This document shows positions 1-64,000 of a stretch of DNA of 64,000 nt, piece by piece (positions within the stretch are counted from its first letter, which is position 1; each line of letters starts with the position of its first letter). Below the pieces are notes generated by a model. It had not been told where the DNA came from. It saw nothing but the letters and a program-made list of their open reading frames with translations, and did no database searches. Made by a program: the position numbers and the translations under genes. Source of the stretch: Thermoplasmatales archaeon (GTDB lineage: Archaea > Thermoplasmatota > E2 > DHVEG-1); assembly GCA_041305025.1 (NCBI GenBank), contig JBFYMG010000025.1, forward strand, positions 5,590 through 69,589, given 5' to 3'.

Positions 1-81
1 GTATCATAATCCTAATAAAGTGGTTTCAATATATACAACTTTAGAAAACTATAGTTGTGTATTATATAAAGAATTGATCTT

Positions 82-636
82 ATGGGAAAAATAACTAAAG
101 AAAATCTATTCAATCAGAAGGGTGCTGACTATTACAAGAACATACTGTTTTTTCTAGAGATGTATAAAGATAGGAAACTAGAACTGAAACACTTAAGATA
201 TATGTTAGTAAAATGTGACAAAAAACTATTGCCAAAGAAGTTAAAACAAAACATTAATGATTATCTAGATGCAGAGTTTGAAGACATTATAAGCAATGAC
301 TTGTTTTTAAGGGCATATGATGTTAAATGGATTTGTTTTAAGGAACAGAAGGATAAGAATGGCAATGTTGAAGGGGTTGCCTTTGATAAGGAGATCGATA
401 GTACCAATCTATTAACTTTTTATCTTAACCAGTTAATGAAATTAGAACTTATCTACAAAGTTTATTATAATGCCGATATAGAACATCCAGGTTATGCAAT
501 TACAGAAGATGGCAAGGATCTATTATACAATGCACTATCACACTTCATACTAGATAAGATGTATACTGGTAATGAAGCAAAAAAAGGGTTGATGCGTCTT
601 CTTTCTGGAAAACTAGCTAGTAAATCATATAAATGA
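82..636 (+). CDS. hypothetical protein (184 aa), no recognisable motifs
   Basis: Intact ORF with ATG start. K/E/Y-rich soluble protein with no motif I can assign. Confidence 0.4.
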   Translation: MGKITKENLFNQKGADYYKNILFFLEMYKDRKLELKHLRYMLVKCDKKLLPKKLKQNINDYLDAEFEDIISNDLFLRAYDVKWICFKEQKDKNGNVEGVAFDKEIDSTNLLTFYLNQLMKLELIYKVYYNADIEHPGYAITEDGKDLLYNALSHFILDKMYTGNEAKKGLMRLLSGKLASKSYK

Positions 637-733
637 GGCGTTTTAATAATTCAAATATTTGACCCAAAAGGTAATAAAACATTAAATTATTAGATATATG
701 TCATAGGACAAAGAGTGTTTATGACCTCAGACA

Positions 734-791
734 ACCAGGAGGTTGGCTTAGAAGCAGTCATCCTTTAAAGAAAGCGTAACAGCTCACTGGT
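734..791 (+). ncRNA. Isolated 23S rRNA-like fragment matching the GTPase-associated-centre (L11/L10-binding, helices 42-44) domain
   Basis: accaggaggttggcttagaagcagtcatcctttaaagaaagcgtaacagctcactggt matches my recollection of the minimal 58-nt L11-binding 23S rRNA domain (E. coli 1051-1108) at roughly 53 of 58 positions (identity estimated from memory, not counted). It lies in an intergenic spacer between convergent genes; no other rRNA sequence is nearby. Confidence 0.6.
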
Positions 792-889
792 CGAGGTTAT
801 ATGCCTTGAATTTGAAAAATAAGAATCATCAAGTTATAATGAGTATGGTTTTTACACTGATTTCATTTTAACAATTTTGATTAAATATT

Positions 890-1912
890 CTAAATATCCC
901 AACAGCTGCCTAATTCAGATTTTAGATCAGTTACAACATCATCTACGTTTTTGTTTTCTTCTGCACAATCTTTGAATTCGACGGGCTGAGAAATTAGTTG
1001 CCCTAATTGAGATACTAGGCATTTACCCATCCACTCCAGGTTGTAACCGCCTTCCAAGCTACATACTATTTTAGGTTGTATTTTTTGAAATTTAGATATC
1101 ATTTCTCCGAAAAAATTAGAGGTAATTTTCAGACCGCCGAGAGGGTCAAGATGATGAGAATCAAAACCCGCTGAAATTAATATTATATCAGGTTTAAATT
1201 GGTGAGCAATGGGAAGAAAAACCTCATCAAAGAGTATTGAAACTGCTTTGTCTCCGTTGCCATAGGCAAGAGGGGCGTTTATTGTATATCCAAGTCCTTG
1301 GCCCGTTCCTATTTCCTGTGCATCTCCAGTTCCGGGATAATGGGAAGATAGATGAAACGATTGATACAATACGTCTTTTCTACCGTAAAATATACTTTGA
1401 GTGCCATTTCCGTGGTGAACATCATGATCGAAGATGAGGACTTTTTTTCCGAGTTTTGAAGTCTCATTTGCAGCTATGGCGACGTTATTAAAAAGACAGA
1501 AGCCCATGGATCTATCAGCGGTTGCATGGTGCCCGGGAGGTCTTACCAATGCAAAGGCATTATCTGCTTTTCCCTTGAGTACATCTTTGCTCATCTGAAC
1601 TAGTCCTCCTGCTGCAAGTCTTGCTACATTGTAGGAACATTCGCAAACATAAGTATCCATATCAAGCCACCCACCACCATCGGAACTTATTTCTTTCACT
1701 AGTTGAATCATTTCCTCAGAATGTACTGATTTCAGCACTTCTTCTTGTAAAATCTTTGGTTCAATGAATTCAAGATTTTTGTAAAAAGGTGCTTTTTTAA
1801 TTTCTTTAATTATGGCTTGTAGTCGTTTTGAATTCTCAGGGTGACTTGGATTGTCGTGTCTGTTGTATTTCTCCGAGTAGACTATCTGAGTGGTCATATT
1901 CGAAACCAGCAA
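890..1912 (-). CDS. Histone deacetylase / acetoin-utilisation (AcuC) family deacetylase
   Basis: RPPGHHA motif, FDHDVHHGNGTQ motif, GFCLFNNVAIAA and a glycine-rich C-terminal loop; typical length of 340 aa. Confidence 0.88.
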   Translation of the reverse strand: MLVSNMTTQIVYSEKYNRHDNPSHPENSKRLQAIIKEIKKAPFYKNLEFIEPKILQEEVLKSVHSEEMIQLVKEISSDGGGWLDMDTYVCECSYNVARLAAGGLVQMSKDVLKGKADNAFALVRPPGHHATADRSMGFCLFNNVAIAANETSKLGKKVLIFDHDVHHGNGTQSIFYGRKDVLYQSFHLSSHYPGTGDAQEIGTGQGLGYTINAPLAYGNGDKAVSILFDEVFLPIAHQFKPDIILISAGFDSHHLDPLGGLKITSNFFGEMISKFQKIQPKIVCSLEGGYNLEWMGKCLVSQLGQLISQPVEFKDCAEENKNVDDVVTDLKSELGSCWDI

Positions 1913-2006
1913 ATGAAGTATAATAACCAGATATAAAACTATTCTAATAATTTAAGTATAATATAGTGTATTGTGGGTAATTAATTGAATTGGGGGTAAA
2001 TGATTA

Positions 2007-4874
2007 ATGGATGATATGTTACTTGGCATTTCACCTGAGTTTTTATATTTCCATAAAATGCCTCCAAAAAAAGTATCAGATCTTCATAGACCGTATTTTT
2101 TGGCTTTTTGTCCTAAAGACAAAAATATAGAAAATACTAGAAAGGAACTTTTAAGAAAATGGGAAGCAAAAACATCGGAAGAAGACGCTCTGTCCAAAAT
2201 AGAAGAAATCGGTGAAGTTGAAAACCATAGAAGTTTCTGGGACGTCAAAAGCACAAGGAATGTGTTTAGGGTTTATACTAAAAAATCTTATTTTGTTCCA
2301 GACGTAAGCGATCATTTATTCTTCAACCATGGTTTCTATACAGCAGAGCACGACATACCATATCATCAAAGAGCCCTGGTAGATTTAGCAGTGGAAAACA
2401 AAGCTTGGATTTTTGATACAAGTGGAGAAAAAAAGAAACTCAAAGTTTTAATTTACGACATAGAAATTACGCAATACGAAGAAGGGAAAAAAGATTTACC
2501 GATCGACATAATTGGTTATTCTAACTTTGATATTTTATTTGAATCGGATAAAAATTTAGAAAACGAAGAATTTTATTTTGACATCCTAGACTGCCCGTCT
2601 GGCTGGGAAGATATGGAAGTTAACCAACTTATTTCGCGTAATGTTGACGAAGAGGTAGAAAACCTCCACGCGATGTGTAAACTATTAGGGGAACATGACA
2701 TTATATCTGGGCATAATATCGCAGGTTTTGACAACTTCCATATGTATGGAAGGATAAACTGGATTTTAAGAACTTGTCACGATAAACTTTCTAACGATGA
2801 AAGAAAAACCTTCCAAGAGTTTATAGAAAAATATACTCGCCTAGACAAATCTTTCCATTTCGGTGTCGGTTCAGAAGTTGTACAATTTTATCCATCCAGT
2901 TTTGATACTTATCTTGCGGCAAGAAAATTTTATTCTTTTTTAGATGAATTCAGTCTCAAGACACTAGCTCCTTTTCTAAATGTAATAGTGAAGGATCGTA
3001 TTCTTTTGACTCCATCCCAGATAAAAATAGATGCTAGAACGTTAAAATACAACAAACAAGATGTGCTGGAGCAAATTGGCGTAACGCTTAATCTAATCCA
3101 GCAGGCATTGCCACTTGCATTTACTACATGTATGCCTTTTGATATGCTGCTTCCGTCCGGAGCTGTAAATATTTGGGACCATATGGCGCTTATAAGAGGG
3201 GCCACCCAAAAGAAAATCATGCCACCCATCTGTCGAGTTAAGTCTGTTTCGCAGACATTACTGAGAGATTTTAGGGGATGCAACACAAGGGAAGAAATAG
3301 TAAAATCGGCTAAGAAAAAAAGAGAACAACTTTCTAAAGATTTTTTACGGGTTTTGAAATACGGAGAAGAAATGCCCGAGTGGGTTGAATACCCTTATGT
3401 AATCCATAATGAACGCGCAGAGGATGCAGATGAATCGTTGAATTACCACATGCCTGGCGGCATGACAATAAAACCTGACAAAGAAGCACATTCTCATTTT
3501 ATTCCTTGGTATCATGTAGTTGTCGCCGATGTTGGTGCGATGTATCCGACGATTCTCAAAGCAATGAATGTCGGTGCAGATACGGTACGGCTGGCTACAA
3601 AAGTCGAAAAGCCTGACGATTGGATATGGTTGAAAAAACTTCCTGAGGAATTTTTTAAAAATAGAGACGTGAATTGGAGGAAAGTTACTGAAGATGATTC
3701 ATTTGCAGATAAAGGGTTCATGCTGGGTATAAAAATCGATAGTAATCCAGGAGTGGTAAATCTTGCTATGACTGGTATTATGAACATGATTGCAAAAACA
3801 AAAAAAGAACTTAAGAAAGCAAAAGAAAAGGGAGATAAATTAGAGCTGCAAAGACTGAAGATGATGTATCAAAGTATGAAGGGCGCTCGTAATGCTGGAA
3901 CTCATGGGATTTTAGCTGCACCAACTGTAACTGGACGGCAGTTCAATCTTTGGGGTGCTGCAGCAATTACTACAAAAGGCCAGATGATACTTTCAGATAC
4001 ATTAAATTATCTTGAAAACAGAAATATTCGCGTTGTTTACGGCGATACCGATGGAATTTATTTGGGATGCTCGAGGTCTGCAGGAAACTTACCTGAATTT
4101 TCAAAGGCATTAGGACTTTCCATAAATCAGGATGATAAAACGTGGTTGACCAAACCCGAAGTTGCCATCGCTGCAATTGAGCAGTGCAACAAAAAATGGC
4201 AGAATGATCTTAAGTATCCTGATTTTGAATTAGAACCCGAAATTCATGATGGGATGATCTTTGTCAAACATAAGAATTACCTCATTTTTGATGTAAAAGA
4301 TGGCAAAATTGAGCTGACAACAAAGGGTAACAACTTTAAAGGTTCAGACAAAGCAAATATTGCGCGTAAAGTGCTCGAAAATATAATGATGGGTGTTTTG
4401 AAAGATAATCCTTGTTGGGATGATGAAGAAAAAGCAAGAAAGGCGATAAAAAATAGTATTATGAGTAAAACGAAAGACAGTCTTTTAAAACTAGATTTAT
4501 CACAGGTAGATATCAATGATTTGACATTGATTCAATCCGTTCAACCTTCTAAACGATATAAGACAATTCGAGATGGGTCAACGTCCGTATTTGGTAAACG
4601 CTCTGCAGCATTGGAAAAACTTATTGACCAGCAAATAAAAACCCGTATAAAAATGAAGTTTGTTGTTACGAAAAGACCGCTTCCGGGCATTATGAATCCT
4701 TCAAAGAGTGGTGTTAAACCTATCGATTATATGTATCCGGTGGATCTTTTAAAAGATGTAAAAGAAATCGATCTTGAATGGTACAAAAAGATGATTGAAA
4801 ATTATATAGAGGGAGCATTTGGTCTTTCAGATATTTCAGCAACAGAACAAAAAGGTCTTGATGCTTGGATGTAG
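2007..4874 (+). CDS. polB: Family B DNA polymerase (PolB), no intein
   Basis: Exo I motif LIYDIEI, motif A region DVGAMYPTIL, motif C YGDTDGIYL, KKKY-like region; 955 aa. Confidence 0.85.
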   Translation: MDDMLLGISPEFLYFHKMPPKKVSDLHRPYFLAFCPKDKNIENTRKELLRKWEAKTSEEDALSKIEEIGEVENHRSFWDVKSTRNVFRVYTKKSYFVPDVSDHLFFNHGFYTAEHDIPYHQRALVDLAVENKAWIFDTSGEKKKLKVLIYDIEITQYEEGKKDLPIDIIGYSNFDILFESDKNLENEEFYFDILDCPSGWEDMEVNQLISRNVDEEVENLHAMCKLLGEHDIISGHNIAGFDNFHMYGRINWILRTCHDKLSNDERKTFQEFIEKYTRLDKSFHFGVGSEVVQFYPSSFDTYLAARKFYSFLDEFSLKTLAPFLNVIVKDRILLTPSQIKIDARTLKYNKQDVLEQIGVTLNLIQQALPLAFTTCMPFDMLLPSGAVNIWDHMALIRGATQKKIMPPICRVKSVSQTLLRDFRGCNTREEIVKSAKKKREQLSKDFLRVLKYGEEMPEWVEYPYVIHNERAEDADESLNYHMPGGMTIKPDKEAHSHFIPWYHVVVADVGAMYPTILKAMNVGADTVRLATKVEKPDDWIWLKKLPEEFFKNRDVNWRKVTEDDSFADKGFMLGIKIDSNPGVVNLAMTGIMNMIAKTKKELKKAKEKGDKLELQRLKMMYQSMKGARNAGTHGILAAPTVTGRQFNLWGAAAITTKGQMILSDTLNYLENRNIRVVYGDTDGIYLGCSRSAGNLPEFSKALGLSINQDDKTWLTKPEVAIAAIEQCNKKWQNDLKYPDFELEPEIHDGMIFVKHKNYLIFDVKDGKIELTTKGNNFKGSDKANIARKVLENIMMGVLKDNPCWDDEEKARKAIKNSIMSKTKDSLLKLDLSQVDINDLTLIQSVQPSKRYKTIRDGSTSVFGKRSAALEKLIDQQIKTRIKMKFVVTKRPLPGIMNPSKSGVKPIDYMYPVDLLKDVKEIDLEWYKKMIENYIEGAFGLSDISATEQKGLDAWM

Positions 4875-5120
4875 TTGCCCCCGTTATTTAAAAATTCAAC
4901 AGGAGAAAAATTCAAGAGAAAACTATTTATTCAAAAATGATATTATTATAGCGGGGGACTAGAGAGTATATTGGGGAGGTATCTTTAAGTACCTGCTTTC
5001 CACTTAGAGGCACATTCCTCCTATCAATGCATCCCGTCCCCCACCTATCCATCACTTACTTTTTATTTATAAAATATAGCTATTGTTTTTCTTTTTGTCT
5101 TTAAATAAACTTAAAAATTG

Positions 5121-5134
5121 AAAAATAAAAAAAA
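5121..5134 (-). terminator. Oligo-T tract (on minus strand) downstream of rpl12, inside an 8-bp inverted repeat (5118-5125 / 5142-5149)
   Basis: Plus-strand A-run aaaaataaaaaaaa corresponds to a minus-strand T-run about 80 nt after the rpl12 stop. Archaeal termination typically occurs at oligo-T. Confidence 0.35.
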
Positions 5135-5215
5135 GGTTGTTTTTTCAACAAATAGGAGCAACTTGGTTTTTTTTGTCGCCCAAAATTTGTTGAAACAACA
5201 AATGATGTTAATGCT

Positions 5216-5530
5216 TTATCCGAATAATGCGCCTAGGCCTGCTGCTGCCTCTTCTTCAGAGACTTCTTCTTTCTTTTCTTTCTTTTTTCCTTCGGTTTTT
5301 TTGTCAGCAGACGCTTCTCCAGATGCTGCGGGTGCTGGTGCAGCGGCCACTGGAATTGCAGCTGTCTTGATGGCTTCATCGATGTTTACTCCATCTAAAG
5401 ATGCCACCAATGCTTTAATTCTTGATTCATCTGCTTTCACGCCAGCGGCAGTGAGAACTTTTTTTACATGTTCTTCTGTAATCTTCTGGCCTGCGGAATG
5501 AAGAAGCATTGCGCTGTATATATATTCCAT
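5216..5530 (-). CDS. rpl12: 50S ribosomal protein L12 (P1-type stalk protein)
   Basis: [20 protein letters not shown]... with alanine-rich hinge, acidic KE tail and C-terminal GLGALFG; canonical archaeal L12. Confidence 0.92.
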
Positions 5531-5545
5531 TTCTTTTTCCTCCTG

Positions 5546-6433
5546 TTATGTTATCATTTTCTTTAAATCTTCATCTAATGCATCCTTTGCACTCGATGCC
5601 AAGGCTAGCATGCCTCCATGCGCCTTTGAAACTAAATTTTTAATTGTTTCTTTTGTAATTATATTTCTTTCCATTGCAAGTATAAAAGCGTGGTTATGCG
5701 CCTTATGTAGCAAGGGCTTAATCGTTAGTTTGTTGGTCCAAGCAGATTCTATTGCGAGGTTAAATGCATAGCTTGATGCCTGATGCATTTTTGCTTTGAA
5801 TTCATCAATATTAATGTCCAGAACGTCTGATTTAAAGATACTTCCATTCTCATAAACTCCGTGAAGAGTCATGCCTATTTCTATCGGGTATATCTCAAGT
5901 CTAGTGAGCATTTGTGCAATATCTGCAGGAATCTTTTTTCCAGCAGGAACAAGGACCTTATCGTTTTTAATGACAACTTTTCCCTCTTGAATTGCAGCAG
6001 GAATACCTGCTTTTTGTAATTCTCCAACAATGGGTCCTGGTTTAAACGGCGTATCTCCGGCTTTTACCTCGATATCGTGTGCTGCTGTTTCTCCACCTTT
6101 TGCAGGTGCCATTGTTCGGGTGGCTTTAACATGCCCAAAAAGTTTAAACGGATTCATATCTGTTGCAATAATTGCAGCTTGACCGTTCACCATGCTTTTC
6201 AATTCATTGATGCCTTTTACTTTTTTTTCAGCTTCGTCAAGTGCCCTCAAAATTAGAGTATTTTTTGCCGAACGAATTACTGTTTCAGTCTCATTGAGAT
6301 TTTTCCTCATTCTTTGCATCTGCGGAGATGGAATGCCACCGATTTCGACAATTCCAATTACCTTTTTATTTGTTAAAAGATGGGTAATCTCCTTTACTTC
6401 TCCGTGCTTCCAGTCTGAAACGTGAGCTGTCAT
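5546..6433 (-). CDS. rpl10: 50S ribosomal protein L10 (P0)
   Basis: Position in the L1-L10-L12 operon; 295 aa, N-terminal rRNA-binding-like domain and acidic C-terminus (DEDLKKMIT). Confidence 0.88.
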   Translation of the reverse strand: MTAHVSDWKHGEVKEITHLLTNKKVIGIVEIGGIPSPQMQRMRKNLNETETVIRSAKNTLILRALDEAEKKVKGINELKSMVNGQAAIIATDMNPFKLFGHVKATRTMAPAKGGETAAHDIEVKAGDTPFKPGPIVGELQKAGIPAAIQEGKVVIKNDKVLVPAGKKIPADIAQMLTRLEIYPIEIGMTLHGVYENGSIFKSDVLDINIDEFKAKMHQASSYAFNLAIESAWTNKLTIKPLLHKAHNHAFILAMERNIITKETIKNLVSKAHGGMLALASSAKDALDEDLKKMIT

Positions 6434-6443
6434 TACTATCCCC

Positions 6444-7094
6444 CTAAATTACCCGTTCTGATGGCCCCATTGTGGTCTTAACATGTATAGAGCCTATGTT
6501 CATTCGTCCTTTTTCCAATTTTTGTTCAATTCGTTTGATAATTGCATCTATGTTATCCGCAATGTTTTCTTTGGACATTTCTTCATTACCAACAATTGTA
6601 TGAAAAGTCTTAGTCTTGGCTCGAATCTTTACAGTATTGCGTAGATTTTTCACTAAACCAGAGATATCAGCATTTGGAGGCACTGGCCTGGGCATTTTCC
6701 CCCTTGGACCTAAAACAGTACCTAGTGTTTTACCAATTGTTGGCATGAGAGGGGCTTCGGCTATAAAGAAGTCGTGCGCTTCGGCTATCTTTTTAAACTT
6801 CTTTTTATCTTTGGAAAGATCCCCGATCTCCTCTGGCTTAATTAACAAGTCAACATGAGTCTTTGATTTAACGGCAAGCTCACCACTTGCAAAAAGAGCG
6901 ATTTTTGCCACACTGCCTCTACCATGGGGCAGGATTATTTCTTCCTCAAGACGATTCTTAGGATTATTCAAATCTATGTTTTTCAGGTTTACAACTAGAT
7001 CTACGTTTTGTTTGAATTTTCTTTCAAGCTTCTTAGATTCTTCTAAGATTTTGCTAACTACTTCTACAGTTTTTTTGTCCGTCATAGACATCAT
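6444..7094 (-). CDS. rpl1: 50S ribosomal protein L1
   Basis: 216 aa. Conserved L1 features (HGRG loop, GKTLGTVLGPRGKMP), immediately upstream of rpl10. Confidence 0.9.
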   Translation of the reverse strand: MMSMTDKKTVEVVSKILEESKKLERKFKQNVDLVVNLKNIDLNNPKNRLEEEIILPHGRGSVAKIALFASGELAVKSKTHVDLLIKPEEIGDLSKDKKKFKKIAEAHDFFIAEAPLMPTIGKTLGTVLGPRGKMPRPVPPNADISGLVKNLRNTVKIRAKTKTFHTIVGNEEMSKENIADNIDAIIKRIEQKLEKGRMNIGSIHVKTTMGPSERVI

Positions 7095-7187
7095 CGAGTG
7101 TTTTTATATGCCTTTTTCTCCATAAGAGTGCGGAGAATGTAGTCTTCGGGAATGACAACCCCATTTATAAAAGTTTGGTATAACCTA

Positions 7188-8144
7188 TTAATCGTTTATC
7201 CGTTCTATAATTAAATCAAGTATCTCTTCTGGTCCTCTGATCTTCTTCAACTCTTTTTTAGCAATGAGGGGAGTACCCTCTATATTTTTCTTATTAACTT
7301 CCTTATCTGTAAAAAGAACGGCGTATCTCTCTGTTATTTTAGAGATGCTACTGACAATTTGTGCTTTTTTAATTATTTTTTTGTCGTATTTGTGAACACA
7401 AGTCAATATTATTCTTTCTTTGTCTTTGCTAAGTGCCTCAAAAGGACTTCGTTCCATGGGAATTATCTTGTACCCGACACTTTCCAATATGGAGAATATC
7501 TCCATTTGAAAATCTCTGAGATGTTCTGTTTCTCCATGAAATGATGTTGTCTCTTTTTTATCCGAGAGTGAAGGTTTTAGAATATCTATGGGCGTGGTTA
7601 CAGGGCTACCAAGTAGCTCCTCAATTCGTGAAGCAATATCCACTCGTGCATTCATGCCGTCTTCATACATACTTGCTGTTCTACGCGATACTCGCACATA
7701 TCGTGCAAACGAACCTAGAGAGATATTTTGTTCCTGTCTAAGTTTTTTGAGTTTTTCTCGATCCAGATTAACATACAGACCGCCAGGTGCTGCATATGCC
7801 TTTAGAGGCATTCCTTCAAGAAGATAATCTCTGAGACTGTTTGGCGTTATAGTTTGAATTCCAAATCTATCGTAAACAACATCGTCTTCAAGAAATCCTA
7901 TTCCGCTTCTTTCTCCAATTAATAATGGAGAGCCCCTCAATAGTATAGATAATACTCTTAGTTCCTTGGCAACGTCCTCTGATAAAGCATCTATATTTGT
8001 CAAAACTTTAATTATTAGTAACGAATTGTCCCTTCTTGCAACTAAATCAAAACCTATCGGACGTATAATGCATAGATCAGAGACATAAAACCCTGCTTTG
8101 GTCAAGGTTTCTCTGATGTTTCCTAACAGCTCTGTTCGATCCAT
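7188..8144 (-). CDS. Putative HTH (XRE-type) transcriptional regulator, COG1395-like archaeal family
   Basis: Central HTH_3-like segment ISLGSFARYVRVSRRTASMYEDG within an approximately 320-aa protein, the typical size of the archaeal COG1395 family. Divergent from tiaS. Confidence 0.55.
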   Translation of the reverse strand: MDRTELLGNIRETLTKAGFYVSDLCIIRPIGFDLVARRDNSLLIIKVLTNIDALSEDVAKELRVLSILLRGSPLLIGERSGIGFLEDDVVYDRFGIQTITPNSLRDYLLEGMPLKAYAAPGGLYVNLDREKLKKLRQEQNISLGSFARYVRVSRRTASMYEDGMNARVDIASRIEELLGSPVTTPIDILKPSLSDKKETTSFHGETEHLRDFQMEIFSILESVGYKIIPMERSPFEALSKDKERIILTCVHKYDKKIIKKAQIVSSISKITERYAVLFTDKEVNKKNIEGTPLIAKKELKKIRGPEEILDLIIERIND

Positions 8145-8190
8145 TTGCAGGTGAAGCTAAAGTAAAATTTAATATATAATAATATCGGGA

Positions 8191-9518
8191 GTGAAATTAT
8201 CTGGATAGGAATAGATGATACTGATTCAAAAAGAGGGGGATGCACAACATATGTAGCTCGGGCCATAGTCAAAAAATTAACAAGGGATGGATATGACATT
8301 ATAAGATACCCGCGACTTGTAAGATTAAATCCAAACATACCTTGGAAGACAAGAGGCAATGGAGCAATTTGTATACAATTTGGAAAAGGTATGGGCAAGA
8401 AAATTAAGATAGGAGAAATGGAAAATGAAAATATCTTCTGCTATACCAAAAAGTCATCTGAGAAATACAAAGAAGCCGATATAAAAAAAATAAGGAATCT
8501 CTTAGAATCTATTGTAGATAAGTACGCGAGATTTGAAGATACAAATACAAACCCCGGATTTGTCATTCTGCGGGATCAACCATCTTTTGACATCTATGAG
8601 CAAACGGTAAAAGAAGTCGTTAAAATAAGGGATATCGAAAGATTATTGAAATCAATTGATGCAGTTTATAAGGGTTATAAAAACTGTAGAGGAATCATTG
8701 GAGCTACCGCCGCAATAGCTTGGTCGCCTTTAGAAGATAAGACGTACGAGTTGATTGCTTATAGAGAGAGAAAGAAATGGGGAACAAAAAGAACAGTAGA
8801 TGCAGATTCAGCCAAAAAGATGGATAAAGCCTGTCCATCAACTTTTGACAACTATGATTACAGAAATAAACATAATCGACTCACCCCAAGTTCACCTTGC
8901 CCCATATTATATGGCATAAGAGGCGATGATGCAAAAGAGTTAATACGCGCCAGAGCTCTCATAAAATCTGAGAAAGTTGACTGCTGGATGATTTTTGAGA
9001 CGAATCAGGGTACCGATGATCATCTTTTAAATAGGAACATAAGTGATGTGCAGCCATATCAATCAGTTATAATAGAGGGCACTATAGAAACAAATCATCA
9101 TACAATAAAAGGTGGCCATGTCATATTCACAATTAAAGACGCTACGGGAAAAATTGATTGTGCTGCCTATGAACCTACAAAGGAGTTTAGAAGAGTCATT
9201 AGAGAGCTACGCGTAGGAGATATTGTTGAAGTCTATGGTGGTGTAAGAAAGAAACCTTTAACTGTCAATATTGAAAAAATAAAGATAAGGCATCTAGCAA
9301 AACAGATTGAAAAAATAGAGAACCCCATTTGCCCAAAATGTGGTAAACACATGAAATCAAAAGGAAAAAATCAAGGTTACAAATGTATAATTTGTGGTAA
9401 GACAAGTAAAAAACCATTGATGAAAGAAAAAAAACGGGCAATTAAAAATGGTTTTTATGAGGTTCCGGTGTGCGCTAGAAGACATTTGAGTAAACCATTG
9501 AAGCGAATGGCACCATAA
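8191..9518 (+). CDS. tiaS: tRNA(Ile2) 2-agmatinylcytidine synthetase TiaS; N-terminal frame discontinuity
   Basis: In-frame N-terminus ...IIWIGIDDTDSKRGGCTTYVA... is the TiaS hallmark. C-terminal Zn ribbon CPKCG...CIICG. No ATG/GTG/TTG lies in frame between the stop at 8163 and Met-8391. GTG at 8191 becomes in-frame (V/M-K-I-I-W-I-G-I-D-D) only if the A-run 8194-8196 has one extra A. Confidence 0.75.
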
Positions 9519-9522
9519 GTCT

Positions 9523-9530
9523 TTTTAAGG
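9523..9530 (+). promoter_or_regulatory. Candidate TATA box (TTTTTAAG) for tRNA-Gly
   Basis: AT-rich box about 32-39 nt upstream of the mature tRNA 5' end, implying a short leader. Confidence 0.3.
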
Positions 9531-9561
9531 GGTTTTTGCTACTTGGTTTCTAACATCCATT

Positions 9562-9634
9562 GCGGGTGTAGTGTAGTCTGGTATCACTTAAGCTTGCCAA
9601 GCTTAAAACTCGGGTTCAAATCCCGGCGCCCGCA
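9562..9634 (+). tRNA. tRNA-Gly (anticodon GCC)
   Basis: Manual cloverleaf: acceptor GCGGGTG/CGCCCGC; anticodon stem TAAGC/GCTTA with loop TTGCCAA; T-arm CTCGGGTTCAAATCCCGG; no encoded CCA; 73 nt. Confidence 0.85.
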
Positions 9635-9660
9635 TTTTTAGTAACCTAAGGGAGCATGAA

Positions 9661-10332
9661 ATGTTAAAGCTTGATTTACACGTTCATTCACAATATTCAG
9701 AAGATGGTGCTGGCCATCCTAAAGACATAATGAAACAGCTTCAAATAAAAGGATTGCAAGGGATGGCAATAACTGATCATAATAACATACAAGGATCGCT
9801 CGAAGCTCTCAAACTTAAACCCAAAGATTTCATTATAATTCCCGGTATAGAAATTTCAACTGCTGATGGGCACCTCATAGCATTAGGAGTAAAAGAAAAC
9901 ATCCCTAGAGATCTGTCTGTAGAAGAAACTGTAGATAAAATTATTGATGCTGGCGGAATAGCCATTGTGCCTCATCTTTTTAGAAAAATGTCAGGTATAA
10001 AAAAAGAAAAACTTGAAATAATCTATGAAAAAATCCCCGCAATGGAAGTATTCAACGGCTGCAGTCTACCAGAAACAAACATTAAAACGGCAAAGGTCGC
10101 AAAAGAATTCAAGTTAGGCGGAACAGGTGGCAGTGATGCACATGACCCATCATATGCAGGATATGGCTATACTGTTGTAGAGTCAACAGATATGGAAATA
10201 GATTCCATTCTATCGGAGATTATTGGCAAAAAGACATGGGGTGAGGGAACCACCATACCACTACAAGTAAGACGTGATCGGATGATAAAAGCAATTAAAC
10301 AGTTCTTCGAGCGCGGTTTTAAGCGAATTTAA
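9661..10332 (+). CDS. PHP-domain metal-dependent phosphoesterase (TrpH/YciV-like)
   Basis: DLHVHS...ITDHN...GIEIS...SDAH motifs in PHP-typical spacing; 223 aa. Confidence 0.8.
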   Translation: MLKLDLHVHSQYSEDGAGHPKDIMKQLQIKGLQGMAITDHNNIQGSLEALKLKPKDFIIIPGIEISTADGHLIALGVKENIPRDLSVEETVDKIIDAGGIAIVPHLFRKMSGIKKEKLEIIYEKIPAMEVFNGCSLPETNIKTAKVAKEFKLGGTGGSDAHDPSYAGYGYTVVESTDMEIDSILSEIIGKKTWGEGTTIPLQVRRDRMIKAIKQFFERGFKRI

Positions 10333-10383
10333 TTTCTAATTTAAAGACAAATATTTAAAACTCAGCGCACGATATAATTTTTA

Positions 10384-10599
10384 ATGAGTGATAACGAACT
10401 TGTTGAAGAACTAAAAGAGAAACTCAGCAATATGGAAGAGAGGCTTAATGCGATAGAAAAAGAACAAAGAATGATACGTGAGGATATTTTATCGGGAACA
10501 GCAAAAGAACGTATGCAACAGAGATTACTAGAGAATGACCAAAAAAGGAGCGAAGAATTAAAGAAAAAATTAGATAAAGATATTAAGATTGGAATTTAG
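10384..10599 (+). CDS. Small coiled-coil hypothetical protein (71 aa)
   Basis: Charged heptad-like sequence; convergent with, and slightly overlapping, the rpl11 3' end. May be spurious. Confidence 0.3.
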   Translation: MSDNELVEELKEKLSNMEERLNAIEKEQRMIREDILSGTAKERMQQRLLENDQKRSEELKKKLDKDIKIGI

Positions 10600-11062
10600 A
10601 ATCGTAAGTACCTTCATCAATTGCTTTCTGAATCTCTTGTGGCCTTTTCCCTTCCACAGTTATGCCCATCGACACACAGGTTCCTATGATTTCCTTTGTT
10701 TTCTTCTTAAGATTTTTGCCTAGAAGATTGCTGTGTTTCATCTTGGCAACTTTTATCGCTTGATCCACAGTGAGATTTCCTATTTTTTTGGTGGACGGAG
10801 CACCTGAACCTTTCTCCAGCTTGAGTTCATTAAGAATCAACGATGATGCTGGAGGTGTACCTACCTCGACTTCAAATTTTTTCGTCTTTGGATCAACAAT
10901 AACTTTCACTGGAACTTTCATTCCATCAAATTGCTTGGTTTTTTCGTTGATTGTATTGACGATCTGTATTATGTTTACACCCAGTGGACCAAGTGCTGGA
11001 CCAAGTGGTGGGCCTGCGGATGCTTTTCCTCCGTCAACAAGTGCTTTAATTGTATCTGCCAT
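10583..11062 (-). CDS. rpl11: 50S ribosomal protein L11
   Basis: GGKASAGPPLGPALGPLGVNI signature; 159 aa. Confidence 0.92.
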   Translation of the reverse strand: MADTIKALVDGGKASAGPPLGPALGPLGVNIIQIVNTINEKTKQFDGMKVPVKVIVDPKTKKFEVEVGTPPASSLILNELKLEKGSGAPSTKKIGNLTVDQAIKVAKMKHSNLLGKNLKKKTKEIIGTCVSMGITVEGKRPQEIQKAIDEGTYDSKFQS

Positions 11063-11068
11063 ATTTGA

Positions 11069-11578
11069 TTACGCTCCCTCTTCTTTCTTTTTTTCTTCTT
11101 CTTTTCTTTTGATTACTCGAACTTGTTCACCACGAACAGTAATTGGTATAGGAACAACTGATTCAAAGAGTTCCACGGTGATTTCTTCCTTGGTGTCATC
11201 TATATGTGTAACCTTTGCAGTTTCTCCTCTGAATGGACCTGCAACCATTTCGACCACATCGCCCTCTGCAATCTTTGCAACCGCAGATGCAGGTATCAGA
11301 AAATGCGCTATTTGCTCTATTGGTGTGTCACCTTCAAGCATGTTTCTAGCGTAAGAAACTGTCTTAATCATATCCTTTATACGTTCTATGTCGTAGCTTT
11401 CCAAAAATATGTATCCTCTGAGTTCCGGTGTAACTAGGATTGATGTAATCTTTATTTTCGATTTGTCAGCTCTGCTGTTGATAAGATCAGCCGTGTTTTG
11501 CTCTTTACCAACTTGAGTTTTTATCGCAAATATCTTTGTTTTTTCTTCACTACCTGCTTCAAAATCTGTATTTTGCAT
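11069..11578 (-). CDS. spt5: Transcription elongation factor Spt5 (NusG homologue)
   Basis: NGN domain (IFAIKTQVGKE) plus C-terminal KOW (GDVVEMVAGPFRGETAKV); conserved position between secE and rpl11. Confidence 0.85.
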   Translation of the reverse strand: MQNTDFEAGSEEKTKIFAIKTQVGKEQNTADLINSRADKSKIKITSILVTPELRGYIFLESYDIERIKDMIKTVSYARNMLEGDTPIEQIAHFLIPASAVAKIAEGDVVEMVAGPFRGETAKVTHIDDTKEEITVELFESVVPIPITVRGEQVRVIKRKEEEKKKEEGA

Positions 11579-11587
11579 AATATCACA

Positions 11588-11869
11588 CTATTTTACCAAT
11601 CCAAGAGTTCTTGCCATCCAAGGTGCAACTTCTGTTACTAAAAGGAAAATAAGAAAACCTAATCCACCTATAAGCAAGATTCCGGCTCCAGTTATCATCG
11701 AGGTTTTCGTATATTCTTCATTGGTAGGTTTGCGAGCCATTTTTAAGACTCTGCCGTATTTACCTGATCCCAATCCTTTTTGTTTTGCATCTAGTTTATT
11801 TTGTAATTCTGTTGCTCGTTCTATGAATTTTTTATCGCTTTTAATTTTATCACTTTTAAATAACTTCAC
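11588..11869 (-). CDS. secE: Preprotein translocase SecE (Sec61 gamma); start probably internal
   Basis: RVLKMARKPTNEEY...ITGAGILLIGGLGFLIFLL matches the archaeal SecE consensus with a single C-terminal TM; conserved ftsZ-secE-spt5-rpl11 order. The N-terminal 35 aa of the ORF are probably not translated. Confidence 0.65.
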   Translation of the reverse strand: MKLFKSDKIKSDKKFIERATELQNKLDAKQKGLGSGKYGRVLKMARKPTNEEYTKTSMITGAGILLIGGLGFLIFLLVTEVAPWMARTLGLVK

Positions 11870-11992
11870 TATTTTACACCTCTAATGAGTGTTAATCGTC
11901 AAATAAATAGGTATATATAAAGAATTTGGCTGACTTTATTTCCGTACAGTAACTAGTTCGCCTTTAGATGCTAAAGCTAGTTTGTCTAGTTA

Positions 11993-13147
11993 CTATGCTA
12001 CAAAGTCAATGCCGTACTCTTTATTTTCATATGATCTCTGCGACGGACCTAGAATTTGTTTTGATTTAACGCCCGTTATGACCAACATTGCACGAATGTT
12101 TTTCCTGAGATCTGGATCAATCGTAGTTCCCCATATGATGCGAGCATTTGGATCAACTCTTGAATAAACTTCTTCGACAACTCGTTCGGCTTCACCTATC
12201 GTCATATCTTCGCCTCCAGTCACATTGACCAGAGCGCCAGTGGCTCCAGAGATATCGACCTCGAGTAGTGGCGAGTTGAGTGCTTCTACAACGGCATTTA
12301 CTGCCTTGTTTTCGCCCTCTGCTTCTCCAAGACCAATCATGGCCACTCCACCACGTTTCATAATAGTTTTTAGATCCGCAAAATCTAGATTGACTAAACC
12401 TGGTTTTGTAATCATCTCGGTTATTCCTTTAATTGATCTCATAAGCACTTCATCTGCAACTTTGAATGCAGCATTCAATGAAAGGTTTGGTACAATATCA
12501 AGCAATTTATCGTTTGGTATAACAATAACTGTATCGCAGGCATCTCTAAGTCGTTTCAAACCAGTCTCTGCATTATCCAAACGTACAAGACCTTCAACTC
12601 TGAAAGGAAGGGTGACAACTCCGATCGTTAGAGCACCAGTCTCTTTTGCAATCTGAGCAACAAAGGGAGCAGAACCTGTACCAGTGCCGCCTCCAAGTCC
12701 GCAAGTCACAAAAACCATATCTGCCGGTGCAATCGCATTACGTATGTCGTCTTCGCTTTCCATTGCAGCCTCCTCACCAACTTGGGGAAGAGAACCTGCA
12801 CCAAGACCGCGAGTGAGATGGCGACCAATTAGCACTTTATGCGGTGCAGTGGATATCAGAAGATGTTGGGCATCGGTGTTAAGAGCGATCAATTCTGCCC
12901 CATCTATCTTTGCTTCCATACATCTTGAAATAGTATTGGTTCCGGCACCGCCACAGCCGATAACCTTTATTTTAGTAACTAAGCCCTGCAATACCTCTTC
13001 GAGTTCTTTGTCTTTAATGCCTCTACCAATTGTATCTCTAGTAAGCGAATCTCTCAAAGCATCGTTTTTTTCTTCGCAGTTATTGGCGTTCTTTTCTCTC
13101 TTTTTTCTATTCTCATTGGCGACAACTTCTTCAACTATTTTTCTCAT
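11993..13147 (-). CDS. ftsZ: Cell division GTPase FtsZ
   Basis: GGGTGTG tubulin signature, NTDAQ, T7 loop; 384 aa. Confidence 0.92.
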
Positions 13148-13254
13148 CTAAATCACCATGCCCTCACAACAATAAACCCCACTATTGTGATTATTATTAT
13201 ATTTTTTACAATATTGTAAAGGAATTGCGATTATTAAATATTTCCAAAAAAATA

Positions 13255-14070
13255 CTAAACAATCTCTAAAGAAAAATCTTTATTCTTCGTACTATGTGTT
13301 ATATAACCTAGAGAAATACGATCTGCAAAAGATGCGTATTTGACAATATTGTCTGGAGTAACTCCGCCCGATATTTCAATAATAATATTACTATTCACCT
13401 CTCTAATTTTCTTTGCAATGCCTTTACCTAATTTAGGACTAATATTATCCAGCATTATCACATTGACGTTCATCTTTGCTGCGGTAAGTGCATCAGCCAG
13501 GTTTTCTACTTCAACCTCTATGATTTTATCATGAACCCTCTGTTTTATTCTTTTAATTGCTTCTTCAATCGAACCAATGCATTTGATATGATTATCTTTG
13601 ATTATAACGGCATCGTACAAACCAAATCGATGTGATTCTCCTCCGCCAAGTACAACAGCCTTTTTTTCATATTTGCGGAAACCTGGCGTTGTTTTTCTTG
13701 TAGCAGCTACGGTTACTTTTGGATTTATAGCCCTGCATTTATCCACAAGTTTCTTTGTTTCTGTGGCAATACCACTCATCCTACAGATAAAGTTGAGAGC
13801 CAATCGCTCAGCCTTGAGAATAGAGCGCACAGGTCCATTGATCTTGGCTACAATCGTTTTCTCTTTTACAAAATCACCATCACTGACCTGCAACCTAACT
13901 TCAGCTCCTGACCTTTCAAATACGAGTTTTGCCTCTTCAAGTCCAGCGACGATACAATCTTCTTTTGCAATAATATGTGCTTTAGCCGCTTCATCAGTAA
14001 ACAAGGAATCTGAAGTTACATCTCCTTTTTTATCTAGATCCTCGAGCAGATATTTGTCAATATTATCCAT
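13255..14070 (-). CDS. nadC: Nicotinate-nucleotide pyrophosphorylase (quinolinate phosphoribosyltransferase)
   Basis: QPRTase N-terminal DKKGDVTSDSLF, central ATRKTTPG, C-terminal ISGGVTPDNI; 271 aa. Confidence 0.85.
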   Translation of the reverse strand: MDNIDKYLLEDLDKKGDVTSDSLFTDEAAKAHIIAKEDCIVAGLEEAKLVFERSGAEVRLQVSDGDFVKEKTIVAKINGPVRSILKAERLALNFICRMSGIATETKKLVDKCRAINPKVTVAATRKTTPGFRKYEKKAVVLGGGESHRFGLYDAVIIKDNHIKCIGSIEEAIKRIKQRVHDKIIEVEVENLADALTAAKMNVNVIMLDNISPKLGKGIAKKIREVNSNIIIEISGGVTPDNIVKYASFADRISLGYITHSTKNKDFSLEIV

Positions 14071-14117
14071 AACAATATTTTTTATAGTAATGCCTGTTTT
14101 AAGGTTTTGGGAGAATT

Positions 14118-14882
14118 ATGAAGCTTGGAATTATTGGTTGTGGCGCCATTGGAACTGATGTAGCAAAGGCTGCAGATGAAATGAAAGAAATCGAAAAAAT
14201 CTATCTTTTTGATATTAACAAAGCAGCTTCAGACAAACTGTGTAAGATTCTTAAAAAAGCAGAAATAAAATCAGTAAAAGAATTCTTAGATGACGTTGAT
14301 ATTGCGTTCGAAGCCGCATCACAACAAGCTGTCAGCGAATATGGATTAAAAATCTTGGAATCGCGAAAAGACCTGGTGATTATGAGTATCGGGAGTTTAT
14401 TTGACGATGCTTTTCGAAAAAAAATGGAGGATACAGCACGAAAAAACAAATGCAAAATCTATTTGCCATCTGGTGCCGTCTGTGGAATTGACGGCGTACT
14501 TGCTGCCAGTATAGAAAAACTCGACAGTGTCACTCTTGTTACAACAAAGCCACCCGCATCTCTTGGCAAAAAAGTTGATAAACGAACTATCATTTTTGAA
14601 GGAAGTGCACGTGAAGCGGTTAAACAATTCCCAAAAAATATCAACGTTGCTGCGTGTCTTTCGCTTGCCGGAGTTGGATTTGATGAAACAAAAGTGGAGA
14701 TTGTTGCGGATCCTGTAGAAACTAGGATCAGTCATAAAATATTGGCCCATGGAAAATTCGGTCGACTCAGAGCGGAAGTAGAAAACATGCCCAATCCAAA
14801 AAATCCACAGTCGAGTTACATGGCATCTCTGTCGGCCATTGCCGTATTGAAAAAAATTATTTCACCCATACAAATAGCCTAA
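14118..14882 (+). CDS. nadX: L-aspartate dehydrogenase
   Basis: Close full-length resemblance to Thermotoga TM1643-type NadX: LGIIGCGAIG, LPSGAVCGIDG, TTKPP, FEGSAREA, NINVAA, IVADP...NMPNPKNP. Confidence 0.85.
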   Translation: MKLGIIGCGAIGTDVAKAADEMKEIEKIYLFDINKAASDKLCKILKKAEIKSVKEFLDDVDIAFEAASQQAVSEYGLKILESRKDLVIMSIGSLFDDAFRKKMEDTARKNKCKIYLPSGAVCGIDGVLAASIEKLDSVTLVTTKPPASLGKKVDKRTIIFEGSAREAVKQFPKNINVAACLSLAGVGFDETKVEIVADPVETRISHKILAHGKFGRLRAEVENMPNPKNPQSSYMASLSAIAVLKKIISPIQIA

Positions 14883-15010
14883 ATAAACGTTAAACAGCAA
14901 CTTTGTAAAGGTGTAAAGACAAAACATATGTTTAAATATTGAAACTTTCGGAAAAATGATTTTTTGTGGTAACTAAAAGCTAAATATCCCTCGTTATTTA
15001 CTTCCTCAGA

Positions 15011-16954
15011 ATGAAATTTGAAATTAAAGATAGAGATGCTGCTGGGCGATTGTGCAAATTTACGACAAAACATGGAGTAGTTACTACTCCAAATCTCATG
15101 CCGGTGATTAATCCAAACAAGATGCTCATCACCCCAAAAGAAATGAAGAGGCTCTTTGGCACCGAGATAGTTATCACAAATTCTTATATAATTAACAAAA
15201 GCGAAGAACTTAGAGAAAAAGCACTGAAGAACGGAGTTCACAGGTTGATAGATTTCGATGGCCCCATCATGACGGACTCTGGAACTTTTCAGTCCTACAT
15301 ATACGGAGATGTAAATGTAGACCCTATAGAAATTGTAAAATTTCAAAGAGACATTGGAAGTGACATAGGAACGATCTTGGATATTTTTGGAACTCCAGAT
15401 CAAACTAAGAGAAAAGCAGAACAAGGAATGAAAGAGACCATCAAACGAGCGAAAAAGAGCATACCTTTAAAAAATGATATGCTACTTGCCTGTACTGTTC
15501 AGGGCTCCATTTACCCGGATCTAAGAGAGACATGCGCCAAAGAACTAAGCAGGCTAGATGCAGATTTCTTTCCAATTGGTGGCGTAGTACCTCTAATGGA
15601 AAATCAAAGATATACGGACCTTGTGCGATGCATACTCTCTGCCAAAAGATGCCTAGATCCGTCAAAACCCGTTCATTTATTTGGAGCAGGTCACCCACTG
15701 GTGTTTCCTTTAGCTGTCGCACTTGGTTGTGATTTCTTTGATTCCTCAGCCTATGCAAAATATGCAGATGACGGAAGGATGATTTTACCTGAAGGGACGG
15801 AAAAGCTAGAAGATTTAGAGGAACTTCCATGTTGTTGTCCCGTTTGCACTAAATTTACAGCATCTGAACTTAAAAAGATGGAAAAAAAAGAAGTTGCTCT
15901 ACAGTTAGCAAAGCATAATCTATACGTTAGTTTTGCTGAGATTAAAAAGATTAGAAGTGCCATTGTTGAAGGAAATCTTTGGGAACTTGTAGAAAGAAGA
16001 GCTGGTTCAAATCCATATTTACTCGATGCTTTAAGAGAGTTGAGAAAAAAAGAAAATAAAGAGTGGTTAGAGCGATTTGAACCTGCCAGTAAAAACAAAG
16101 CATTATTTTATACCGGGAGCCAAACCATTCATAGACCGCTTGTACATAGACGCCACAAAAGACTGTTGAATCGATATGAACCTTCATTTGATACTATTGT
16201 TGTTTTTCCGGAAGGAAAGAAACCTTATTCAAGATATTATTTTGAAAAAATAAAGAAGATACTTGGAAAGAGAAATGTAAGTTTATTGGTAAATTCATAT
16301 CTTGGTCCTGTACCAATTGAGCTTGATGAAATGTATCCTTTTGCTCAATCTGTATTTCCTGAAATTATTGATAAAGAGACCGCGGATGAATTGGGCAGGA
16401 TATTTGGTGAATTTACAAAAAATAGAAAAATAATATTTTGGAAAGGCAACAAAACTTTACAAGAATTGTCTGAATCAAAAGATAAACGCAGGGAAGACCC
16501 AGATTTAAGGAGAATTTCTGCTGTTGCAGATATGCAGTTTGGAAAAGGTGCCTCCAAGGCACTATTGGATGGAGATGTAGAGATTGTTAAATCAAAAAAT
16601 ACTGATAAAATACGTAACATTCACGTGGATGGCAATCATGTATTATCTATGCGTGCTGAAGATGGCATGTTTACTTTAAAAATAGATGGGGCACAACTTC
16701 TCCGACGTTTTTTTAAATATCCTAAATTGCGAGTAATTGTAAAGAAAGATGCAGTGCCGTTTATAAAAGAAGGAAAGAGTGCTTTTGCAAAATTTGTAGT
16801 AGACTGTGATCCAAATTTACGTCCATTTGACGAGTGTATTATTGTTGATGAAAAGGACAAGCTATTGGCTGTTGGTAGAACTCTATTAAACAGGGATGAA
16901 ATGCTATCATTTGAGTTTGGCATGGCCGTTAAAACAAGGGAAGCTGTTGTTTAA
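15011..16954 (+). CDS. tgtA: Archaeosine tRNA-guanine transglycosylase with C-terminal PUA domain
   Basis: N-terminus MKFEIKDRDAAGRLCKFTTKHGVVTTPNLMPVINP is diagnostic of ArcTGT. Zn-site CCCPVC. 647 aa including the PUA-containing C-terminal extension. Confidence 0.88.
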   Translation: MKFEIKDRDAAGRLCKFTTKHGVVTTPNLMPVINPNKMLITPKEMKRLFGTEIVITNSYIINKSEELREKALKNGVHRLIDFDGPIMTDSGTFQSYIYGDVNVDPIEIVKFQRDIGSDIGTILDIFGTPDQTKRKAEQGMKETIKRAKKSIPLKNDMLLACTVQGSIYPDLRETCAKELSRLDADFFPIGGVVPLMENQRYTDLVRCILSAKRCLDPSKPVHLFGAGHPLVFPLAVALGCDFFDSSAYAKYADDGRMILPEGTEKLEDLEELPCCCPVCTKFTASELKKMEKKEVALQLAKHNLYVSFAEIKKIRSAIVEGNLWELVERRAGSNPYLLDALRELRKKENKEWLERFEPASKNKALFYTGSQTIHRPLVHRRHKRLLNRYEPSFDTIVVFPEGKKPYSRYYFEKIKKILGKRNVSLLVNSYLGPVPIELDEMYPFAQSVFPEIIDKETADELGRIFGEFTKNRKIIFWKGNKTLQELSESKDKRREDPDLRRISAVADMQFGKGASKALLDGDVEIVKSKNTDKIRNIHVDGNHVLSMRAEDGMFTLKIDGAQLLRRFFKYPKLRVIVKKDAVPFIKEGKSAFAKFVVDCDPNLRPFDECIIVDEKDKLLAVGRTLLNRDEMLSFEFGMAVKTREAVV

Positions 16955-17015
16955 GTTCGTAGGTGTTTTTGGAAACTATTATAAGTTCTAAGATGTTGTA
17001 TTTTTCGGGATAAAA

Positions 17016-17636
17016 ATGACTGAACATAATCCTGATTTTAAACAGCCTCCTTGGGTTTATGGTCCAAAGGAAACTATGGAATGGATAGAAGCGACACACC
17101 CAAGTGAAAAAAGAGATAAAAAATCCCAGAAAAGAGGAGGCAATGTCATTTTGAAAAACATGCATGTTCGATTGGATCTTAACGTAGAACAAACAAAGGC
17201 CGATCCGCCAAATGTTTTTTCAAGATTGTCATCAAAGATTACAGGAAATACATATGTTGAGGAGCATTTTGATCTTCTTTCAATTGCCGATGCCCTCTTG
17301 AGGGCGCTTGCCAAGGCCAAATTTAAACATACTGCCAAGATACTTATTGACAAAAAAATACAACACGATCACCCGGAGATTATTTCGGATTTAAAAAATG
17401 CCATTGATATTTTCAAAGGGCTCTCATTTGATATTAACCAATGCAAAATCCTTGAGATTACTGCTCTTTCAGATGGTGCACATAGATGTACTGCCGAAAT
17501 AAAAATCAAAAAAGTTCATAAGAAAAAGGATCATGCAATTGACATTCTGATGAAAGGGAGAATAAAGGAAGAATCATATCATGTGTTTCTTAATTACTTA
17601 ATTGAGAAATTAAAGGTTAAAAATATCTTAAAATGA
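17016..17636 (+). CDS. hypothetical protein (206 aa)
   Basis: Intact ORF with good coding appearance; no motif recognised. Confidence 0.35.
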   Translation: MTEHNPDFKQPPWVYGPKETMEWIEATHPSEKRDKKSQKRGGNVILKNMHVRLDLNVEQTKADPPNVFSRLSSKITGNTYVEEHFDLLSIADALLRALAKAKFKHTAKILIDKKIQHDHPEIISDLKNAIDIFKGLSFDINQCKILEITALSDGAHRCTAEIKIKKVHKKKDHAIDILMKGRIKEESYHVFLNYLIEKLKVKNILK

Positions 17637-17729
17637 AGTTCGTCAATAGACGTAACTAAAATACACAATTATAAAAACAATAAATTGTTTTCTGGAGAAT
17701 TAAATAAAGGAGGCGCATTAATACGTCGA

Positions 17730-18994
17730 ATGAAAAATCATCCAAAGTTTCTGGTTTCTATAAACTGCCAGTTGAAAAAAGAATAGAATTTGTTGGACAA
17801 TTCTCAGATTTAAGCAAAGATGAGGTAGGTTTGTTTTCATCTTGTCTTAGCATAGAAGTTGCAGATAGGATGATCGAGAATGCTCTAGGAACATTTGAGT
17901 TGCCTCTAGGCGTTGCAGTTAATTTTCTCATCAATGAAAAGGATTATCTTATTCCGATGGCAACGGAAGAATCAAGTGTTATAGCTGCTGCAAGTAACGC
18001 AGCAAAAATCGCCAGGGGCAAAGGTGGATTTAAGACGGAATGCTCAAAGCCTTTAATGATTGGTCAAATTCAAATTTTAGGCATAGATGATATTGCCAGT
18101 GCGGCACAAAAAATCATGGACCACAAAAAAGAAATCTTACGACTTGCAAATGCCCAAGATAAAATTCTTGTAGATTTGGGTGGTGGAGCAAAAGACCTCG
18201 AGGTACGAATACTCAATAGCCCCCTTGGAAAAATGATTGTTGTTCATTTGATTGTTGATGTTCGTGATGCCATGGGGGCAAATGCTGTTAACACAATGTG
18301 TGAGGCATTGGCACCATCTCTTGAGGAAGTAACAGGCGGAAGAGTAAGACTAAAGATTCTTTCAAATCTTGCTGATAAAAGAATATTCAAGGCCAAAGCC
18401 ACCTTTGATAAAGAAACAATGGGTGGAGAGCATGTTGTTGATGCATTTCTTGAATCCTATATACTAGCAACTATTGATCCTTACCGAGCAGCTACACACA
18501 ACAAGGGCATTATGAATGGCATAGATGCACTGATCATTGCAACTGGAAACGACTTCCGCGCAATTGAAGCAGGAGCCCATGCCTATGCGTCACGAAGCGG
18601 GAGCTATTCTTCACTTACCACATACCATAAAGATGAAAATGGAAATCTTGTAGGAGAAATAGAACTGCCTCTCGCAGTAGGCATTGTAGGCGGTGCGGCT
18701 AACATGCATCCTAAGGCAAAGCTTTGCAGAAAGATACTTGGTATAAAAACTGCTCAAGAGCTTGCCGAAGTTGTCGCAAGTCTAGGACTTGCACAGAACT
18801 TTGCTGCAGTATTTGCTCTCTCAACAGTAGGAATTCAAAAAGGACATATGTCGCTGCATGCAAAGAATATTGCGGTAATGGCTGGCGCAGAAGGAAAAGA
18901 AATCGACAGCCTGGCAGAGCAATTAATCAAAGAAAACAAGATAAAACTTGACCGAGCAAAAGAAATACTCGAAAAGATGAGAAAGACTAGATAA
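17730..18994 (+). CDS. hmgA: HMG-CoA reductase, class II type; N-terminal frame discontinuity
   Basis: DAMGANAVNTMCE (class-II DAMGAN), ENALGTFELPLGVA. The in-frame N-terminal extension ...SSKVSGFYKLPVEKRIEFVGQFSDLSKDEV resembles class-II HMGR N-termini but has no in-frame ATG/GTG/TTG. ATG at 17730 joins this frame only if the A5 run 17733-17737 is A6 (giving MKKSSKVSGFY...). An AGGAGG lies upstream at 17708-17713. Confidence 0.85.
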
Positions 18995-19439
18995 TTCCTT
19001 CAGTAATGTCTTCTGGTTCTCTTTCGCAATAGTAGCATTTTATCCTTGGTGGATCTTTGCCAATAACATGAAATCTACTTTCCACGGGTTCCCGAGCATT
19101 GGAAATACACGTGGGATTTGAACATTTGGCAATCCCTACAACTTCATTCGGCAGTACTACCTTGTGTTTTTTGATAACTTCATAATCTCGTATAATGTTT
19201 ATAGTGGCTTTTGGAGCGATTAACGCGATTTTATCGAGTTCTTTTGGATCCAATTCTCGGTTTTCGACTTTGACAATGTCTTTCTTGCCCATTTTACCAG
19301 ATACATTCATCGCAACACTCACGACCGAAGAGGTCGATTCTGGAATTTTTAAGATACGAAGAACCTTTAATGCACGTCCTGGTGTGATGTGGTCGATGAC
19401 CGTTCCATCTTTGATTGGAGTAACTTTTAGTTCTTTCAT
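18987..19439 (-). CDS. pyrI: Aspartate carbamoyltransferase regulatory subunit
   Basis: MKELKVTPIKDGTVIDHI... plus C-terminal Zn domain CSNPTC...CYYC; 4-nt overlap with pyrB. Confidence 0.9.
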   Translation of the reverse strand: MKELKVTPIKDGTVIDHITPGRALKVLRILKIPESTSSVVSVAMNVSGKMGKKDIVKVENRELDPKELDKIALIAPKATINIIRDYEVIKKHKVVLPNEVVGIAKCSNPTCISNAREPVESRFHVIGKDPPRIKCYYCEREPEDITEGII

Positions 19440-20374
19440 AATTTACCTCCCAAGATTAGGGAGAGTAGTGCCATTCTGACAGGAACTCCATTGAATGCTT
19501 GCTTGAAATACAGTGCGTGCCTTGTTTTATCCACCTCGGGATCTATTTCCACAATTCGTGGTAATGGGTGCATAACAATAAGATTCTCTTTTGCCTGTTT
19601 TAAAAGAGTTGAGTCAACCTTATAGATGCCGACAACGCGATTATATTCCTCTGCGTCAGGAAATCGCTCTTTCTGAATTCTTGTTACGTAAAGAACGTCC
19701 GCCTCTTTGATTGCTTTCTCCAAGTTCGTAGTACTTGTCGGTTCTATACCGAGTTCTTTACATTCATTAATCACTTCTTTTGGCATCTTCAAAGAGTCTG
19801 GTGAAACAAAGGTCAAATCTGCTTTAAACATGGACAGCGCATAGGCTAGTGAATGGACAGTTCGACCATACTTCAAATCACCAAGCAGAACTACGTTATT
19901 TCCTTTGATCTTCTTCTTTTCCGTCAAGATGGTAAATAAATCAAGTAAACATTGTGTTGGATGTTGTCCTGCTCCATCCCCTGCATTTAAAACTGGTGCT
20001 TTAGCAAATTCTGCCGCAAGTCTTGCCGCCCCCTCTTGGGGATGTCTTACTACAATTGCATCGCTGTATGAGTCGGCCATTCGTATGGTATCTGCCAGAT
20101 TCTCTCCTTTTTTCTGTGATGTTGCACTGGGTTCTGCGAAACCTATTACTCGGCCACCCAATCTATTCATTGCACTTTCAAAACTAAGCCTAGTGCGAGT
20201 GCTTGGTTCAAAAAACAGTGAACAGAGTATGTTTTCTTTTAAAACATTGGTATGTTTTTCCCCATTGGCATACGGTACCATTTTTTTGGAATAGTCTAGA
20301 AGATACTCAATTTCAGTCTTAGAAAAATCCTTTATCGAGATTATATCTCTTCCCTTGAAATTCATATGAATCAA
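19436..20374 (-). CDS. pyrB: Aspartate carbamoyltransferase catalytic subunit
   Basis: STRTR carbamoyl-phosphate motif, HPLP, HCLP-like region; 312 aa. Confidence 0.9.
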   Translation of the reverse strand: MIHMNFKGRDIISIKDFSKTEIEYLLDYSKKMVPYANGEKHTNVLKENILCSLFFEPSTRTRLSFESAMNRLGGRVIGFAEPSATSQKKGENLADTIRMADSYSDAIVVRHPQEGAARLAAEFAKAPVLNAGDGAGQHPTQCLLDLFTILTEKKKIKGNNVVLLGDLKYGRTVHSLAYALSMFKADLTFVSPDSLKMPKEVINECKELGIEPTSTTNLEKAIKEADVLYVTRIQKERFPDAEEYNRVVGIYKVDSTLLKQAKENLIVMHPLPRIVEIDPEVDKTRHALYFKQAFNGVPVRMALLSLILGGKL

Positions 20375-20565
20375 AAGGATAGAGATGCATAAATGACTTA
20401 ATAACCTTTTTAATTTGCAAAAATTTAAAAAAATAGGCTAAAATTAGGAAAATATATTAATATAATAAAAGTCCTATACTATTATGATAAGAGCTGTCCA
20501 ACAAGTTATATATATGGTAATCGACCAGATAAGATACAAGCAAAAATTGGGAGTATGGTTATATC

Positions 20566-22221
20566 ATGCAAGAAAATATAAAATCCAAGAAGGAGAGATT
20601 AGAAAAATTACGCATTATTCTGGATAATCCTTCCAATGGAAAATTGCATCCTGAAGATGAAAAACATATGGAGGCATTACGTAGAAGATTAATTGGATCT
20701 CCTAAAGAAAGTAAGGTTTATGTTTATAAAAGTTACAAAGAAGATAACAGGGAAGAAATTGACCCTTTGAAACCACGGGTTAAAATTTATCAAAAGGAAG
20801 AAAAAAAGGAATTTATCGCACCAGAAATAAAACATGCAGAACCTGAAGAAAAACAAGAAGAAGTAGCATACAAAGACGAAGAACTGTATGAAGTTGAAAA
20901 AGTTGAGATTAAAGGACCTGAATTTTTGGAAGTTAAACCAAAAGAAGTCACAGAAAAGAAAGAAAGAAGCTCTACGGTGGAAACAGAAGAAAGTCCAAAG
21001 CTTCCAGATTTTGAGACAAGTGATGTCGAAGACGAAAAATTACCTGAATGGGAACAAGTAGACACAAAAAAATCAAAAATTTACGAGGAAGAAACTAAAA
21101 CGGAAATGCCAAAGGAGTTGCCTCCACACGAGCAAGAAAAGGAATGCGAATTGAATGAATTTAGACCAAAAGTTGCTGAAGAAGACTTGAAAAAAAATGA
21201 TTTTGCAGAAAAGGTATTTTTACCGTTAGAAAAGAAAGAAGATGAAGAAGTAGAATTTAAAGAAACAGAAGAAAAATCTGAATTTAAAGAAGAGACTTTT
21301 GAACAAAAAGATGAGATGAGCCTAGGAGAAGAACGCCAAGAAGAAATTTCAACTTTAGACCGATCTGGCAAAATAGATATTTTCAAAGATATAAAAAGTA
21401 TGGATGAGGAAACTGCAGTTTTGTTATATGACAACGGCTTTACTTCCATCGATGCTGTAAAAAAGGCATCTTTGCGAGATTTAACAAGAATAAAGGGCAT
21501 CAGAAAGAAATTGGCCAAAAATATTAAAAAAGAAATAGAACAAGAGCCTAAAGAGTCGGCAATTGAGATCAAGGGCGAGCCAGGCGAATATTTCATTCTT
21601 GATGAAAAATCTGAAGAAGATGATGCTAAAAAGATTGATGAAAATATATCGAATTATGAATTTACAGAGGAAGACAAAGACTTTTTTGGCGATGAGGCTG
21701 AAAGCAAAGACACCAAGAAAGACAAAAAAATAGATGCTTTCAAGGGGATAAGCAATATAGATGAAAAGACAGCCTCGTTGCTCTATGAAAACGGAATTAA
21801 ATCCATTGATGTCTTAAGAGGAAAATCAGTCAGAGAATTGACAAGAATAAAAGGAATTAAAAGAAAACTTGCTAAAAGGATACAAAAAGAGATAGAATGC
21901 ATGGATCGAAAAGCTGAAGAAATGAAAGAGCACGACGAAAAATCGGCCCATGACACAAAGGATGCGCAATTTATTGAAGAAAAAGCACATGATGAAGACT
22001 GGGAATCTTATGGCGCGGATGAGATCCAAAAGCGAGGATATACTTACGAAGATTATACGCTTTATACGAAGAAGATTGAAACCAAATCAGGTAAAAAACG
22101 GTTTGTTCGTTTTTTTAGTAAAGCAGAGCCAGATGAAGGAGAGCCCTCTGAATTGCCTACGGGCTTTGAAGTGAAAGTCAATAAAAAAACTGGTCTGCCC
22201 TATTTAAAGAAGAAAAAATAG
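20566..22221 (+). CDS. Acidic KE-rich protein with two helix-hairpin-helix-like repeats
   Basis: Long E/K low-complexity N-terminal half. Two about 58-aa repeats (…IDAVKKASLRDLTRIKGIRKKLAKNIKKEIE / …IDVLRGKSVRELTRIKGIKRKLAKRIQKEIE) resemble HhH DNA-binding motifs. Confidence 0.45.
   Translation: MQENIKSKKERLEKLRIILDNPSNGKLHPEDEKHMEALRRRLIGSPKESKVYVYKSYKEDNREEIDPLKPRVKIYQKEEKKEFIAPEIKHAEPEEKQEEVAYKDEELYEVEKVEIKGPEFLEVKPKEVTEKKERSSTVETEESPKLPDFETSDVEDEKLPEWEQVDTKKSKIYEEETKTEMPKELPPHEQEKECELNEFRPKVAEEDLKKNDFAEKVFLPLEKKEDEEVEFKETEEKSEFKEETFEQKDEMSLGEERQEEISTLDRSGKIDIFKDIKSMDEETAVLLYDNGFTSIDAVKKASLRDLTRIKGIRKKLAKNIKKEIEQEPKESAIEIKGEPGEYFILDEKSEEDDAKKIDENISNYEFTEEDKDFFGDEAESKDTKKDKKIDAFKGISNIDEKTASLLYENGIKSIDVLRGKSVRELTRIKGIKRKLAKRIQKEIECMDRKAEEMKEHDEKSAHDTKDAQFIEEKAHDEDWESYGADEIQKRGYTYEDYTLYTKKIETKSGKKRFVRFFSKAEPDEGEPSELPTGFEVKVNKKTGLPYLKKKK
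21370..21900 (+). repeat. Two about 175-nt imperfect direct repeats (21370-21545 and 21727-21900) encoding the duplicated HhH-like module
   Basis: The protein-level duplication is obvious; nucleotide identity is partial. Confidence 0.6.
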
Positions 22222-22285
22222 AGATAAAAAATATTATCAAGATTTATAAATCATCTTTTGCATTAGCTTTACTTGTGTAAGAACA

Positions 22286-23752
22286 ATGAAATGGAATGGC
22301 CCGTTAAACAAGATAGACGAGTTTAGATACGAGATTCCTAAAAGTTATAAGGGGGAAAAAAATAATCTTGATATGCGGACATCTGCCGTTATTTACGCAG
22401 ATGAAGCCATGATTTCTTCTATTAGAACTGATAATGCCCCTGAGCAAGCTGCCAATGTGGCTATGCTTCCAGGCATCGTTGGAAAATCGCTTGCCATGCC
22501 AGATATCCATTGGGGGTACGGATTTCCAATCGGTGGAGTTGCTGCAGTAGATGCAGAAGAAGGTGTTATCTCGCCAGGTGGGGTCGGGTATGATATCAAC
22601 TGTGGCGTGCGACTTATAAAAACTAGCTTACGTGCCTCCGATTTAGACGCTGAAAAAATCCATAATCTTATCGATGAGATGTTTCGGAATGTTCCTTCAG
22701 GTCTGGGTTCCAATGCCAAAGTTCGCCTCAGCAGAAAGGAACTGGAAGATGTGCTCAAATTAGGAGCTCGCTGGGCTGTCGAAAACAGTTATGGCTGGGA
22801 TAGAGATCTTGAGTATTTAGAGGAGAATGGATGTTTAAAACATGCTGACGTAAGCAAGGTCTCAGAGATGGCAAAACAGAGAGGAGCGCCACAGCTTGGT
22901 TCACTTGGAGCCGGCAATCATTTCTTGGAGATACAAAAAGTCGCTGAAATTTTCGATGAAAAAGCAGCAAAAGTTTTTGGCATAGACACTATAGGACAAA
23001 TAATGATAATGATTCATACTGGCTCTCGTGGATTTGGCCATCAGGTCTGTACAGATCATCTAAGGGTGCTTGAGCAAGCCGTGAATAAATACAACATTTG
23101 GCTTCCCGACCGACAACTGGCATGCGCTCCTGTAAATTCCAAAGAAGGGCAGGATTATTTGAAAGCGATGGCATGTGCCGCGAATTTCGCCTGGTGCAAC
23201 AGACAAATGATTGTTCATTGGGTGCGAGAATCCTTTGAAAAAATATTGAGGAACAGTGCAGAAAGTATGGACATGAACATCATCTATGACGTTTGCCATA
23301 ACATTGCTAAGCTGGAAGAGCACGAGATTGAAGGCAAGAAAAGAAAGGTATACGTACACAGAAAAGGGGCAACCCGCTCGTTTGGACCGGGTAAAAGCGA
23401 AGTTCCATTAAAATATAGAGATATCGGTCAGCCTGTGTTAATTCCAGGTGATATGGGAACAGAAAGCTACCTACTTCGCGGTACCACGGCAAAGGAGACA
23501 TTTGGTTCCACATGCCATGGCGCAGGGAGAGTAATGTCCAGGAACGAAGCAGTGGGACGATGGCGCGGTGAAACTATTCTTAATGAATTGAAAAAGAAAG
23601 GAATCTACGCGCATCCTGCGAGTTTGAAGGTCATGGCTGAGGAGGCTCCAGATGCATATAAAGATGTGACGCAAGTGGTCAATGTAACACATGGTGCGGG
23701 CCTTTCTCTCAAAGTTGCAAAACTGTTGCCGTTGGGCGTAGTGAAAGGATAA
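22286..23752 (+). CDS. rtcB: RNA-splicing ligase RtcB
   Basis: GAGNHF, HTGSRGFGHQV, CHGAGR motifs; 488 aa. Confidence 0.92.
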   Translation: MKWNGPLNKIDEFRYEIPKSYKGEKNNLDMRTSAVIYADEAMISSIRTDNAPEQAANVAMLPGIVGKSLAMPDIHWGYGFPIGGVAAVDAEEGVISPGGVGYDINCGVRLIKTSLRASDLDAEKIHNLIDEMFRNVPSGLGSNAKVRLSRKELEDVLKLGARWAVENSYGWDRDLEYLEENGCLKHADVSKVSEMAKQRGAPQLGSLGAGNHFLEIQKVAEIFDEKAAKVFGIDTIGQIMIMIHTGSRGFGHQVCTDHLRVLEQAVNKYNIWLPDRQLACAPVNSKEGQDYLKAMACAANFAWCNRQMIVHWVRESFEKILRNSAESMDMNIIYDVCHNIAKLEEHEIEGKKRKVYVHRKGATRSFGPGKSEVPLKYRDIGQPVLIPGDMGTESYLLRGTTAKETFGSTCHGAGRVMSRNEAVGRWRGETILNELKKKGIYAHPASLKVMAEEAPDAYKDVTQVVNVTHGAGLSLKVAKLLPLGVVKG

Positions 23753-23825
23753 TTTTGTATTCTCTTTTTTCACCAATTAATTTTAAATGCTAGAAGCTGT
23801 ATTATAGGTATCGGATGGTGATGCA

Positions 23826-24581
23826 TTGGAAGAAGTTGAAATTTGTGATTTTGAAGAAATAGATCTTAAAGGTGCTACTGTTATCGCTGGTTTTCCTTCA
23901 ATAGGGTTAGTTAGTACTATTGCCGCCAATTATTTAATTGATGCTTTGAATTTAAGACAAATTGGTTGTGTAAATTCTTCACAGTTTCCTGCATTATCAG
24001 TTGTTCACACTGGAGAACCATTATCTCCTGTTCGAATCTATGCAGGAACCGAAAAAAATGGGGAGAAAATCGTTGTTTTCGTTTCTGAATTTAAGCCGAA
24101 ACCTACGCTCATCAACGCTATATCCGAAGCCATCATGAGGTGGGTTGTCAAAAAGGGATGCAAGTTACTTATATCTCCTGAAGGAATGGTTGTCGAAGGA
24201 AAAGAGTCCGAAGGAGGACAAGCGGCCGATGCATATGCGATTGGATCCACTGAGAATGCCAGGCGCATGCTGACGTCAAAGAAGATTTCACAATTCACAA
24301 ATGGCATTATAGCAGGCGTTTCAGGAGTGTTGCTTAATCTGGGCAAGCAGTCTAATTTTGATGTAATATCAATACTTGCGGAAGCGCATCCAAACTATCC
24401 TGATGCGAGAGCTGCCGCAGCATCAATAAATGTTATGGCCCTGATAACAGAAATAGAGATAAACGTGTCTCCACTGTACGAAGAATCAGAACGCATTGAA
24501 AAACAACTCCAGAAATTCCACAAACAGGCAAAACCGATGGTTGCTGCAAACCAAGCACCACAGCCGAACATGTACGGATAA
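23826..24581 (+). CDS. PAC2 (proteasome assembly chaperone 2)-family protein
   Basis: N-terminal ATVIAGFPSIGLVSTIAANYLIDAL matches the PAC2/COG1938 signature; 251 aa. Confidence 0.55.
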   Translation: MEEVEICDFEEIDLKGATVIAGFPSIGLVSTIAANYLIDALNLRQIGCVNSSQFPALSVVHTGEPLSPVRIYAGTEKNGEKIVVFVSEFKPKPTLINAISEAIMRWVVKKGCKLLISPEGMVVEGKESEGGQAADAYAIGSTENARRMLTSKKISQFTNGIIAGVSGVLLNLGKQSNFDVISILAEAHPNYPDARAAAASINVMALITEIEINVSPLYEESERIEKQLQKFHKQAKPMVAANQAPQPNMYG

Positions 24582-24671
24582 ACCAGAGCAGTACAGTATT
24601 TAAGCTTAAAAAAGGTATAATTCTGTCATAACTAAGTTTAAAACACATTTGTACATTATTTTTTATCAGTT

Positions 24672-25421
24672 ATGAAAAAAATACCCAAGAGTCACCCACG
24701 ATACAATTCTCTAATTACTAGAGAGAAAATTTCTCAGGCTACAAAAAAAGGCATTGTCCATGAGACCGGTCTCATTGCTCACGGCAGAGGAGAGGCTTTT
24801 GATTATTTAATCGGTGAAAAGACAATATTGCTTGCAGAGAATGCTGCAAAGGTTGCAGCTGCAGCACTACTTATTGCCAAGAGTCCAGTAATATCGGTTA
24901 ATGGAAACGTTGCTGCTTTAGCAGCAAATCAATGCGTCAGTCTAGCAAGTGCAATTCCTGCGAAACTCGAGGTAAATCTTTTTCATAGGACCGATAAACG
25001 CATAAATAAGATCGTATCCGAATTAAAAAAAAGCGGAGCTAAAGAAGTATATGGTAAGAAAGCAGACGCTAGAATTCCGGGTTTGGATCATGATAGGAGC
25101 TTATGCGACAGGAGAGGTATTTTTTCTGCCGATGTCGTTCTTGTTCCTCTGGAAGACGGCGATAGATGCCAGGCGCTAAGAGATATGAATAAGTTAGTAA
25201 TAGCCATTGATTTGAACCCCATTTCTAGAACAGCTAAAACAGCAAATATAACTATTGTTGATAATGTTGCAAGAGCTGTTCCAAACATTGAAAAATGGGT
25301 TAGAAAATTGAAAAATGAGGATAAAAAAAAGTTAAAAAAAATAGTTCAATCATGGGATAACGAAAAAAATCTACATGAAGTGCTGTCTTTTATTTCAAAA
25401 AGACTAAATTCGTTGTTTTGA
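24672..25421 (+). CDS. Probable archaeal 4-phosphopantoate--beta-alanine ligase (phosphopantothenate synthetase, COG1701)
   Basis: IPKSHPRY...LIAHGRGEAFDYLIGE N-terminal block as I recall it for the archaeal PPS family; 249 aa. Confidence 0.5.
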   Translation: MKKIPKSHPRYNSLITREKISQATKKGIVHETGLIAHGRGEAFDYLIGEKTILLAENAAKVAAAALLIAKSPVISVNGNVAALAANQCVSLASAIPAKLEVNLFHRTDKRINKIVSELKKSGAKEVYGKKADARIPGLDHDRSLCDRRGIFSADVVLVPLEDGDRCQALRDMNKLVIAIDLNPISRTAKTANITIVDNVARAVPNIEKWVRKLKNEDKKKLKKIVQSWDNEKNLHEVLSFISKRLNSLF

Positions 25422-25433
25422 TTAGGTGAAAGT

Positions 25434-26741
25434 ATGCAATCCTATAGAAGTCACTATTCAAAAGATGTAACTAAGGAAGATTTTGGTAAATCTATCACTG
25501 TTGCAGGTTGGGTTGAAGACATACGAAATATTGGTTCTATTGCCTTTGTTATTATTCGCGATAAAAAAGGAACTCTTCAACTTACACTTCTTAAAAAGAA
25601 AGCTCCCGAAATATTTGAAAAACTAATATCCTTTCCAAGAGAATCAATTATATCTGTTAAAGGTCTTTGTAAAGAAAATGAAAAGGTAAGAAATGGATAC
25701 GAAATTCTACCTGAATCTTTTGAGATTTTATCTGTTGCAGAAACGCCGTTACCATTAGGCATAGTAGACAAAGTTGAATCAGATTTTGATACAAGACTGG
25801 ACAACAGAGTTATTGATTTGAGAAAACAAGAAACTCAGGCAATATTCAAAATAAGAAATACTGTTATTGCTGCCGTTCATGAATATCTGCGATCCCAAAA
25901 TTTCATAGAAGTGCATACCCCCAAGATCATTGCGAGTTCTTCTGAAGGCGGAACCGACGTGTTCAAGGTAAAGTATTTTGAAAAAGAGGCTTTTTTGGCC
26001 CAGTCTCCACAACTTTATAAACAGATGTTGATGGCGACAGGTTTGGATCGAGTGTATGAAATTGCATGGTATTTCAGAGCTGAAGAGCACAATACTCGTA
26101 GGCATCTTAATGAATCCACGGCCGTAGATTTAGAAATGGCTTTTATTAAAGACGAAGAAGAGGTAATGAATGTTTTAGAGGGTCTTGTTCATAGTATGTG
26201 GAAGAAGGCAAGTGAATGCAAGCAAGAACTCGAAATTTTAAATAAGAAAATTACTGTACCAAAGTTACCTTTTAAACGAGTAAAATATGATGATGTAATT
26301 AAGAAGTTGAATAAGAAAGGCAACAAGATGGCCTGGGGCCAGGATCTTGGTGCTGAAGAAGAAAAGCTTCTTGGCGAAATAATGATGGAAGAGGGCTACG
26401 ATTTTTACTTTATAACTAAATATCCTCTAGAGGCTAAGCCGTTTTATACAATGCCTGAAGGCGATAAATATTCGCGAGGGTTTGACCTGGAATGTAAAGG
26501 CGTCGAAGTTGCTTCTGGTAGCCAGCGCATACATGATGAAAAACTATTGAAAGAAAGACTAAAGGCGTGCGGTCTTAATCCCATAGATTTTGAGTCATAT
26601 CTAAAGGCCTTTAGATATGGCATGCCGCCCCATGGTGGTTTTGGTTTTGGAATTGAACGATTTTTGATGGAATTGCTAGACATTAAAAATATCAGAGAAT
26701 GTATTTTATTCCCAAGGGATAGAACAAGACTAACGCCTTAG
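25434..26741 (+). CDS. aspS: Aspartyl-tRNA synthetase (archaeal/eukaryal type)
   Basis: OB-fold N-terminus, [22 protein letters not shown] (motif 2), GGFGFGIER (motif 3); 435 aa. Confidence 0.85.
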
Positions 26742-26866
26742 TGTCCAGATAAGCGTATTTTTAAGGTTTTTATACAAAATTTAGCTAAAATCACTCCAAA
26801 CGTAGCAATATTTATATAGTATTAATATTAATATATAAATATATAAATATATCACAAGGTGGAAAA

Positions 26867-28027
26867 ATGAAATATATGCATAGGAAAATATTGATAGCGA
26901 GCTTTTTTGTCGCTTTGATGCTAATTGTACCATTTACAGCGGTTACAAGATCAAGCGATACTTTAACTCAGGAAAAAAATTCGAGCCAAATTGATGAGCA
27001 GATTCGTTCTACAAAAGCTCTTTTAACTACGGCCCAAATGAAAGAACTACAAGACTTAACAAATAGTATAAAGGATAAAGAATTAAGGTCAGTAGCACAA
27101 AATATAATAAATCGGTTGGTTTCAAATAATGGTGAAGTAGATTTAAACACACTAGCTGAGTTCATTGGCTATGATCAATCAGGTCAATTGGTTGTTAAAT
27201 CTACAAGTGGCTATTTTGTTATTGATAATTATGAAAGCCTTGGCATATTTGGTCAAATATTCAGTCGTATAATCGATCAGATAGTATTATGGCTATGGGG
27301 CCAAATACTTGAGTGGATGGGCACTAGACTTGGATGGCTAGCGACTCCTATATTTTATTACCAAAATGTCTCAATAATAATTGCCAAAATAGAAGGCATA
27401 TATGGTGCGATAAATAACGACATTAATACAATCAAAGAGTTAAAAAGAGCGATAGGGAGATTTCTTAATGCTCCAGGCATTATAATAAGAGCCATTTATT
27501 TTTATCAGCTTATTATTGCTACTGTCGAAGCATACCGAGCCGCTATAAGCCTAATGGAGAATATCTCAAATCTCCCAGAAAATATAAGGACATATGTAAC
27601 TGAATTGTATGTTAATACCACAGCGTTTTATCTATGGCTAATACCAGAAAACGGAGACTATCCTTACGAGAGACCAATAGCAATAAATGTCAATTTAATA
27701 GGAATTGATCCAAGTACTGTACAAATATATTGCGATGACATATGGTATACATCTGACGAAAGTACTTTTCAAGTAGCATATAATACTGCAAATAAAGGAA
27801 ACGCCTGGTGGATACACGAGTGCACTATATCGGCTTATACAGATGACGGCAGGCGGCAATCAGTGGGAGGACCATCAACATATGCTCTTTCCATGGGTGT
27901 CTTTGATGTAACATTTGATTTTACAAATGGTCAAGAATACAGCCAACCAAGCGCGGCTCCTCAATCGCAACAAAGCCAGAGCAGCCCACAATCAGCAGGC
28001 AGCTCCAGTACTACACAAAACGAATAA
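26867..28027 (+). CDS. hypothetical membrane-anchored or secreted protein with Q/S-rich C-terminus
   Basis: N-terminal hydrophobic segment, aromatic-rich middle, C-terminal QSQQSQSSPQSAGSSS tail. Confidence 0.35.
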   Translation: MKYMHRKILIASFFVALMLIVPFTAVTRSSDTLTQEKNSSQIDEQIRSTKALLTTAQMKELQDLTNSIKDKELRSVAQNIINRLVSNNGEVDLNTLAEFIGYDQSGQLVVKSTSGYFVIDNYESLGIFGQIFSRIIDQIVLWLWGQILEWMGTRLGWLATPIFYYQNVSIIIAKIEGIYGAINNDINTIKELKRAIGRFLNAPGIIIRAIYFYQLIIATVEAYRAAISLMENISNLPENIRTYVTELYVNTTAFYLWLIPENGDYPYERPIAINVNLIGIDPSTVQIYCDDIWYTSDESTFQVAYNTANKGNAWWIHECTISAYTDDGRRQSVGGPSTYALSMGVFDVTFDFTNGQEYSQPSAAPQSQQSQSSPQSAGSSSTTQNE

Positions 28028-28095
28028 ATTTCAATAGTTAATTAAATTTTCTTTTCTTTTTTATCTAAGTTAATTTCAGATCATTTTATGATTTT

Positions 28096-28581
28096 CTATT
28101 CCTTTTCAATACAACTTGTTGGTAAAAATTTGAATGGATATATATTGAAATTTTTAATAAAGTAGTCCTGGCTTTCCCATTCTTCTGCAAATATTTCCAT
28201 GTCGTAATTTATGTCATTATAGAAAAAAGTCACATGTTTTAAATGTACTGTTATTTCCACTTCATCTCCCTCTTTGTATTTGTCTGTAATATTGCCTTGA
28301 AATGCAACGCCTCTCGTCCCAGATGACCATATAAAACTTATGCCGGTTGCATTAAAGTTTTGGTCGTAGGTGACGTTTGATATTGTATCTTTTATAATCA
28401 GTGTATCTCCATCTTGATACGAAGTATAAAGCATTGAAAAAGTTGTATTGTTATTAACCCATTTTACATCTTCGTTTAATTCTTTGGCAGTTATTGTAAA
28501 AGTTTTTCCACTATTGCATCCACTAATCAACATTACTAAAGCTAAAAACACTGCACATATCAATAATATTGTTTTTTTCAT
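28096..28581 (-). CDS. Putative secreted lipoprotein (161 aa)
   Basis: Signal peptide with lipobox-like LISGC followed by a beta-rich domain. Confidence 0.35.
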   Translation of the reverse strand: MKKTILLICAVFLALVMLISGCNSGKTFTITAKELNEDVKWVNNNTTFSMLYTSYQDGDTLIIKDTISNVTYDQNFNATGISFIWSSGTRGVAFQGNITDKYKEGDEVEITVHLKHVTFFYNDINYDMEIFAEEWESQDYFIKNFNIYPFKFLPTSCIEKE

Positions 28582-28669
28582 ATTTTACGTCAATCAAAAA
28601 AAGAATTTATATGTTTCCACTATTTATTAAATAACTAATAGCATTAAACAGCAAAATGAATAAGATAGT

Positions 28670-28753
28670 GCAGGGGACGAGATTTGAACTCGCGGACCAC
28701 TAAGGACAAGACCCTCAATCTTGCGCCGTTGACCGTGCTTGGCTACCCCTGCA
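28670..28753 (-). tRNA. tRNA-Leu (anticodon GAG), long variable arm
   Basis: Reverse complement folds as acceptor GCAGGGG/CCCCTGC, anticodon stem CAAGA/TCTTG with loop TTGAGGG, a long variable arm and T-arm GCGAGTTCAAATCTCGT; 84 nt. Confidence 0.8.
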
Positions 28754-28797
28754 AAACGAGGAGGGCGTCAAAAGAAAGAATGTTGATTTTGAAAATT

Positions 28798-28965
28798 TAC
28801 AGCGTTATGGCTTCATTTGGGCATTCATCGACGCATGTCCCGCAATCAATGCATTCCTCAGCATTTATAACGGCTTTGTCCTTTAGTTCGATAGCTTCTA
28901 CAGGACAGACTTCAACACACGACCCGCAAGCATCACATTTTTCCAAGTCTACTTTTACAGCCATA
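28798..28965 (-). CDS. 2x[4Fe-4S] ferredoxin (55 aa), absent from the ORF track
   Basis: Minus-strand translation MAVKVDLEKCDACGSCVEVCPVEAIELKDKAVINAEECIDCGTCVDECPNEAITL has two CxxCxxCxxxCP motifs. GGAGGA Shine-Dalgarno-like box 6-12 nt upstream of the ATG. Confidence 0.75.
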
Positions 28966-29038
28966 ATATTCCTCCATAAATCTTTATTTTTTGGGGATTA
29001 AATCCCAGATACCATATTTATCCTTTCTGGTTACAATT

Positions 29039-29560
29039 CTATAAAAGATTGAGATCTATACCACAGATATCGCTTAATTCTTTATGCAGCTTGAGCAGAC
29101 GTTCTGCATATTCCTTATGGCCTTCATTCAAAGCTCGCTCTATTGCATCTTCTATGTTTTGTCGTTCATATTTATCAATTAGATTGTCAGCATGACAAAC
29201 AATCTTTTCTTCTAGTGTTTCAGGTATATAGTCCTTTAGCGGTAGTCCTAGTTTCTTTGCTTCTGTCTTTGATACTCCGGCCCCGATGTGTCTTTCGATG
29301 ATATTTATTATACTTTGAGGCAAACCTAATTTTTGAGCGATTTTGACGCCTTCTAGAGCATGAAGAATATCATGTGTTTTTGATCGACCTATGTCGTGAA
29401 GTAGTGCACCTGCTTCAACTAGTTCAACGTCGGCATGAGCCTTTTTAGCCATCTTAACAGCGACATCTCTAACTGCTTTACAATGCTTAATAACACTCTC
29501 GGAACAGCCAACTTTTTTAAGCAATTCAAGACATTCGTCTGGAGAGGGAATCAAATTCAT
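29039..29560 (-). CDS. HD-domain phosphohydrolase
   Basis: LLHDIGR HD motif and downstream His/Asp residues; 173 aa; 4-nt overlap with upstream aTrm56. Confidence 0.75.
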   Translation of the reverse strand: MNLIPSPDECLELLKKVGCSESVIKHCKAVRDVAVKMAKKAHADVELVEAGALLHDIGRSKTHDILHALEGVKIAQKLGLPQSIINIIERHIGAGVSKTEAKKLGLPLKDYIPETLEEKIVCHADNLIDKYERQNIEDAIERALNEGHKEYAERLLKLHKELSDICGIDLNLL

Positions 29561-30081
29561 GTCAATACCTGGCCTTCTTTTGAGACAACCTTTTTCCCCT
29601 TATTGCTGGGAAGAATTTCTATTTTTCCATTAAATTTTTTATTTATCCATCTTCCAGAGTTATACCTATCTAAAAAAATTGACAGTGCGGCAACTTCAGA
29701 ATGAGGTTGATTACCAACAGAAACATTAAAATCAGCCAATTCATAGACTTGAGGAGGGACTTTTTCTGCTCCAACAACTACAAGTAAATTCTTATTTTTA
29801 TTAATTTTATTAATTGATTTATTCAATTCCTCACCATACATTGTAAGATGAACGATTGCACCCTTCCATTGTTTTATTATTTTTTTATAATCTACACCAG
29901 TTTCTATTTTAAAATCTCCTCCAAAACGTTTGCAAATGGATTGAAGATTTTTTTCAATTTTTTCATCTTTTGTATCGATGATGATTTCATCAGCACCAAA
30001 AGCACGTGCTACCAAAGCAACATGAGTCGTTATACGCTTATCACGAGCAATTCTATGTCCTATTCTTAAAACAGTTATCAT
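29557..30081 (-). CDS. tRNA (cytidine56-2'-O)-methyltransferase aTrm56 (SPOUT)
   Basis: MITVLRIGHRIARDKRITTHVALVARAFGAD...VVGAEKVP...GNQPHSEVAALSIFLDR is near-collinear with characterised archaeal aTrm56. Confidence 0.88.
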   Translation of the reverse strand: MITVLRIGHRIARDKRITTHVALVARAFGADEIIIDTKDEKIEKNLQSICKRFGGDFKIETGVDYKKIIKQWKGAIVHLTMYGEELNKSINKINKNKNLLVVVGAEKVPPQVYELADFNVSVGNQPHSEVAALSIFLDRYNSGRWINKKFNGKIEILPSNKGKKVVSKEGQVLT

Positions 30082-30137
30082 CTAAATCTCAGTCCAACTC
30101 ATTTTTCGAGAATTAAGTTAATTCTTGGGTTAAAATA

Positions 30138-30461
30138 TTATTTTCTTTTTCTCTTAAAAAGTATTCTATCCACTGCTTGATCTAGCTCTTTTGCAGGTTT
30201 TTGTGTGTCTTCTTTATCTATATTGTCCACGTTTTTTTCTATTGATTTAACATCTCGCCAGATTCTTTGGTCATTCATTTCAATACTTTTTTTCTGAACT
30301 ACAGAATGTTTTTTAGGAGCGGTTCCTTCCGAATATAACTTTTCGTTGTATTCTGCCAATACTGGTTTCTTTGATTTTTGTTTAGATTCTACGATCATTG
30401 GTTCTTTGCATTCTGTTTCTTCTTTTGATTTAGACCTGCCAAACAATTTCCAATTAGCCAT
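30138..30461 (-). CDS. Lysine-rich hypothetical protein (107 aa)
   Basis: Intact ORF with basic low-complexity sequence. Confidence 0.3.
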   Translation of the reverse strand: MANWKLFGRSKSKEETECKEPMIVESKQKSKKPVLAEYNEKLYSEGTAPKKHSVVQKKSIEMNDQRIWRDVKSIEKNVDNIDKEDTQKPAKELDQAVDRILFKRKRK

Positions 30462-30623
30462 ATGTTACGTCCCCCAAGAGATATTTATATAGGTTAACGC
30501 TGTTTTTATTGATAAATCTTTTCTCTGTGAAATTAAAATAAAAATTCTTTATAAATTTGACCTTTCGAAAAGCATTTATTCACTACATCTTATTCGATTG
30601 TCTATAAGACTATTAACAAAATT

Positions 30624-30696
30624 GGGCTTATGGTCTAGCGGTTATGACGTCGCTCTCACACAGCGGAGGTCGCCGGTTCAAATCCGGCTAAGCCCA
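30624..30696 (+). tRNA. tRNA-Val (anticodon CAC)
   Basis: Acceptor GGGCTTA/TAAGCCC, anticodon stem TCGCT/AGCGG with loop CTCACAC, T-arm GCCGGTTCAAATCCGGC; 73 nt. Confidence 0.8.
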
Positions 30697-30829
30697 TATT
30701 TAAATCAAAAGAAGCGCAAGGTCTAAGTTTAGGCTGACAAAAGATTTTTGCGGATATTTTCTTTAAAAAAATAATCTTTAACAAAAAATAAAAAAAAGAT
30801 TTTGGGACTAATTAAGTCCCGTTATTCGA

Positions 30830-31309
30830 CTAGACGAAGCCAGACCATTGGTTGTTTAGTTCCCCAAGAATGCCTTCAAAGACATTATTGGTTTCATCTA
30901 ATGTAACAGTAGTATATCGCGGAATCGATCCAGCAAGGCAAATCGGTGAGGAGAATGTCTTTATTTGGCTAGGAAAAACTGGTCCGATAACCAATGGAGC
31001 CCAATCGCCATTAAAAATACCCGTAACATATACGTGTAACCTCCATGGCATCCAAGCACATCCAAGTCCCTGGTTAATTACGTCTACTAAGACTATCTGT
31101 GTGACGGGCCTTCTATAAATAGCGGTCATATATAGATCTGCAGGTATTATTCCCAAGGGTTCTGGGGATTGTGGTTCTGCGTCTGGTACTGCTGGCTGTG
31201 ATTTAACTTCCACTTGGTCCTGTGATGCAGCCAATACTGTCGACATCGAACCTATTAAAAATAGTCCAATGATCGCTACTGCTCCAAATAATTTATACAT
31301 TTTATTCAT
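30830..31309 (-). CDS. Secreted hypothetical protein (159 aa)
   Basis: Clear signal peptide (AIIGLFLIGSMSTVLAAS) followed by a Pro/Gln-rich linker and a compact domain. Confidence 0.35.
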   Translation of the reverse strand: MNKMYKLFGAVAIIGLFLIGSMSTVLAASQDQVEVKSQPAVPDAEPQSPEPLGIIPADLYMTAIYRRPVTQIVLVDVINQGLGCAWMPWRLHVYVTGIFNGDWAPLVIGPVFPSQIKTFSSPICLAGSIPRYTTVTLDETNNVFEGILGELNNQWSGFV

Positions 31310-31529
31310 TTTTTTGTCTCCTTTTTTTGGTTCTTGTATATTATATTTATATTTATCAGTATATAAATATTTCTATAACCTGTTATTTAAACAGGCATAT
31401 GGAGTAAAAACAATATTATATATTAACTTTTCTATTAATATTCTTATAATATTATTAATCTTTTCGAATTTTGATTAAAAATAAAGAAGATTTGTATTTG
31501 GATGCGAAAATAAAAAAATTAGGGGGCAA

Positions 31530-32099
31530 TTATTCTACGTTTACCTTGTAGCCTTCCCCAGGTTTTTTCTTTTCCTTTCGCTTTATTACAACATCGAGAA
31601 TGCCGTTTTTATATGTAGCTTTGGTCGTCTTAGGAATTACATCGCAGGGCAGATTCAGACGTTTATGATATTTTCTTTCAGGATGATTTTTAACTGTTAT
31701 CTCAAGTACATCATCTGTCGCATGCAAGTCAATGTCCTCTTTTTCAACACCAGGAATTTCTACAGTTACTGAAACGTCATTATCGCCTTCTATGATGTCG
31801 GTCAATGGTTCTATTTCATCAGAAATAGCAGGTTTCCCCTTAGGAGATTTTATTGATCGGTTACCGAAATCTTCAATGCGCGGTTTTCCATCAGGGCCGA
31901 CGTGGAGACTAAACCCTCTGACAAATCTCTTATTAGGATCAAAGCCACCACGAATCATGTTTTCAATAATATCTTTAAAATTGTCACCCTCAAACATCTT
32001 TTGCATCTCATCAAATATTTTCTCAAAATCATCGTCGTCTAAAGAATCGAACGGATTTTTTCTTCTTCGGTTTGGCTCTTCGTCATCAAACGGTTCCAT
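31530..32099 (-). CDS. Small heat-shock protein (Hsp20/alpha-crystallin family) with acidic N-terminal extension
   Basis: C-terminal alpha-crystallin-like block DVSVTVEIPGVEKEDIDLHATDDVLEITVK...ATYKNGILDVVI. Confidence 0.65.
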   Translation of the reverse strand: MEPFDDEEPNRRRKNPFDSLDDDDFEKIFDEMQKMFEGDNFKDIIENMIRGGFDPNKRFVRGFSLHVGPDGKPRIEDFGNRSIKSPKGKPAISDEIEPLTDIIEGDNDVSVTVEIPGVEKEDIDLHATDDVLEITVKNHPERKYHKRLNLPCDVIPKTTKATYKNGILDVVIKRKEKKKPGEGYKVNVE

Positions 32100-32152
32100 A
32101 ATTTTCTACCCCCAATAACTATTCTTGATATAATACGTACAATAATTAATAT

Positions 32153-33241
32153 TTAAAGCTTTCCCTTTTCGGCAGCCAATTCCTCCTGTAAATCCTCCAT
32201 CAACGCCCTTGCCTTTTTACTAAGGGACGTTGGTATTTTCACCTGGATTTGAACATATAGGTCTCCATAACCAGAGCCTCGTAGATGGGGCATTCCTTTA
32301 TTCCTTATCTTAAAGGCGTCACCATTTTGTGCTCCTTGGGGAATCTTTAGTTTTTCAACTCCACCACCAAGAATTTCAACATCTACCTTTGCACCTAGGG
32401 CAACCTCAGGAAAAGACAGTTCTTTCAGGCAGTAAAGATCCACCCCATTTCTATTGAATTTCGGGTGCTTCTTGATATGAACCACGATATAGAGAGCACC
32501 ACCTGCTTCGCCTTCCCCAGCCAATCTCAGCTGTGAGCCTTCATCTATTCCCCTTGGGATTTTAAGTTCGATACTTCTAGTCCTTTGTATTGTGCCTCGT
32601 CCATTACAATTGAAACAGTATTCTTCAATAATCTTTCCCTGGCCTCGACATTTGGAACATGTAGAAACCTGAGTAAAAATGCCAAATGGAGTCCTTTTAG
32701 AGATCTTCATCTGTCCGGTGCCATTGCAATGGGCGCATTTTATTGGATTTGTGCCTGGTTTTGCGCCGTTACCATTGCAAACGTCGCATGTCTCGGCCCT
32801 TGGAATGTGTATCTCTGTTTCCAGTCCATTGTAGGCATCTTCCAAACCTATTTCGATATCGTATCTTAGATCTGCACCCCTCCTGCGACCAGTGCTTCTA
32901 CCAAAGTCCGCTCTACGTCCGAAAAATCTCTCAAATATGTCTTCAAAATCAAATCCCGTGCCACCAAAGATGTCTCCGAAGTCAGCTCCCCTAAATATGT
33001 CTTCGTAGTTGTATTTCTGATCTATACCTGCATGTCCATAACGATTATACATCGCTCGCTTTTCATCGTCATAGAGAACTGCATACGCCTCGGAAATTTC
33101 TTTGAATTTTTCTTCAGCGTCTTTGCTTGGATTTTTATCGGGATGAAATTTTAATGCTAGTTTACGGTAAACTTTTTTAATCTCGTCCTTCGAAGCATTT
33201 CGGTCAATACCAAGAATTTCGTAATAGTCTCTTTTGGTCAT
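32153..33241 (-). CDS. dnaJ: Chaperone DnaJ
   Basis: J-domain with HPD (KFHPDKNP), G/F region and four CxxCxGxG zinc-finger repeats; 362 aa. Confidence 0.92.
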
Positions 33242-33302
33242 AATGTAAGTCAGTGTAAATTAAAAGGGAGTATATTTCTTTTACCAAGCGGTTTTAAAGA
33301 CA

Positions 33303-34034
33303 CTATAACATGGATCGGATCGCATTTATCAGATAAAATAAAATATCTCCTAGGACAAAAGAAGCAACAAAGCCGGCCAACAGTGGAATCATAAACGGAA
33401 TCTTTGGTGTGACCCATATCTCTTTCATACCAAGCTTTTCAAATTCTTCTAACTCTTTTTGGGTATCAAAATCCTTGGGCATGTACATAAATTTTCTTTT
33501 TCCATCTTTTATTTTTTCTAAAGGCCAGACAAACTTTTCTTTTGCTTTTGCAATAGTCATCTTGTAACCTAACAGACAATATGGAAATTCTGGGTTTTTC
33601 TTAACGATATTGAAAACTAACAGGCTTAGGGGGATGAAAAGGAATAGTATGACTGAATTTGAAAATATTGTCCAAGGAGTAGGCATAATTGTATATTTCC
33701 ACAGAGGAATATTGTTTATTATGGGTGGCAATGGCACAAGTATTGCCAAGGCCATAAGCGCTTTTGCGTCAGCTCCACCAAAAATAAGCCTCATTTGAAA
33801 TAGGAGATATACAAGAACAATCATGATAGGTATGAAAACAAGGTACATTGTTTTGTCTCCAAAGCCCACAGTAAAATATTGTATAGCCAAAAGAATGCCG
33901 CCGGCAACTCCCATTATAACCCACAGCATGTTTGATGCTCGTCTGGTTTTGATATCTGTATAAGAAGCGTAGGATAGTATTGCTATTCCAACAATAAGTC
34001 GCGTTATGTCAAGTAATGTTCCAGTTTCTGACAT
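33303..34034 (-). CDS. Archaeal type IV prepilin/preflagellin peptidase (FlaK/PibD/EppA family, A24-like)
   Basis: Polytopic membrane protein with two catalytic Asp motifs: SYTDIKTRRASN and GGADAK (compare FlaK GGADVK). Confidence 0.65.
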   Translation of the reverse strand: MSETGTLLDITRLIVGIAILSYASYTDIKTRRASNMLWVIMGVAGGILLAIQYFTVGFGDKTMYLVFIPIMIVLVYLLFQMRLIFGGADAKALMALAILVPLPPIINNIPLWKYTIMPTPWTIFSNSVILFLFIPLSLLVFNIVKKNPEFPYCLLGYKMTIAKAKEKFVWPLEKIKDGKRKFMYMPKDFDTQKELEEFEKLGMKEIWVTPKIPFMIPLLAGFVASFVLGDILFYLINAIRSML

Positions 34035-34371
34035 AATTAGGTGATATTGAAATCGGTAATATTAAGATGATGATAAAGTTGGGATGACAGTAAATTGTTA
34101 ATCGTATTTAACGATTTGATAGTAAAACTGTTAAGTATAGTTAACAACATTGCAGGAAAATATCCAAGAAAATTTACAACCGAAAAACTTTCTAAAGTTA
34201 GTAGGGATAATACATTAAACTATCGTTTACTTAATTAAATGCATGATACGCATGTTGGTCCCTATTTTATTCGTATAACTCCATGGTTTGTTGCATTTAG
34301 TGGTTTGGTTTTTTTGATGTCTAAAAATATAAATAGTGTTTATGTCATAATAGAGCTAAAAATGGTCGATT

Positions 34372-35013
34372 GTGACATATATGAATCAATCAATGATCTG
34401 GAAAAAACTAGTTATCCAGGGAAAAAGGTTTGCTACTTCAGACGATATCAAAGCGCTGTCTAAAGATCTAAACAAAAACTACAATGACGTTATACATTAC
34501 CTACAAAAATACGGTTATATACATCGAATATTCAAAGGTATTTTTTATATAAAAACTCCTAATGAAATCAAATTAAACCGTCTTGATTTTTCACCTTATG
34601 AAATAGTATCGCAGGCATTAACCATAAAAAACGTAAAAAACTGGTATTTCGGTCTTGAGACGGCATTGAAATTTAATGGTATGACTCATGAATACTTTAC
34701 CATAGATTATGTTATCTCAGATCGCCATAGAATTACAAAAGTAATACGTATACTTGATAGAGACTTCAAATTCATAAAATGGTCAAATAAGATAACTAAT
34801 TTCGGAATAACCAAATCTCAAAAATTGTTAAGATATTCTGATAAAGAAAAAACCGTACTAGATATAGCATATAAGGAAAAACTTAAGGGATCAATACACG
34901 GAGCAATTTCAATAATCTCAGAATATTCAGAGGCGATTAACAAAACAAAGATGAAAGAATACCTTGAACATTACCCAAAATCCTTTAAGACATTATTGCA
35001 GGAATATATATGA
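34372..35013 (+). CDS. AbiEi-like antitoxin/transcriptional regulator (type IV TA / abortive infection)
   Basis: 213-aa protein immediately upstream of, and 4-nt overlapping, an AbiEii-family gene. Size and arrangement fit AbiEi; sequence assignment is weak. Confidence 0.5.
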   Translation: MTYMNQSMIWKKLVIQGKRFATSDDIKALSKDLNKNYNDVIHYLQKYGYIHRIFKGIFYIKTPNEIKLNRLDFSPYEIVSQALTIKNVKNWYFGLETALKFNGMTHEYFTIDYVISDRHRITKVIRILDRDFKFIKWSNKITNFGITKSQKLLRYSDKEKTVLDIAYKEKLKGSIHGAISIISEYSEAINKTKMKEYLEHYPKSFKTLLQEYI

Positions 35014-35930
35014 AAGAATTTTTTGAAAAATTGTGCGAACTAAATAATATTGCAAGGCGAGATGTAGTCGAAAAAGATTATTATCTCCATCTGCTGCTCA
35101 ACGAAATAGCGAAAAACAAATACCTGCGATCAAACTTAATATTTAAGGGAGGCACATGTCTCATAAAAGGATATGCAAGTTATTTTCGTTTTTCCGAAGA
35201 TTTAGATTTTTCCTGGAGAAATCAAGAAAACTGGAGAGGCATGAAAACATCTAAAATAAGAAATCAATGCTCCGTTTTTATCGATAGACTTCTACCCATA
35301 TTTTCAAAGATATCTAATAACTTAGATCTAAATTTTGAAGGTGACAAAGAAAATCTTAAGGAGGTTCATATCAGCAGTGGTGGGAGAATGGTAGATTTCT
35401 ATATTCACTATAATTCAGAAATCCTTGGGGTGGTAAGCTCAATTAAAATTCAATTAAACTTTTTAGAAAAATATTTCTATGATTTCAAAACCGTGACATT
35501 GAAACCGTATGCGCCTTATAATGACGAAGAACTGCAATTTATTTTTAAAGATCAGATTGAGAGATACTCGATTCCAATAACTTTGGCTGCCTACGACCCA
35601 AAAGAGATATATATTGAAAAATACAGGGCACTGCTAACAAGAAAAACCTTCAAATTAAGAGATCTTATTGATTTATATTTTTTAGAAAAACAATTTCGAT
35701 ATACTGTAGATAGATTTGAAGATAAAATAATCCAAAAAACACGATTTGCTCTAGAAAACTATGATAGATATCGTAAAAATCTAGAAAAAACTCCGAAACC
35801 AGATTTTTCAAGTGAAGATGAATTAAAACTACTTTTGATTCAACCACCTAACAACTTCAAAGAAAATCTTAAGAGGATATATTTCAATGTAAATGAACTA
35901 AAAATGAAGATATTAGATGATCTTGGGTGA
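35010..35930 (+). CDS. AbiEii/AbiGii-family nucleotidyltransferase toxin (DUF1814)
   Basis: LIFKGGTCLIKGY...RFSEDLDFSW matches the AbiEii nucleotidyltransferase motif; 306 aa. Confidence 0.7.
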   Translation: MKEFFEKLCELNNIARRDVVEKDYYLHLLLNEIAKNKYLRSNLIFKGGTCLIKGYASYFRFSEDLDFSWRNQENWRGMKTSKIRNQCSVFIDRLLPIFSKISNNLDLNFEGDKENLKEVHISSGGRMVDFYIHYNSEILGVVSSIKIQLNFLEKYFYDFKTVTLKPYAPYNDEELQFIFKDQIERYSIPITLAAYDPKEIYIEKYRALLTRKTFKLRDLIDLYFLEKQFRYTVDRFEDKIIQKTRFALENYDRYRKNLEKTPKPDFSSEDELKLLLIQPPNNFKENLKRIYFNVNELKMKILDDLG

Positions 35931-35951
35931 GTTGTTGCTTAACAAGTTAAA

Positions 35952-37046
35952 ATGTTTGCGGAGGAGAAGATGAAATCAAAAATAATATTAGTAAGTTTGA
36001 TTGGCGTTCTTTTGTTAGGTATTTTGATAAGTTTTTCATCAATTGGAAGTTGTGAAGATGAAATTATTCTTTTTGTTGGCGGTACGGGTCCTGGGAACTA
36101 TAGCAGTATTCAAGATGCTGTGGATGCAGCTGGTGTCGGAGATACAATTATTGTGCATAATGGAATTTATTACGAGAATTTAGTTTTGAATAAATCAATT
36201 ACTATTGTTGGTGAAGATAGATTTAATACTATTATTGATGGCAATGGGGTTGGTGATGCCGTTTTTATATTGGCTGATAATGTTTGCATACGTAATTTTA
36301 CAATAAAAAACAAAGGAGCCAGTGGCACTGGTATAAACATTAGAGCTAATCAAAGTACCATAAGTGAGAATCTAATAATTGATAATAACTGGAGTGGTAT
36401 TGAGGCGGGATCGGCTTTTAGAAATTGTACCGTTAGTGAAAATACTATCATGAATAATGGATATGGAATATTTTTTGGTAAAAAAACGACGGGCATTAAT
36501 TTTAGCGTAAATACTATTAGTAACAACAGCTTGGATGGAATATATCTGGATCAGTCTAGCACTGGTATTGTTACTGATAACATTATTGACAAAAGTGGTG
36601 ATGACGGATTAAGTCTTACTTTTAGTAACGGAATTGTCGTTTATAAAAATTTTATTATCAACAGCGTAGACAATGGCATCTATTTGTATTCATCTACGGC
36701 AGTGATAAATGAAAACATAATTGCGGGAAGTAGTGAAGGAGGTATCTTTTTACGAAATTCAAATGAGAGCTGGATAGTTTGGAATAATATACTTGAGAAT
36801 GGGAAAGGAATAGAGGCGACATTTCTAAGTTGTAATAATGTGATAAGTAATAATAATATTACAAGCAACGGTATTGGAATATATTCGTCAGCCGATGCAG
36901 GTAGTAATGATTTTTTAGACAACAGTTTTTCAGATAACAAAGCCGATATTCAAAAGGATTCGTCTAAAACACCGGGTTTTGAAATATTACTTGTATTTAT
37001 TTCAATAGTTTTTGTTATGTTTTTAAAGATTTTTAAAAAGCAATGA
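35952..37046 (+). CDS. Right-handed parallel beta-helix (NosD/PbH1-repeat) cell-surface protein with PGF-CTERM anchor
   Basis: Signal peptide; repeated N/G-rich approximately 22-aa beta-helix turns (NGIYLxxS..., ITSNGIGIYSS). C-terminal SKTPGFEILLVFISIVFVMFLKIFKKQ is PGF motif + TM + basic tail. Confidence 0.65.
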   Translation: MFAEEKMKSKIILVSLIGVLLLGILISFSSIGSCEDEIILFVGGTGPGNYSSIQDAVDAAGVGDTIIVHNGIYYENLVLNKSITIVGEDRFNTIIDGNGVGDAVFILADNVCIRNFTIKNKGASGTGINIRANQSTISENLIIDNNWSGIEAGSAFRNCTVSENTIMNNGYGIFFGKKTTGINFSVNTISNNSLDGIYLDQSSTGIVTDNIIDKSGDDGLSLTFSNGIVVYKNFIINSVDNGIYLYSSTAVINENIIAGSSEGGIFLRNSNESWIVWNNILENGKGIEATFLSCNNVISNNNITSNGIGIYSSADAGSNDFLDNSFSDNKADIQKDSSKTPGFEILLVFISIVFVMFLKIFKKQ

Positions 37047-37171
37047 TAGTTTTTTACTTAGTTAAATCCAATTAGATACTTATTATTTGTTATGATGAAA
37101 AATTGAAAAGGACATCGTTATAAAAGGAATTATAAAAATGTTTATAAATTAAGAATAGTTGAATAGGAAAT

Positions 37172-38299
37172 ATGAGAAAATATGAAAGATGTGATAGATG
37201 TATTATGGATACTTCAGATCCAGATATAACTTTTAATGAAAATGGTTTTTGTAATCATTGCGAAGAATATTTTACAAAAGAAAAAAGATTTGTTTTGAAA
37301 GGCGAAGAAGGAAGAAAGAAATTAGAAAAGATTGTTGAGATGATTAAAGAAGAGGAGAAGGAAAAAAAATATGATTGTGTGCTTGGAGTAAGTGGAGGAA
37401 CAGATAGTAGCTATGTAGCGTACTTGGCAAAAAAATTTGGCTTAAGAGTTCTTTTATTAAATCTTAATAATGGCTATGATACTGAAATAGCTCAGAAAAA
37501 TATTAAAAATATAGTAAATAAAACAGGATTTGATATTTACAACTATAAAGTAGACTGGCAAGAATTTAGAGATCTTCAACTTTCATATTTGAATGCCTCA
37601 GTTGTGGATGTCGAGGTAGCTTCCGATCATGCCATTATGGCAGCAACATATAATATTGCAAGTGAATATAAACTAAGATATATCTTAAGTGGAACAAATA
37701 TCGTTACTGAAGGAATAATGCCAAAATCTTGGAATTACCAAAAAAATGATTTAAGAAATTTAAAAGATATACATAAAAAGTTCGGTAAATTTAAATTAAA
37801 AACTTATCCAACAATGGGTCTGCTCAAATGGTTGTATTACAGAGTCATTAAAAGAATACGATTAATAGAATTTTTAAATTATCTAGATTATAATAAAGAT
37901 GAAGTTAAAAAATTACTCAAGGATGAATTTGATTGGAAAGATTATACAGGAAAACATTATGAATCCAGATTTACTAAATTCTACCAAACTTATATTCTAC
38001 CAAAAAAATTTAACATAGATAAAAGAAAAGCCCATTTTTCTACTTTGATATGTTCTGGTCAGATGACAAAAGACGAAGCGCTCAAAGAGCTACTAAAGCC
38101 ATTGTATAATGAATTAGAACTTAAAAAAGAGAAAAAATTTATCCTAGATAGATTACAAATTTCGGATGAAGAATTTGAAGATTTGATGAAAAAACCTGTT
38201 AAAAAGCATGAAGAATATGCTACTGATAGATTGTTTCGTTCATTTTTATTAAATTTAAGCAACATCCAAAAAAAGTTATTGAAGCAGAAAGAGAATTAG
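37172..38299 (+). CDS. N-acetyl sugar amidotransferase (WbuX/PseA-like, PP-loop ATPase)
   Basis: N-terminal Cys cluster CDRCIMDTSDPDITFNENGFCNHC and PP-loop LGVSGGTDSSY; 375 aa. Confidence 0.75.
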   Translation: MRKYERCDRCIMDTSDPDITFNENGFCNHCEEYFTKEKRFVLKGEEGRKKLEKIVEMIKEEEKEKKYDCVLGVSGGTDSSYVAYLAKKFGLRVLLLNLNNGYDTEIAQKNIKNIVNKTGFDIYNYKVDWQEFRDLQLSYLNASVVDVEVASDHAIMAATYNIASEYKLRYILSGTNIVTEGIMPKSWNYQKNDLRNLKDIHKKFGKFKLKTYPTMGLLKWLYYRVIKRIRLIEFLNYLDYNKDEVKKLLKDEFDWKDYTGKHYESRFTKFYQTYILPKKFNIDKRKAHFSTLICSGQMTKDEALKELLKPLYNELELKKEKKFILDRLQISDEEFEDLMKKPVKKHEEYATDRLFRSFLLNLSNIQKKLLKQKEN

Positions 38300-38317
38300 G
38301 CAAAATATTGTAAAGCG

Positions 38318-39430
38318 GTGAGTGAGAAATATTTGATACGAAAAAAATCTATAAAAATTTGTTTTTTGGCAAATGGGGACGCTAGCGATGTTTTTACACA
38401 GATGTGGATTGATTATTTCGCAAAAAAATATAGTGTTATTTTAATAACGGACAATAAGCCCCACGGAATAGCTTGCAATGTAGAGGTATATTATATCAAA
38501 TGGGTTGGTAAAAATCAGTTTATTGGATTTGTTTTAAAAGTTAGAAAATTAATTAAAAAAATCAATCCTGATGTTATTTATGCTTTATCTCTTAATAAAT
38601 ATGGATTAATAGGTGCTTTATCTGGATTCCATCCATTTTTTGCAAGTCCATATGGAAGCGATATTGCTACATATCCGGACAGATCTGTAATTTCAAAATA
38701 TATAATTAAATACGTTTTAAAGAAAGCAGATATTATACAAGTTCAAGATCCGCTAAGTGCAGATAGAATAATAAGCTTAGGCACTTCTTCTAAAAAAATT
38801 CATACAATCCCGTGGGGTGCAAATATTAATTTGTTTAGACCAACAGATATGGAGAAAGAATATGACGTGATAAATATTCACGGAAATTCTTTCACTCAAC
38901 ATGATGTAGCGACTTTTATAAAATCATTACCAACAGTGATTAATAGATATCCTAATGTAAGATATATTCTACTTGGAAATAAGCAACCTGCATATAAATT
39001 GGCTAAAAAAATTGGAGTTTTAGATAATATAATATTTGGTGGTTTTATAAATCATAAAGATATTCCGTTTTATATTTGCCAATCAAAAATTTTTGTTGAC
39101 TGTTTTTATCCATCTCACAATCATGGAGGTCATACATATGGTGTTGCAGTGCATGAAGCCATGGCCTGTGGTATTCCCACAATCTTAGCAAACAGACCAA
39201 CAGTTAATCAACTCATTGGAAAAGACAAGTGGCACCATGGTAAAACATTTGTTGGTGGTAATTATTTAGATTTGGCTGAAAAAATTATTGAATTATTAGA
39301 TTCTAAAGAGGAACGTAATAGAATTTCGGTTCTTAATAGAAAAATTATTGAAAAAAAATTTGATTGGAATAAAAATATTATTAGTATTGAAAAGATGATA
39401 ATTAAAAATTATAGAGGAAAAAATCAATGA
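38318..39430 (+). CDS. Glycosyltransferase family 4 (GT-B)
   Basis: GT4 architecture with C-terminal EAMACGIPTI-type motif. Confidence 0.7.
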   Translation: MSEKYLIRKKSIKICFLANGDASDVFTQMWIDYFAKKYSVILITDNKPHGIACNVEVYYIKWVGKNQFIGFVLKVRKLIKKINPDVIYALSLNKYGLIGALSGFHPFFASPYGSDIATYPDRSVISKYIIKYVLKKADIIQVQDPLSADRIISLGTSSKKIHTIPWGANINLFRPTDMEKEYDVINIHGNSFTQHDVATFIKSLPTVINRYPNVRYILLGNKQPAYKLAKKIGVLDNIIFGGFINHKDIPFYICQSKIFVDCFYPSHNHGGHTYGVAVHEAMACGIPTILANRPTVNQLIGKDKWHHGKTFVGGNYLDLAEKIIELLDSKEERNRISVLNRKIIEKKFDWNKNIISIEKMIIKNYRGKNQ

Positions 39431-40377
39431 AAAATAAAAGGGAGATATCTAGAGAAATCCATATACAGTACGGAAGATTAAAAATTTTAAGAAATATTTT
39501 TTCCTTAAATTTTCCCATTTCAAATAAAAATAATAGCATTAGTTGCAAACCATTTTTTATTATTGGATCGGGAAGATCGGGAAGTACTCTATTAAGAGCC
39601 ATTTTAGTTAATAATTCTAAGATAGCAATACCACCAGAATCCTATGTATTACCAAATACTGTTCGAATTTTTTGGACGTATAATTTTTTGCCTTGGAAAG
39701 AACTAGTCAAACTAATAATTGGTGAATTTGAATCACATAATGATTTTTGTAGCTGGGATATCAATATGCAAGATGCATATAGCAGAATATTGAATCTCAA
39801 TAAAAAGAACCAAACTTTAGCAAATATTATCGATGAAATTTATTGTTATTATGCAGAATTAAAATTTCCAGATTTTGAGATTTGGGGAGACAAGACCCCA
39901 TACAATACTCTAAAATTAGATTGGATTGATCTCATATTCAGTAATGCAAAATATATTCACATCATAAGAGATGGGAGGGATGTAGTAAGTTCTTATCTAA
40001 AAATGGGTCGTTATAAAACAGTTGAAGAAGCGGCGCATCGTTGGAAAAAAAGTATAGAATTATGTGAAGAATTTAAAAAAAATAAATCAGAAAATGAATA
40101 TATTGAAATTAGATATGAAAAATTAGTTACTGAGCCTGATCACGAGATAAAATGTATTTGTAATTTTTTAAACATAGATTTTGACATATCAATGTTAGAT
40201 ATTAAAAAAATTGTATGTAAATTAGGAGATGTAGATGTTAAGCAACATGAAAACATTAAAAATCCAATAAATGCTAATTCTATAGGAAAATGGGAAAAAA
40301 ACTTGACGGATAAAGAAAAAATTAAAGTAAAAGAATTATTAAACGATACCTTGAGTGAATTAAATTATAGAATATAA
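39427..40377 (+). CDS. Sulfotransferase-family protein
   Basis: PAPS 5'-PSB-like FIIGSGRSGSTLL and 3'-PB-like RDGRDVVSS; 316 aa; 4-nt overlap with upstream GT4. Confidence 0.65.
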   Translation: MKNKREISREIHIQYGRLKILRNIFSLNFPISNKNNSISCKPFFIIGSGRSGSTLLRAILVNNSKIAIPPESYVLPNTVRIFWTYNFLPWKELVKLIIGEFESHNDFCSWDINMQDAYSRILNLNKKNQTLANIIDEIYCYYAELKFPDFEIWGDKTPYNTLKLDWIDLIFSNAKYIHIIRDGRDVVSSYLKMGRYKTVEEAAHRWKKSIELCEEFKKNKSENEYIEIRYEKLVTEPDHEIKCICNFLNIDFDISMLDIKKIVCKLGDVDVKQHENIKNPINANSIGKWEKNLTDKEKIKVKELLNDTLSELNYRI

Positions 40378-40432
40378 TTAAAATTGGAATAAGCTAAACA
40401 ATTATCCTTATGATAACGAATATGGTAATTAA

Positions 40433-41101
40433 ATGAATCTAATCGAATATTGGGATAAGAGAATATCTGAAAATAAACTATCTGGTACAGGAGATATTTC
40501 TCTTCATCCAAAGGTTAATGAACTTATAAAAAATTTAAAAATGAAAACTATTAGTTCCCTTATAGAATTCAAGGGAAAAAAAGTTTTAGATGCTGGATGC
40601 GGGGTAGGCATATATAGCAAATTCGCACAAGAGATGAATGCATCGCAGGTCATTGCAATAGATTTCGCAACTTCCGCAATAAAAATGACAAGATCAATAC
40701 AGATCGAAGGAATAAATGCAGATGTATCATACCTTCCTTTTAAAGACGGTTGTTTTGATGTAGTTATGTGTTTATCTGTGCTGTATCATATAGTTGATGA
40801 TGAACGATGGGAAATAGCAATAAATGAATTAATTAGAGTTTTAAAAACAGATGGGAAAATTCTTTTACAGATAGAGCATGATATCGATACACCAAATCTC
40901 GATCATTATCATAAAAGACCTTTTGAATCATATTTGCAAAAATTTAGAGAGTTAAAACTAAATGTTGTAAAAGTCGAAGATGTATATTCTCCACCCGATA
41001 ACAGTCTATTAAGATTATTACTAAGATTCATGCCAATTTTAAGATTGATTTTGATTAAAAAACGCAAACAAAATTTACTCATTGTTCTTAAACGAAAGTA
41101 A
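40433..41101 (+). CDS. Class I SAM-dependent methyltransferase
   Basis: Motif I VLDAGCGVGIYS; post-I acidic residue; 222 aa. Confidence 0.75.
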   Translation: MNLIEYWDKRISENKLSGTGDISLHPKVNELIKNLKMKTISSLIEFKGKKVLDAGCGVGIYSKFAQEMNASQVIAIDFATSAIKMTRSIQIEGINADVSYLPFKDGCFDVVMCLSVLYHIVDDERWEIAINELIRVLKTDGKILLQIEHDIDTPNLDHYHKRPFESYLQKFRELKLNVVKVEDVYSPPDNSLLRLLLRFMPILRLILIKKRKQNLLIVLKRK

Positions 41102-42535
41102 TGTACTTTTAAAGAAATTAAATTCTTTCATACCAACTGTTTTCGTAAAAAAGAGAATTGAAAAATATAAACCTGTTCCAATCATGATTACTGCCATCAA
41201 ACTCAATATTCTTTCTGGAGAGATCAGATAAATAAAAATAAACATTACAATTGATGCGAAAAGAGATTTTAGGATGGATTTGTAATCAATATTAAAAGTA
41301 AAAAAACGAGATGAATAATATATTGTTAAAATCATTGCTATTGCGTAAGCAATTAAAGTGGTAACAGCTGCACTTATCATACCAAATCTAGGAACAAATA
41401 AAATATTTAAAAAAAGATTAAAAATCGATGCAACAAGCCATATGACGGCAATCAGTTTAGTATTTTTTTTAAGAAAAAGTATCTGCGCATAAAATCTAGT
41501 TATGCCCTGCATAATGACTGCTGCGGCAACAATTGGAGGTATTAAATAAGCATTTTCTGCTATTTCTTTAGTAGTTAATATCTCCAGTAGTGGTCTAGAA
41601 ATTGCAATTAAACCAAAAACACTTGGAATAGTAATTATTAAAAAATATTTTAGACTATGACTTAAAACTCTTTTCACATCATCTATTTTTCCATCTTCGT
41701 AAGATTTAACCGTTATAGGTATTAAAGATACGCCTATCAAACTGACAAATATAAAAATAGTATTACCAATAGTGTATCCTGATGAGTAGTAACCCGTTGA
41801 AGCTACACCAATAAAAAGCGCTATTAAATATCTATCACTATATGAAACAATCCATGTTGTCAAAGAAGAAGGAAGTAGCGGTATGCTGAAAGATAAATAT
41901 TCCTTTGATGAAGAAAAATTTGGCATCGCTATACCGATATCACGGACTACCAGGTAAAACAATATAATAAAAATAAAAAAATTGGCCAAAAAAATTGATA
42001 GAACAGCACCGAAGAGGCCAAATTTTAAATATAACAAGAATACGCATACAAAACCTATTTTTAGGTAAGCCAATAGTATAGAAAAGAAGGAAAATTTATT
42101 GGCCTGCTGTATTGCAAGAAAATAGAACTTAAATAAAGTATTTAAACAGATGAATGGAAGAACCCAAGAAGCAACGATTAGTATCTGGATATGGTTTGGG
42201 TATAAAAGGTTACCAATTATCATAATAATTGATACCATGAAAGTTGAAGATATAGTAATTAAAATTGCTGAAGAATAAATTCCTTCTTGTAGAGTTATCT
42301 TATTTTTTCCATTTGAAAGGAATCTAAGTACGGCCTGTGGTATTTGCAAAAGTGAAAATTCGGGTAGCAGTTCCAGCAAAACTATAATTAGAGACCATAC
42401 ACCATAGTCATATATATCAAGGGATTTTGTTAATAAAGGGAGGAGTATTAGCCCCGATGGAGTGATTAATATTTGCGTTATAAACATTAATCCAAAATTT
42501 TTCCCTACACTCTGATAAAGTTTGTAATTGTTCAT
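41075..42535 (-). CDS. Polysaccharide/oligosaccharide flippase (Wzx/MOP family)
   Basis: 486 aa, about 12-14 predicted TM segments, typical Wzx length and topology, inside a glycosyltransferase cluster. Confidence 0.65.
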   Translation of the reverse strand: MNNYKLYQSVGKNFGLMFITQILITPSGLILLPLLTKSLDIYDYGVWSLIIVLLELLPEFSLLQIPQAVLRFLSNGKNKITLQEGIYSSAILITISSTFMVSIIMIIGNLLYPNHIQILIVASWVLPFICLNTLFKFYFLAIQQANKFSFFSILLAYLKIGFVCVFLLYLKFGLFGAVLSIFLANFFIFIILFYLVVRDIGIAMPNFSSSKEYLSFSIPLLPSSLTTWIVSYSDRYLIALFIGVASTGYYSSGYTIGNTIFIFVSLIGVSLIPITVKSYEDGKIDDVKRVLSHSLKYFLIITIPSVFGLIAISRPLLEILTTKEIAENAYLIPPIVAAAVIMQGITRFYAQILFLKKNTKLIAVIWLVASIFNLFLNILFVPRFGMISAAVTTLIAYAIAMILTIYYSSRFFTFNIDYKSILKSLFASIVMFIFIYLISPERILSLMAVIMIGTGLYFSILFFTKTVGMKEFNFFKSTLLSFKNNE

Positions 42536-42577
42536 TATTTCTGTCCTTTAAAATTTTAATTCATAATTGAATTTTTT

Positions 42578-43765
42578 TCAGTTTAACTGCTTTTTTATTA
42601 TTAAATTTTTACACACTTCTTCAATTTTTTTTGAAACATCTATCCATCGGTTGTAGTTGTTTACATAACGTCTTCCATTTTTTCCCATTTCTAACCTCAA
42701 TTTAGGGGTTTTTAATAGTTTTATAATTGCATTTGATAATTGTAATGAATTATTTGATTCGGTCATTATACCAGCATTTACGTTTTCTATGAATTCCAAA
42801 CCCGGTATTTTTGAAGCAACTATTGGTTTTTCGCATGCCGCATATTCATAAATTTTTAGAGGGGAGAGACCGATTTTTACATTTCTTGTTTCCGTAAATG
42901 GTGCTACACATACGTCCCCCGCATTGATGTAAGTTAGCGTCTTTTCGTGAGGAATTAATCCGGTAAAAATAAAACTGTCAAAAACTTTGTTTTCTATTGT
43001 AAGATTTACAAGATGCTGTTTTATTACACCATCACCAATTATTAAAAATTTTGTATTGGGAATTTCCTTCAAGATGGTTGGAGCTGCTTGAATGAGATAT
43101 TCTATCCCTTGCCATGGCACAAGATTACCTACAAAACAAACGTGATAATCAGTTTCATTCAATTTTAATTCTCTCAAGCATTCCTTCTTATTTTTGGGTT
43201 TAAATAAATCCGGATCAACTCCATTTGGTATTATAGAAATTTTAGATGAATCAATATGGAATTCATTCACTATGTAGTCTTTGATTTCTTTTGTAACTGC
43301 AATTATTGTATTACATAGTCGATAGGATTTTTTTTCAAGTATTAGTAAAAATTTGTACATCAAACTATTTTGTGTTATCAATTTTTTAGAAAGAGCTTCA
43401 TCACTAATAATTCCATGAGATAACATAATGATTGGTATCTTTTTCTTTGAAAAATATTTAAACAACGGTACATAAAAAGTATCAGTTATTATAACATCAA
43501 AATTTTTCGTTTCTTTATTAATTTTTTTTAAAATCTTAATCAATCTAAATAATACTATTGGCGATTTAAAATTCTCTCCATAAATTCTTTCGTTAACAAC
43601 GACATTCTTTTTGATATATGATTTTAATTCCTCATCCAATATAGGATTTGGAGAAATGATGGTAATATTCCAATTTTTTGGAAAGTGTTTAACTCTATTT
43701 TTAATTGAAATAACTCGGACGTTTTTTTTAGTTAAATCGTCAAATGTTATCCAGCATAAATTCAT
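42578..43765 (-). CDS. Glycosyltransferase family 4
   Basis: GT-B fold signatures (EKKSYRLCNTIIAVT, C-terminal E-x7-E region); 395 aa. Confidence 0.72.
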   Translation of the reverse strand: MNLCWITFDDLTKKNVRVISIKNRVKHFPKNWNITIISPNPILDEELKSYIKKNVVVNERIYGENFKSPIVLFRLIKILKKINKETKNFDVIITDTFYVPLFKYFSKKKIPIIMLSHGIISDEALSKKLITQNSLMYKFLLILEKKSYRLCNTIIAVTKEIKDYIVNEFHIDSSKISIIPNGVDPDLFKPKNKKECLRELKLNETDYHVCFVGNLVPWQGIEYLIQAAPTILKEIPNTKFLIIGDGVIKQHLVNLTIENKVFDSFIFTGLIPHEKTLTYINAGDVCVAPFTETRNVKIGLSPLKIYEYAACEKPIVASKIPGLEFIENVNAGIMTESNNSLQLSNAIIKLLKTPKLRLEMGKNGRRYVNNYNRWIDVSKKIEEVCKNLIIKKQLN

Positions 43766-44955
43766 TTTCTATTCTCTCTTAAAATCTTCCGATATATCTT
43801 GAGTGTATTTTTTGCAATGTTTTCCCACGTATAATTCTCTTCCGCGCTTTTTCTATTTTCATTTCCCATCGTTATTCTTTCTTCAGGATGTAGTATGAGA
43901 TAACTTATCTTTTCGGCTAGTTGTTCTACATCTCGTGGTTTAACAAGAAAACCATTTATGCCATCTTTCACTGCATCTGAAATTCCACCAACGTCTGAAG
44001 CGATAATAGGTTTACCAGCTGCCATTGCTTCAGGGATGACCGTAGGAAATCCCTCCGATAAAGAAGTGATTACAAAAATATCTGCTTGTTCCAAATATTT
44101 TGGGATTTCTTCATTTGCAATGGCCCCGACAAATGTAATATTTTTATCTATAGCCAATATACGAGCAAAATTTTCTAGGCTGTTTTTTAGAGGCCCATCG
44201 CCGACTAACATCAGTTGAGATTCTGGATAGATATCTATAATTCTCTTCGTTGCTTTGAGTAAATATTCTAAACCTTTTACTTCAACCATTCTTCCAATCC
44301 AGATGAGAGTCGAACCATAACTCTTCATCTTAGAGGGCGATTTCGGTTTAATCATTGACAAATATACTCCATTGGGTATAACAGTGATAAAATCCTCTTT
44401 TAAACCTAAATTAATCAATCGTTTTTTATTTTCGTTAGAAACAGTTATTATGCTATCTGAATGCGATATAATTTCAATCAACATTTTTTTAAAAAATCCT
44501 TGTTTAGGGATTGTATAGATATCGCTTCCGTGAGCTGTTATAATTAATTTTTTTCCAGTTAATTTTTTAATAAATAATCCAGCGTATCCAGATGGCAAAA
44601 ATTCGGCATGAATAATATCGCATTTTTTGGCAATGCGTAATCCTTTAAAGAAAAAACATACCATAAAGAATATTAGCTGAAATTTGGCTAAAAGAATGCG
44701 AGAAAGGTTGCGAGGTATTCCTCCACCATAAGCAACTTTTTGTCCTTTTTTTGTAAACCAATATTGAAATCTGTAGATTTCAACACCATCGATAAATTCT
44801 TGATCTTTTGTATTCACATCATGAGGAGCAATAACGCTAATACGTACATCGTTTTTTACAAGTTCTTTTGCCAGATTATGAACAAAAATTCCAGCGTAAT
44901 CGCCAGCATATCTTGGATAAGATGTAGTAAGAATGCATATTTTCATATTATTCAT
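43762..44955 (-). CDS. Glycosyltransferase family 4
   Basis: LSEGFPTVIPEAMAAGKPIIASDVGG motif; 397 aa; 4-nt overlaps on both sides. Confidence 0.78.
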   Translation of the reverse strand: MNNMKICILTTSYPRYAGDYAGIFVHNLAKELVKNDVRISVIAPHDVNTKDQEFIDGVEIYRFQYWFTKKGQKVAYGGGIPRNLSRILLAKFQLIFFMVCFFFKGLRIAKKCDIIHAEFLPSGYAGLFIKKLTGKKLIITAHGSDIYTIPKQGFFKKMLIEIISHSDSIITVSNENKKRLINLGLKEDFITVIPNGVYLSMIKPKSPSKMKSYGSTLIWIGRMVEVKGLEYLLKATKRIIDIYPESQLMLVGDGPLKNSLENFARILAIDKNITFVGAIANEEIPKYLEQADIFVITSLSEGFPTVIPEAMAAGKPIIASDVGGISDAVKDGINGFLVKPRDVEQLAEKISYLILHPEERITMGNENRKSAEENYTWENIAKNTLKIYRKILRENRK

Positions 44956-45899
44956 CTGGATAATTCTTTATTTGATTCCATATCAAACATCATGGCAAAA
45001 ATTATTGATTGTAAACCCATAATTAAAAATAACGCAGTTAAAACTACAGTTCCTGTAGAATATCCGCCAGTCAAAATTCTGAAATATAGAACATCGATTC
45101 CGAGTATAAGTCCAAAAGGAAATAATATAAGCCCAACAAGATAAAATAGAAACAATGGATGGAAATTTACTCCACCATATTCCCTCCATATTCTTTTGAA
45201 AAAACCGCTAACTAATAACCCTGTCAATCTAGCAGAATATCTCCCCATCTTTATTTTCGATTTTTCATTGCCATATCTTGGAGACATCTCTACATCTGCG
45301 ATTCGAAATTTACCGACATTTAGCTTTATCAACAAATCATTAGGATAACCATATCCATCATATATATCATCCACATCGATAGTTTCTAATGCTTTTCTTG
45401 AAATAGCAGTATATCCATTTTGTGGATCAATAACATTCCAATATCCTGATGCTATCTTTGTAAGAAATGTTAACATTCCGTTTCCGAATGCTCTAAATTT
45501 TGGCATCTTCATTCTTTCTTTGTGTGTTAGTCTATTTCCTTTTGCATAATCGATTTTCCCTTCGACAATTGGATCAATTAATCTGTGCAGTTCGTTGGGA
45601 TCCATTTGTGCATCACCGGCCATAACTGCAGTAACGTCAATATTCAACTCGAGAGATTTTTTGTATCCCGTTTTGATTGCCGCGCCAACGCCTTTATTTT
45701 TTTCATGCCTAACCAAAATTAATTTATTGGAAAATTTTTCCTGTAATGAATCTACCATCTTTACTGTATTGTCTTTGCTGTTGTCGTCAATAACTATGAG
45801 TTTATCGACAAAATCAGGAATCGTTGTGATTGTTTGCAAGATCAGTTGTTCTTCATTATATGCTGGAACAACAACCGCTATTGTTTTTTCTTTGTACAT
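44952..45899 (-). CDS. Glycosyltransferase family 2 (dolichyl-phosphate sugar synthase-like) with C-terminal TM helices
   Basis: VVVPAYNEE, DDNSKDNT, DAQ motifs (GT-A DxD region) plus two C-terminal TM segments. Confidence 0.8.
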   Translation of the reverse strand: MYKEKTIAVVVPAYNEEQLILQTITTIPDFVDKLIVIDDNSKDNTVKMVDSLQEKFSNKLILVRHEKNKGVGAAIKTGYKKSLELNIDVTAVMAGDAQMDPNELHRLIDPIVEGKIDYAKGNRLTHKERMKMPKFRAFGNGMLTFLTKIASGYWNVIDPQNGYTAISRKALETIDVDDIYDGYGYPNDLLIKLNVGKFRIADVEMSPRYGNEKSKIKMGRYSARLTGLLVSGFFKRIWREYGGVNFHPLFLFYLVGLILFPFGLILGIDVLYFRILTGGYSTGTVVLTALFLIMGLQSIIFAMMFDMESNKELSR

Positions 45900-45994
45900 C
45901 TATAGTCCTCCTCGCCAGCGTTACAATTTACATTATATCATTATTATGGATATTTTTAACTATTAAAGATATACAAAATGAATTACATAAACCT

Positions 45995-48900
45995 TTATTT
46001 CACTTTATAAATATGCCAATCAACCTCAACCTGTTTCTTTATAGGATTGGCAGAGATATGCATATAGATATCGGCTACAGATGGATAATATTGTGTCAGA
46101 TCATGAGTGGAAAGAATGTAATCCGCATTAACATTTCCGGAAAGTATTAGGTTGCTTAGGTTATTTGAATTCTTAAATTCTACATGTGCATCTGGCAACC
46201 AAAAATACATATCCGAATGCATGATTTTCCAATAGCTTAAATCCATCCCGCCTCCAGAAAAGGCACCGAAACCATCTTCAAAAATTATAGATGAATCAGG
46301 GTCATTTTGCATAAACCAACGAGCGGGTTTATTCATTCCATCATTCATAACAAATGCATTCTCACTTATTTGCTCATCGATAATTGGAATGCAAAGCAAT
46401 AATGATAGGAGTAGAGCAACTATTAAAAAAATATTAGCAGATTTGGATGACTTTTTAATAAATGAAAAATTTTTTTTCAAAAACCATTTTAAAGTTATGC
46501 AAATGGTAAATAATATCAAAATGACTCCGAACAAGATACGAAATAAAGTAAAACAATCAACATTAAATATGTAATTCCCACGTAAACCAGTTATCCATAA
46601 GAGATCTATATTGTTAACGATGTGATAATTTTCTATTGGGAAAAAAAGAATGAAAAAAAAGCCAAGTAAAATTAAAATATAACTAATATGGAAATTAACA
46701 TTGCGATTTTTATTTTTTATTCTTTGAAATAAGTTAATGCCGATAACGCCTAACATAAAAATGATTGGCAGGCCCGGAGAAGCATATCTTGTATAAATGC
46801 TATAGTGGGTTGAAAAAATATGAGTGCTTGTAATTATTATAAGAAAGAAAATAGAAGACAGCCCATACAATGTAAAAACAGCTAGAGATTCTTTTTTTTC
46901 ATTTTGGAATTTTTTCCAATTTATGACTAAAAAGACAGAAAACGCTGCGAAAACAATGTAACTCATAACAACAAAATAGTTAATTTCATTTAATACTATA
47001 TGAATAAATCTAGTAAAATTTGATAAATTCGAAAAAACTAAAGAGAGATTGGCAAGATAATAAGAATCAGAATAGCCCATTGTCAATGATTTGCTCTTAT
47101 ACATCATGTATCCAATAACAGGTATGAATGGCAGAAAAATTAACCCGTATTTGATTGCAAAAATTTTCCTATTTTTTATAATTTTGTAGAGAAAAACAAA
47201 AAATAAAGCAGCCAGCATGGCTACACCTATAGATCTAACCATAATAAGAAATCCTACAGAAAAACCGGATAAAAGAGAATAAAATACGAACTTTTTATCA
47301 AAATTATCACACGTAAATGTTTTTAATATCAAAAGGCAGGAAATTAGAAATATGGGATAAAAAGCATTTTCACTCATTGTTACATAGGTGTAAGCAGTTA
47401 TTATTGGTAAAATTGCGATTATTATGGAAGTGACAAAAGATAATTTTTTGCTGACAAAATTTTTCATTATAAAAAAAACGGGAAAAATCACCAGCGAAGA
47501 AAGTACGCAGTTGATAAATAACATAGCACGGTATACTACATCCATGTTGTTTCCCAGAAGATATGTAGGAGCTAAAAAATATGAGTATCCTGCGGGAGGA
47601 TATGCAGTTGAAAAGGGTACATTCCCTATAATCGTAAAGTTACCTTGAAATATGTATTTGGCCAAGACACCATATATAAGCTCGTCACCATATATCCGTG
47701 GAGCGACAAAGAAATAACTTATTAAAAACTTGACGGCAATAAGAACAAAGAAACTTAAAATTATAAGACCGAACCATCCACCCAATTTCATGAAAAAGTG
47801 AAGACATTTGGAACGGTTTAGTATTTGTCTTATCGTTTTGATATTATAAACGATAATTATACTTATTCCTAATAGTATTATGAATATCAAAGCACCGATT
47901 CCTTGAGGCATCTTATTAGATGTAATACCTGCCTGATCTGACGTAACAATTATTTTTCTTAAATCTATGCTACTTGATCCATTATTATCAAAGATTTCAA
48001 GAAATGCATTGTATGAGCCTTCTTTGTTGTAAATATATGTTGTTATTCCAGTGGAATTTGAATTCCAATCGTAGATTCCATCGCCGTTAAAATCCCATCG
48101 AAATATAGTGATCTTTCCATCAGGATCATACCCCGTTCCATTAAAAGATACAATTTTTCCTTCATGAACATTCGCGTCACCGCCAGCATATGCCATTGGT
48201 GACAAATTAATTTCATCGCTAATGTCTTTGTTTGTTTTAATCATAAAAACGTTGTAGCCGTTGGGCCACTGAGTATAACCCACTAGCGTGAATCCACCGC
48301 CATCTGTTCGTATCAAAGAAAGTGCTCGTTCGTCACCATCACCTGAATAATTTTTATTCCATTGCATATAACCATTGGAATCTGTTTTCACAAGAAAAAA
48401 ATCATATGAAAGCAATACTTCAGAGTGCCCTGCGATTGCAAAACCATTGTCCGGGGTTTGAATTAAAGAATATGCACCATCATCCTGCTTTCCACCATAG
48501 GTCCTATTCCACTCCATAGTACCATTTTGATCTGTTTTTACTAACCAGAAGTCACTACTGCCTGAACCATATGAAAGTGTATAACCGGCGAGCGCAAAAC
48601 CGTAATCTTGGGTTTGAATTAAAGAATATGCAAAATCATCTTCTGGCCCACCATATGTTTTACTCCAACATAGGTCGCCGTTAGAATAAATTTTTATTAG
48701 AATAAAATTGTTTTTTTCTTCACCAAATGAATTAGAAATGCCTGCAATGGCGTATCCGCCATCCGGGGTTTTAGTCACTGATGTAGCTTGATCATCTTTA
48801 ATTCCACCATATGTTTTATACCATTCAACACCGCCAGTGGAGTTAGTTTTAATCAAAAGAAAATCATAGTCATTTCCTCCAACAAGTGGTGAGTTTGAAG

Positions 48901-49366
48901 ATCCAACGATCAAATATCCATCATCATCTGTTTGAAGTAAATCATATGCAGAATCATCTCTGCTACCTCCATAAAGTTTATTCCATTCCATAGTACCATT
49001 CTTATCTGTTTTTACCAACCAGAAATCGTATTCGCCTGAACCAAAAGAATCGGTTATTCCTACAAACGCGTATCCTCCATCAATAGTTTGAATCACTTGT
49101 GTCGCAACGTCATAACCTTTCCCACCATATGTTTTATTCCATTTTTCAATCGGATAACTATGCCCAATTGTAGTTGAAAAAAAGGACAGAGTAATAACTA
49201 ACAGAACAATAAAGATAGCCTTTGCATATTTTTTAATTATATCCTCACCGTCTTGCAAACCTAGTATTTTTATATAATATTTATTGTCGAAGATATTCTT
49301 ACATAATAAGGTATAGTAATACCTTTTAAAAACATTGATATAGATGTGAAAAGAAATTTTTTGCAT
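45995..49366 (-). CDS. Large membrane glycosyltransferase (GT-C/ArnT-PMT-like) fused to an N-terminal repeat domain and PKD domain
   Basis: N-terminal about 6 x 48-aa YGG..DD.AYSLIQT.DGG repeats (beta-propeller-like), PKD domain (FNGTGYDPDGKITIFRWDFNGDG), then about 13 TM helices with YPPAGYSYFL-type GT-C motif and a soluble C-terminal domain. Confidence 0.5.
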   Translation of the reverse strand: MQKISFHIYINVFKRYYYTLLCKNIFDNKYYIKILGLQDGEDIIKKYAKAIFIVLLVITLSFFSTTIGHSYPIEKWNKTYGGKGYDVATQVIQTIDGGYAFVGITDSFGSGEYDFWLVKTDKNGTMEWNKLYGGSRDDSAYDLLQTDDDGYLIVGSSNSPLVGGNDYDFLLIKTNSTGGVEWYKTYGGIKDDQATSVTKTPDGGYAIAGISNSFGEEKNNFILIKIYSNGDLCWSKTYGGPEDDFAYSLIQTQDYGFALAGYTLSYGSGSSDFWLVKTDQNGTMEWNRTYGGKQDDGAYSLIQTPDNGFAIAGHSEVLLSYDFFLVKTDSNGYMQWNKNYSGDGDERALSLIRTDGGGFTLVGYTQWPNGYNVFMIKTNKDISDEINLSPMAYAGGDANVHEGKIVSFNGTGYDPDGKITIFRWDFNGDGIYDWNSNSTGITTYIYNKEGSYNAFLEIFDNNGSSSIDLRKIIVTSDQAGITSNKMPQGIGALIFIILLGISIIIVYNIKTIRQILNRSKCLHFFMKLGGWFGLIILSFFVLIAVKFLISYFFVAPRIYGDELIYGVLAKYIFQGNFTIIGNVPFSTAYPPAGYSYFLAPTYLLGNNMDVVYRAMLFINCVLSSLVIFPVFFIMKNFVSKKLSFVTSIIIAILPIITAYTYVTMSENAFYPIFLISCLLILKTFTCDNFDKKFVFYSLLSGFSVGFLIMVRSIGVAMLAALFFVFLYKIIKNRKIFAIKYGLIFLPFIPVIGYMMYKSKSLTMGYSDSYYLANLSLVFSNLSNFTRFIHIVLNEINYFVVMSYIVFAAFSVFLVINWKKFQNEKKESLAVFTLYGLSSIFFLIIITSTHIFSTHYSIYTRYASPGLPIIFMLGVIGINLFQRIKNKNRNVNFHISYILILLGFFFILFFPIENYHIVNNIDLLWITGLRGNYIFNVDCFTLFRILFGVILILFTICITLKWFLKKNFSFIKKSSKSANIFLIVALLLSLLLCIPIIDEQISENAFVMNDGMNKPARWFMQNDPDSSIIFEDGFGAFSGGGMDLSYWKIMHSDMYFWLPDAHVEFKNSNNLSNLILSGNVNADYILSTHDLTQYYPSVADIYMHISANPIKKQVEVDWHIYKVK
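48256..49156 (-). repeat. Tandem array of about 144-nt degenerate repeats encoding the YGGxxDDxAY...DGGY modules
   Basis: At least six consecutive protein-level repeats; coordinates approximate. Confidence 0.5.
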
Positions 49367-49434
49367 ATTTAAATCAAAGAAATAAAAAGATATAAGGCAT
49401 CAATACGCAATATCCTCAATTTGGTGTATAATAA

Positions 49435-50562
49435 ATGATAAAAATTAGAGTTGTTGTTTTAACTGTCACCATTCTACTTTGTTTTTTTATTTTTTCCTTC
49501 ACGGTTGAGAATATCAGAGCAACAGATGAAAACACTATTTTTATTGATGATAACTATGATAACTCTACATATGGTTTCGGAGTAAATCATTTCAATCAAA
49601 TTCAATCTGCCATAAATGCTGCATCTGTTGGTAATACACTATACGTTTATTCTGGAGTATACTATGAAAATTTGTTAATAAATAAATCAATCTCAATTGT
49701 CGGAGAGGATAAAACAATTGTTGACGGTGGTGGTAACGGAGATGTAATTACAATAAAAGCTGATAAAGTATTCATAAACAATTTCTCCATTCAGAATAGC
49801 GGACATAGCGGACAAGATTCGGGTTTAAAAATTTTATCCGGTCAAAACATTATACAAAAAAATAACTTCGACGATAATCAAATAGGCATCTTAATACGAA
49901 ATAGCAAATCAAATTTTGTTTCGGGGAATAATATTACAAACAATACATATGGCATAGGGGTTGAATTTTGTAAAAATAAAAACGACATATACAAAAATTA
50001 TGTTTTCAATAACAAAATTACAGGGATATATCTATCTTATAGTGACAACAATTTAGTAAATCAAAATTATATAGAGAACAATAGCTATGGGATAGCATTG
50101 TCTTTTTGTAACAATACCCGCATTTTAGAAAATAACAACAAAAAAAATAACAACTACGGATTAAGTTTATATTCGTGCAGTAATAATCGTCTCGTTGGAA
50201 ATAGAATCACTGAGAGTAATCATGGAATTGTATTTGAAGAAAGCAATTTTAACAATACAATAGACAATAACAATATCAAAAATTATTCGTTTGGAATTAG
50301 AATAGGGAATAAAAACAAAAATACCACAATAACAAATAACATAATATCAAACGGAGATAATGGAATATACATCTCAGCAAAATCAAAAGAAAACCACATT
50401 TTTAATAATATATTCTCGAACAATGAGATTAAAATTCAAGAAGAGACAACATCTATCGAGAAAGAGATAGATTTTTTATACGTCTTGGTGCCGAGTTTTA
50501 TAATAATGTTAATAATAATGCTGTACGGTCTCTATAAGATACTGCAAAAAAAGATGTCGTAA
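49435..50562 (+). CDS. Right-handed parallel beta-helix repeat surface protein with C-terminal TM anchor (no PGF)
   Basis: Signal peptide; about 12 Asn-rich beta-helix turns (NNxI.GI....S); C-terminal hydrophobic helix LVPSFIIMLIIMLYGLY. Confidence 0.6.
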   Translation: MIKIRVVVLTVTILLCFFIFSFTVENIRATDENTIFIDDNYDNSTYGFGVNHFNQIQSAINAASVGNTLYVYSGVYYENLLINKSISIVGEDKTIVDGGGNGDVITIKADKVFINNFSIQNSGHSGQDSGLKILSGQNIIQKNNFDDNQIGILIRNSKSNFVSGNNITNNTYGIGVEFCKNKNDIYKNYVFNNKITGIYLSYSDNNLVNQNYIENNSYGIALSFCNNTRILENNNKKNNNYGLSLYSCSNNRLVGNRITESNHGIVFEESNFNNTIDNNNIKNYSFGIRIGNKNKNTTITNNIISNGDNGIYISAKSKENHIFNNIFSNNEIKIQEETTSIEKEIDFLYVLVPSFIIMLIIMLYGLYKILQKKMS

Positions 50563-50625
50563 ATATTCTAATCTAGACAAAAAAAATATAAAGAAAAAAG
50601 GGGAATTATTTTATTTAAAATTCTA

Positions 50626-51015
50626 TTATGTAAATTCCCATGTGCCCAATAATGTGTTTGTTGGTACGTATCTCAAGGTGACTGTATCTGGAGAACTTGT
50701 AAATTCGATGTAATCACCTGCCGTAACAGTACCCGTTGGAAAAGCAGAAATTGTTTCTCCTTCAACGAGTTCGATATCACTCCAATCTAAACTTGTCGGA
50801 TCAGCTGAAGATACAAGTAGCCTGTTGGAAATATCATTTTTTGAAAACTGTACGTTTGGTGTTACAGTAGGACTTGTTCCAATCATTCCACTAACGTATA
50901 CATACACTGTTGCTGCTATCGCTACTGTTATTGCAACCATTAAAATAACACCAATAACAGCCGAAACTGCTTCCTCACCTTTTATAAATTTCCTATTTGC
51001 TTTCATCTTTCCCAT
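50626..51015 (-). CDS. Archaeal type IV pilin (class III signal peptide, Pilin_N/DUF361-like)
   Basis: MGKMKANRKFIKGEEAVSAVIGVILMVAITVAIAATVYVYV: basic leader, KG cleavage context and conserved hydrophobic helix; 129 aa. Confidence 0.72.
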   Translation of the reverse strand: MGKMKANRKFIKGEEAVSAVIGVILMVAITVAIAATVYVYVSGMIGTSPTVTPNVQFSKNDISNRLLVSSADPTSLDWSDIELVEGETISAFPTGTVTAGDYIEFTSSPDTVTLRYVPTNTLLGTWEFT

Positions 51016-51290
51016 TCTCTCCTAGCTATATTTCAAGCTATTTCATTTTGACAGTAGATGGTTCACATGGTATATATACTTTTTGACTTTTGCTTTAATC
51101 TACATCTGGGAGTGACAAGAATTTTAAGATAATAAACTTACAAATAATTAAAACTTATAATTTAGAACATAGCAACGAAATGTTTATTATAAGTAAGTAA
51201 GTTTACAGTATTGTAAAAATAATAAAATAATGGGATGCCGCAAGAATAATTGTTGTAGTGCATCTACTAAATCTTTGGAGATTTGGAAGA

Positions 51291-52553
51291 ATGCCTAATG
51301 TAAAAAAGCATAAAGATAAGAAGCCAGTTAAACCAGAATCAGACATCATTCTAAAAAAAGAGATGAAGAATCTTGGTGAAAAAAAGATAAAATCCAATCC
51401 TAAAGCACTTTCTAACAAGAAAAAACAAGACAAAACAAAGAAAAACTCCGTTGATCTTCATTGGGAAATTGTAAAAAAAATTGACTCTCTAATCGCAGAA
51501 CATGAGAAAGAAACGGCATCTGAAGAAGAAGTTTTAGAAGGAATAGTAGAAGTAAGGAAACCTCTTAAGAAAAAGTTAGAGGCATCAGATTTTAAGTCTG
51601 ACATTCGAGCGGAAAATATTTCCAACTACTTAGATTTTGAAAACGAGCAATTTAAAGTAGAGCTTTCGGGTAGGGACAATCCTAGTTTTAAATTTGTTAA
51701 AGCCCTCGAAGAACCAAAAGATATAGTATACATAAGAGATTTGAATCAACTTGAAAAAAATGATGATTTTCATAGCAAAATGTTGGGTGGTTCGGATAAA
51801 ACAAATCAAAAAACTGCCATGGGTCTTGCCCGCATAAAAATTAGAAGTAGAGAAGAAAGAGCAAAGCTTAAAGACGCTGGAAATAAACCTAAGCATGCTT
51901 CTTCACCACAAAATATAAAAAACGTACGAGAAAAGGAAACAAAAAAAGTTAATGGATTTACTGCAGTTAAAAAAGAACTGGAAGAAACAAAAAGGGAAAT
52001 CGAAGAAAAGAAAAAGGAGCTGGAGCTGGCTGAAAAAAGAGCAAAGGAAGAAGCAGAGGAATTAAAGGAAAAAAAGAAAGAAAGATTTGAAAAAGATAAA
52101 GAAGGAAAAAAATTAAAAAGGCTCGAACTTAAACAAGCAAAGACAGAAGCAAAGGAAAGAGAAAAAAAATTAAGAGAAAAGGCCAAGATTGAAGCAAAGA
52201 ATAAAAAATTGGAAGCGAAAACTGCGTTGAAAGAAGAAAAACTCAAAAGAAAACTTGAGGCAAAAAAGAAGGTCGGCAAACCAGAAAAAGAAACAGCAAG
52301 TGTTTTGAAAGCAAAAAAACCAGACGACGAAAAAAGGAAAGAGAAAAGCTCTACAAAAGGTTTGCATCATTTTATTCTTGGTAAGAAAGAAGTAGCCGAG
52401 GAAAATCCAATTTTAGATGAGGACATAATACAGGTTCTCAGGATAGCCGACAATCTGCTAGAAAAGTTACCAAGTGAAGTTATTGATGAATTCGTTCAGT
52501 CTGAAGATTTTACATTGTATGAGAAGGTTATTAGTAAATATAAGATAAAGTGA
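51291..52553 (+). CDS. Lys/Glu-rich coiled-coil protein, candidate pilus-associated component
   Basis: ORF track starts at 51258; ATG at 51291 with GGAGAT 6 nt upstream is more plausible. Extreme KE coiled-coil centre and conserved-looking C-terminal block ENPILDEDIIQVLRIADNLLEKLPSEVIDEF. Confidence 0.4.
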   Translation: MPNVKKHKDKKPVKPESDIILKKEMKNLGEKKIKSNPKALSNKKKQDKTKKNSVDLHWEIVKKIDSLIAEHEKETASEEEVLEGIVEVRKPLKKKLEASDFKSDIRAENISNYLDFENEQFKVELSGRDNPSFKFVKALEEPKDIVYIRDLNQLEKNDDFHSKMLGGSDKTNQKTAMGLARIKIRSREERAKLKDAGNKPKHASSPQNIKNVREKETKKVNGFTAVKKELEETKREIEEKKKELELAEKRAKEEAEELKEKKKERFEKDKEGKKLKRLELKQAKTEAKEREKKLREKAKIEAKNKKLEAKTALKEEKLKRKLEAKKKVGKPEKETASVLKAKKPDDEKRKEKSSTKGLHHFILGKKEVAEENPILDEDIIQVLRIADNLLEKLPSEVIDEFVQSEDFTLYEKVISKYKIK

Positions 52554-52557
52554 GAAT

Positions 52558-54198
52558 ATGGGACTACTGGAAAAAGCACAGCAAAGAAAACAAGACGTAT
52601 TTGAAAAACCAAGGGATTCGGAAATAAGCATATTGAAAGAATTACCAAAAGAGATAAAATCAAAGAAAGGCGCCATCCAAAAGATAAAAATTGAAAAGGA
52701 ATTAAAGAAAGATTTACTTGACGAACGAAAGGGATTTGGATGGAAGGGGCTAGGCAGTAGAAAAATTGCCTTTGACGAAAGCATTAATGAATACAAATAC
52801 AATGTTTCAGAGCCCAGCTTAGATGAAGATGAAATACAAACAAAGAACGAGCTCGTTCGTTTGTTTAAAATGCTTGCCAACATCAACGTTTTCGATGTAG
52901 AGAAAGAAGAGAAAAAAAAATATCTTGAAGAAACATTGAACCAGATAGTAATAGATAACGACTTTAAATTTAAAGCTGGATCAAAGGATAAAATTTTTTA
53001 TCATATTTTTAGGGATTTTATAGGTTATGGCAGGATAGATATTTTGATGGGAGATGAAGGCATCGAAGACATTTCTTGTGATGGGCATCATGTACCAATA
53101 TTTATTTATCACAAGAAATACGATGCGATTTCAACAAATATTCATTTTCAAGATGGAGATGAACTAGATTCTTTTGTCGTACGTCTTTCGCAGATAAGTG
53201 GTAAACAGATATCCATCTATTCACCAATAGTCGATGGTAAACTGCCGGATGGCTCAAGACTTCAGACCACCCTTGCAAAAACTGTTACCAAAGGTTCAAC
53301 TTTTACCATTAGAAGATTCAGAGAAAACCCTCTAACCCCTGTCGATCTCATTAACTTTGGTTCAATGTCTGTTGATATGGCAGCATATTTCTGGATGGCT
53401 ATTGAAAACGGCGCCTCAATTCTCTTCTGTGGAGGAACGGCCAGCGGAAAAACATCTGCATTAAACGCACTGTCACTGTTTATACCAGCCCAGCACAAAA
53501 TTGTATCCATTGAAGATACTCGAGAGGTAAGCCTGCCTCATAAAAACTGGATAGCGGGCACAACAAGGCAAGGTTTTTCATCTTCTGATGACAGCAAAAC
53601 AGGTAAAGACATAGACATGTTTGATCTGATTAGAGCCGCGTTAAGGCAAAGACCTAGAGTCGTTATAGTCGGAGAGGTCAGAGGAAAAGAAGCATACAGC
53701 TTGTTCCAAGCCATGGCAACAGGCCACACATCTTACGCAACGGTTCATGCAAGCACCATACACACACTAATACAGCGATTGGAAAATCCTCCAATATCGC
53801 TACCAAGAGCACTGCTCACATCACTTGACATTATAGTATTTCAAAATGCAATTGATTTATGCGGAAAAACGGCAAGAAGAATGACCAGTGTGACCGAAGT
53901 AGTAAAGTTGGATCCTGATACTAATCAACTTATTTTTATGGAGCCGTTTAGCTGGGTTTCAAAAACAGATGACAGATTTGAAAGCACCGGTACAAGTAAG
54001 ATATTAAACAATATAAAACTACAGAATGACTGGACGGATGAGCATCTCACAAGGGAACTAGATAACAGAAAAATAATGCTTGAATGGATGAGAAAAAAAG
54101 AGATTAAAAACTACAAAGATGTGGGAAAAATCATAGCAGATTATCACAAATATTCTGATGTTTTGTTAAAGAAAGCAAAAGAGGAGATGAAGAAGTGA
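52558..54198 (+). CDS. FlaI/PilB/GspE-family secretion ATPase (archaeal type IV pilus or archaellum assembly ATPase)
   Basis: Walker A GGTASGKTSALNAL, Walker B IVGEVRGKEA, His-box ATGHTSYATVHAS; 546 aa. Confidence 0.9.
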   Translation: MGLLEKAQQRKQDVFEKPRDSEISILKELPKEIKSKKGAIQKIKIEKELKKDLLDERKGFGWKGLGSRKIAFDESINEYKYNVSEPSLDEDEIQTKNELVRLFKMLANINVFDVEKEEKKKYLEETLNQIVIDNDFKFKAGSKDKIFYHIFRDFIGYGRIDILMGDEGIEDISCDGHHVPIFIYHKKYDAISTNIHFQDGDELDSFVVRLSQISGKQISIYSPIVDGKLPDGSRLQTTLAKTVTKGSTFTIRRFRENPLTPVDLINFGSMSVDMAAYFWMAIENGASILFCGGTASGKTSALNALSLFIPAQHKIVSIEDTREVSLPHKNWIAGTTRQGFSSSDDSKTGKDIDMFDLIRAALRQRPRVVIVGEVRGKEAYSLFQAMATGHTSYATVHASTIHTLIQRLENPPISLPRALLTSLDIIVFQNAIDLCGKTARRMTSVTEVVKLDPDTNQLIFMEPFSWVSKTDDRFESTGTSKILNNIKLQNDWTDEHLTRELDNRKIMLEWMRKKEIKNYKDVGKIIADYHKYSDVLLKKAKEEMKK

Positions 54199-55061
54199 GG
54201 TCCACAAAATACACGAGATTTTGTCGACGTCTCTTCGCAAGAATATTTGAGCGATTCAACGTAAGCGAAACCAGCACAAATAGACTACTTGAAAAAGCAG
54301 ATATCAGTATGGTCTACCAAGAATATTACTCGATGGTTTTAATGAATATTATTGTTGGCTACATTGCATCTTTTGTTCCTACGTTGTTGCTATATCTACT
54401 GGTTCCCAACAATATTACGGCGCTGTTTATTCTTGCAATATCTTCGATAGTGCCAATATTTGCTGGATTGTACTATCTGAACTTACCAAGATCTAAAGCA
54501 AAAGCTCGTGGCAAAAAAATAGACCAATATCTACCATACGCTACAAATTTTATCAACACAATGTCGGTTGCAGGCATTTCACCTGCAGAGATATTTGAAA
54601 CATTGTCTACAGTGGAACTGTACGGTGAAATACAAAAAGAGGCGAAGAAAATCGCGATAGAAATCAACATGATGGGAATTGATACGGTTACTGCTCTGAA
54701 AAATTCAATAGCCATATCTCCATCTGCAAAGTTCAAAGAATTTGTTCAAGGCATGCTAGGCGTTATACAAGCTGGAAGTCAACTTGGACCTTACTTTGAC
54801 AGATGCGTTGACAAATATATGATGAATGATTTGATAGACAGAAAAAGAAACTTAGAGTCGCTTGCGGTTATGGCAGAAACTTTTGTGACAACTGTCATTG
54901 CGTTTCCTCTCTTTCTAGTTATTATCATCTCAGTAATGGGAATGACCAGTAGCCAAGGAATATCATTTAGTTTCCTGTTTATCTTGGCTTTTTTAATACT
55001 TCCCATGGCATACTTTGGGTTTTATGTCATGATGAGCTCCGGGATGGGAAAATCGGTATGA
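54195..55061 (+). CDS. FlaJ/TadC-like membrane platform protein, N-terminal T2SSF half
   Basis: T2SSF-domain motifs (LPYATNFINTMSVAGISPAEIFETL) and TM helices; 288 aa; 4-nt overlap with next ORF. Confidence 0.7.
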   Translation: MRSTKYTRFCRRLFARIFERFNVSETSTNRLLEKADISMVYQEYYSMVLMNIIVGYIASFVPTLLLYLLVPNNITALFILAISSIVPIFAGLYYLNLPRSKAKARGKKIDQYLPYATNFINTMSVAGISPAEIFETLSTVELYGEIQKEAKKIAIEINMMGIDTVTALKNSIAISPSAKFKEFVQGMLGVIQAGSQLGPYFDRCVDKYMMNDLIDRKRNLESLAVMAETFVTTVIAFPLFLVIIISVMGMTSSQGISFSFLFILAFLILPMAYFGFYVMMSSGMGKSV

Positions 55062-55957
55062 AGATTGCATTTAGAAAGAAGTACAATGCAAAAAAAATCT
55101 ATGAAAAGGACAAAACCATCCTATTTATTATAGCGATTTCAATGAGTTTTTCCATATTGCTGTTTTTACTAGGTTTTTTTACACTCATAGGAGTTATCGG
55201 ATTTTTCAATGATATAATATCTGGAGTTGATTTCCTTGTTTTTGGTTTATTGTCTATTATTGGACCTGTTGGATTTTATAACCACATGAAAGCTAAAAAG
55301 AAAAGAGATATAGAAGAGCAACTGCCTGATTTTCTTCGCGAAATAAGCAGCTCAACATCTTCAGGCATGACCATTTTTGATGCAATAAAATCTGCCGCAA
55401 GGGGCGACCACGGAAGATTGACCCCTGAGTTGCAAATGATGGCTGCCCAGCTCTCATGGGGCATACCAGTCAAAGATGCTTTGGACAATTTTGCAAAGAG
55501 AGTCGGCACAGACGCTATAAAACGAATGACCATAACAATAAATAAGGCACTGGAAATCGGTGGAAATACCGCGGCTGTTTTTAACGCTGCTGCAAGGGAA
55601 ATTGATCAGGCTAAACGTGTAGAACAACAAAGGAGAGCAGAGATGTCTATGTACGCAATAGTGATTTTCATTAGTTTTTTTGTGTTTTTAGCAGTGATTT
55701 TGATAATTGATAAAACAATATTTGCTGCAATTTTTGATATCCAGGGCAAGATGGCTGGAAAATCCATCGGAAATATGCAGATAGCAAATGTGGATCAAGG
55801 TATGTTAAAAAATACATTCTTTTCTTTTGTTCTCGTTCAAAGTCTAGGTGGAGGTTTGCTTGGTGGTTTCATGATGGATGGCAGGCTTTCATCGGGTGTT
55901 AGATTTGGCTTCATACTTGTTTTAGTCTCATTTTTTGTCTTTAAATTTATGTTCTAA
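55058..55957 (+). CDS. FlaJ/TadC-like membrane platform protein, C-terminal T2SSF half
   Basis: Second T2SSF domain (LPDFLREISSSTSSGMTIFDAIKSAA...LSWGIPVKDAL) and TM helices; 299 aa. Confidence 0.7.
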   Translation: MKIAFRKKYNAKKIYEKDKTILFIIAISMSFSILLFLLGFFTLIGVIGFFNDIISGVDFLVFGLLSIIGPVGFYNHMKAKKKRDIEEQLPDFLREISSSTSSGMTIFDAIKSAARGDHGRLTPELQMMAAQLSWGIPVKDALDNFAKRVGTDAIKRMTITINKALEIGGNTAAVFNAAAREIDQAKRVEQQRRAEMSMYAIVIFISFFVFLAVILIIDKTIFAAIFDIQGKMAGKSIGNMQIANVDQGMLKNTFFSFVLVQSLGGGLLGGFMMDGRLSSGVRFGFILVLVSFFVFKFMF

Positions 55958-56027
55958 GAATTTAGTCATTATGTAAAAATGGCACAAAGAATATAAATAG
56001 GAGAATAAAGAGAATCTTATCTGTGGA

Positions 56028-58376
56028 TTGGGAGAGATGAGAAAGAACGTTTCGTTTATTGATGAGTTTGCAGTATCTGAAGTAGTTGGTGCAATGATTC
56101 TAGTCTTAATTGCCATTGTTGCTTTTGCGGCAATTTACACGTATGTGTTTCCACTCCCAATACCAGCGCCAGAACCTACTGTTAAACTAGCGGGTTATGT
56201 AACTGAAGATGGAACTGCGGTATTGCAACACATGGGTGGAGAATCCCTCCCGGCATACAAAATAGACGTAAGAGCGTTAGATGGTACAATAATTAATACG
56301 GCAACCTATGAAAAAGGGGACGATCCTTGGGAGATAGGTGAATGCAATTATCCACCAACAAATACACCTTTACTCACGGAAAACGACAAAGTAAGTATTG
56401 AAGTTTATGAAATATATGATGACGGAAGCTTCTATCAAGTATTTACTGGCATTTTAGCTGGAAAGGGAAAAGTGGCCCAGCCTTCTGTACCACTGATGCT
56501 GATTTCAAGTCTTATGACCAATACAATTGATGAGGATCTAATATGTTACAATCATACAATTGAACCAAATATCGATGCCTCGACGTACATCTATAACTGG
56601 TCAGTTGGCGGAAATCCCTTAACGAATCTTTTGATGTCTTTTGATATGGACAGCTCAACAATTGCAAAGGATTATTCCGGTGGTAACAACAATGGAACCG
56701 TTATCGGTCCTCTTTGGATAAATGGTGGCGTTGTCGGCGGTGCATATCAATTTGATGGAATAAATGACCGCATTTCCGTCCCATATTGTTTTGATGGTAG
56801 TACTATTGATAAAATCACAGTAGAAACCTGGATTAAGACTACCGCCAATTCGGGGGTTATTGCATCTTTTGATAGAAAAAATTACTTGGAACTTGGATTT
56901 GTAGCTGGAAAGGCGCGATGGAGCACAACCGCAATTGATGGCACCAAGGATACAATTGGAAAAACTAGCATAAATGATGGAATTTGGCATCATATAGCTG
57001 CAACGTACGACGAATCTATAGGGAAATGCGCAATTTATGTTGATGGAAGGCAAGACGTCATTGAAAACGGACATAACCCGGGGATGCCATTAGGTTTAGG
57101 CACCATGCCACAAGGTTCAATAGGCACTGGAACAGGAATAACAAGAGAAACGATATTTTCTACCAGTTTTGAAACACAAAATGAAAAAAATAATTGGAAG
57201 CCAGATAACGAAACCTGGGGTGGTCAAACAGGTACTATAAAATGGGAAACTGTGTTCTATGATAATTTCGAAAGCAGCTATGGGAATTGGAATGACGGTG
57301 GTACGGATTGTATCAGATATACAGGTGGTACATATGCCCATCTTGGAAGCTGTGCAATAGATATACAAGATAACAGTGGATATTCTCAATCAGCAACATA
57401 TTCTAACATTATATCTGCCATTACTAACCAATATTCACAAATATCAATTGATTTCTGGTGGAGAGCAGTATCAATGGGGAGCGGAGAAGATTTTTGGGTG
57501 AATTATTATGATGGAACAACCTCTCATCGATTAGCAACGATTGTAATAGGAACAGGACAGTACGCCAACAATATATTTTATCACACGAGAATTTATGTTA
57601 ATGAAACTGAGTACACGCTTACAGATCAGGCGAGGTTTAGGATACAATGTGATGCCAGTGACGATGATGATGATATCTATTTAGATCAAATATACATCAA
57701 TGCAACTACTGGTGGTAGAACAGATTATGATTTTGATCTTTTTGATTCAACGAAATTAAACCCGAGGACTGGTACATATTCCATTGGTGGAACAGGTGAT
57801 TTTGATCCAGATTATGCGATTTTCAATAGAACTGGCATCGATGTTTCAGGATACAAAAGTGTGAGATTATCTGTATGGTATAGTTACAAAAGTACTGGAA
57901 GCGAGGATAAGGTTGGCCTGTATTACAAAGATGGTAGTGACTGGGCGACTATTTTTGAAGTGTTAAATCCAAATATAGGCATTGGTAATCAATTGCCATG
58001 GGCAAATATGGAAGTTCAGATACCGGACGATGTCGATAATCTTGCCCTTCAGTTCAATTGGTCCACCTCATCTACAAATGAGTATGTTGCTATAGATGAT
58101 CTTGAAATAACAGGAGAACCATTAGGTGCTGGAGACAACTTTAGCGGCATAATCGATGAATTCCGTATCTATAATCGTGCTCTTTCATCAGAGCAAATCT
58201 ATCAGAATTATCTTTGCATGAAAGATGGACATTCCGATAAACGTGTTATCGTATCCGGTGAGATTAAACTAGGCGATATTTGGAAATGTGTCGTAACTCC
58301 AAATGATGGTACTCAGGATGATGCTAGTATAGAATCCAACATCATACAAATTGTTACGTATCCGGGGGGTGTATGA
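56028..58376 (+). CDS. Large pilin-like surface protein with ConA/LamG-like lectin domain
   Basis: N-terminal EFAVSEVVGAMILVLIAIVAFAAIY resembles the archaeal Pilin_N helix. Central LamG-like block (FDGINDRISVP...IWHHIAATYD...AIYVDG). 782 aa. Confidence 0.55.
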   Translation: MGEMRKNVSFIDEFAVSEVVGAMILVLIAIVAFAAIYTYVFPLPIPAPEPTVKLAGYVTEDGTAVLQHMGGESLPAYKIDVRALDGTIINTATYEKGDDPWEIGECNYPPTNTPLLTENDKVSIEVYEIYDDGSFYQVFTGILAGKGKVAQPSVPLMLISSLMTNTIDEDLICYNHTIEPNIDASTYIYNWSVGGNPLTNLLMSFDMDSSTIAKDYSGGNNNGTVIGPLWINGGVVGGAYQFDGINDRISVPYCFDGSTIDKITVETWIKTTANSGVIASFDRKNYLELGFVAGKARWSTTAIDGTKDTIGKTSINDGIWHHIAATYDESIGKCAIYVDGRQDVIENGHNPGMPLGLGTMPQGSIGTGTGITRETIFSTSFETQNEKNNWKPDNETWGGQTGTIKWETVFYDNFESSYGNWNDGGTDCIRYTGGTYAHLGSCAIDIQDNSGYSQSATYSNIISAITNQYSQISIDFWWRAVSMGSGEDFWVNYYDGTTSHRLATIVIGTGQYANNIFYHTRIYVNETEYTLTDQARFRIQCDASDDDDDIYLDQIYINATTGGRTDYDFDLFDSTKLNPRTGTYSIGGTGDFDPDYAIFNRTGIDVSGYKSVRLSVWYSYKSTGSEDKVGLYYKDGSDWATIFEVLNPNIGIGNQLPWANMEVQIPDDVDNLALQFNWSTSSTNEYVAIDDLEITGEPLGAGDNFSGIIDEFRIYNRALSSEQIYQNYLCMKDGHSDKRVIVSGEIKLGDIWKCVVTPNDGTQDDASIESNIIQIVTYPGGV

Positions 58377-58380
58377 TTCC

Positions 58381-60348
58381 ATGATGAAGCACCACAATAA
58401 ACATCTTGGAATAATAGTTGGATGTGTCCTTGTGCTATCGACAATTTTTGCCGTATCTATTTCCGATCGAGCCTCTGCCGGTTCTTATGATGGTCAAGAT
58501 CTTGCACTTGCCATTCTTGAAAATCAATCAACACTAGTAAGTTCATCATATACAGATACTGATGGCTTTGGTCACAGACAAGGAGTTGTTCTTTCATCAC
58601 TTGGTACAATGCTACCAACTAATGGTCCAACATTTGCATTGCTGAGTAACGGCTTTGCAGGTACACCCATAGTTACCACTGGTGCCACAAATCCCGGTGA
58701 TGAAAGAGGGTCGTGGTTTACTGGAGGAAAATATGGCTTACCAAGAGATGAAGCAGCGCTAACAATGACACTTAGAGTACCGCCATTTATGCATTATTTA
58801 TACTATGATGTGCAGTTTTTCAGCACAGAATGTCCTGAGTATATAGGATCACAATATAACGATAAATTTACTGTTACTGTTAATTCGCCATCTAAAGGTA
58901 TTACTACATATCTATTAGATGTAAATAGCGGAAATTTTGTACTGGATTCAAACTATATCGCAGGCACGGGCTTTGACATTTTTGCTAGAAGTGGAAATCC
59001 CAGTGGCCCCAGTTGGGTGGATACAACACCTAGACGGCCAGGGGCAGATGGAGGAGCAACAGCCCTAGTTACGCATGGAGGTCAATTCCATCCTGTGTCG
59101 CCTTATGAACAGATTACAGTAAAATTCGATATGATAGACACTGGAGATAATCAACTTGACAGTGCTGCTTTCATAGACAATCTCTACTTTTCAGGGTTTG
59201 CAAAAACAGAAATAATAGCAAGAAAAACGGTACAAGATTTGAATGGAGAACCTTTGGAATGCGATGACACTTTAAAATATATAATCACCATCAGCAACAC
59301 TGGGGCAGCAAATCAAAACAATAATCCTGGAAACGAGTTTGAAGACATCATACCTATAAATACAACATATGTGCCTAATTCAGCTACAGCAACTTCTGGG
59401 GCAATTAGTTACAGCGGAGGTAAGATAATATGGAATGGCGGCGTACCGTCAGAAAGCAGCGTCGCATTAACATTCAATGTCACTGTAGATGCGGGTGTAG
59501 AAAACGGTACAATAATATCAAATCAAGGAACCGTTTACTGGGATAGCAATGAGGATGGAACAAATGATGCCACTGAACTAACTGATGATCCTGCAGCCGA
59601 TGACGGCATAGACAAAGATGGAGATGGGCAAACAGGAGATGATGATCCTACAGATATATTAGTCATTGTTTTTGAGCCTCCACCAATGGTGACCGAAGAT
59701 TTCTCTGACGACAGTCCAGGAGGAAAAGCAACACAATCATTTTATGGAAGACCTTGGTTTGAAACAAGCCAAGGAGAAACAGAAAGTGTTTTTGAAGTTG
59801 CAGCGGGTTACCATTATTCGACAGCAAACTCTTTCAAAACAAAATTAAGAGCAATAGGCAGCCCACAATATTGGAACTATACTTTATCTGAGCTTGACAG
59901 TGATATGGATTGGTGGGAAGCATGGTTTGCCTGTGGAAATGCAAGTGAAGCATCTGATCTTTATTTAGATTTTAAAAACAACAACGGAAATGATATAGCC
60001 AAAATAAAATTTGAGTACGTGCATATGGGAACTGAGTTACCAATGGACTGGGTTTTACAACTCTATTATGGAGACCAAGCCAGTGGATGGATTCGTTTAT
60101 ACTCCGATTACCAAGGCGGATATCTATTCAACAATTGGTACAAACTAAGAATTGAGAAAAATGATCTTAGCAATATCGAATATTCGTTGTATAGAAACGG
60201 TAGGGGTTTGATTGACTTCAAAACAGACGAACAACTAAGCGCACCTTTCTCCAATTTTGCAAGCGTTAGATGGAGCAGCACAAGAAACCCTGTTGTCAGT
60301 CCCATGTTTTTCTGGGATGAGCACGTCGTTGGACTTACAAGCAACTAG
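58381..60348 (+). CDS. Secreted surface protein with DUF11/CARDB-like repeat and Ca-binding-like Asp cluster
   Basis: ORF track starts at 58351; the signal peptide begins at MMKHHNKHLGIIVGCVLVLSTIFAVS. Contains TLKYIITISNTGAANQN (DUF11-like) and DKDGDGQTGDDDPTD. Confidence 0.5.
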   Translation: MMKHHNKHLGIIVGCVLVLSTIFAVSISDRASAGSYDGQDLALAILENQSTLVSSSYTDTDGFGHRQGVVLSSLGTMLPTNGPTFALLSNGFAGTPIVTTGATNPGDERGSWFTGGKYGLPRDEAALTMTLRVPPFMHYLYYDVQFFSTECPEYIGSQYNDKFTVTVNSPSKGITTYLLDVNSGNFVLDSNYIAGTGFDIFARSGNPSGPSWVDTTPRRPGADGGATALVTHGGQFHPVSPYEQITVKFDMIDTGDNQLDSAAFIDNLYFSGFAKTEIIARKTVQDLNGEPLECDDTLKYIITISNTGAANQNNNPGNEFEDIIPINTTYVPNSATATSGAISYSGGKIIWNGGVPSESSVALTFNVTVDAGVENGTIISNQGTVYWDSNEDGTNDATELTDDPAADDGIDKDGDGQTGDDDPTDILVIVFEPPPMVTEDFSDDSPGGKATQSFYGRPWFETSQGETESVFEVAAGYHYSTANSFKTKLRAIGSPQYWNYTLSELDSDMDWWEAWFACGNASEASDLYLDFKNNNGNDIAKIKFEYVHMGTELPMDWVLQLYYGDQASGWIRLYSDYQGGYLFNNWYKLRIEKNDLSNIEYSLYRNGRGLIDFKTDEQLSAPFSNFASVRWSSTRNPVVSPMFFWDEHVVGLTSN

Positions 60349-60372
60349 ACAACAAAATTATATTTTGTGTTA

Positions 60373-61065
60373 TTAATGGGGTTCTCTAATCGGGTCGAAA
60401 AATAGGTAGCTATTATCGACGTTGTCTTTTAGTTCTTCATAAAATTGAAGTTGCTCAGTGTAATCTTCTTCCGTAAGGTTGAAATTTTCCATAAGCATTG
60501 TTACGTTTTCCATGTTTCCGATTGAAAGATTTTCAACTGCTTGGCGTAAAAAATTACTTGCGTTGTATCTTAACAAAGTTATAATCTGTCCTGCTTGTGC
60601 AAAGCTAATAAAAGAGTTGATTGCATCAAGGTACTTCTCTTTATCAGTATAGTTTTTTGCTTCCATAAAGTATGGTTTTGATTCGCCAAATTTTTGATAA
60701 GATGCCAAATAGCTCATCATTGCATCCGTACAATTTTCAGAGCACCTTTGAATGAAATTCTGGGTTGTATTTACCAAAGCATTACTGTACCAAAACAGCG
60801 CAAAATCAAAATGATAGTTTCCCACCTCCCGTATTTCACGAGCGGAAACCATAGTAATGGATCCTTGCAAAAAGTGATTGGTAAAATTCTCGTTCTTACT
60901 GTTAATATCTTCGATTTCGACAACATGTGCCGTATTTAACGTTTCTATTTTTGAACGATTTACTATATCTGCAACAAAATAAGTTATGATAAAGACGCCC
61001 ACCATTATTGCCACTAGCATTATAAACAAATTTTTAGTAAATTCTCTTGCCATAAACCTCACCAC
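60373..61065 (-). CDS. hypothetical N-terminally anchored membrane protein (230 aa)
   Basis: Single N-terminal TM segment (LFIMLVAIMVGVFIITYFV) and a soluble domain without recognisable motifs. Confidence 0.35.
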   Translation of the reverse strand: MVRFMAREFTKNLFIMLVAIMVGVFIITYFVADIVNRSKIETLNTAHVVEIEDINSKNENFTNHFLQGSITMVSAREIREVGNYHFDFALFWYSNALVNTTQNFIQRCSENCTDAMMSYLASYQKFGESKPYFMEAKNYTDKEKYLDAINSFISFAQAGQIITLLRYNASNFLRQAVENLSIGNMENVTMLMENFNLTEEDYTEQLQFYEELKDNVDNSYLFFDPIREPH

Positions 61066-61251
61066 ACATCACAAATAATTTATCCCTCTTTACTCATCCA
61101 CAGATGACTATCTGTAGTTTTAACTATTTAAATACTTTGTGCAATTTTTACAAATTGTGATTTTGAGAATCTCCTACCTGTAAAATTAAACATACAAATC
61201 TTTAAGGAAAAGATTAAAGAGAGGGATTTATTTACCACTTTACCAAATTAT

Positions 61252-61324
61252 GCCCCGGTAGTGTAGTGGCCTATCATGAAGCCCTGTCGAGGCTTCGACT
61301 TGGGTTCAAATCCCAGCCGGGGCG
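61252..61324 (+). tRNA. tRNA-Asp (anticodon GTC)
   Basis: Acceptor GCCCCGG/CCGGGGC, anticodon stem AAGCC/GGCTT with loop CTGTCGA, T-arm TTGGGTTCAAATCCCAG; 73 nt. Confidence 0.85.
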
Positions 61325-61415
61325 CTTATCCTTTAAAAATATAAAATCTCCATTTTGATATTTTCACACGACAAGTATAAATATTAATATAAACACATAC
61401 TATTATTAGAGTTGG

Positions 61416-63239
61416 ATGGTAATTATGAGGAGTGCTTTTGCGTTAATATTAGTAGGTATTCTATTAGTTGGTTTTACTCTTATCCAACCCATAAAAATAT
61501 GCAAGGCCTCTGGAAATACCATTTATGTTGATGATAGCGGAGGAGCAAATTACACAACCATACAAGAGGCTGTTGAAGTTGCAGAGCCAGGAGATACAAT
61601 ATATGTCTATAGCGGAACATACAATGAAAATTTTGAGATAAATAAGATTTTAACTCTCACTGGCGAAAGTAGAGAAAATACAATTATCAATGGTGCTGCA
61701 ACGGGAAATATTGTAAAAATAACTGCTAACTACGTTAACATTTCCGGATTTACAATACAAAATCCTGTTGGCAGCGAGATGAAATGCATAATGATGGATG
61801 GAGTGGCAAATTGCAAGATTACAAACAATATTATTAAAAACAGTTACGACGGAATATATCTTTTAGGCTCAAACGGAAATAGCTTGATTGGAAATACAAT
61901 AAAAGATAACGATGGATACGGCATATTTGTCTATTCATCTAGTAATAACATCTTAGAAAATAATCAAATTCAATACAATCAGCATGGTATAGGAATAGAC
62001 ACAAATAGTAATAATAACGTGATTTTTAATAACGATATAAGAGGCAAACAAGGGACTTATCCTCAAGGAATTGGCATCTATATAATAAGAGCATCCACCT
62101 CGGGAAATCTTATTTATCATAACTATCTAAATGACTTCGCTCAGAATGCTAAAGATCTAAGCACAGAAAATCTGTGGTATAAGATTTCAACAAATGAAGG
62201 AAACTATTGGGATGATTACCAAGGGGAAGATGAAAACCAAAATGGTATAGGAGATACACCATACAACATCACTGCCGATGGAAGCGTTCAAGACATACGT
62301 CCTCTTGGCTACTTTGAAGGTGTAAACCAGCCACCAGTTGCCATTATTGAATCAATTAGCCCAAATCCAACAACAGAGGGTCAAACTGTATACTTCAGTG
62401 GTCACGGAGTAGATGACGGTACAATAACAGATTTGGAATGGAAATCAAATATAGATGGTATTTTGGATGATTCCGGTAGTTTTAGTTCAACAACTTTGTC
62501 AGAGGGCACACACACCATTAGTTTCAGAGTTAAAGACAATAATGGGGTTTGGTCATCATATGTTTATAGTACTCTTGTAATAAACTCTCAGGGCGGACAG
62601 CAAAACCAGAAACCAACTGCCCAAATTGTTACAATAAGCCCTAACCCAGCTGAATATGGAACTGCGATATATTTCCATGGTGTAGGAATGGGCGATAGTA
62701 CAATTGTTGCCTATAGTTGGCGCTCCGATATAGATGACATCATAAGTGAAAGCTCAACATTTACCAAATCTGATTTATCAGCTGGAACCCATGCTATATC
62801 TTTCAAAGTAAGAGACAGTTTTGGTGAATGGTCCAGTGAAGTTTCTGAAACACTTGTTGTAAATCAAGATTCAACGCCTTCAGACGGATCACCAATTGCA
62901 GATGCTGGTGGACCATATTTAGGATACGCAAATTCAACAATATCATTTGATGGATCTGGAAGTAGCGATGATGAAGAGATTACGTACTATCTGTGGGATT
63001 TTGGTGACGAAACAACAACAATTGAAATGTCACCGACGCACACTTACACGAAGGCTGGAAATTATACGGTCACACTGACAGTAAGAGACAGTAGCGGAAA
63101 AACAGATATAGATACAACATACGCAAATATAAGTATACAAACAAACAATGGAAATAACAAAGGAACGCCTGGTTTTGAAATCATAACTTTCATTATATCA
63201 ATAACACTAATATTGTTGTGGATAAAACGTAGGCTTTAA
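61416..63239 (+). CDS. S-layer-like surface glycoprotein candidate: beta-helix domain + two Ig-like repeats + PKD domain + PGF-CTERM
   Basis: Signal peptide; NosD-like beta-helix turns; tandem about 90-aa Ig-like repeats (ISPNP...); PKD (YLWDFGDETT...YTVTLTVRDSSG). C-terminal GTPGFEIITFIISITLILLWIKRRL is PGF-CTERM. Confidence 0.65.
   Translation: MVIMRSAFALILVGILLVGFTLIQPIKICKASGNTIYVDDSGGANYTTIQEAVEVAEPGDTIYVYSGTYNENFEINKILTLTGESRENTIINGAATGNIVKITANYVNISGFTIQNPVGSEMKCIMMDGVANCKITNNIIKNSYDGIYLLGSNGNSLIGNTIKDNDGYGIFVYSSSNNILENNQIQYNQHGIGIDTNSNNNVIFNNDIRGKQGTYPQGIGIYIIRASTSGNLIYHNYLNDFAQNAKDLSTENLWYKISTNEGNYWDDYQGEDENQNGIGDTPYNITADGSVQDIRPLGYFEGVNQPPVAIIESISPNPTTEGQTVYFSGHGVDDGTITDLEWKSNIDGILDDSGSFSSTTLSEGTHTISFRVKDNNGVWSSYVYSTLVINSQGGQQNQKPTAQIVTISPNPAEYGTAIYFHGVGMGDSTIVAYSWRSDIDDIISESSTFTKSDLSAGTHAISFKVRDSFGEWSSEVSETLVVNQDSTPSDGSPIADAGGPYLGYANSTISFDGSGSSDDEEITYYLWDFGDETTTIEMSPTHTYTKAGNYTVTLTVRDSSGKTDIDTTYANISIQTNNGNNKGTPGFEIITFIISITLILLWIKRRL
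62334..62880 (+). repeat. Tandem about 270-nt duplication encoding two Ig-like domains
   Basis: Protein repeats ISPNPTTEGQTVYFSGHGVDDGTITDLEWKSNIDG... and ISPNPAEYGTAIYFHGVGMGDSTIVAYSWRSDIDD... Confidence 0.55.
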
Positions 63240-63248
63240 ACCAAAGCC

Positions 63249-64000
63249 TCAACCAATTTTCAAACTTGGATCGCCTAAAAGTGTCCACTGCTGAATAGTT
63301 TTACAATCTATGCGATCAGTATGCACAGGGAAATTTTTGGCATAGTCAATTATCACTTGAGTATGGGCTTGGCCAAGTGTTGTTTTTCCTTGAACACCAA
63401 TTTCATAGAAAAATCTTGGGTCAATCCAGCCCTGAAGGCCATTAAGCGTATACTCCCCAGGGTAAATGTAACCTAAGGCAGTATTTCCGATGACTGCAAT
63501 GGCTCCACCATTTCTTTTGCTGGCCATCCGCCAGCTCCAACACTCTGGGCTCCATTCGCCTTTCCAAAAAGCACCAAGGTAATCGTCATTAGATATGAAA
63601 AATTTCAGACGCTCTGCTCTATGATATTTAAAGAAATTTAAAAAAGTGACATTGAACTGGCTGCTATGACAACCGCCAACAACAACGATGGGGAGCATAT
63701 TTCTATTTCTCAGCCTGTACATGTTAAAAGTGTAAAGGCCGTCTACCCATGTCTCGTTATGAGGGGAAAAGGTTGACCAAACCATGGGAGTTCCATGACC
63801 TGAGAGATGAATAAAACCAGCACCCCGATTAATTTCTCGTATAAGGTCTCTTTGAATCTTTAGTGCACCCGTAGATGTCCAAAGCCTTGTGATATCAAAA
63901 CCCAAGGGTTGCATATAGCTTGCCGACAGATTAGTTTCAATCTCTCCCTCATAATAATTATCATCTGTTGGAACTGAGTCGCCTCCCACAAGTATCAATC
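63249..64000 (-). CDS. Caspase-fold cysteine peptidase-like protein (gingipain C25-like), 5'-partial; continues beyond window
   Basis: His-Gly / Cys dyad context: FIHLSGHGTPMVW and PIVVVGGCHSSQF. The reading frame is open to the window edge. Confidence 0.35.
   Translation of the reverse strand, partial: LILVGGDSVPTDDNYYEGEIETNLSASYMQPLGFDITRLWTSTGALKIQRDLIREINRGAGFIHLSGHGTPMVWSTFSPHNETWVDGLYTFNMYRLRNRNMLPIVVVGGCHSSQFNVTFLNFFKYHRAERLKFFISNDDYLGAFWKGEWSPECWSWRMASKRNGGAIAVIGNTALGYIYPGEYTLNGLQGWIDPRFFYEIGVQGKTTLGQAHTQVIIDYAKNFPVHTDRIDCKTIQQWTLLGDPSLKIG

Follow-up and report, generated by a model that had tools for sequence, protein, structure and literature searches.

Why should a single domain of 23S rRNA lie by itself in the spacer between two convergent protein genes, ORFs 82-636 (+) and 890-1912 (-), of an uncultured archaeon? 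The window in which it was seen, and to which all coordinates refer, is the whole analysed stretch of 64,000 nucleotides. A small-region Rfam scan matched positions 713-817 (+) to positions 1071-1175 of the LSU rRNA model, namely H42 to H44, with 86.9 bits and an E-value of 2e-26, and the Rfam LSU alignment placed H42 (with the AGACA/CGAG internal loop), H43 and H44 at 713-807 (+), the three-way junction included. The whole-window Rfam scans, in gathering as well as in E-value mode, missed the fragment owing to their speed filters; large-scale Rfam negatives were not relied on, and the loci of relatives were re-examined with blastn and nhmmer. The fragment is a free-standing homologue of the H42-H44 domain, to which uL11 and uL10/P0 bind. 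When 23 real rRNA loci were blasted against the window, no further rRNA-derived sequence was found in the 64 kb, and both junctions of the fragment are with non-rRNA DNA.

Based on blastn and the alignments, the 23S rRNA-derived sequence occupies 684-816 (+), ∼115-130 bases in total. Its core (711-810) is identical to the real 23S of the lineage at 99 of 100 positions; by blastn, 699-810 (112 nt) was 97.3% identical to the 23S of contigs L091, L093 and L096, and 684-810 (127 nt) was 92.9% identical to 23S of the L088 type. The edges are degenerate, on the 5' side over 684-710 and on the 3' side over 811-816. All of H42, including the internal loop of the kink-turn 42 region, is part of the copied segment, as are flanking 23S bases. 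Within it, the 58-nt equivalent of E. coli 1051-1108 (734-791, +) is identical at 53 of 58 positions to what we take to be the E. coli reference letters, and all five differences (at E. coli positions 1051, 1058, 1075, 1080 and 1097) are substitutions. The minimum-free-energy fold gives the H42 stem, H43 and the H44 hairpin, and H44 is of the native type (GAAAGCGUAACAGCUCAC). The sole core difference in the window's strain is a T at position 758 (+) (E. coli C1075U), which turns the G1063-C1075 pair of H43 into G.U; it is specific to this strain, the base being C in all 23 real 23S genes and in L138, L142, L143 and L081.

The first-pass annotation had described a free-standing copy of the 23S GTPase-associated-centre domain in a spacer between two convergent protein genes, sharing roughly 53 of 58 nt with E. 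coli by substitutions only, with no other rRNA around it and the rpl1-rpl10-rpl12 operon about 4.4 kb away, and all of this was confirmed; it had proposed an alignment to the genome's own 23S gene as a check, and alignment to the lineage's real 23S genes gave 97-99% identity. Its wording that the copy was exactly the autonomous folding unit of 58 nt proved too narrow, since the copy extends at high identity over 699-810 and, more weakly, back to 684, and its statement that this is not a remnant of an rRNA operon stands insofar as both junctions join non-rRNA DNA. Compared with the native GTPase-associated centre (H42-H44 with kink-turn 42, the site of uL11 and uL10/P0), the sequence and the predicted secondary structure are essentially identical, whereas the setting differs: the fragment lies outside any 23S gene and is flanked by cassette DNA, and a complete 23S is found elsewhere in the cell.

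The inserted cassette and its distribution

The gene on the right of the fragment (890-1912, -) belongs to the histone-deacetylase family (Pfam PF00850, E = 9.6e-87), and the best relatives of its protein, none of them above 68% identity, are found in metagenome-assembled genomes of Thermoplasmatales/Thermoplasmata. Beyond it, polB, rpl12, rpl10/P0 and rpl1 follow up to position 7094 (span 2007-7094). Upstream of the start of the window, contig L136 carries genes for an M48 peptidase, a NosD/PKD protein and a CTP-transferase-like protein, followed by a gene of 99 codons (the 99-aa gene). In L107, L108 and L109, relatives with ∼91% nucleotide identity, this block from the M48 peptidase gene to the 99-aa gene directly adjoins the deacetylase gene, and these three loci represent empty sites. 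When a composite of L136 and the window was aligned to them, they aligned up to the stop of the 99-aa gene and again from window position 875, with an overlap of 11 nt in their own coordinates. The insertion delimited in this way is a cassette of 1,097 nt; its first 223 nt precede the window and the rest occupies 1-874 (+). The deacetylase gene is its chromosomal neighbour and lies outside it.

The cassette is bounded by a direct repeat, which may represent a duplication of the target or of an att site. The right copy, TTTTGATTAAA, lies at 875-885, and the left copy lies 1,108 nt upstream, outside the window, where the 99-aa gene reaches its stop codon. The repeat of other strains measures ∼17 bp and is imperfect, TTTTGATT[G/A]AATATT[T/C]T, and the relatives free of the cassette have a single copy of it. 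The right end also carries the motif GGTTTTTACACTGATTTCATTT (847-868, +), of which there is one copy in the window; L138, L139 and L140 have a second copy near the left end of the cassette, ∼100 nt inwards. No terminal inverted repeats were found at the cassette ends and no transposase or integrase gene within the cassette; it must be mobilised in trans or by recombination.

In order, the cassette contains a degenerate ribbon-helix-helix-like short ORF, ORF184, a spacer of 62 nt, the fragment and a tail of ∼63-64 nt with a hairpin ending in U5. The short ORF was read in L081 and L136 and was compared with the neighbour, in L082, of an ORF184 homologue of 58% identity; the L082 contig ends before the position equivalent to the fragment. 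The motif TATAGTTGTGTATTAT (50-66, +), a possible operator or promoter, is located upstream of ORF184 as well as upstream of this homologue. ORF184 (82-636, +), the only sizeable ORF of the cassette, encodes a lineage-restricted protein of 184 aa with a weak winged-helix signal. It had no significant match in Pfam or PHROGs; together with its homologue it gave a weak match to the Sso10a family (NCBIfam), below the family cutoff. A profile search recovered only 6 relatives among 1.84 billion representatives, one of them with a weak HTH_45 match, and ORF184 was not found in viral contigs. The ORF184 cluster numbers 14 members in all, and fragment sequence was at hand for four of them. Its AlphaFold model, with a pLDDT of 36, was unusable. 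The dN/dS values of ORF184 range from 0.06 to 0.27, which points to purifying selection.

Filled sites were found in five host lineages, namely those of the window, L138, L141, L142 and L143, and the site was always the same. In 10 pairwise comparisons among the five lineages, ORF184 was 96.7-98.4% identical and the chromosomal flanks were 87.1-92.5% identical. Because it is less diverged than the flanks, the cassette is mobile; it has moved between lineages or swept through them, with the same landing site each time. In agreement with this, sliding-window identity placed the window's chromosome at an equal distance (∼90-91%) from the cassette-bearing L138 and from the cassette-free L107. Of four features that mark a mobile insertion the cassette shows three, among them presence or absence at one site with a direct repeat and a divergence lower than that of the flanks; a transposase or integrase of its own, or terminal inverted repeats, is the one that it lacks. 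No comparable free-standing copy of the domain was found in 80 related genome loci near the deacetylase gene, among 23 metagenome matches or in the IMG/VR viral contigs, and no description of free-standing H42-H44 copies was found in the literature.

The fragment was also considered as the att site of an integrative element and was rejected in that role, as the boundary repeat (TTTTGATTAAA, or ∼17 bp) is unrelated to it and it lies inside the cassette. It resembles the partial duplicates of tRNA or tmRNA genes left at att sites, and rRNA pseudogene fragments, in being a partial copy of a stable-RNA gene in inserted DNA with a direct repeat. In such duplicates the gene copy itself forms the boundary repeat, with an intact gene at the opposite end; here, in contrast, the cassette ends carry an 11-17-mer that is unrelated to the fragment, the copied segment is internal both to the cassette and to the 23S gene, and no intact gene is present at the other end.

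Origin and possible roles of the fragment

A BRE/TATA-like sequence, AAAAC-ATTAAATTATTAG, is located at 676-693 (+); if it acts as a promoter, the start would fall at ∼709-713, at the foot of H42. Its 12-mer TTAAATTATTAG (682-693) lies ∼25 nt ahead of H42 and occurs only twice in the window, the other copy (1944-1955, -) being upstream of the deacetylase gene; chance alone would give 0.06 matches. No variable site was seen in 672-694 among the strains, and part of the TATA-like box derives from decayed 23S sequence. On the other side, the fold of 710-856 gave an A5 run, a hairpin and a U5 run (849-853) within 813-854, a layout that would suit a bidirectional terminator. The hairpin ending in U5 (820-854) lies between the cassette and the convergent deacetylase gene; a consensus terminator scan did not flag it, as it has too few G-C pairs and such scans are built for bacterial signals.

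In a handful of strains, 2 of 127 sites of the fragment were variable against 10 of 111 in the adjoining spacers (Fisher p = 0.014), and in the comparison with third codon positions of ORF184, likewise in a handful of strains, 3 of 127 were variable against 14 of 184 (p = 0.07). The four-fold degenerate sites of ORF184 (1 of 45 variable) vary at the same rate as the fragment (3 of 127), in which the few strains have three substitutions in all. The two that fall within helices, C725U (L138) and C758U (the window), both change G-C to G.U, and the helices are kept. The block 672-832 contains only 3 variable sites and reaches past the 23S homology, so gene conversion from a real 23S cannot explain all of it. 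An estimate of strong constraint from NG86 dS (∼15 substitutions expected, 2 seen) was withdrawn, the four-fold degenerate sites being equally invariant.

The explanation that accounts best for the locus as a whole, and that we consider by a small balance the probable one, is that the fragment is a young captured passenger on a mobile cassette. It is a piece of a Thermoplasmata 23S rRNA gene, H42-H44 with a few flanking bases, that rides as cargo in the ∼1.1-kb cassette. The cassette has entered the gap that separates the stop codons of two convergent chromosomal genes, with duplication of 11-17 bp of the target, and has spread among related lineages, always at the same site. The fragment lies near the rpl operon because the target site of the cassette happens to lie there, and it would not be a regulator of the neighbouring rpl1-rpl10-rpl12 operon. 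Its intact state is probably due mainly to the youth of the cassette, since it varies at the rate of the four-fold degenerate sites of ORF184. Any transcription of it would occur either within the ORF184 mRNA, as its 3' portion, or from the TATA-like box ∼25 nt upstream; such an RNA would adopt the fold of the native domain and could capture free uL11 and P0, which we would regard as a side effect more than as a function. Among the options named in the first-pass annotation, that of a recombination scar comes nearest to a captured fragment on a mobile cassette, and the doubt raised there, that the fragment might not be conserved in relatives, turned out to be half right, as the fragment is restricted to cassette carriers. 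A small RNA that titrates stalk proteins, another option named there, is conceivable. Even as a passenger only, it would be a clean and datable capture of an rRNA domain by a small site-specific cassette in uncultured archaea.

Several points were counted against a passenger. Useless cargo should be lost from a cassette that has spread; the fragment varies less than the spacers and the third positions of ORF184; the changes to G.U preserve the helices, and the block of low variation extends beyond the 23S homology. A TATA-like 12-mer stands at the right distance and a hairpin ending in U5 follows, and a mimic of the domain that is clearly under selection is found in phages. Several of these observations speak for a decoy RNA borne by the cassette, that is, an expressed small RNA or a 3' UTR domain selected for the surface of the native domain, a serious possibility that we nonetheless consider the less likely one. 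It could sequester free uL11 or the P0-P1 stalk, or else intercept whatever attacks the rRNA site, be it a toxin, a nuclease or modifier used in defence, or an antibiotic of the thiopeptide type, and the cassette or its host would gain from this.

The lower variability than in the flanking spacers, the pairing kept by both helix substitutions, the conserved block wider than the rRNA homology, the 12-mer in common with the promoter region of the deacetylase gene and the hairpin downstream would all favour such a decoy, as would a conserved and mobile cassette with ORF184 under purifying selection and the independent retention, by phages, of mimics of the domain with strong covariation. Moreover, the rRNA domain is a known target of toxins. 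The toxin Tre23 reportedly ADP-ribosylates 23S rRNA, at a site said to lie in helix 44 and thus within the H42-H44 domain, and a toxin that targets the same rRNA domain makes a decoy role conceivable. Against a decoy, the variability equals that of the four-fold degenerate sites, the comparison involves few strains and three substitutions in total, and no like copy was found in the related genome loci, the metagenome matches or the viral contigs. If expressed and selected, the fragment would be the first free-standing RNA of the H42-H44 domain to act outside the ribosome in archaea, and a natural tool to probe the roles of free uL11, P0 and domain-targeting factors in cells; the phage RNAs make this worth testing. 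A broader and more speculative reading would be that mobile elements repeatedly recruit the domain for decoy RNAs, the cassette being a fresh archaeal case, produced by direct capture of H42-44 from the host 23S and with its own TATA box and terminator, and the phage RNAs an old and elaborated bacterial one; in either case the RNA would titrate stalk proteins or soak up factors directed against the rRNA site.

An improbable alternative is that the compact and possibly protein-bound domain, together with the hairpin ending in U5, serves as the structural 3' end of the ORF184 message; it would lend the transcript stability or bring it to an end, and would shield it from the convergent deacetylase gene. 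The fragment is co-oriented with ORF184 and begins 62 nt downstream of it, no run of at least 5 T occurs between the ORF184 stop and the fragment, and the A5-hairpin-U5 arrangement lies between two convergent genes that, in relatives without the cassette, are separated by only 5 nt. However, the hairpin ending in U5 would suffice alone for this purpose, and there would be no need for the specific sequence of an rRNA domain.

Extra-ribosomal mimics of r-protein sites are well known from autoregulation, as in the bacterial rplJ leader, which is bound by L10(L12)4, and, in the archaeon Methanococcus, the L1 site of the L1-L10-L12 mRNA. The first-pass annotation had proposed feedback control of rpl11 or rpl10 by such a mimic, and the fragment does contain complete binding determinants for uL11 and P0 at 4.4 kb from the rpl1-rpl10-rpl12 genes. 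Nevertheless, control of that operon (or of rpl11) by the fragment is very unlikely. The genes rpl12, rpl10 and rpl1 (5216-7094, -) are on the opposite strand, two unrelated genes, polB and the deacetylase gene, separate them from the fragment, and the fragment lies in no r-protein leader or intercistronic region. Nor is it conserved with the operon: it is absent from relatives that have the same genes (in L107, rpl10 and rpl12 stand beside polB and the deacetylase gene), and it arrived on a mobile cassette. Autoregulatory mimics share with the fragment that they are extra-ribosomal RNAs with r-protein binding determinants, but they are diverged, lie within the mRNA that they regulate and are conserved with the operon, whereas the fragment is a near-exact copy, on the other strand and in another transcription unit, that is missing in close relatives and is carried by a cassette.

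Intact 23S genes and the integrity of the assembly

An exact-match scan of the JGI metagenomes for the lineage-specific 5' strand of H42 (ATGACCTCAGACAACCAGGAGG) found 23 contigs, and all 23 are genuine 23S genes with normal 23S sequence on both sides of H42-44. In L092 and L097, Rfam identified full-length archaeal 23S (model positions 1-2987) in 16S-tRNA-23S-5S operons. The L138 variant of ORF184 (P0130) is also recorded on a JGI contig of 297,631 nt, and the L092 contig is likewise 297,631 nt long; one genome very probably holds both the free-standing fragment and an intact 23S. Ribosomes would be independent of the fragment, because the real 23S retains its own copy of H42-44. A real 23S near the far end of the window was sought by flank homology, which gave no consistent synteny.

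The first-pass annotation had allowed that the locus might be an assembly chimera. The fragment has ∼100 nt in common with the real 23S, a classic cause of misjoins, and the Logan contigs of the source sample, which are 100% identical to the window (L136 and L137 to 1-740, L106 to 781-4805), end inside the fragment, at 740 and 781, as would happen if the k-mer graph forked there towards a second copy. An artefact in the window's contig is nevertheless scarcely credible, since both junctions recur in assemblies made independently from further samples and strains, with SNPs that differ between strains, and the flanking genes on both sides are syntenic neighbours in cassette-free relatives. The junction of ORF184 with the fragment was found in L081, L136, L137, L138, L142 and L143, and that of the fragment with the deacetylase gene in L106 and L138. 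The same order of ORF184, fragment and deacetylase gene is present on the 80.5-kb contig L138, which comes from another strain; L142 breaks off 30 nt beyond the fragment and L143 inside it, so that these two contigs bear on the ORF184 side only. L138, L142 and L143 each have their own SNPs.

From ORF184 across the spacer and into the fragment, up to position 806, the sequence of L081, a short ENA contig, is identical to the window; it then continues as genuine 23S. Because the 5' edge of its fragment is of the cassette type (GGACAAAG) and its 3' continuation is 23S of the L092 type, L081 is the chimeric contig, joined across the shared stretch of ∼96 nt. An rRNA repeat of 100 nt can thus break or misjoin metagenome assemblies, as it did in this public contig.

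Genes for rRNA that are fragmented or permuted occur in organelles and some bacteria, and a circularly permuted 23S RNA is known from Pyrococcus; the locus resembles them in that an rRNA domain is encoded apart from the remainder of the gene, whereas here the main 23S is complete and the fragment redundant. A split 23S, with the domain supplied in trans or the gene broken at H42, to which the direct passage of L081 from ORF184 and the fragment into genuine downstream 23S might point, has a negligible probability given the normal upstream and downstream context of all 23 real genes with the lineage's H42 sequence, the full-length 23S of L092 and L097, the chimera pattern of L081 and the continuation of L138 (to the deacetylase gene) and L142 (30 nt past the fragment) into cassette spacer and not into 23S.

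A phage RNA family resembling the same domain

When the IMG/VR contigs were scanned with the H43 sequence, 26 phage loci were found that are not 23S genes. The layout common to their RNAs starts with a variable 5' strand, followed by GGAGGUNGGCUUAGAAGCAGCCAUCCUUUAAAGAGU; next come a variable insert (80-330 nt), the sequence YUUUGGCGUAAYAGCACAC and lastly a 3' strand complementary to the 5' strand. Among 19 distinct sequences, compensatory changes were observed in 10 of 10 pairs of the closing H42-like helix and in both base pairs at the foot of the inserted helix; 91.6% of the cells were paired, compared with 72.7% in shuffles, and the observed covariation score was reached by 0 of 500 shuffles. 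H43 is invariant by construction, being the search pattern. The family does not correspond to any family in Rfam 15 and was not found in the literature, and it is apparently undescribed.

The phage RNAs and the window fragment are alike in that a mobile element carries a free-standing H42-H43-H44 junction. The phage RNAs, however, form a diverged and covarying family in which the 5' strand of H44 contains an additional helix, and which is further marked by a GCACAC box (GCGUAAYAGCACAC) and a location among tRNAs, while the fragment is an unmodified recent copy of the host-lineage 23S beside a protein gene, with a native H44 and no neighbouring tRNA. The phage family shows that mobile elements maintain mimics of the H42-H44 domain, and it is a different object from the fragment. 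Genes for tRNA were present in 21 of the 26 phage loci, and the element often fills the gap between two co-oriented tRNAs in large arrays; in the phage of L110, it is located between tRNA-Glu and tRNA-Val in an array of 35 tRNAs.

Detection of the rRNA fragment and length of the real 23S genes

When Rfam scans were run on sequences of 50–64 kb, the 87-bit LSU fragment was missed in gathering and E-value modes alike, whereas a scan of 350 nt detected it. Window-scale Rfam scans systematically overlook short rRNA fragments. The real 23S genes of the lineage, found on two other contigs (L092:5942–9559 and L097:2248–5868), were ∼3,620 nt long compared with the 2,987 positions of the model, and therefore contain ∼600 nt of insertions or expansions. 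A public MEGAHIT contig, L081 (ENA ERZ27247700 k141_2467374), is a chimera in which the cassette's ORF184 and rRNA fragment are fused to the genome's real 23S. The chimeric stretch was located at positions 851–946, and the misjoin spanned a stretch of ∼96 nt common to the rRNA fragment and the real 23S.

Cassette ends, relatives and flanking genes

The right-end motif of the cassette, GGTTTTTACACTGATTTCATTT, was located at window 847–868. In cassette-bearing strains of the L138 type, this motif was found to be duplicated (L138:9632–9651 and 10768–10787), with the extra copy lying ∼100 nt inward of the cassette left end; this second motif suggests that the cassette in these strains is composite or arranged in tandem. 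A homologue of ORF184, the winged-helix-like cassette gene, was observed in contig L082 (58% identical), adjoining a small ribbon-helix-helix (CopG-like) ORF (L082:2–203, minus strand). The small ORF overlapped another ORF, and this arrangement is toxin-antitoxin-like. Within the window's cassette, the small ribbon-helix-helix ORF was retained solely in degenerate form.

The 12-mer TTAAATTATTAG occurred in exactly two copies in the 64 kb window, against 0.06 expected: one upstream of the rRNA fragment (window 682–693, plus strand), and the other in the divergent deacetylase/polB promoter region (window 1944–1955, minus strand). The polB product of the window has 955 aa and is free of an intein. 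In the cassette-free relative L107, the polB gene adjoining the deacetylase gene (L107:1692–5891) encodes a longer product of 1,399 aa, in which matches to intein and LAGLIDADG domains were found.

A phage RNA family resembling H42-H43-H44

IMG/VR viral contigs (L110–L135) were found to carry a family of phage RNAs mimicking the H42-H43-H44 junction of 23S rRNA, for example at L110:6640–6820, L128:1605–1775 and L113:61–275. Rfam 15 holds no entry for this family, which is apparently undescribed so far. The 5′ strand of its H44 was interrupted by an additional helix of 80–330 nt, after which the GCGUAAYAGCACAC box follows, and strong covariation was found in the closing helix and the insert base. 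These RNAs were usually located in the tRNA arrays of large phages, in the same orientation as the tRNAs.

Follow-up and report, generated by a model that had tools for sequence, protein, structure and literature searches.

Translation of the tiaS gene in a clade of Thermoplasmatota is predicted to start at an AUC codon preceded by a Shine-Dalgarno element

The tiaS gene of the Thermoplasmatales archaeon analysed here is quite probably intact, and its 439-aa product would be translated from an AUC codon at position 8199 of the 64-kb stretch of DNA under study (the window) by initiation directed by a Shine-Dalgarno (SD) element. It is proposed that the initiation proceeds as described below. 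A short 5' leader would carry the SD GGGAGUGA (8187-8194), which would be paired with the 3' end of 16S rRNA, and this pairing would set AUC in the P site. Presumably, Met-tRNAi would then initiate at AUC despite the mismatch at the third position, giving a product that begins with M-W-I-G-I-D-D-T-D. The combination of a weak codon and a strong SD appears to be an old, selected arrangement across a large Thermoplasmatota clade, and its most likely effect would be to keep the level of TiaS synthesis low and fixed, the strong SD making up in part for the weak codon. The elements concerned with translation are as follows.

8163 to 8165, + strand: in-frame TAA stop, which closes the TiaS frame upstream
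8187 to 8194, + strand: SD-like motif GGGAGTGA, with a predicted duplex of -8.8 kcal/mol with the archaeal 16S rRNA 3' tail, 4 nt before ATC
8191 to 8193, + strand: out-of-frame GTG inside the SD motif, judged not to be the tiaS start
8196 to 8198, + strand: ATT, a possible secondary near-cognate start, not conserved in relatives
8199 to 8201, + strand: ATC, the proposed tiaS initiation codon
8199 to 9518, + strand: predicted full-length tiaS coding sequence (439 aa and stop; TCKD, FLD, OB and Zn-ribbon domains)
8391 to 8393, + strand: internal ATG, wrongly called as the start by ORF callers

The identity of the gene was examined by Pfam and phmmer searches. Four TiaS domains scored above the cut-off (PF22641, 5.5e-50; PF08489, 1.5e-40; PF01336; and PF23783), and the TiaS_TCKD domain was matched from residue 3 of a protein begun at 8196, which places the start of the domain at 8202. 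The protein matched TiaS of Archaeoglobus fulgidus (3amt_A) with an E value of 2.8e-99, the alignment starting at V3-W4 of the A. fulgidus protein and IWIGIDDTDS of the query, and the N-terminal GIDDTDS...CTTY segment is shared with this characterised enzyme. Like the window TiaS, A. fulgidus TiaS (PDB 3AMT, 3AU7 and 4RVZ) consists of TCKD, FLD, OB and Zn-ribbon domains and aligns from W4-V-G-I-D-D-T-D-S. It starts with M-R-V-W, presumably from a canonical start (only the protein was compared), while the window tiaS has AUC directly before Trp. By these similarities, the window gene is taken to be a bona fide TiaS, tRNA(Ile2) 2-agmatinylcytidine synthetase. TiaS agmatinylates C34 of tRNAIle2(CAU); no tRNA-Ile(CAU) gene was found within the 64-kb window.

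The sequence around 8140-8260 contains ...tccatttgcaggtgaagctaaagTAAaatttaatatataataatatcgggaGTGaaattATCTGGataggaatagatgatactgat..., and translation of the TiaS frame (position mod 3 = 0) from 8166 onward yields N L I Y N N I G S E I I W I G I D D T D S K R G G C T T Y V A, with the conserved N-terminus IWIGIDDTDS encoded from 8199. Between TAA 8163 and ATG 8391, no ATG, GTG or TTG occurs in this frame; the first-pass annotation, which had reported the lack of a canonical start, was thus right for the whole interval from 8166 to 8390. The start-less stretch of tiaS amounts to 75 codons and is the longest among the long ORFs of the window. As that annotation had also stated, the ORF caller truncated the gene: the ORF listing of the window reports only a 375-aa ORF (8391-9518) for tiaS. 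A product from ATG 8391 would lack ca. 64 residues of TCKD, including the DDTD and CTTY segments. GTG 8191 lies out of the TiaS frame, again in agreement with the annotation, and its own frame encodes only five codons (VKLSG) before TAG at 8206-8208. The insertion of one extra A in the A3 run at 8194-8196 would yield GTG AAA ATT ATC TGG, so the arithmetic behind the earlier suggestion of a GTG-initiated TiaS is correct, and the A4 form exists naturally in L088/P0013 (ca. 66% identity) as GTG AAA ATT ATC TGG.

To place this arrangement among relatives, DNA of 17 GTDB species representatives, six contigs of the closest relatives, and 65 metagenome loci was compared, and a census was taken of the tiaS 5' ends of Thermoplasmatota MAGs and metagenomes (58 distinct sequences), which were aligned on an invariant Trp codon. 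All of the compared sequences come from uncultured organisms. gggagtgaaattatcTGG was identical in 11 independently assembled contigs of close relatives (81-91% aa identity), and in these contigs everything from the TATA element up to and including ATCTGGAT was invariant, while downstream third codon positions differed. More distant relatives carry other spacers (GTGAGACTATC, GTGAAAATATC, GTGAGATAATC, GTGATAGTTTATC, GGTGACATAATC and others), and an in-frame canonical start is likewise absent from them. In the census, 45 of the 58 5' ends had no in-frame canonical start at all, in seven the only such start lay 11 or more codons upstream, within the TATA region or farther out, in three the GTG belonging to the G-rich motif was in frame, and three had ATG exactly at the position of ATC, with a product beginning MWIG.... 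The first-pass annotation had offered an undercalled homopolymer, A3 for A4, with GTG 8191 as the true start. One extra A does restore a canonical ORF, and an A4 relative exists; however, since the spacers differ while the start-less layout stays the same, and since the A3 run is identical in the 11 contigs, an undercall is unable to explain the gap and is scarcely credible. The 5' ends of relatives were arranged in the same way and shared a conserved alternative start, a finding which that annotation had named among those that would speak against its reading. These comparisons indicate that the lack of a canonical start is genuine, is shared across the lineage and did not arise from a sequencing error, and the A4 form is best regarded as a minority spacing variant, neither ancestral nor the 'correct' state.

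The codon preceding the invariant Trp was ATC in 53 of the 58 sequences, ATG in three, ATT in two, and ATA in none. An in-frame stop was present two to three codons before the Trp codon in ten sequences (nine ATC/ATT lineages and the ATG lineage L008). Among these, L043 reads tag TTT ATC TGG and L051 reads gtg taa AAT ATC TGG, and ATC is the sole near-cognate codon available in both. The information content per alignment column of the 58 sequences showed a sharp edge of conservation at the A of ATC. Downstream of ATC, codon positions 1 and 2 were invariant and position 3 was variable, which is codon periodicity; upstream of it, the -2 codon was most variable at its second position, a non-coding pattern. 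ATC accounts for only 15.6% of the Ile codons in these tiaS genes, and the next two conserved Ile codons after ATC are mostly ATA or ATT. Changes at third codon positions were counted on a neighbour-joining tree: four for ATC, at least 13 and 15 for the neighbouring Ile codons, and 16 to 18 for Gly, Thr and Ser codons. ATC thus appears to be conserved beyond the need for the amino acid, and coding constraint appears to begin there. The C of ATC is probably kept because only ATC-TGG avoids a canonical out-of-frame start directly behind the SD; ATA-TGG and ATT-TGG would make an out-of-frame ATG and TTG, respectively.

Two other readings were considered and rejected. Autoregulation through early AUA codons of tiaS does not fit the codons found: the Ile after Trp is ATA in 32, ATT in 21, and ATC in one of the 58 sequences, the next Ile is ATT, ATA or ATC, and neither early Ile codon is conserved as ATA. 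An N-terminal extension NLIYNNIGSE... does not fit either: TAA closes the frame at 8163, 10 of the 58 sequences have near in-frame stops, the upstream substitution pattern is non-coding, and the 'peptide' corresponds to a TATA box and SD read in frame.

A start at ATT 8196, alone or together with ATC, would involve the same mechanism and give M-I-W-I-G.... This codon is near-cognate and in frame, 24 of the 58 relatives have ATT as their -2 codon, and the NCBI entries P0052 and P0110 start with MIWIG, implying an ATT start; P0052 is the annotation of the identical sequence L016, given as MIWIGIDDTDSIT. However, the -2 codon is varied (AAT, ACT, TTT, AAA, CCC and others), most of all at its second position, and L043 and L051 have no ATH there. 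The SD duplex would end only 1 nt before ATT 8196, as against 4 nt before ATC. Initiation at ATT 8196 is therefore considered unlikely in comparison with initiation at ATC 8199.

Complementarity of the G-rich motif, which is located 4-8 nt upstream of ATC, to the 3' end of 16S rRNA was evaluated using 5'-GAUCACCUCCU-3' as the anti-SD, which is the assumed conserved archaeal 16S rRNA 3' tail and not the sequence of this genome itself; this tail is generally conserved in archaea. With the assumed tail, a duplex of -5.4 kcal/mol or stronger was predicted in all 55 ATC/ATT lineages, its end lying 1-8 nt before the start. The median over all 58 sequences was -8.8 kcal/mol, and the mean of shuffled sequences was -4.3. 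No SD was found in the three ATG lineages (-1.1 to -1.6 kcal/mol). The motif occurs as GGTGA, GGAGGT, GGGGGT, GGGAGG and GGAGAGTGA, that is, its sequence differs and its complementarity is kept, which is more in keeping with an SD than with a start codon or a site bound by a protein. About half of the genes of the window are preceded by an SD at this spacing, aGGTGAaagtATG at 25434 being one example; the SD of tiaS belongs to the strongest fifth among the window's genes. In addition, the ATG lineage L008, which has no SD, is nested inside the ATC clade, suggesting that the change to ATG was accompanied by the loss of the SD.

The GTG at 8191 is conserved since it is part of the SD (GGUGA). A start at this GTG, after which a programmed -1 frameshift (or slipping of the ribosome along the A run) would produce V/M-K-I-I-W, is very improbable. 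GTG is kept in most relatives and an in-frame A4 version occurs in L088; in total, GTG is in frame in five sequences, of which L004, L006, L007 and L088 read through and L051 has a stop right after it. On the other hand, the distance from GTG to ATC is 8 nt in most relatives and 9, 10 or 12 nt in others, which would put GTG in differing frames and require shifts in opposite directions. GTG is missing in six ATC lineages, and in L051 it is directly followed by TAA. There is no X XXY YYZ slippery heptamer, the A run is absent in many relatives, no stimulatory structure is predicted near GTG 8191 (z = -0.81), and this GTG, being inside the SD, has no SD of its own. The first-pass annotation had left a choice of non-canonical initiation or recoding; the comparison supports the former, at ATC 8199, a codon that the annotation had not named, and does not support the latter.

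The region upstream of tiaS was also inspected for promoter elements, listed below. The intergenic region between tiaS and the divergent gene is 54 bp, and the divergent pairing is kept in almost all relatives.

7188 to 8144, - strand: divergent gene encoding a PDDEXK_19 and HTH_3 protein (318 aa), with ATG at 8144 and no SD
8157 to 8167, + strand: distal A-rich TATA-like element ctaaagtaaaa, at -42 to -32 from ATC, the candidate tiaS promoter
8173 to 8179, strand not assigned: conserved TATATAA, at -26 to -20 relative to ATC; its distance to the divergent ATG 8144 is 29-35 nt

TATATAA is the strongest TATA-like element and lies merely 20-26 nt upstream of ATC. If it drove tiaS, the SD-like motif would be absent from the mRNA, which is a point against SD-directed initiation. 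A leaderless or nearly leaderless mRNA transcribed from TATATAA, with its 5' end at or next to AUC and with the G-rich motif as a promoter or regulator-binding element, was therefore weighed. The centre of TATATAA is ca. 23 nt upstream of ATC, the G-rich motif lies between the two, and neither the divergent gene nor the ATG-type relatives seem to have a leader. However, leaderless initiation has been described for 5'-terminal AUG, GUG and UUG (PMC7531240), and the G-rich motif varies in sequence, keeps its complementarity to the anti-SD, and is gone exactly in the ATG lineages. Furthermore, TATATAA is probably the TATA box of the nearly leaderless divergent PDDEXK/HTH gene because its distance to the SD-less ATG 8144 is conserved in relatives, where the AT-rich element begins 27 ± 2 nt from the divergent ATG. 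The A/T pattern at -45 to -34 is moderately conserved among the 58 relatives, and a pyrimidine-purine step is found at 8186/8187 (-13/-12). The distal A-rich element and this step fit a tiaS transcription start near 8187, the first G of the SD, from which we infer that the SD would be included in the transcript. The leaderless reading is accordingly rated as improbable, and SD-directed initiation at AUC 8199 is preferred. Two TATA-like elements (8157-8167 and 8173-8179) are apparently interleaved in the tiaS/PDDEXK intergenic region. The RNA around the tiaS start folds no better than shuffled sequences (z = -0.81), and in an Rfam scan the downstream tRNA-Gly was the sole match, with no RNA family at the tiaS start.

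The genes that follow tiaS are listed below.

9561 to 9635: tRNA-Gly(GCC), 43 nt after the tiaS stop
9661 to 10332: PHP-domain gene, next after tRNA-Gly(GCC)

L088 has the same order of genes: L10-L1-PDDEXK/HTH, tiaS and PHP, followed by L11 and Spt5, which are encoded on the other strand. Elsewhere in the window, the GC content of 36000-48000 is 0.29-0.32, as compared with 0.35-0.40 for the remainder, and this low-GC part may have been acquired horizontally or may be a region of the surface-polysaccharide type.

The ATC arrangement characterises a single large clade, whose TiaS proteins share 57-91% aa identity with that of the window. The sister group of this clade (L011, L012 and L065) has ATG in place of ATC and lacks an SD. 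Within the ATC clade, ATT arose twice and ATG once. ATC therefore seems to have persisted through a long period of divergence, even though replacement of its C by G would suffice to produce ATG. More distant, GC-richer relatives (L013, L067-L072 and L082; 45-47% identity) have an in-frame GTG start of tiaS and no SD; this GTG lies ca. 23 nt downstream of a TTTTTAAT-like box, and these genes look leaderless. The start architecture of tiaS thus appears to have changed at least twice in Thermoplasmatota, among leaderless GTG, leaderless ATG, and SD with ATC.

The 120 nearest proteins in the database all derive from Thermoplasmatota MAGs or metagenomes. Roughly one third of these entries are N-terminally truncated, beginning at an internal M, V or L, and this holds for all of the closest ones (P0001, P0002, P0006 and P0041; 82-90% identity). 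Many others carry a spurious extension, ...LIYNNIGSE[I/N/T]IWIGIDDTDS, which is the translated TATA box and SD, and a minority begin with VKIIWIG, MINIWIG, MIWIG or MWIG. Standard gene callers, for which only ATG, GTG and TTG count as starts, thus systematically misplace the tiaS start throughout the clade. The truncated entries lose the catalytic DDTD segment, and such entries are at risk of being misread as pseudogenes or as missing AUA-decoding capacity.

A second gene of the window, that for HMG-CoA reductase (hmgA), also has no usable canonical start. Its ORF is open from 17708 to 18994, and the first canonical start, TTG 17831, is ca. 20 codons inside the Pfam domain. The relatives start with M-S-x-x-E-K-S-S-K-V-S-G-F-Y-K-L (MSNxEKSSKVSGFYKL), and the window sequence reads ACG TCG AAT GAA AAA TCA TCC..., with ACG 17723 where the relatives have ATG. 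ACG 17723 lies 9 nt behind a perfect AGGAGG (17708-17713), and ATT 17717 is also in the hmgA frame. Because an A5 run comes after an out-of-frame ATG at 17730, the site resembles an error by one missing A. The same ACG sequence is present in an independent assembly with 95% identity (L090, 895-945), and ATG occupies the position of ACG in L092 (985-1030). Thus, hmgA seems to start at the near-cognate ACG 17723, and at least two of the ca. 52 genes of the window appear to use near-cognate starts.

The archaeal initiation review lists only AUG, GUG and UUG as start codons (PMC7531240), and our literature search found no described non-canonical tiaS start and nothing specific on archaeal AUC starts. 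In E. coli, initiation at AUA, AUC and AUU reaches ca. 1-2% of that at AUG, and the N-terminal Met is still made (bioRxiv 10.1101/063800). The bacterial AUU starts of infC and pcnB of E. coli resemble the proposed tiaS start in that a near-cognate AUH codon preceded by an SD is conserved in an essential or housekeeping gene. Unlike infC and pcnB, tiaS is archaeal, so fidelity would be controlled by aIF1/aIF2 and not by IF3; its codon is AUC and not AUU; no autoregulatory loop is evident; and TiaS is no initiation factor. In eukaryotic and archaeal near-cognate initiation controlled by e/aIF1, the initiator tRNA likewise acts on a codon one base off AUG; unlike in those cases, the SD would preposition the codon in tiaS. 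In extracts of Sulfolobus, start codons other than the canonical ones are reportedly discriminated against by aIF1 (work cited in PMC8211752).

These results suggest that tiaS has a deeply conserved natural AUC start, whose signature comprises a selected C, the gain of an SD, and a reversion to ATG with loss of the SD. The AUC of tiaS would be a ready substrate for tests of start-codon fidelity in the archaeal aIF1/aIF2 system, and the probable ACG start of hmgA suggests that the phenomenon may extend beyond one gene. We tentatively raise the possibility, itself doubtful, that this lineage tolerates and in places selects near-cognate starts behind strong SDs (AUC in tiaS and ACG in hmgA), and that the AUC of tiaS is a regulatory device. 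If this is true, TiaS synthesis would be tied to start-codon stringency, that is, to the activity of aIF1; a link of the tiaS AUC to initiation fidelity is speculation, in which it is of note that TiaS is the enzyme that separates the decoding of AUA (Ile) from that of AUG (Met). Alternatively, TiaS would be kept low enough to spare other tRNAs with the CAU anticodon from mis-modification.

Follow-up and report, generated by a model that had tools for sequence, protein, structure and literature searches.

Bacterial O-antigen and capsule loci occupy a fixed site with conserved flanks, and combine relative-specific content, a GC content below the genome level and mosaic similarity with a Wzx protein, GT4 and GT2 glycosyltransferases and sugar-tailoring enzymes, in the absence of an integrase. 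The variable glycosylation clusters of Haloferax are their archaeal counterpart (PMC5867893). The same features are found in a locus on contig JBFYMG010000025.1 of an uncultured Thermoplasmatales archaeon (assembly GCA_041305025.1), of which a stretch of 64,000 nucleotides (the window) was analysed. Unlike the bacterial loci, however, this locus is flanked by prepilin peptidase and pilin genes, its frame contains a pair of beta-helix surface proteins along with an 1100-aa GT-C fusion, and it has neither a Wzy polymerase nor a chain-length regulator. Because these two are absent, it probably makes an oligosaccharide and not a polymer, presumably carried on dolichol phosphate.

Several other systems are also relevant. 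In Haloferax volcanii, the GT2 AglD puts mannose on dolichol phosphate, the Wzx-like AglR aids flipping, and the GT-C-type AglS, working on the outer side of the cell, adds mannose to the N-glycan of the protein (PMC3871713). A membrane GT2, a Wzx/Polysacc_synt protein and a PMT_2-type GT-C likewise occur together here in an archaeal surface-glycan cluster, although the likeness is at the level of protein type (the GT2 falls under the AglJ cut-off), and the GT-C, unlike AglS, carries a beta-propeller and PKD ectodomain. In the bacterial three-component systems of glycan modification (GtrA/B/C, ArnC/ArnT and the pentofuranose systems; PMC11127046), a polyprenyl-phosphate sugar GT2 adjoins a GT-C, as it does in the window, and the membrane domain of the GT-C is structurally closest to ArnT, with ArnC among the GT2 matches. 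Those systems are bacterial, however, and no small GtrA-type flippase was found at the window locus, where the GT-C is twice as large and bears an ectodomain at its N-terminus. Pilin glycosyltransferases such as Pseudomonas aeruginosa TfpW (and TfpO/PilO) are encoded beside pilA (bioRxiv 10.1101/2020.04.19.049825). The resemblance to TfpW, a GT-C-type gene adjoining that of the major type IV pilin in a lineage-dependent locus, is one of gene context, with no sequence relationship expected, and whereas TfpW adds D-arabinofuranose oligomers to pilin, the pilin would be only a putative acceptor here. Protein O-mannosyltransferases, namely the actinobacterial GT39 PMT with Ppm1 (PMC11727336), the streptococcal PgfS and GT-C enzymes that act on Ser/Thr-rich regions (PMC11092751), and the eukaryotic TMEM260 (PMC10214176), share with the window the PMT_2 domain and a polyprenyl-phosphate sugar GT2 partner (PgfS is among the GT2 matches), but the window GT-C lacks a MIR domain and its closest solved fold is ArnT.

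The locus lies between two conserved sets of pilus genes. On the left is an archaeal prepilin peptidase (33303..34034, − strand; Pfam Peptidase_A24 and Arc_PepC_II), orthologues of which, 55-76% identical, adjoin the locus or a pilin gene in nine related contigs (L015, L017, L019, L022, L081, L083, L085, L101 and L104). On the right is the major type IV pilin (50626..51015, − strand; Pfam Pilin_N), which has a class III signal peptide. Beyond it is a pilus assembly operon (51258..55957, + strand; Pfam T2SSE and T2SSF) encoding a Lys/Glu-rich 431-aa protein (51258-52553), a PilB-type ATPase (52558-54198) and two TadC-type membrane proteins (54195-55061 and 55058-55957), all on the + strand; its synteny is kept in all close relatives. 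We consider the segment at 34.1-50.6 kb a chromosomal surface-glycosylation locus of fixed position and variable content, shuffled by recombination, with a probability of about 0.6.

A conserved frame recurs at this site elsewhere in the clade; its peptidase side is formed by beta-helix protein A, its pilin side by beta-helix protein B, the GT-C and the GT2. Protein A (35952..37046, + strand; NosD/Beta_helix repeats) has an N-terminal signal or transmembrane segment, 10 N-X-S/T sequons and a C-terminus of PGF motif, transmembrane segment and basic residues; positional orthologues occur in L081 (45% identical) and L085 (37%). Protein B (49435..50562, + strand; NosD repeats) also has 10 sequons but ends in a plain C-terminal transmembrane anchor, which corrects the original mention of PGF-CTERM proteins: of the two, only A has such an end. 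The two share 35% identity. Gene B diverges from the GT-C gene across a 68-bp spacer, and GT-C-divergent positional orthologues, 36-45% identical, are present in L081, L083, L088, L090, L091 and L104. It is beta-helix B, rather than the pilin, that accompanies the GT-C most constantly. The two brackets are present as described, but one or both recur in most same-slot loci, and they belong to a conserved frame rather than marking the borders of an insert.

The GT2 (44952..45899, − strand; Pfam PF00535) has a hydrophobic C-terminal region at about residues 242-308. AglJ is its best NCBIfam match, below cut-off, and PpgS, PgfS and ArnC are also matched; it is predicted to be a polyprenyl- or dolichyl-phosphate sugar synthase of the GtrB/ArnC/AglD/AglJ type. 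Orthologues that adjoin a GT-C gene are 57-83% identical (L085, L088, L097, L098, L101, L102 and L104), and the two genes lie side by side in at least nine contexts.

The GT-C fusion (45995..49366, − strand; Pfam PKD_4 and PMT_2) is 1123 aa long, of which the initial 44 residues are doubtful, and its PMT_2 score in Pfam is marginal (28.4 against 26.1). An N-terminal transmembrane anchor is followed by a beta-propeller (74-378), a PKD domain (390-475), an ArnT/PMT_2-like multi-transmembrane region (488-1010) and a C-terminal alpha/beta domain. With the AF2 model (pLDDT 78), Foldseek matches ArnT (5ezm, E 9e-6, TMt 0.54) and, for the propeller, CylK (E 3e-15); PMT1/2 is not among the best 50 matches. 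The first outer loop bears Y-G-D561-E562, and in 19 homologues D561 is invariant and E562 at least 90% conserved. There are about 20 full-length homologues, with identities of 35-53%; one is annotated "glycosyltransferase family 39" in its source. This giant enzyme is a GT-C of the ArnT/PMT_2 type and not an oligosaccharyltransferase. Fusion of a GT-C domain with a protein-binding (TPR) domain is likewise seen in TMEM260 and the TMTC enzymes.

The content enclosed by the frame varies by genome, and these genes show the most deviant GC3 and codon usage as well as mosaic similarity. The first encodes a WbuX-family N-acetyl sugar amidotransferase (37172..38299, + strand; TIGR03573, 285.7 bits against a cut-off of 203.2) with an intact PP-loop (SGGTDS at residue 74), predicted from its family to convert an acetamido to an acetamidino group; related enzymes are PseA, LfnA and AglXYZ, the last encoded by the acetamidino genes of Methanococcus maripaludis. 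The window locus lacks the HisH/HisF-like ammonia-supplying partners of such systems, which L104 has. The glycan of M. maripaludis itself contains an acetamidino sugar (review PMC2952790). Next are a GT4 (38318..39430, + strand; Pfam Glyco_trans_4_2 and Glycos_transf_1) that is at most 31% identical to any GT4 of the related loci, and a sulfotransferase (39427..40377, + strand; Pfam Sulfotransfer_3, 109.6 bits), whose gene has the lowest GC (0.267) and no counterpart in the same-slot loci, the nearest being an L105 sulfotransferase at 27%. A class I SAM methyltransferase (40433..41101, + strand; Pfam Methyltransf_11/25) follows; most same-slot loci have methyltransferases, barely similar to this one (24% in L081). 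On the − strand are a Wzx/AglR-type flippase (41075..42535; Pfam Polysacc_synt, 60.4 bits) with about a dozen hydrophobic segments, a GT4 (42578..43765; Pfam) and another GT4 adjoining the GT2 (43762..44955; Pfam). Every gene call that the original prediction made for the island was confirmed with Pfam, NCBIfam and PADLOC. Its picture of genes mostly packed with 4-nt overlaps was not: of the 11 junctions within 35952-50562, just 3 have such an overlap, one more joins convergent genes that overlap by 27 nt, and the others are gaps of 18-125 nt.

At the left edge is an AbiE module. The AbiEi antitoxin-like gene (34372..35013, + strand; PADLOC AbiEi, E 1.3e-46; GC 0.298) has no Pfam or NCBIfam match and no homologue in any of the related loci compared. 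It overlaps by 4 nt the gene for the AbiEii nucleotidyltransferase toxin (35010..35930, + strand; Pfam PF08843, 82.6 bits; PADLOC AbiEii, E 5e-53). The equivalent place in L081 holds an MNT/HEPN pair.

The locus is strongly AT-rich, as originally described. GC is 0.302 at 35952-50562 and 0.373 in the flanks (1-34100 and 52554-64000); in 1-kb windows, mean GC is 0.303 within 34-52 kb and 0.373 elsewhere (Mann-Whitney p 7e-9). The low-GC stretch, which had been taken to start at 35952, in fact spans about 34.1-52.5 kb and includes the AbiE module. The 13 genes from 34372 to 50562 have mean GC, GC1, GC2 and GC3 of 0.301, 0.370, 0.291 and 0.241, against 0.376, 0.478, 0.343 and 0.307 for the 41 other genes (p 4e-4 to 3e-7; about 3e-6 for GC3), and synonymous codon usage also departs from that of the flanks (chi2 160, df 41, p 5e-16; p 0.58 for a control of odd versus even flank genes). 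These data, together with the AbiE toxin-antitoxin/abortive-infection module at one edge and the lack of the segment at this site in six relatives, could suggest a classical genomic island, in which about 16.5 kb of foreign lower-GC DNA entered between the peptidase and pilin genes in one recent insertion.

Such an origin is very unlikely. The atypical codon usage is located in the variable middle (37172-43765; GC3 0.212, chi2 169, p 2e-17), whereas the frame end (GC3 0.267, chi2 64, p 0.011) deviates no more than a control block of core genes; flank GC3 in the same test is 0.311. In L081, L085 and L088, GC and GC3 of the locus are likewise lower than in their own flanks, as is GC for most locus genes in L104, although the minimal version in L083 lacks a clear dip. 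Since low GC recurs at this locus in relatives, it is no mark of recent foreign origin in this genome. There is also no integrase or transposase among the window's ORFs of at least 100 aa, in agreement with the original prediction, nor are there border (direct) repeats at the segment edges, a phage or plasmid match to the segment, or a directly adjoining tRNA. The tRNA-Asp predicted about 11 kb away is at 61252-61325, 10.7 kb past the island, and a tRNA-Val is 3.3 kb away with four genes in between. Of the surrounding core genes, ftsZ (11993-13147), rtcB (22286-23752) and aspS (25434-26741) are as predicted.

The distribution in relatives also argues against a single insertion. In seven other Thermoplasmatota contigs, which span both PilB subclades, and in one gene list, this slot holds a positional orthologue of the GT-C, in most cases accompanied by the GT2 and by one beta-helix gene or both, but the cargo differs each time: epimerase, methyltransferase, UDP-sugar dehydrogenase and MNT/HEPN in L081; beta-helix B and GT-C only in L083; DUF354, methyltransferase and epimerase in L085; DUF354, GT4, pyruvyl transferase and FrhB in L088; a second PMT_2 protein, DUF354 and a TagF-like enzyme in L090; three GT4s only in L101; and GT4, acetyltransferase, aminotransferase and HisF/HisH/WbuX in L104. 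The segment is missing in six relatives with PilB 70-82% identical (L015, L022, L019, L017, L025 and L009), where about 0.2-3.2 kb separate the peptidase gene from that of the pilin or PilB; these contigs are from MAGs or metagenomes, and absence refers to this site alone. The window's glycan genes were found within 10 kb of PilB at 0 of 80 PilB loci. The expected variation among relatives, including genomes without the cassette, is therefore borne out. In a neighbor-joining tree of PilB, locus-bearing and locus-free genomes interleave; L104 has the locus at a PilB identity of 83%, while L015 lacks it at 81%. No sequence of the same species was found, the closest PilB (compared over at least 405 residues) being 83% identical, and core proteins of the relatives are 60-85% identical.

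It may be that the cluster is instead ancestral and purely vertical, with several losses, fast-evolving genes and no lateral exchange, its low GC reflecting mutation bias or relaxed selection on the codons of membrane and glycan genes with weak expression. The frame genes do keep their position throughout the PilB tree, most relatives show the GC dip too, and GC1 and GC2 are depressed alongside GC3, which fits Asn/Lys/Ile-rich proteins. However, neighboring genes are very unequally similar to their counterparts in L102, with 83% identity for the GT2, 49% and 65% for the GT4s at 43762 and 42578 (56% in L101 for the former) and 70% for WbuX, while Wzx, the methyltransferase and the GT4 at 38318 are unmatched. 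WbuX is 66% identical to a homologue in L103, where it sits in a nonulosonic-acid (NeuB) cluster, but only 43% to that of the closer genome L104, despite a GT2 identity of 76% there (GT-C, 44%). Wzx is 25-33% identical to those of L088 and L104 and does not match the Wzx that L102 has, the L081 GT2 is merely 34% identical, and cargo families differ outright (sulfotransferase, pyruvyl transferase, TagF-like enzyme, HisH/HisF). A wholly vertical history thus seems rather unlikely, although ancient presence, repeated loss and fast divergence could account for part of the pattern. The mosaic similarity to the nearest cassette makes an exchange of modules likely, and the horizontal exchange originally proposed is upheld in that form, but not as an island dropped into core DNA, given the same-slot orthologues. 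For the fixed-position, variable-content locus, homologous recombination within the frame and flanks would swap the middle, as in bacterial O-antigen and capsule loci and with no mobile element; gain or loss of the entire locus would also take place.

The confirmed gene families support a surface-glycan cassette, and a pathway can be proposed from family membership. Cytoplasmic GT4s would assemble a dolichol-linked oligosaccharide, whose sugars would be methylated, sulfated and, through WbuX, given acetamidino groups, and Wzx would flip it over the membrane. An oligosaccharyltransferase encoded elsewhere may then attach it to sequon-rich surface proteins, such as both beta-helix proteins. In parallel, the GT2 would charge dolichol phosphate with a single sugar, which the ArnT-like GT-C could move, extracellularly, onto a glycan or protein acceptor recognized by its propeller/PKD ectodomain. 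The pathway is read from families only because the island has no initiating glycosyltransferase, oligosaccharyltransferase (AglB) or nucleotide-sugar genes, and the window no PAPS-synthesis genes; for the same reason, the amidated, methylated and sulfated glycan originally predicted is not deducible from the island alone. Of the two amidated forms suggested, WbuX chemistry yields the acetamidino one and not a uronamide.

It is also possible, though doubtful, that the locus is dedicated to O-glycosylation of pilin or a pilus-associated protein, with GT2-made dolichol-phosphate sugar passed by the GT-C to pilin Ser/Thr, N-sites dispensed with and the remaining genes building or tailoring the donor. 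O-glycans are known from archaeal pili, although by an unknown pathway (PMC12448462, PMC8241124). In 8 of 11 contexts the GT-C and the major pilin are at most one gene apart, and an ArnT/PMT_2 fold with such an ectodomain might in principle bind a protein acceptor. All seven sequenced GT-C-adjacent pilins, including that of the window, have zero N-X-S/T sequons, while all 11 pilins from loci without GT-C have 1-5 (Fisher p 8e-5 for 6 versus 11 pilins); from its composition alone, each pilin would lack sequons with a chance of 0.2-0.64, and these values multiply to 0.003 over six. The pilins are few and phylogenetically non-independent, however, and the lack of sequons beside the GT-C is a speculative lead. 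The Ser/Thr/Pro-rich stretch behind their N-terminal helix is also present in pilins of GT-C-free loci, three GT-C homologues (L087, L094 and L105; 37-45% identical) are in glycan clusters without pilin linkage, the constancy of beta-helix B beside the GT-C points away from pilin, and an AglS-like role, in which the GT-C would complete an N-glycan with its last sugar, fits just as well.

As a fixed-position locus of variable content, this segment is much like the O-antigen loci of bacteria: a conserved surface-sugar frame with an interchangeable middle, tied in these archaea to a type IV pilus operon.

The glycan genes occupy the interval between the prepilin peptidase gene (33303..34034) and the major pilin gene (50626..51015). 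GC content is 30.2% in 35952-50562, compared to 37.3% in the flanks (1-34100 and 52554-64000) and a mean of 35.3% for the window, and the contrast holds in 1-kb windows (0.303 in the locus vs 0.373 in the rest; p 7e-9). Genes in the locus differ from the other genes in GC (0.301 vs 0.376) and in GC3 (0.241 vs 0.307; p about 3e-6), and synonymous codon usage differs between locus and flanks (chi2 160, df 41, p 5e-16); a control in which flank genes were split into odd and even sets gives p 0.58. Pure amino-acid bias is ruled out as the cause of the low GC, because GC3 and synonymous codon usage are shifted too. The AT-rich block of the original prediction is thus real by both sliding-window GC and codon usage, but it begins near 34.1 kb rather than at 35952, and takes in the AbiEi/AbiEii genes at 34372-35930.

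The deviation is not uniform. It is centred on the variable middle, or cargo, at 37172-43765 (GC3 0.212, chi2 169, p 2e-17). The frame end at 43762-49366, containing the GT2 gene (44952..45899) and the giant GT-C gene (45995..49366), has a GC3 of 0.267 and a chi2 of 64 (p 0.011), and its codon usage deviates no more than that of 14 kb of core genes used as a control (chi2 78). A similar dip is found in related genomes. GC and GC3 in the locus fall below those of its own flanking genes in L081, L085 and L088, as in the values for L085 (GC 0.22-0.27 vs 0.33-0.38; GC3 0.12-0.15 vs 0.20-0.25), and most locus genes in L104 are below its core genes in GC; in L083, a minimal version of the locus, the dip is not clear. 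Since it recurs in relatives, low GC is a recurrent property of this type of locus and not the fingerprint of a recent foreign arrival in this genome.

A scan for the PilB ATPase in species-representative genomes yielded 80 PilB loci for examination. All matches are in Thermoplasmatota metagenome-assembled genomes (MAGs), among them relatives of Thermoplasmatales archaeon SM1-50, with top identities of 81-82%. No same-species sequence was found for comparison, the nearest PilB in alignments that span at least 405 residues being 83% identical. The PilB relative in one MAG labelled 'Proteobacteria bacterium' (L079) is of archaeal type, at 46% identity, and this is probably a binning error. No glycan-gene homologues occur within 10 kb in the 80 PilB loci, and in six of them (L015, L022, L019, L017, L025 and L009) a distance of about 0.2-3.2 kb separates the gene for the prepilin peptidase from those for the pilin or PilB. 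The order in L015 is DnaJ, peptidase, pilin, Lys-rich gene and PilB, which is the order in the window minus 16.5 kb. Taken alone, absence from these relatives would look like an insertion.

The same slot is nonetheless filled in other relatives, with different contents. Read from the pilin, L081/L082 contains a beta-helix protein, GT-C, GT2, an epimerase, a methyltransferase, an unknown gene, Wzx, a UDP-sugar dehydrogenase, a second beta-helix protein, an MNT/HEPN pair and the peptidase. In L083/L084, the pilin is followed by two small genes, a beta-helix protein, GT-C, the peptidase and DnaJ, and in L085/L086 by GT-C, GT2, DUF354, a methyltransferase, Wzx, an epimerase, a beta-helix-like protein, the peptidase and DnaJ. 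The corresponding series in L088 is a beta-helix-like protein, GT-C, GT2, DUF354, GT4, Wzx, a methyltransferase, a pyruvyl transferase, an FrhB-like protein, an unknown gene and the peptidase. L104 has, after its pilin, a beta-helix protein, GT-C, GT2 (76% identical), GT4, an acetyltransferase, an epimerase, an aminotransferase, HisF, HisH, WbuX (43%), Wzx and the peptidase. Placement between peptidase and pilin is therefore seen in the window, L081, L083, L085, L088 and L104. Three partial views agree: L090 (pilin, beta-helix, GT-C, an AAA ATPase, a second PMT_2 protein, DUF354, Wzx, a TagF-like glycerophosphotransferase, GT4, GT2), L101 (GT-C, GT2 at 71%, three GT4 genes, peptidase at 76%) and the P0001 contig, known as a gene list (two pilins, GT-C, GT2, GT4). 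Presence and absence are interleaved on the PilB tree; the locus is found in L104, whose PilB is 83% identical, and is missing in L015, at 81%.

The two beta-helix proteins, at 35952-37046 and 49435-50562, had been proposed as brackets at the borders of an insert. Both have positional counterparts flanking the same slot in relatives. The pilin-side protein is 36-45% identical to the relatives' pilin-side beta-helix proteins, which are always divergent from GT-C, and the peptidase-side protein is 45% identical to its counterpart in L081 and 37% to that in L085. These positional matches make the supposed brackets part of the frame of a resident locus. A third NosD/beta-helix protein, at 61416-63239 (607 amino acids, with a PGF motif, a transmembrane (TM) helix, a basic C-terminus and a weak 'Heimdall-CTERM' match), recurs after the pilus operon in L015, L019, L025 and L014, and thus belongs to the core and not to the variable locus. 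The PGF, TM helix and basic tail also terminate the protein at 35952-37046 but are absent from that at 49435-50562; no match to a PGF-CTERM HMM was reported in the NCBIfam scan.

A 431-residue Lys/Glu-rich protein without a family match (51258-52553, GC 0.329) is encoded directly upstream of PilB, and every close relative has a counterpart of similar size and composition at this position. L019 (8072-10000), L017 (8667-10000) and L022 (6972-8591) have no recognisable pilin gene in the stretch from the peptidase to the PilB operon; one or more pilin genes are kept in L015, L025 and L009, which also lack the glycan locus. At the peptidase-side edge, a toxin-antitoxin module is present in two genomes, from different families: AbiEi/AbiEii in the window (34372-35930) and MNT/HEPN in L081 (21377-22341). 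The window genes are adjacent with a 4-nt overlap, match AbiEi and AbiEii in PADLOC (E 1e-46 and 5e-53) as well as AbiEii in Pfam, and are predicted to form an AbiE (type IV toxin-antitoxin/abortive infection) pair. Each module has a polymerase-beta-type nucleotidyltransferase as toxin or partner. These modules may either stabilise the locus or simply be defence genes that have settled where gene content varies.

Similarity to relatives is uneven from gene to gene. The nearest cassette found, L102, has the same gene order, with identities of 83% for GT2, 49% and 65% for two GT4 proteins and 70% for WbuX; it has no detectable match to Wzx, the methyltransferase or the GT4 at 38318-39430, and the sulfotransferase is absent. 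L104 is close in its core genes and GT2 (73-83%) but much less so in WbuX (43%) and GT-C (44%), and a WbuX homologue at 66% identity occurs in L103 inside a nonulosonic-acid cluster. Such differences between neighbouring genes indicate module replacement.

Atypical composition and a patchy distribution fit a mobile island, but non-mobile hypervariable loci share these features. As the original prediction had observed of the borders, marks of mobility are lacking: Pfam and NCBIfam scans of ORFs of at least 100 residues over 33.3-56 kb found no integrase, recombinase or transposase. No long repeats or att sites are present at the borders, where the longest word common to both junctions is an A/T-rich 11-mer. 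The locus is not tRNA-adjacent, its nearest tRNA genes being those for Val (30623) and Asp (61252), and blastn searches with 34035-42000 gave no match in either the phage or the plasmid collection. On the recombinase and att/tRNA evidence, an integrative element is unlikely. Together, these results favour homologous recombination in the frame and flanks, and the most economical explanation is that cargo is exchanged by this means. A further tRNA, Leu(gag), is called at 28668-28752 by ARAGORN; an Rfam scan at gathering thresholds gave only the other three.

All gene calls of the original prediction were borne out by Pfam and NCBIfam scans, including the core genes ftsZ, rtcB and aspS. The remaining flanks are housekeeping DNA of archaeal chromosomal type (including ribosomal L10, TiaS, NadC, PyrB, HMG-CoA reductase, PolB, DnaJ and HSP20), along with two ORFs lacking a Pfam match, at 26867-28027 (386 residues) and 60373-61065 (230 residues). 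The latter is 41-62% identical in relatives and inverted in most. Four-nucleotide overlaps, said to occur at most junctions, are found at just three of 11 internal junctions. WbuX (37172-38299) scores 285.7 bits against a trusted cut-off of 203.2 (TIGR03573), with an intact PP-loop (SGGTDS at residue 74). Its family product is presumably an acetamidino group, and on this membership the uronamide alternative has been set aside. Its usual HisH/HisF-like partners, a glutaminase and a channel protein (WbuY/WbuZ, AglY/AglZ), are not found in 34-51 kb; L104 has both beside its WbuX homologue. A Wzx flippase is present (PF01943) and no Wzy or O-antigen ligase-type protein occurs among the annotated ORFs, which suggests an oligosaccharide rather than a polymer as product. 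GT2 (PF00535, 85 bits) is hydrophobic towards its C-terminus (about residues 242-308) and matches AglJ, PpgS, PgfS and ArnC, all under cut-offs (for AglJ, TIGR04182, 92 bits vs a cut-off of 325). By sequence, it is not an AglJ equivalog, and is identified as a predicted synthase of the polyprenyl-phosphate sugar type.

No initiating glycosyltransferase or oligosaccharyltransferase is encoded in the island, nor does it have genes for nucleotide sugars or for PAPS synthesis, the last being absent from the entire window; the island cannot make its glycan alone. In L087 (1-13411), three tandem giant GT-C paralogues of 1127, 1151 and 1136 residues adjoin a sulfotransferase, APS kinase, ATP sulfurylase and DHH phosphatase, a complete PAPS supply that the window is without.

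The 1123-residue GT-C has about twenty full-length homologues (35-53% identity, 93-96% coverage). In its AF2 model (pLDDT 78, pTM 0.68), the chain runs from an N-terminal anchor through a beta-propeller and a PKD domain to a multi-TM core, with helices spanning 488-1010, and a C-terminal alpha/beta domain. In the first outer loop (Y-G-D561-E562), D561 is invariant and E562 at least 90% conserved across 19 homologues. Among solved folds, Foldseek places the core nearest to ArnT (5ezm; E 9e-6, TMt 0.54), with STT3 and ALG12 next, and the propeller resembles that of CylK; at the sequence level, a profile search of PDB chains found no solved relative of the membrane domain (best E 0.076). With its modelled multi-TM core, acidic outer-loop residue and likeness to solved GT-C folds, the protein is a putative ArnT/PMT_2-type enzyme. 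Identity with AglB/STT3 is rejected, as there is no WWD motif or STT3 Pfam match and STT3 structures are weaker matches than ArnT. It is likewise not a canonical GT39 PMT, since PMT_2 is matched alone (28.4 bits), with neither PF02366 nor MIR, and no PMT1/2 structure is among the top 50; the 'family 39' label is the source annotation on one homologue. The first 44 residues of the ORF (49235-49366) are modelled at very low confidence and are not conserved, and the true start is probably downstream, which would widen the divergent spacer to the pilin-side beta-helix gene.

Two routes can be proposed for these enzymes. In the first, the GT4 proteins would assemble a dolichol-linked oligosaccharide bearing acetamidino, methyl and sulfate groups, Wzx would flip it, and AglB, encoded elsewhere, would attach it to surface proteins. 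Obvious candidates for the acceptor are the two beta-helix proteins, each of which carries 10 sequons (2.7 per 100 residues vs 0.2-0.6 in four cytoplasmic proteins checked). In the second, GT2 would make a dolichol-phosphate monosaccharide, and GT-C would move that sugar, extracellularly, onto a glycan or a protein. Transfer to a glycan is the role of Haloferax AglD/AglR/AglS (PMC3871713), and the GT2/GT-C pair resembles AglD/AglS in its working, as it does the Gtr, Arn and pentofuranose three-component systems (PMC11127046).

A protein acceptor is hinted at by the neighbouring pilin. In eight of 11 contexts, GT-C and the major pilin are no more than one gene apart, a position that recalls TfpW of Pseudomonas (bioRxiv 10.1101/2020.04.19.049825); the three more distant homologues, in L087, L094 and L105, have no pilin linkage. 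All seven pilins adjoining GT-C lack N-X-S/T sequons, whereas all 11 from loci without GT-C have 1-5 (Fisher p 8e-5, for six of the former), in a small sample of related sequences in which both groups interleave on the PilB tree. From composition, the chance of having no sequon is 0.2-0.64 per pilin, with a product of 0.003 over six. The association is offered as a hypothesis only. A Ser/Thr/Pro stretch after the pilin helix does not discriminate between the groups, being found in both. Two large proteins encoded after the TadC genes (56028-60348), one of 782 residues with Pilin_N and Laminin_G_3 and one of 665 residues with a choice-of-anchor L domain, have 10 and six sequons, respectively, compared to zero in the major pilin, and probably serve as minor or tip pilins, or as adhesins.

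It may be that GT2 and the pilin-adjacent GT-C constitute an archaeal protein O-glycosylation system that modifies the type IV pilin, and possibly the pilin-side beta-helix protein, and that the pilins so served have lost their sequons; we consider this unlikely, at roughly one chance in five. Archaeal pili and threads have been seen to carry O-glycans, and a Thermoplasmatales pilus that was studied is N-glycosylated at sequons (PMC12448462). The archaeal O-glycosylation pathway has been called elusive (PMC8241124).

Variable low-GC surface-glycan loci are familiar from bacteria and haloarchaea, and the basic finding is not surprising. Like O-antigen and capsule loci, this one occupies the same site between conserved flanks, differs in content with mosaic similarity, and has a GC below the host level; it also behaves as the variable Haloferax glycosylation clusters do (PMC5867893). 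Within the searchable literature and databases, where neither the archaeal GT-C fusion family nor a pilus-framed glycan slot was found described, three aspects are new: the fixed address inside a type IV pilus locus of uncultured Thermoplasmatota, the conserved frame around a 1100-residue GT-C fusion and a predicted dolichol-phosphate sugar synthase, and the association with pilins lacking N-glycosylation sites. If that association is causal, it points to enzymes of archaeal O-glycosylation, and the O-glycosylation reading, if true, would provide the first genetic handle on the pathway. Even without a causal link, the locus is a clean example of how an integrase-free, low-GC 'island' can be a resident locus shuffled by recombination and not an insert, and the set of loci catalogues swappable modules for tailoring archaeal surface glycans, namely sulfation, pyruvylation, glycerophosphate and acetamidino modules.

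Follow-up and report, generated by a model that had tools for sequence, protein, structure and literature searches.

The locus described here raises the question of what is done by a membrane protein which carries a large repeat domain ahead of a glycosyltransferase-like body. It is found in a Thermoplasmatales archaeon (assembly GCA_041305025.1, contig JBFYMG010000025.1, positions 5,590–69,589 of the forward strand); this whole stretch of 64,000 nt will be called the window. An earlier note had proposed a fusion of 1123 amino acids at 45995–49366 without naming a strand, and the reading frame is indeed present, on the minus strand (Table 1). The order of its domains is: signal peptide, six-bladed CylK-like beta-propeller, PKD domain, linker TM helix, 13-TM GT-C body and a C-terminal domain predicted to face outward. 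This is a rare and uncharacterised arrangement, usually found beside a sugar-carrier-loading enzyme and surface filament genes. Our best reading as a whole, to which we give somewhat less than an even chance, is an outward-facing transferase which depends on Dol-P-sugars and whose ectodomain selects an acceptor at the cell surface. As such it is a candidate for the missing surface-protein glycosylation step in archaea.

Table 1. Features of the fusion gene and of its neighbourhood, in window positions.
Feature	Position	Strand	Basis or remarks
Prepilin peptidase (FlaK/PibD-like)	33303..34034	-	NCBIfam FlaK E=3e-22; GC profile
Wzx/AglR-type flippase (Polysacc_synt)	41075..42535	-	End of same-strand array
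Partner GT2, predicted dolichol-phosphate sugar synthase with C-terminal TM helices	44952..45899	-	95 bp downstream of fusion
Fusion ORF	45995..49366	-	1123 aa from ATG; stop 45995-45997; uninterrupted
Alpha/beta C-terminal domain (aa 1010-1123)	45998..46339	-	Conserved, predicted outside; AF2, TM parity
13-TM GT-C body (aa 530-1004)	46355..47779	-	AF2, Foldseek, PMT_2
Asp561-Glu562, putative catalytic acidic pair	47681..47686	-	Start of first outward loop, after TM1
Linker helix TM0 (aa 489-507)	47846..47902	-	Hydropathy 2.78; predicted to take the chain back to the cytoplasm ahead of the GT-C body
PKD domain (aa 388-466)	47969..48205	-	PF18911 (PKD_4) E=3e-11; PF00801 E=1e-7; ColH
Six-bladed beta-propeller (aa 73-385), six repeats	48212..49150	-	Repeat alignment, AF2, CylK matches
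Probable start (TTG codon 37) and Sec-type signal peptide (aa 37-69)	49160..49258	-	Ortholog N-termini, pLDDT, hydropathy
Divergent membrane-anchored beta-helix (NosD/CASH-like) protein	49435..50562	+	Ten sequons; alternative candidate acceptor or partner
Small type IV pilin	50626..51015	-	Class III signal peptide (...EEA, then VSAVIGVILMVAITVAIAA); Pilin_N E=1e-11; candidate acceptor by inference
Type IV pilus machinery: T2SSE ATPase and two T2SSF platform genes	52558..55957	+	Conserved synteny

The true start of the gene is probably the TTG at codon 37, which gives a protein of 1087 amino acids. It is the sole alternative in-frame start ahead of the hydrophobic segment, and the signal peptide which follows has the n-region KKYAK, the h-region AIFIVLLVITLSFF and a hydropathy peak at residues 50–68. 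This start is favoured because the N-termini of orthologs align at about residues 38–45, with AxA-like cleavage sites at the ends, and because residues 1–39 have a pLDDT below 50 in the AF2 model. It also leaves a divergent intergenic spacer of 176 bp, against 68 bp with the ATG; the equivalent spacer in orthologous loci measures 161–245 bp.

The ectodomain contains exactly six repeats of 50–54 amino acids, aligned between residues 75 and 385, with the motif W-x-K-x-YGG ... DGG[YF] ... [FW]L[VI]K[TI]. At least six repeats with such a motif had been reported, which is right, but the length given for them, about 48 amino acids, is too short. None of the Pfam models match the repeats of the window protein. 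AF2 models them as 24 strands, organized as six four-stranded blades; most orthologs have seven blades. The closest solved relative, both by profile and by fold, is CylK (PDB 7fh6, 7ron), with E=1.7e-22 when the profile of the orthologs is compared with the PDB and E=1.9e-14 in Foldseek. This likeness is far above chance. Tandem repeats of about 50 amino acids, four-stranded blades and a closed propeller are all present, as in CylK/SBBP-like proteins. However CylK is a soluble cyanobacterial enzyme of Friedel-Crafts alkylation, so no function of the propeller can be derived from the match. The PKD domain expected after the repeats is found as well, and in this region the ortholog profile matches the PKD domains of ColH in the PDB. 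The ectodomain has ten N-x-S/T sequons, six of them in the propeller.

The linker helix TM0 is followed by a loop of 22 amino acids with five K/R and no D/E. Relatives which consist of the membrane part alone lack this helix and begin at TM1. When modelled separately, the GT-C body has a pLDDT of 84.4 and a pTM of 0.88, and its best 30 Foldseek matches in the PDB are all GT-C enzymes with probability 1.00. The fold matches are ArnT, AglB/STT3/PglB, ALG12, Pmt4, Pmt1/2, EmbC, AftA/B and ALG6/3; the best one is ArnT (5ezm, E=5e-6, TM-scores 0.46/0.52). The full-length AF2 model also leads to GT-C enzymes. At the sequence level PMT_2 (PF13231) reaches 28.4 bits in the window protein, marginally over the gathering cut-off of 26.1. 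It is also detected in 17 of the 19 orthologs (E<=0.01, best 1e-9), and standalone relatives match PMT_2 or PMT. No GT-C structure in the PDB was matched by sequence profile. With a marginal PMT_2 match, no profile match and TM-scores of about 0.5, the subfamily and the class of acceptor are not readable from homology.

The acidic pair of the first outward loop stands out by its conservation. Asp561 is invariant and Glu562 is at least 90% conserved (19 fusions; 23 sequences), and Asp561 is present in all 48 family members, standalone ones included. The invariant polar residues (D561, E562, Y594, E666, N667, R860, Y861, D921 and W924) all lie in predicted outward loops. K and R amount to 18 of the 72 amino acids in short inward loops (25%), against 7 of 129 in outward loops (5%), so the predicted topology agrees with the positive-inside rule. 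The last TM helix is followed by a tail of 119 amino acids; its domain should be outside, because the number of TM helices is odd. In the AF2 model it is a soluble domain of five strands and three helices. It is acidic (14 D/E against 8 K/R), and W1056 and Y1120 are invariant across the family. We are very confident that the fold is of GT-C type and that the ectodomain lies outside. The architecture put forward in the earlier note has held up in these predictions: the body of about 13 TM helices is of GT-C type and its first outward loop has the invariant Asp-Glu, the repeats and the PKD domain are placed outside by the signal peptide ahead of them and by the loop charges, and the C-terminal domain is soluble. 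A body devoid of GT-C motifs or cytoplasmic repeats, which it had named as contrary outcomes, were found neither by structure nor by topology prediction.

The same note had called this design uncommon. That is true of the N-terminal propeller and PKD domain joined by an extra TM helix, which are the rare element: only about 13 of the best 150 representative relatives have them. It is not true of extracytoplasmic domains as such, which are well known in GT-C enzymes, for example MIR in PMTs, TPR in TMTCs and CBMs in Emb enzymes. Close standalone relatives have about 550 amino acids. Full-length orthologs form about 24 clusters with 35–53% identity, in which TM body and ectodomain show equal conservation. 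The same propeller repeat is combined with many other domains in over 2,500 proteins which are secreted or lie at the surface. Such a generic surface module might simply be displayed, together with the PKD domain, on a catalytically dead GT-C scaffold, as a membrane-anchored adhesin or envelope component. We find this hardly credible: the hallmark residues of GT-C are invariant in fusions and in standalone relatives, both halves of the protein are equally conserved, and the gene has a conserved pairing with a GT2 related to Dol-P sugar synthases.

This GT2 lies directly downstream of the fusion in 11 of the roughly 16 loci in which that side is visible; one locus, L001, lacks it. Its best match in the PDB is the Dol-P-Man synthase of P. 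furiosus (5mlz, E=5e-13), then ArnC. Its best NCBIfam matches, AglJ and PpgS, are both below the cut-off. The conserved adjacency of such a DPMS/ArnC/AglJ-like enzyme suggests indirectly that the GT-C body may use a polyprenyl- or dolichyl-phosphate sugar, and with moderate confidence we take the GT2 to supply the donor as a Dol-P monosaccharide. A similar pair is known in H. hispanica, where Agl22 and Agl23 both handle hexose-P-Dol and flippase activity has been shown for Agl23 (PMC11182771). The fusion could likewise mainly flip, or help to flip, the Dol-P hexose made by the GT2 instead of transferring it; two of the 48 family members weakly match TIGR03663, the model for Agl23 (best E=1e-4). 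However the window protein does not match this model, and membership in Agl23 was rejected for it. Furthermore, the invariant Asp-Glu, Arg and other polar residues on the outward side are typical of the active site of a transferase, and a large ectodomain on the acceptor side has no obvious part in flipping. We consider a flipping role very unlikely.

GT-C, GT2, two GT4 genes and the flippase form an array on the same strand. In eight orthologous loci the identity of the GT2 is 56–76%, as compared with 42–50% for the GT-C and only 23–33% for the flippase, which thus belongs to a variable island. The GT-C/GT2 pair is found at the edge of this hypervariable low-GC glycan island, which is reshuffled up to the prepilin peptidase, while the pair is constant. 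In L001 the island is absent and the GT-C is kept. The downstream DPMS/AglJ-like GT2 and the enclosing type IV pilus locus are more conserved partners than those considered in the earlier note, which had overlooked them.

A Wzx-type flippase and GT4 genes so close by could also indicate that the fusion elongates or decorates a lipoglycan or exopolysaccharide, as is the case for mycobacterial PimE, Mpt, Emb and Aft, with the ectodomain holding the growing polymer. The fold matches include EmbC, AftA and AftB, and one ortholog bears the label Thermoplasmatales. Among the genes of the island none was recognised as a polymerase or chain-length gene, and the constancy of the pair next to variable genes also speaks against such a role, which appears quite improbable.

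A glycan acceptor of another kind deserves more attention. An extender of the AglS/GtrC/ALG type would add a terminal or branching Dol-P sugar onto the N-glycan of a surface protein, or onto a flipped lipid-linked glycan; the propeller would serve to bind this glycan or the protein which carries it. The gene trio of the window matches the one of H. volcanii, in which AglD (GT2) makes Dol-P-mannose, AglR (Polysacc_synt flippase) is needed for flipping and AglS transfers the sugar outside the cell (PMC3871713). In 8 of 10 loci the fusion is part of a glycan cluster. Tandem paralogs together with an extra PMT_2 are found in L014 and in L010, where a sulfation/glycan cluster has three tandem fusion paralogs. 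In L011 a standalone relative is embedded in a GT4-rich cluster with GT4 and GT2 genes. Glycan acceptors do fit L010 and L011 better. ALG12, ALG3 and ALG6 are structural neighbours of the TM body, and the Foldseek matches of the propeller fold include glycan-binding propellers of Bacteroides hybrid two-component sensors. In the N-glycan of M. maripaludis an extra hexose specific of pilin is still unexplained (PMC11407970). On the other hand, the pair is conserved beside an island which specifies the glycan and is hypervariable, and the GT-C persists in L001 without it; an enzyme specific for a glycan should vary with that glycan. The small pilin adjacent to the fusion has no N-glycosylation sequons either. 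An extender is thus a possibility to be kept in mind, though a somewhat unlikely one.

In the window the pilin gene is at about 1.3 kb or less from the fusion. The two are neighbours in 7 of 10 loci, and a later metagenome scan found them side by side in L013 and L014 also. Seven pilin orthologs have no N-x-S/T sequon at all against 5.9 expected, a mildly significant deficit in sequences which are not independent. Ser+Thr amount to 22%, and a segment rich in S/T/P comes after the helix. The beta-helix and PGF-CTERM proteins which had been suggested as neighbouring substrates are both present in the window; the beta-helix gene adjoins the fusion there and in L001, L003, L008, L009, L013, L014 and L015 (37–44% identity). 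The prepilin peptidase has the same position in L001, L003, L006, L008, L009, L013 and L026. Since this gene lies at the far end of the island, the fusion and the island lie within the pilus locus. The fusion comes close to type IV filament genes in three independent contexts: besides this pilus locus, there are archaellins near it in L018, which is not syntenic, and L005 has a bindosome-like system. Seven of the loci adjacent to pilus genes are syntenic, with common DnaJ/HSP20 flanks, and count as roughly one independent observation. No filament genes were found near the fusion in L004 and L010. In other lineages the fusion is found near archaellins or in clusters for sulfated glycans.

Returning to the transferase with a surface acceptor, we propose that the fusion would be an active outward-facing GT-C of the PMT_2 type (GT39/GT83-like), the last enzyme of a three-component surface glycosylation. 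As homology and conserved adjacency suggest, the GT2, working on the cytoplasmic side, would charge dolichol phosphate with a single sugar, and the lipid-linked sugar would then be flipped to the outer face. Asp561-Glu562, Arg860 and the other outward invariants would hand it on to an extracellular acceptor; we infer catalysis from the computed fold and topology and from the conservation of these residues. Judging from the architecture, the propeller and the PKD domain above the membrane may select or position the acceptor, like the TPR of TfpW and the MIR of PMTs. We would prefer as acceptor a conserved surface protein, not the variable glycan of the island, although we can only tentatively say that the acceptor is a protein. 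The likeliest ones would be the adjacent subunits of type IV filaments, pilins here and archaellins in another lineage, modified on Ser/Thr; a pilin or archaellin specifically is a rather doubtful choice. A bolder and unlikely extension is that this family supplies the protein O-glycosyltransferase still missing for archaeal type IV filaments. On leaving the membrane, pilins or archaellins would be caught by the ectodomain, and the GT-C would add sugar, taken from the Dol-P donor which the GT2 makes, to Ser/Thr in these sequon-free subunits. If true, it would be the archaeal counterpart of TfpW and PMT and give a first handle on the elusive archaeal O-glycosylation pathway.

Among known systems, ArnT (GT83) of Cupriavidus metallidurans (5ezm/5f15) has in common with the fusion 13 TM helices, a cytoplasmic N-terminus, an outward C-terminal domain and, in the first outward loop, an acidic residue. 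ArnC, the GT2 which makes the donor of ArnT, also matches the neighbouring GT2. However ArnT and the fusion are about 9% identical, without any match at the sequence level. ArnT modifies lipid A, which is absent from archaea, and has neither the N-terminal ectodomain nor the extra TM helix. PMT (GT39; Pmt1/2 6p25, Pmt4 9i5k) and PMT_2 are the sole Pfam families matched by the TM body, and NCBI names one ortholog a glycosyltransferase family 39 protein. The window protein has the GT-C fold, the acidic motif in loop 1 and a PMT_2 score over threshold. PMTs also have Asp-Glu in loop 1, use a Dol-P monosaccharide from a DPM1-type GT2 and have an extra lumenal or extracellular domain which aids with the acceptor. 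This domain is inserted in loop 5, whereas in the fusion the propeller and PKD domain are N-terminal, and the structural similarity is confined to about 250–480 aligned columns. No MIR domain was matched in the window protein at E<=1 and the AF2 model lacks such an insertion; eukaryote-type PMT (GT39 sensu stricto) was rejected on this basis. The oligosaccharyltransferases STT3/AglB (GT66) were also rejected: there is no STT3 match and no WWD in the sequence, and they are distant neighbours of the fold.

The likeness to AglD, AglR and AglS is one of gene type: a GT2 resembling Dol-P sugar synthases and a Polysacc_synt flippase are in one cluster with the fusion and on its strand. AglS acts on an N-linked tetrasaccharide, and a propeller-PKD ectodomain is not reported for it. 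The closest functional analogy to our proposal is TfpW, from the group IV pili of Pseudomonas aeruginosa, likened to the fusion by description and with the GT-C superfamily as common ground. It differs by being bacterial, with 646 amino acids, 11 predicted TM helices and TPR repeats at its C-terminus. It O-glycosylates pilin with decaprenyl-P-arabinofuranose as donor, has an extracytoplasmic TPR repeat domain and requires an acidic loop-1 motif for function (bioRxiv 10.1101/2020.04.19.049825). Its gene is next to the major pilin gene. In our family a GT-C gene is also found near a pilin gene, in loci which are mostly syntenic and so not independent.

The fusion joins a beta-propeller and a PKD domain to a membrane body with the predicted fold of a GT-C glycosyltransferase. 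Its open reading frame was located correctly in the earlier note and is found on the minus strand. We prefer as true start the TTG at codon 37, which gives a product of 1087 aa and is the sole other in-frame start ahead of the first hydrophobic segment. Four observations favour it: in the alignment, 18 orthologs begin at about residue 38–45 of the fusion; residues 1–39 have an AF2 confidence below 50; the spacer to the divergent neighbour is 176 bp from the TTG versus 68 bp from the ATG; and the longer spacer agrees with the 161–245 bp of orthologous loci. Residue numbers refer to the 1123-aa frame.

The segment equivalent to the first hydrophobic stretch ends in AxA-like sites in the aligned orthologs; therefore we read it as a Sec signal peptide. 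The repeat motif described earlier is present in all six repeats. They form 24 strands, organized in six four-stranded blades, in the full-length AF2 model (mean pLDDT 78.6, pTM 0.69). No Pfam model matches the propeller repeats of the fusion; the ortholog profile matches the CylK beta-propeller (E=1.7e-22), which is also the first Foldseek match of the fusion model (E=1.9e-14). The number of repeats varies inside one orthologous family: there are six in the window protein and in the homologs P0001 and P0014, seven in most others (alignment A1 of the fusion orthologs). Within the window the propeller repeat is confined to the fusion gene; elsewhere over 2,500 other secreted proteins, archaeal and bacterial, carry it in combination with many partner domains. 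The expected PKD domain is found after the repeats.

Position of the features in the window, in the fusion protein and in the compared loci
Feature	Position	Details
Prepilin peptidase	window 33303–34034	
213-aa ORF and AbiEii-family toxin gene, pair	window 34372–35930	4-bp overlap
AbiEii-family toxin gene	window 35010–35930	
NosD-like beta-helix surface protein	window 35952–37046	PGF-CTERM-type tail (...TPGFEI + TM + basic residues)
WbuX-type N-acetyl sugar amidotransferase	window 37172–38299	285.7 bits, above cut-off
GT2	window 44952–45899, minus	first gene downstream of the fusion, same strand, gap 95 bp
Fusion	window 45995–49366, minus	1123 aa from ATG
Beta-helix neighbour	window 49435–50562	plain C-terminal TM anchor, not PGF-CTERM-type
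Small pilin	window 50626–51015	
Pilus locus	window 51258–60348	
NosD-like beta-helix surface protein	window 61416–63239	PGF-CTERM-type tail (...TPGFEI + TM + basic residues)
Hydrophobic segment	aa 50–68	preceded by n-region KKYAK
Repeat region	aa 75–385	six repeats, 50–54 aa each
PKD domain	aa 388–466	PF18911, E=3e-11
Extra TM helix	aa 489–507	strongly hydrophobic
Loop after extra TM helix		22 aa, 5 K/R, no D/E
13 TM helices	aa 530–1004	
C-terminal alpha/beta domain		119 aa, acidic
Divergent fusion locus	L018, 8438–16500	
Bindosome-like system	L005, 17877–23502	
Three fusion paralogs	L010, 1–13411	1127, 1151 and 1136 aa
Fusion-like piece	L007, 10001–10333	333 bp

The membrane body has the 13 helices and the soluble C-terminal domain anticipated in the earlier note. 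Under the predicted topology 18 K/R are found in the 72 residues of the short inward loops, versus 7 in 129 outward residues. This clear positive-inside pattern predicts an outside position for the propeller-PKD module, for the first long loop and for the C-terminal domain; together with the signal peptide it predicts that the repeats are extracellular, as had been presumed, and not cytoplasmic.

The sequence evidence for membership in the PMT_2 family is weak but consistent: the fusion has 28.4 bits, with a cut-off of 26.1, 17 of the 19 fusion orthologs are also matched, and the standalone relatives match either PMT_2 or PMT. Profile searches against the PDB with the fusion alignment and with an alignment of 48 GT-C-only members found no solved GT-C by sequence. 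A model of the GT-C body alone (residues 502–1123; AF2, pLDDT 84.4, pTM 0.88) is strong evidence for a predicted GT-C fold. Its 30 best PDB fold matches are all GT-C enzymes: they include ArnT (E=5e-6, TM 0.46/0.52), AglB, STT3, PglB, ALG12, Pmt4 and Pmt1/2, as well as EmbC, AftA, AftB, ALG6 and ALG3. Unrelated transporters rank below all of them, with a probability of at most 0.14. Thus we consider the fusion a GT-C at the level of the fold, and by sequence a marginal member of PMT_2. Two known types were rejected: the fusion has neither the STT3 domain nor the WWD motif of an STT3/AglB-type oligosaccharyltransferase, and it has no MIR domain, as a eukaryote-type PMT would.

All 48 family members share Asp561, and among the fusions Glu562 is nearly invariant. 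This pair directly follows TM1 and is predicted to open the first outward loop. The remaining invariant polar residues (Y594, E666/N667, R860/Y861 and D921/W924) are all found in predicted outward loops, a placement which is expected for an outward-facing GT-C active site. The proposal of a GT-C body is thus sustained by its fold matches and by the invariant Asp561. It is less likely that the body is a dead scaffold. A flippase role similar to that of Agl23 (PMC11182771) is also less likely, since the fusion does not match the Agl23 model.

The fusion belongs to a low-GC stretch (34000–52000 in the window) with 28–33% GC versus 34–40% in the flanks. Downstream of GT2, on the same strand, there are two GT4 genes with 4-bp overlaps and a Wzx/AglR-type flippase; farther on we find a methyltransferase, a sulfotransferase, another GT4, a WbuX-like amidotransferase, a PGF-CTERM beta-helix protein and an AbiEii toxin gene. 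The other flank has a divergent membrane-anchored beta-helix protein, a small type IV pilin, a K/E-rich 431-aa protein, a T2SSE ATPase, two T2SSF genes and large pilin-like proteins with LamG domains. Pilus genes are present on one flank and the prepilin peptidase beyond the other: thus the fusion and its glycan island lie inside a type IV pilus locus.

Several neighbours have features of their own. The AbiEii toxin gene is found at the edge of the island; the ORF upstream of it has no family match and is possibly an antitoxin. In the equivalent position L009 has a different nucleotidyltransferase/HEPN pair. The WbuX match hints at an acetamidino sugar in the island glycan, and HisH/HisF-like partner genes are found at the equivalent position in L008. 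Unusual members of the pilus locus are the split platform with two T2SSF genes, the 431-aa Lys/Glu-rich protein, which has no family match, a 665-aa protein and a 782-aa pilin-like protein with LamG domains. A split platform of this kind brings to mind the CdiP pilus machinery of Cuniculiplasma (PMC12448462).

For comparison we used 10 loci found by exact look-up and others from a metagenome scan with a profile of 8 sequences. The window, L001, L003, L006, L008, L009/L013, L012, L014, L015 and L026 form a syntenic group with the order pilus machinery, pilin, (beta-helix), fusion, GT2, variable island and prepilin peptidase. Identity to the window proteins is 63–83% for the pilus ATPase, 55–73% for the prepilin peptidase, 56–76% for the adjacent GT2 (8 loci), 42–50% for the fusion, 37–43% for the beta-helix neighbour and 23–33% for the flippase. 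The gene content of the glycan island differs in every orthologous locus, the closest relative included. L001 has neither island nor GT2; it keeps the fusion between the beta-helix gene and the peptidase. From these contrasts in identity, the turnover of the island and L001 it follows that the fusion and GT2 are a stable pair which borders a hypervariable glycan island. GT2 has C-terminal TM helices and its best matches are the Pyrococcus Dol-P-Man synthase (5mlz, E=5e-13), ArnC, AglJ and PpgS. These enzymes load a single sugar onto polyprenyl phosphate.

Other contexts are more varied. In L018 a divergent fusion (41% identity) is surrounded by unrelated housekeeping genes; three archaellin genes in tandem follow 2.6 kb downstream, with a PGF-CTERM protein in between. 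The LamG-bearing fusion P0033 of L005 has T2SSE and two T2SSF genes at a distance of 5 kb; next to these genes, in a bindosome-like system, is a phosphate-binding protein whose class III signal peptide is pilin-like. L004 and L010 have no filament genes nearby; they have sugar-nucleotide, sulfation and GT genes. Two of the three fusion paralogs of L010 are adjacent, and the third is set apart by a PAPS-synthesis block (ATP sulfurylase, APS kinase and sulfotransferase); a standalone PMT_2 protein and several GT4s are close by. This arrangement suggests that the fusion family has diversified there for a sulfated glycan. The standalone relative in L011 is also placed in a GT4-rich cluster. Glycan genes are the most general neighbours of the fusion, and type IV filament genes are near it in three of about five independent contexts. 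The main rival of a protein acceptor is an AglS-like or GtrC-like enzyme, which would add its sugar to a glycan that is already in place (PMC3871713). The contexts in glycan clusters and the paralogs in tandem fit this rival better. Should the fusion only attach a branch sugar to a glycan, it would be one more example of the three-component glycosylation systems, which are widespread.

The TM body was compared exhaustively by HMMER with 1.84 billion representatives, and 1,256 of them were relatives at E<=0.001. Only 13 of the 150 best have an N-terminal extension, as indicated by a GT-C domain that starts at residue 276–728; the remainder, many of them short fragments, have its start at residue 1–38 or 58. 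Word-indexed searches with the TM body or a profile gave almost only fusions, because the TM sequence is of low complexity; the standalone family became visible in the exhaustive search. The close standalone relatives P0128, P0130 and P0131 are complete (about 550 aa, 38–41% identity); a short cytoplasmic tail forms their N-terminus, followed by TM1 and by the x-D-E motif of the fusion. The fusion has therefore arisen by the addition of a signal peptide, the propeller, the PKD domain and one TM helix before an existing GT-C; one lineage (P0033) has additionally gained a LamG domain. The signal peptide and the extra helix permit an N-terminal extracellular module on an enzyme whose own N-terminus is obligately cytoplasmic, a topological solution which appears to be rare among GT-C enzymes. 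The earlier note considered such fusions uncommon: this holds for the N-terminal propeller-PKD-plus-TM arrangement and not in general, since accessory extracytoplasmic domains are common among GT-C enzymes. The fusion family is a small one, with about 24 clusters (90% identity), all from metagenomes or MAGs of uncultured Thermoplasmatales-like archaea, so that its immediate impact is limited. The only name on any ortholog is 'glycosyltransferase family 39 protein [Thermoplasmatales archaeon]' (MCK4364588.1). Exact-sequence look-ups of the window protein, with the ATG or the TTG as start, gave no match. The single match of the genome-collection scan, in L007, was rejected as an assembly or binning chimera. 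It has 87% protein identity to aa 502–604 of the fusion and is probably chimeric because it is a low-GC piece inside a Dehalococcoidia MAG scaffold of about 50% GC.

The mechanism that we propose starts from what predictions and comparison show: the order of the domains, a GT-C fold, an ectodomain and conserved polar residues that face outward, and the conserved pairing with a DPMS-like GT2. By likeness to the established GT-C systems PMT/Dpm1, ArnT/ArnC, GtrC/GtrB and AglS/AglD, GT2 would load a monosaccharide onto dolichol phosphate in the cytoplasm, this lipid-linked sugar would then be flipped across the membrane, and the GT-C body would pass the sugar on outside through the acidic pair of loop 1. 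The architecture and its context suggest that the propeller-PKD module may select or position the acceptor. A conserved protein acceptor is favoured, because the fusion/GT2 pair stays the same while the glycan of the island changes; elongation of a lipoglycan is less likely. The analogy with TfpW makes type IV filament subunits the leading candidates. The small pilin, whose H-domain we take to resemble the Haloferax PilA pilins, and its six orthologs (L001, L003, L006, L008, L009 and L012) have no N-x-S/T sequon, versus 5.9 expected (composition shuffles, summed). The probability of none is 0.23–0.56 for each pilin, with a product of about 0.001 if they were independent, but the seven pilins are not. 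They have 17–25% Ser+Thr and an S/T/P-rich segment directly after the conserved helix. The beta-helix proteins have 10 sequons each; two of the three archaellins of L018 have 0–1. As a clue to the acceptor these features are suggestive only.

How some archaea give their pilins a glycan different from that of their archaellins is unexplained (PMC11407970). In the literature that we searched, neither a propeller-PKD-GT-C fusion nor a GT-C gene in archaeal pilus loci was described. A PMT_2-type GT-C with its own acceptor-side ectodomain, a predicted Dol-P sugar synthase as partner and a place in filament loci offers a concrete candidate for such a step, and one that can be tested. The fusion is best seen as a new, uncharacterised domain architecture within a known enzyme class; the proposed mechanistic model is coherent, and there is a plausible link to archaeal O-glycosylation (PMC8241124) or to filament-specific glycosylation (PMC11407970). 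The likeness drawn to AglS and TfpW is one of described function and gene context: TfpW, a GT-C whose TPR domain is periplasmic, is encoded next to pilA and O-glycosylates the pilin (bioRxiv 10.1101/2020.04.19.049825).
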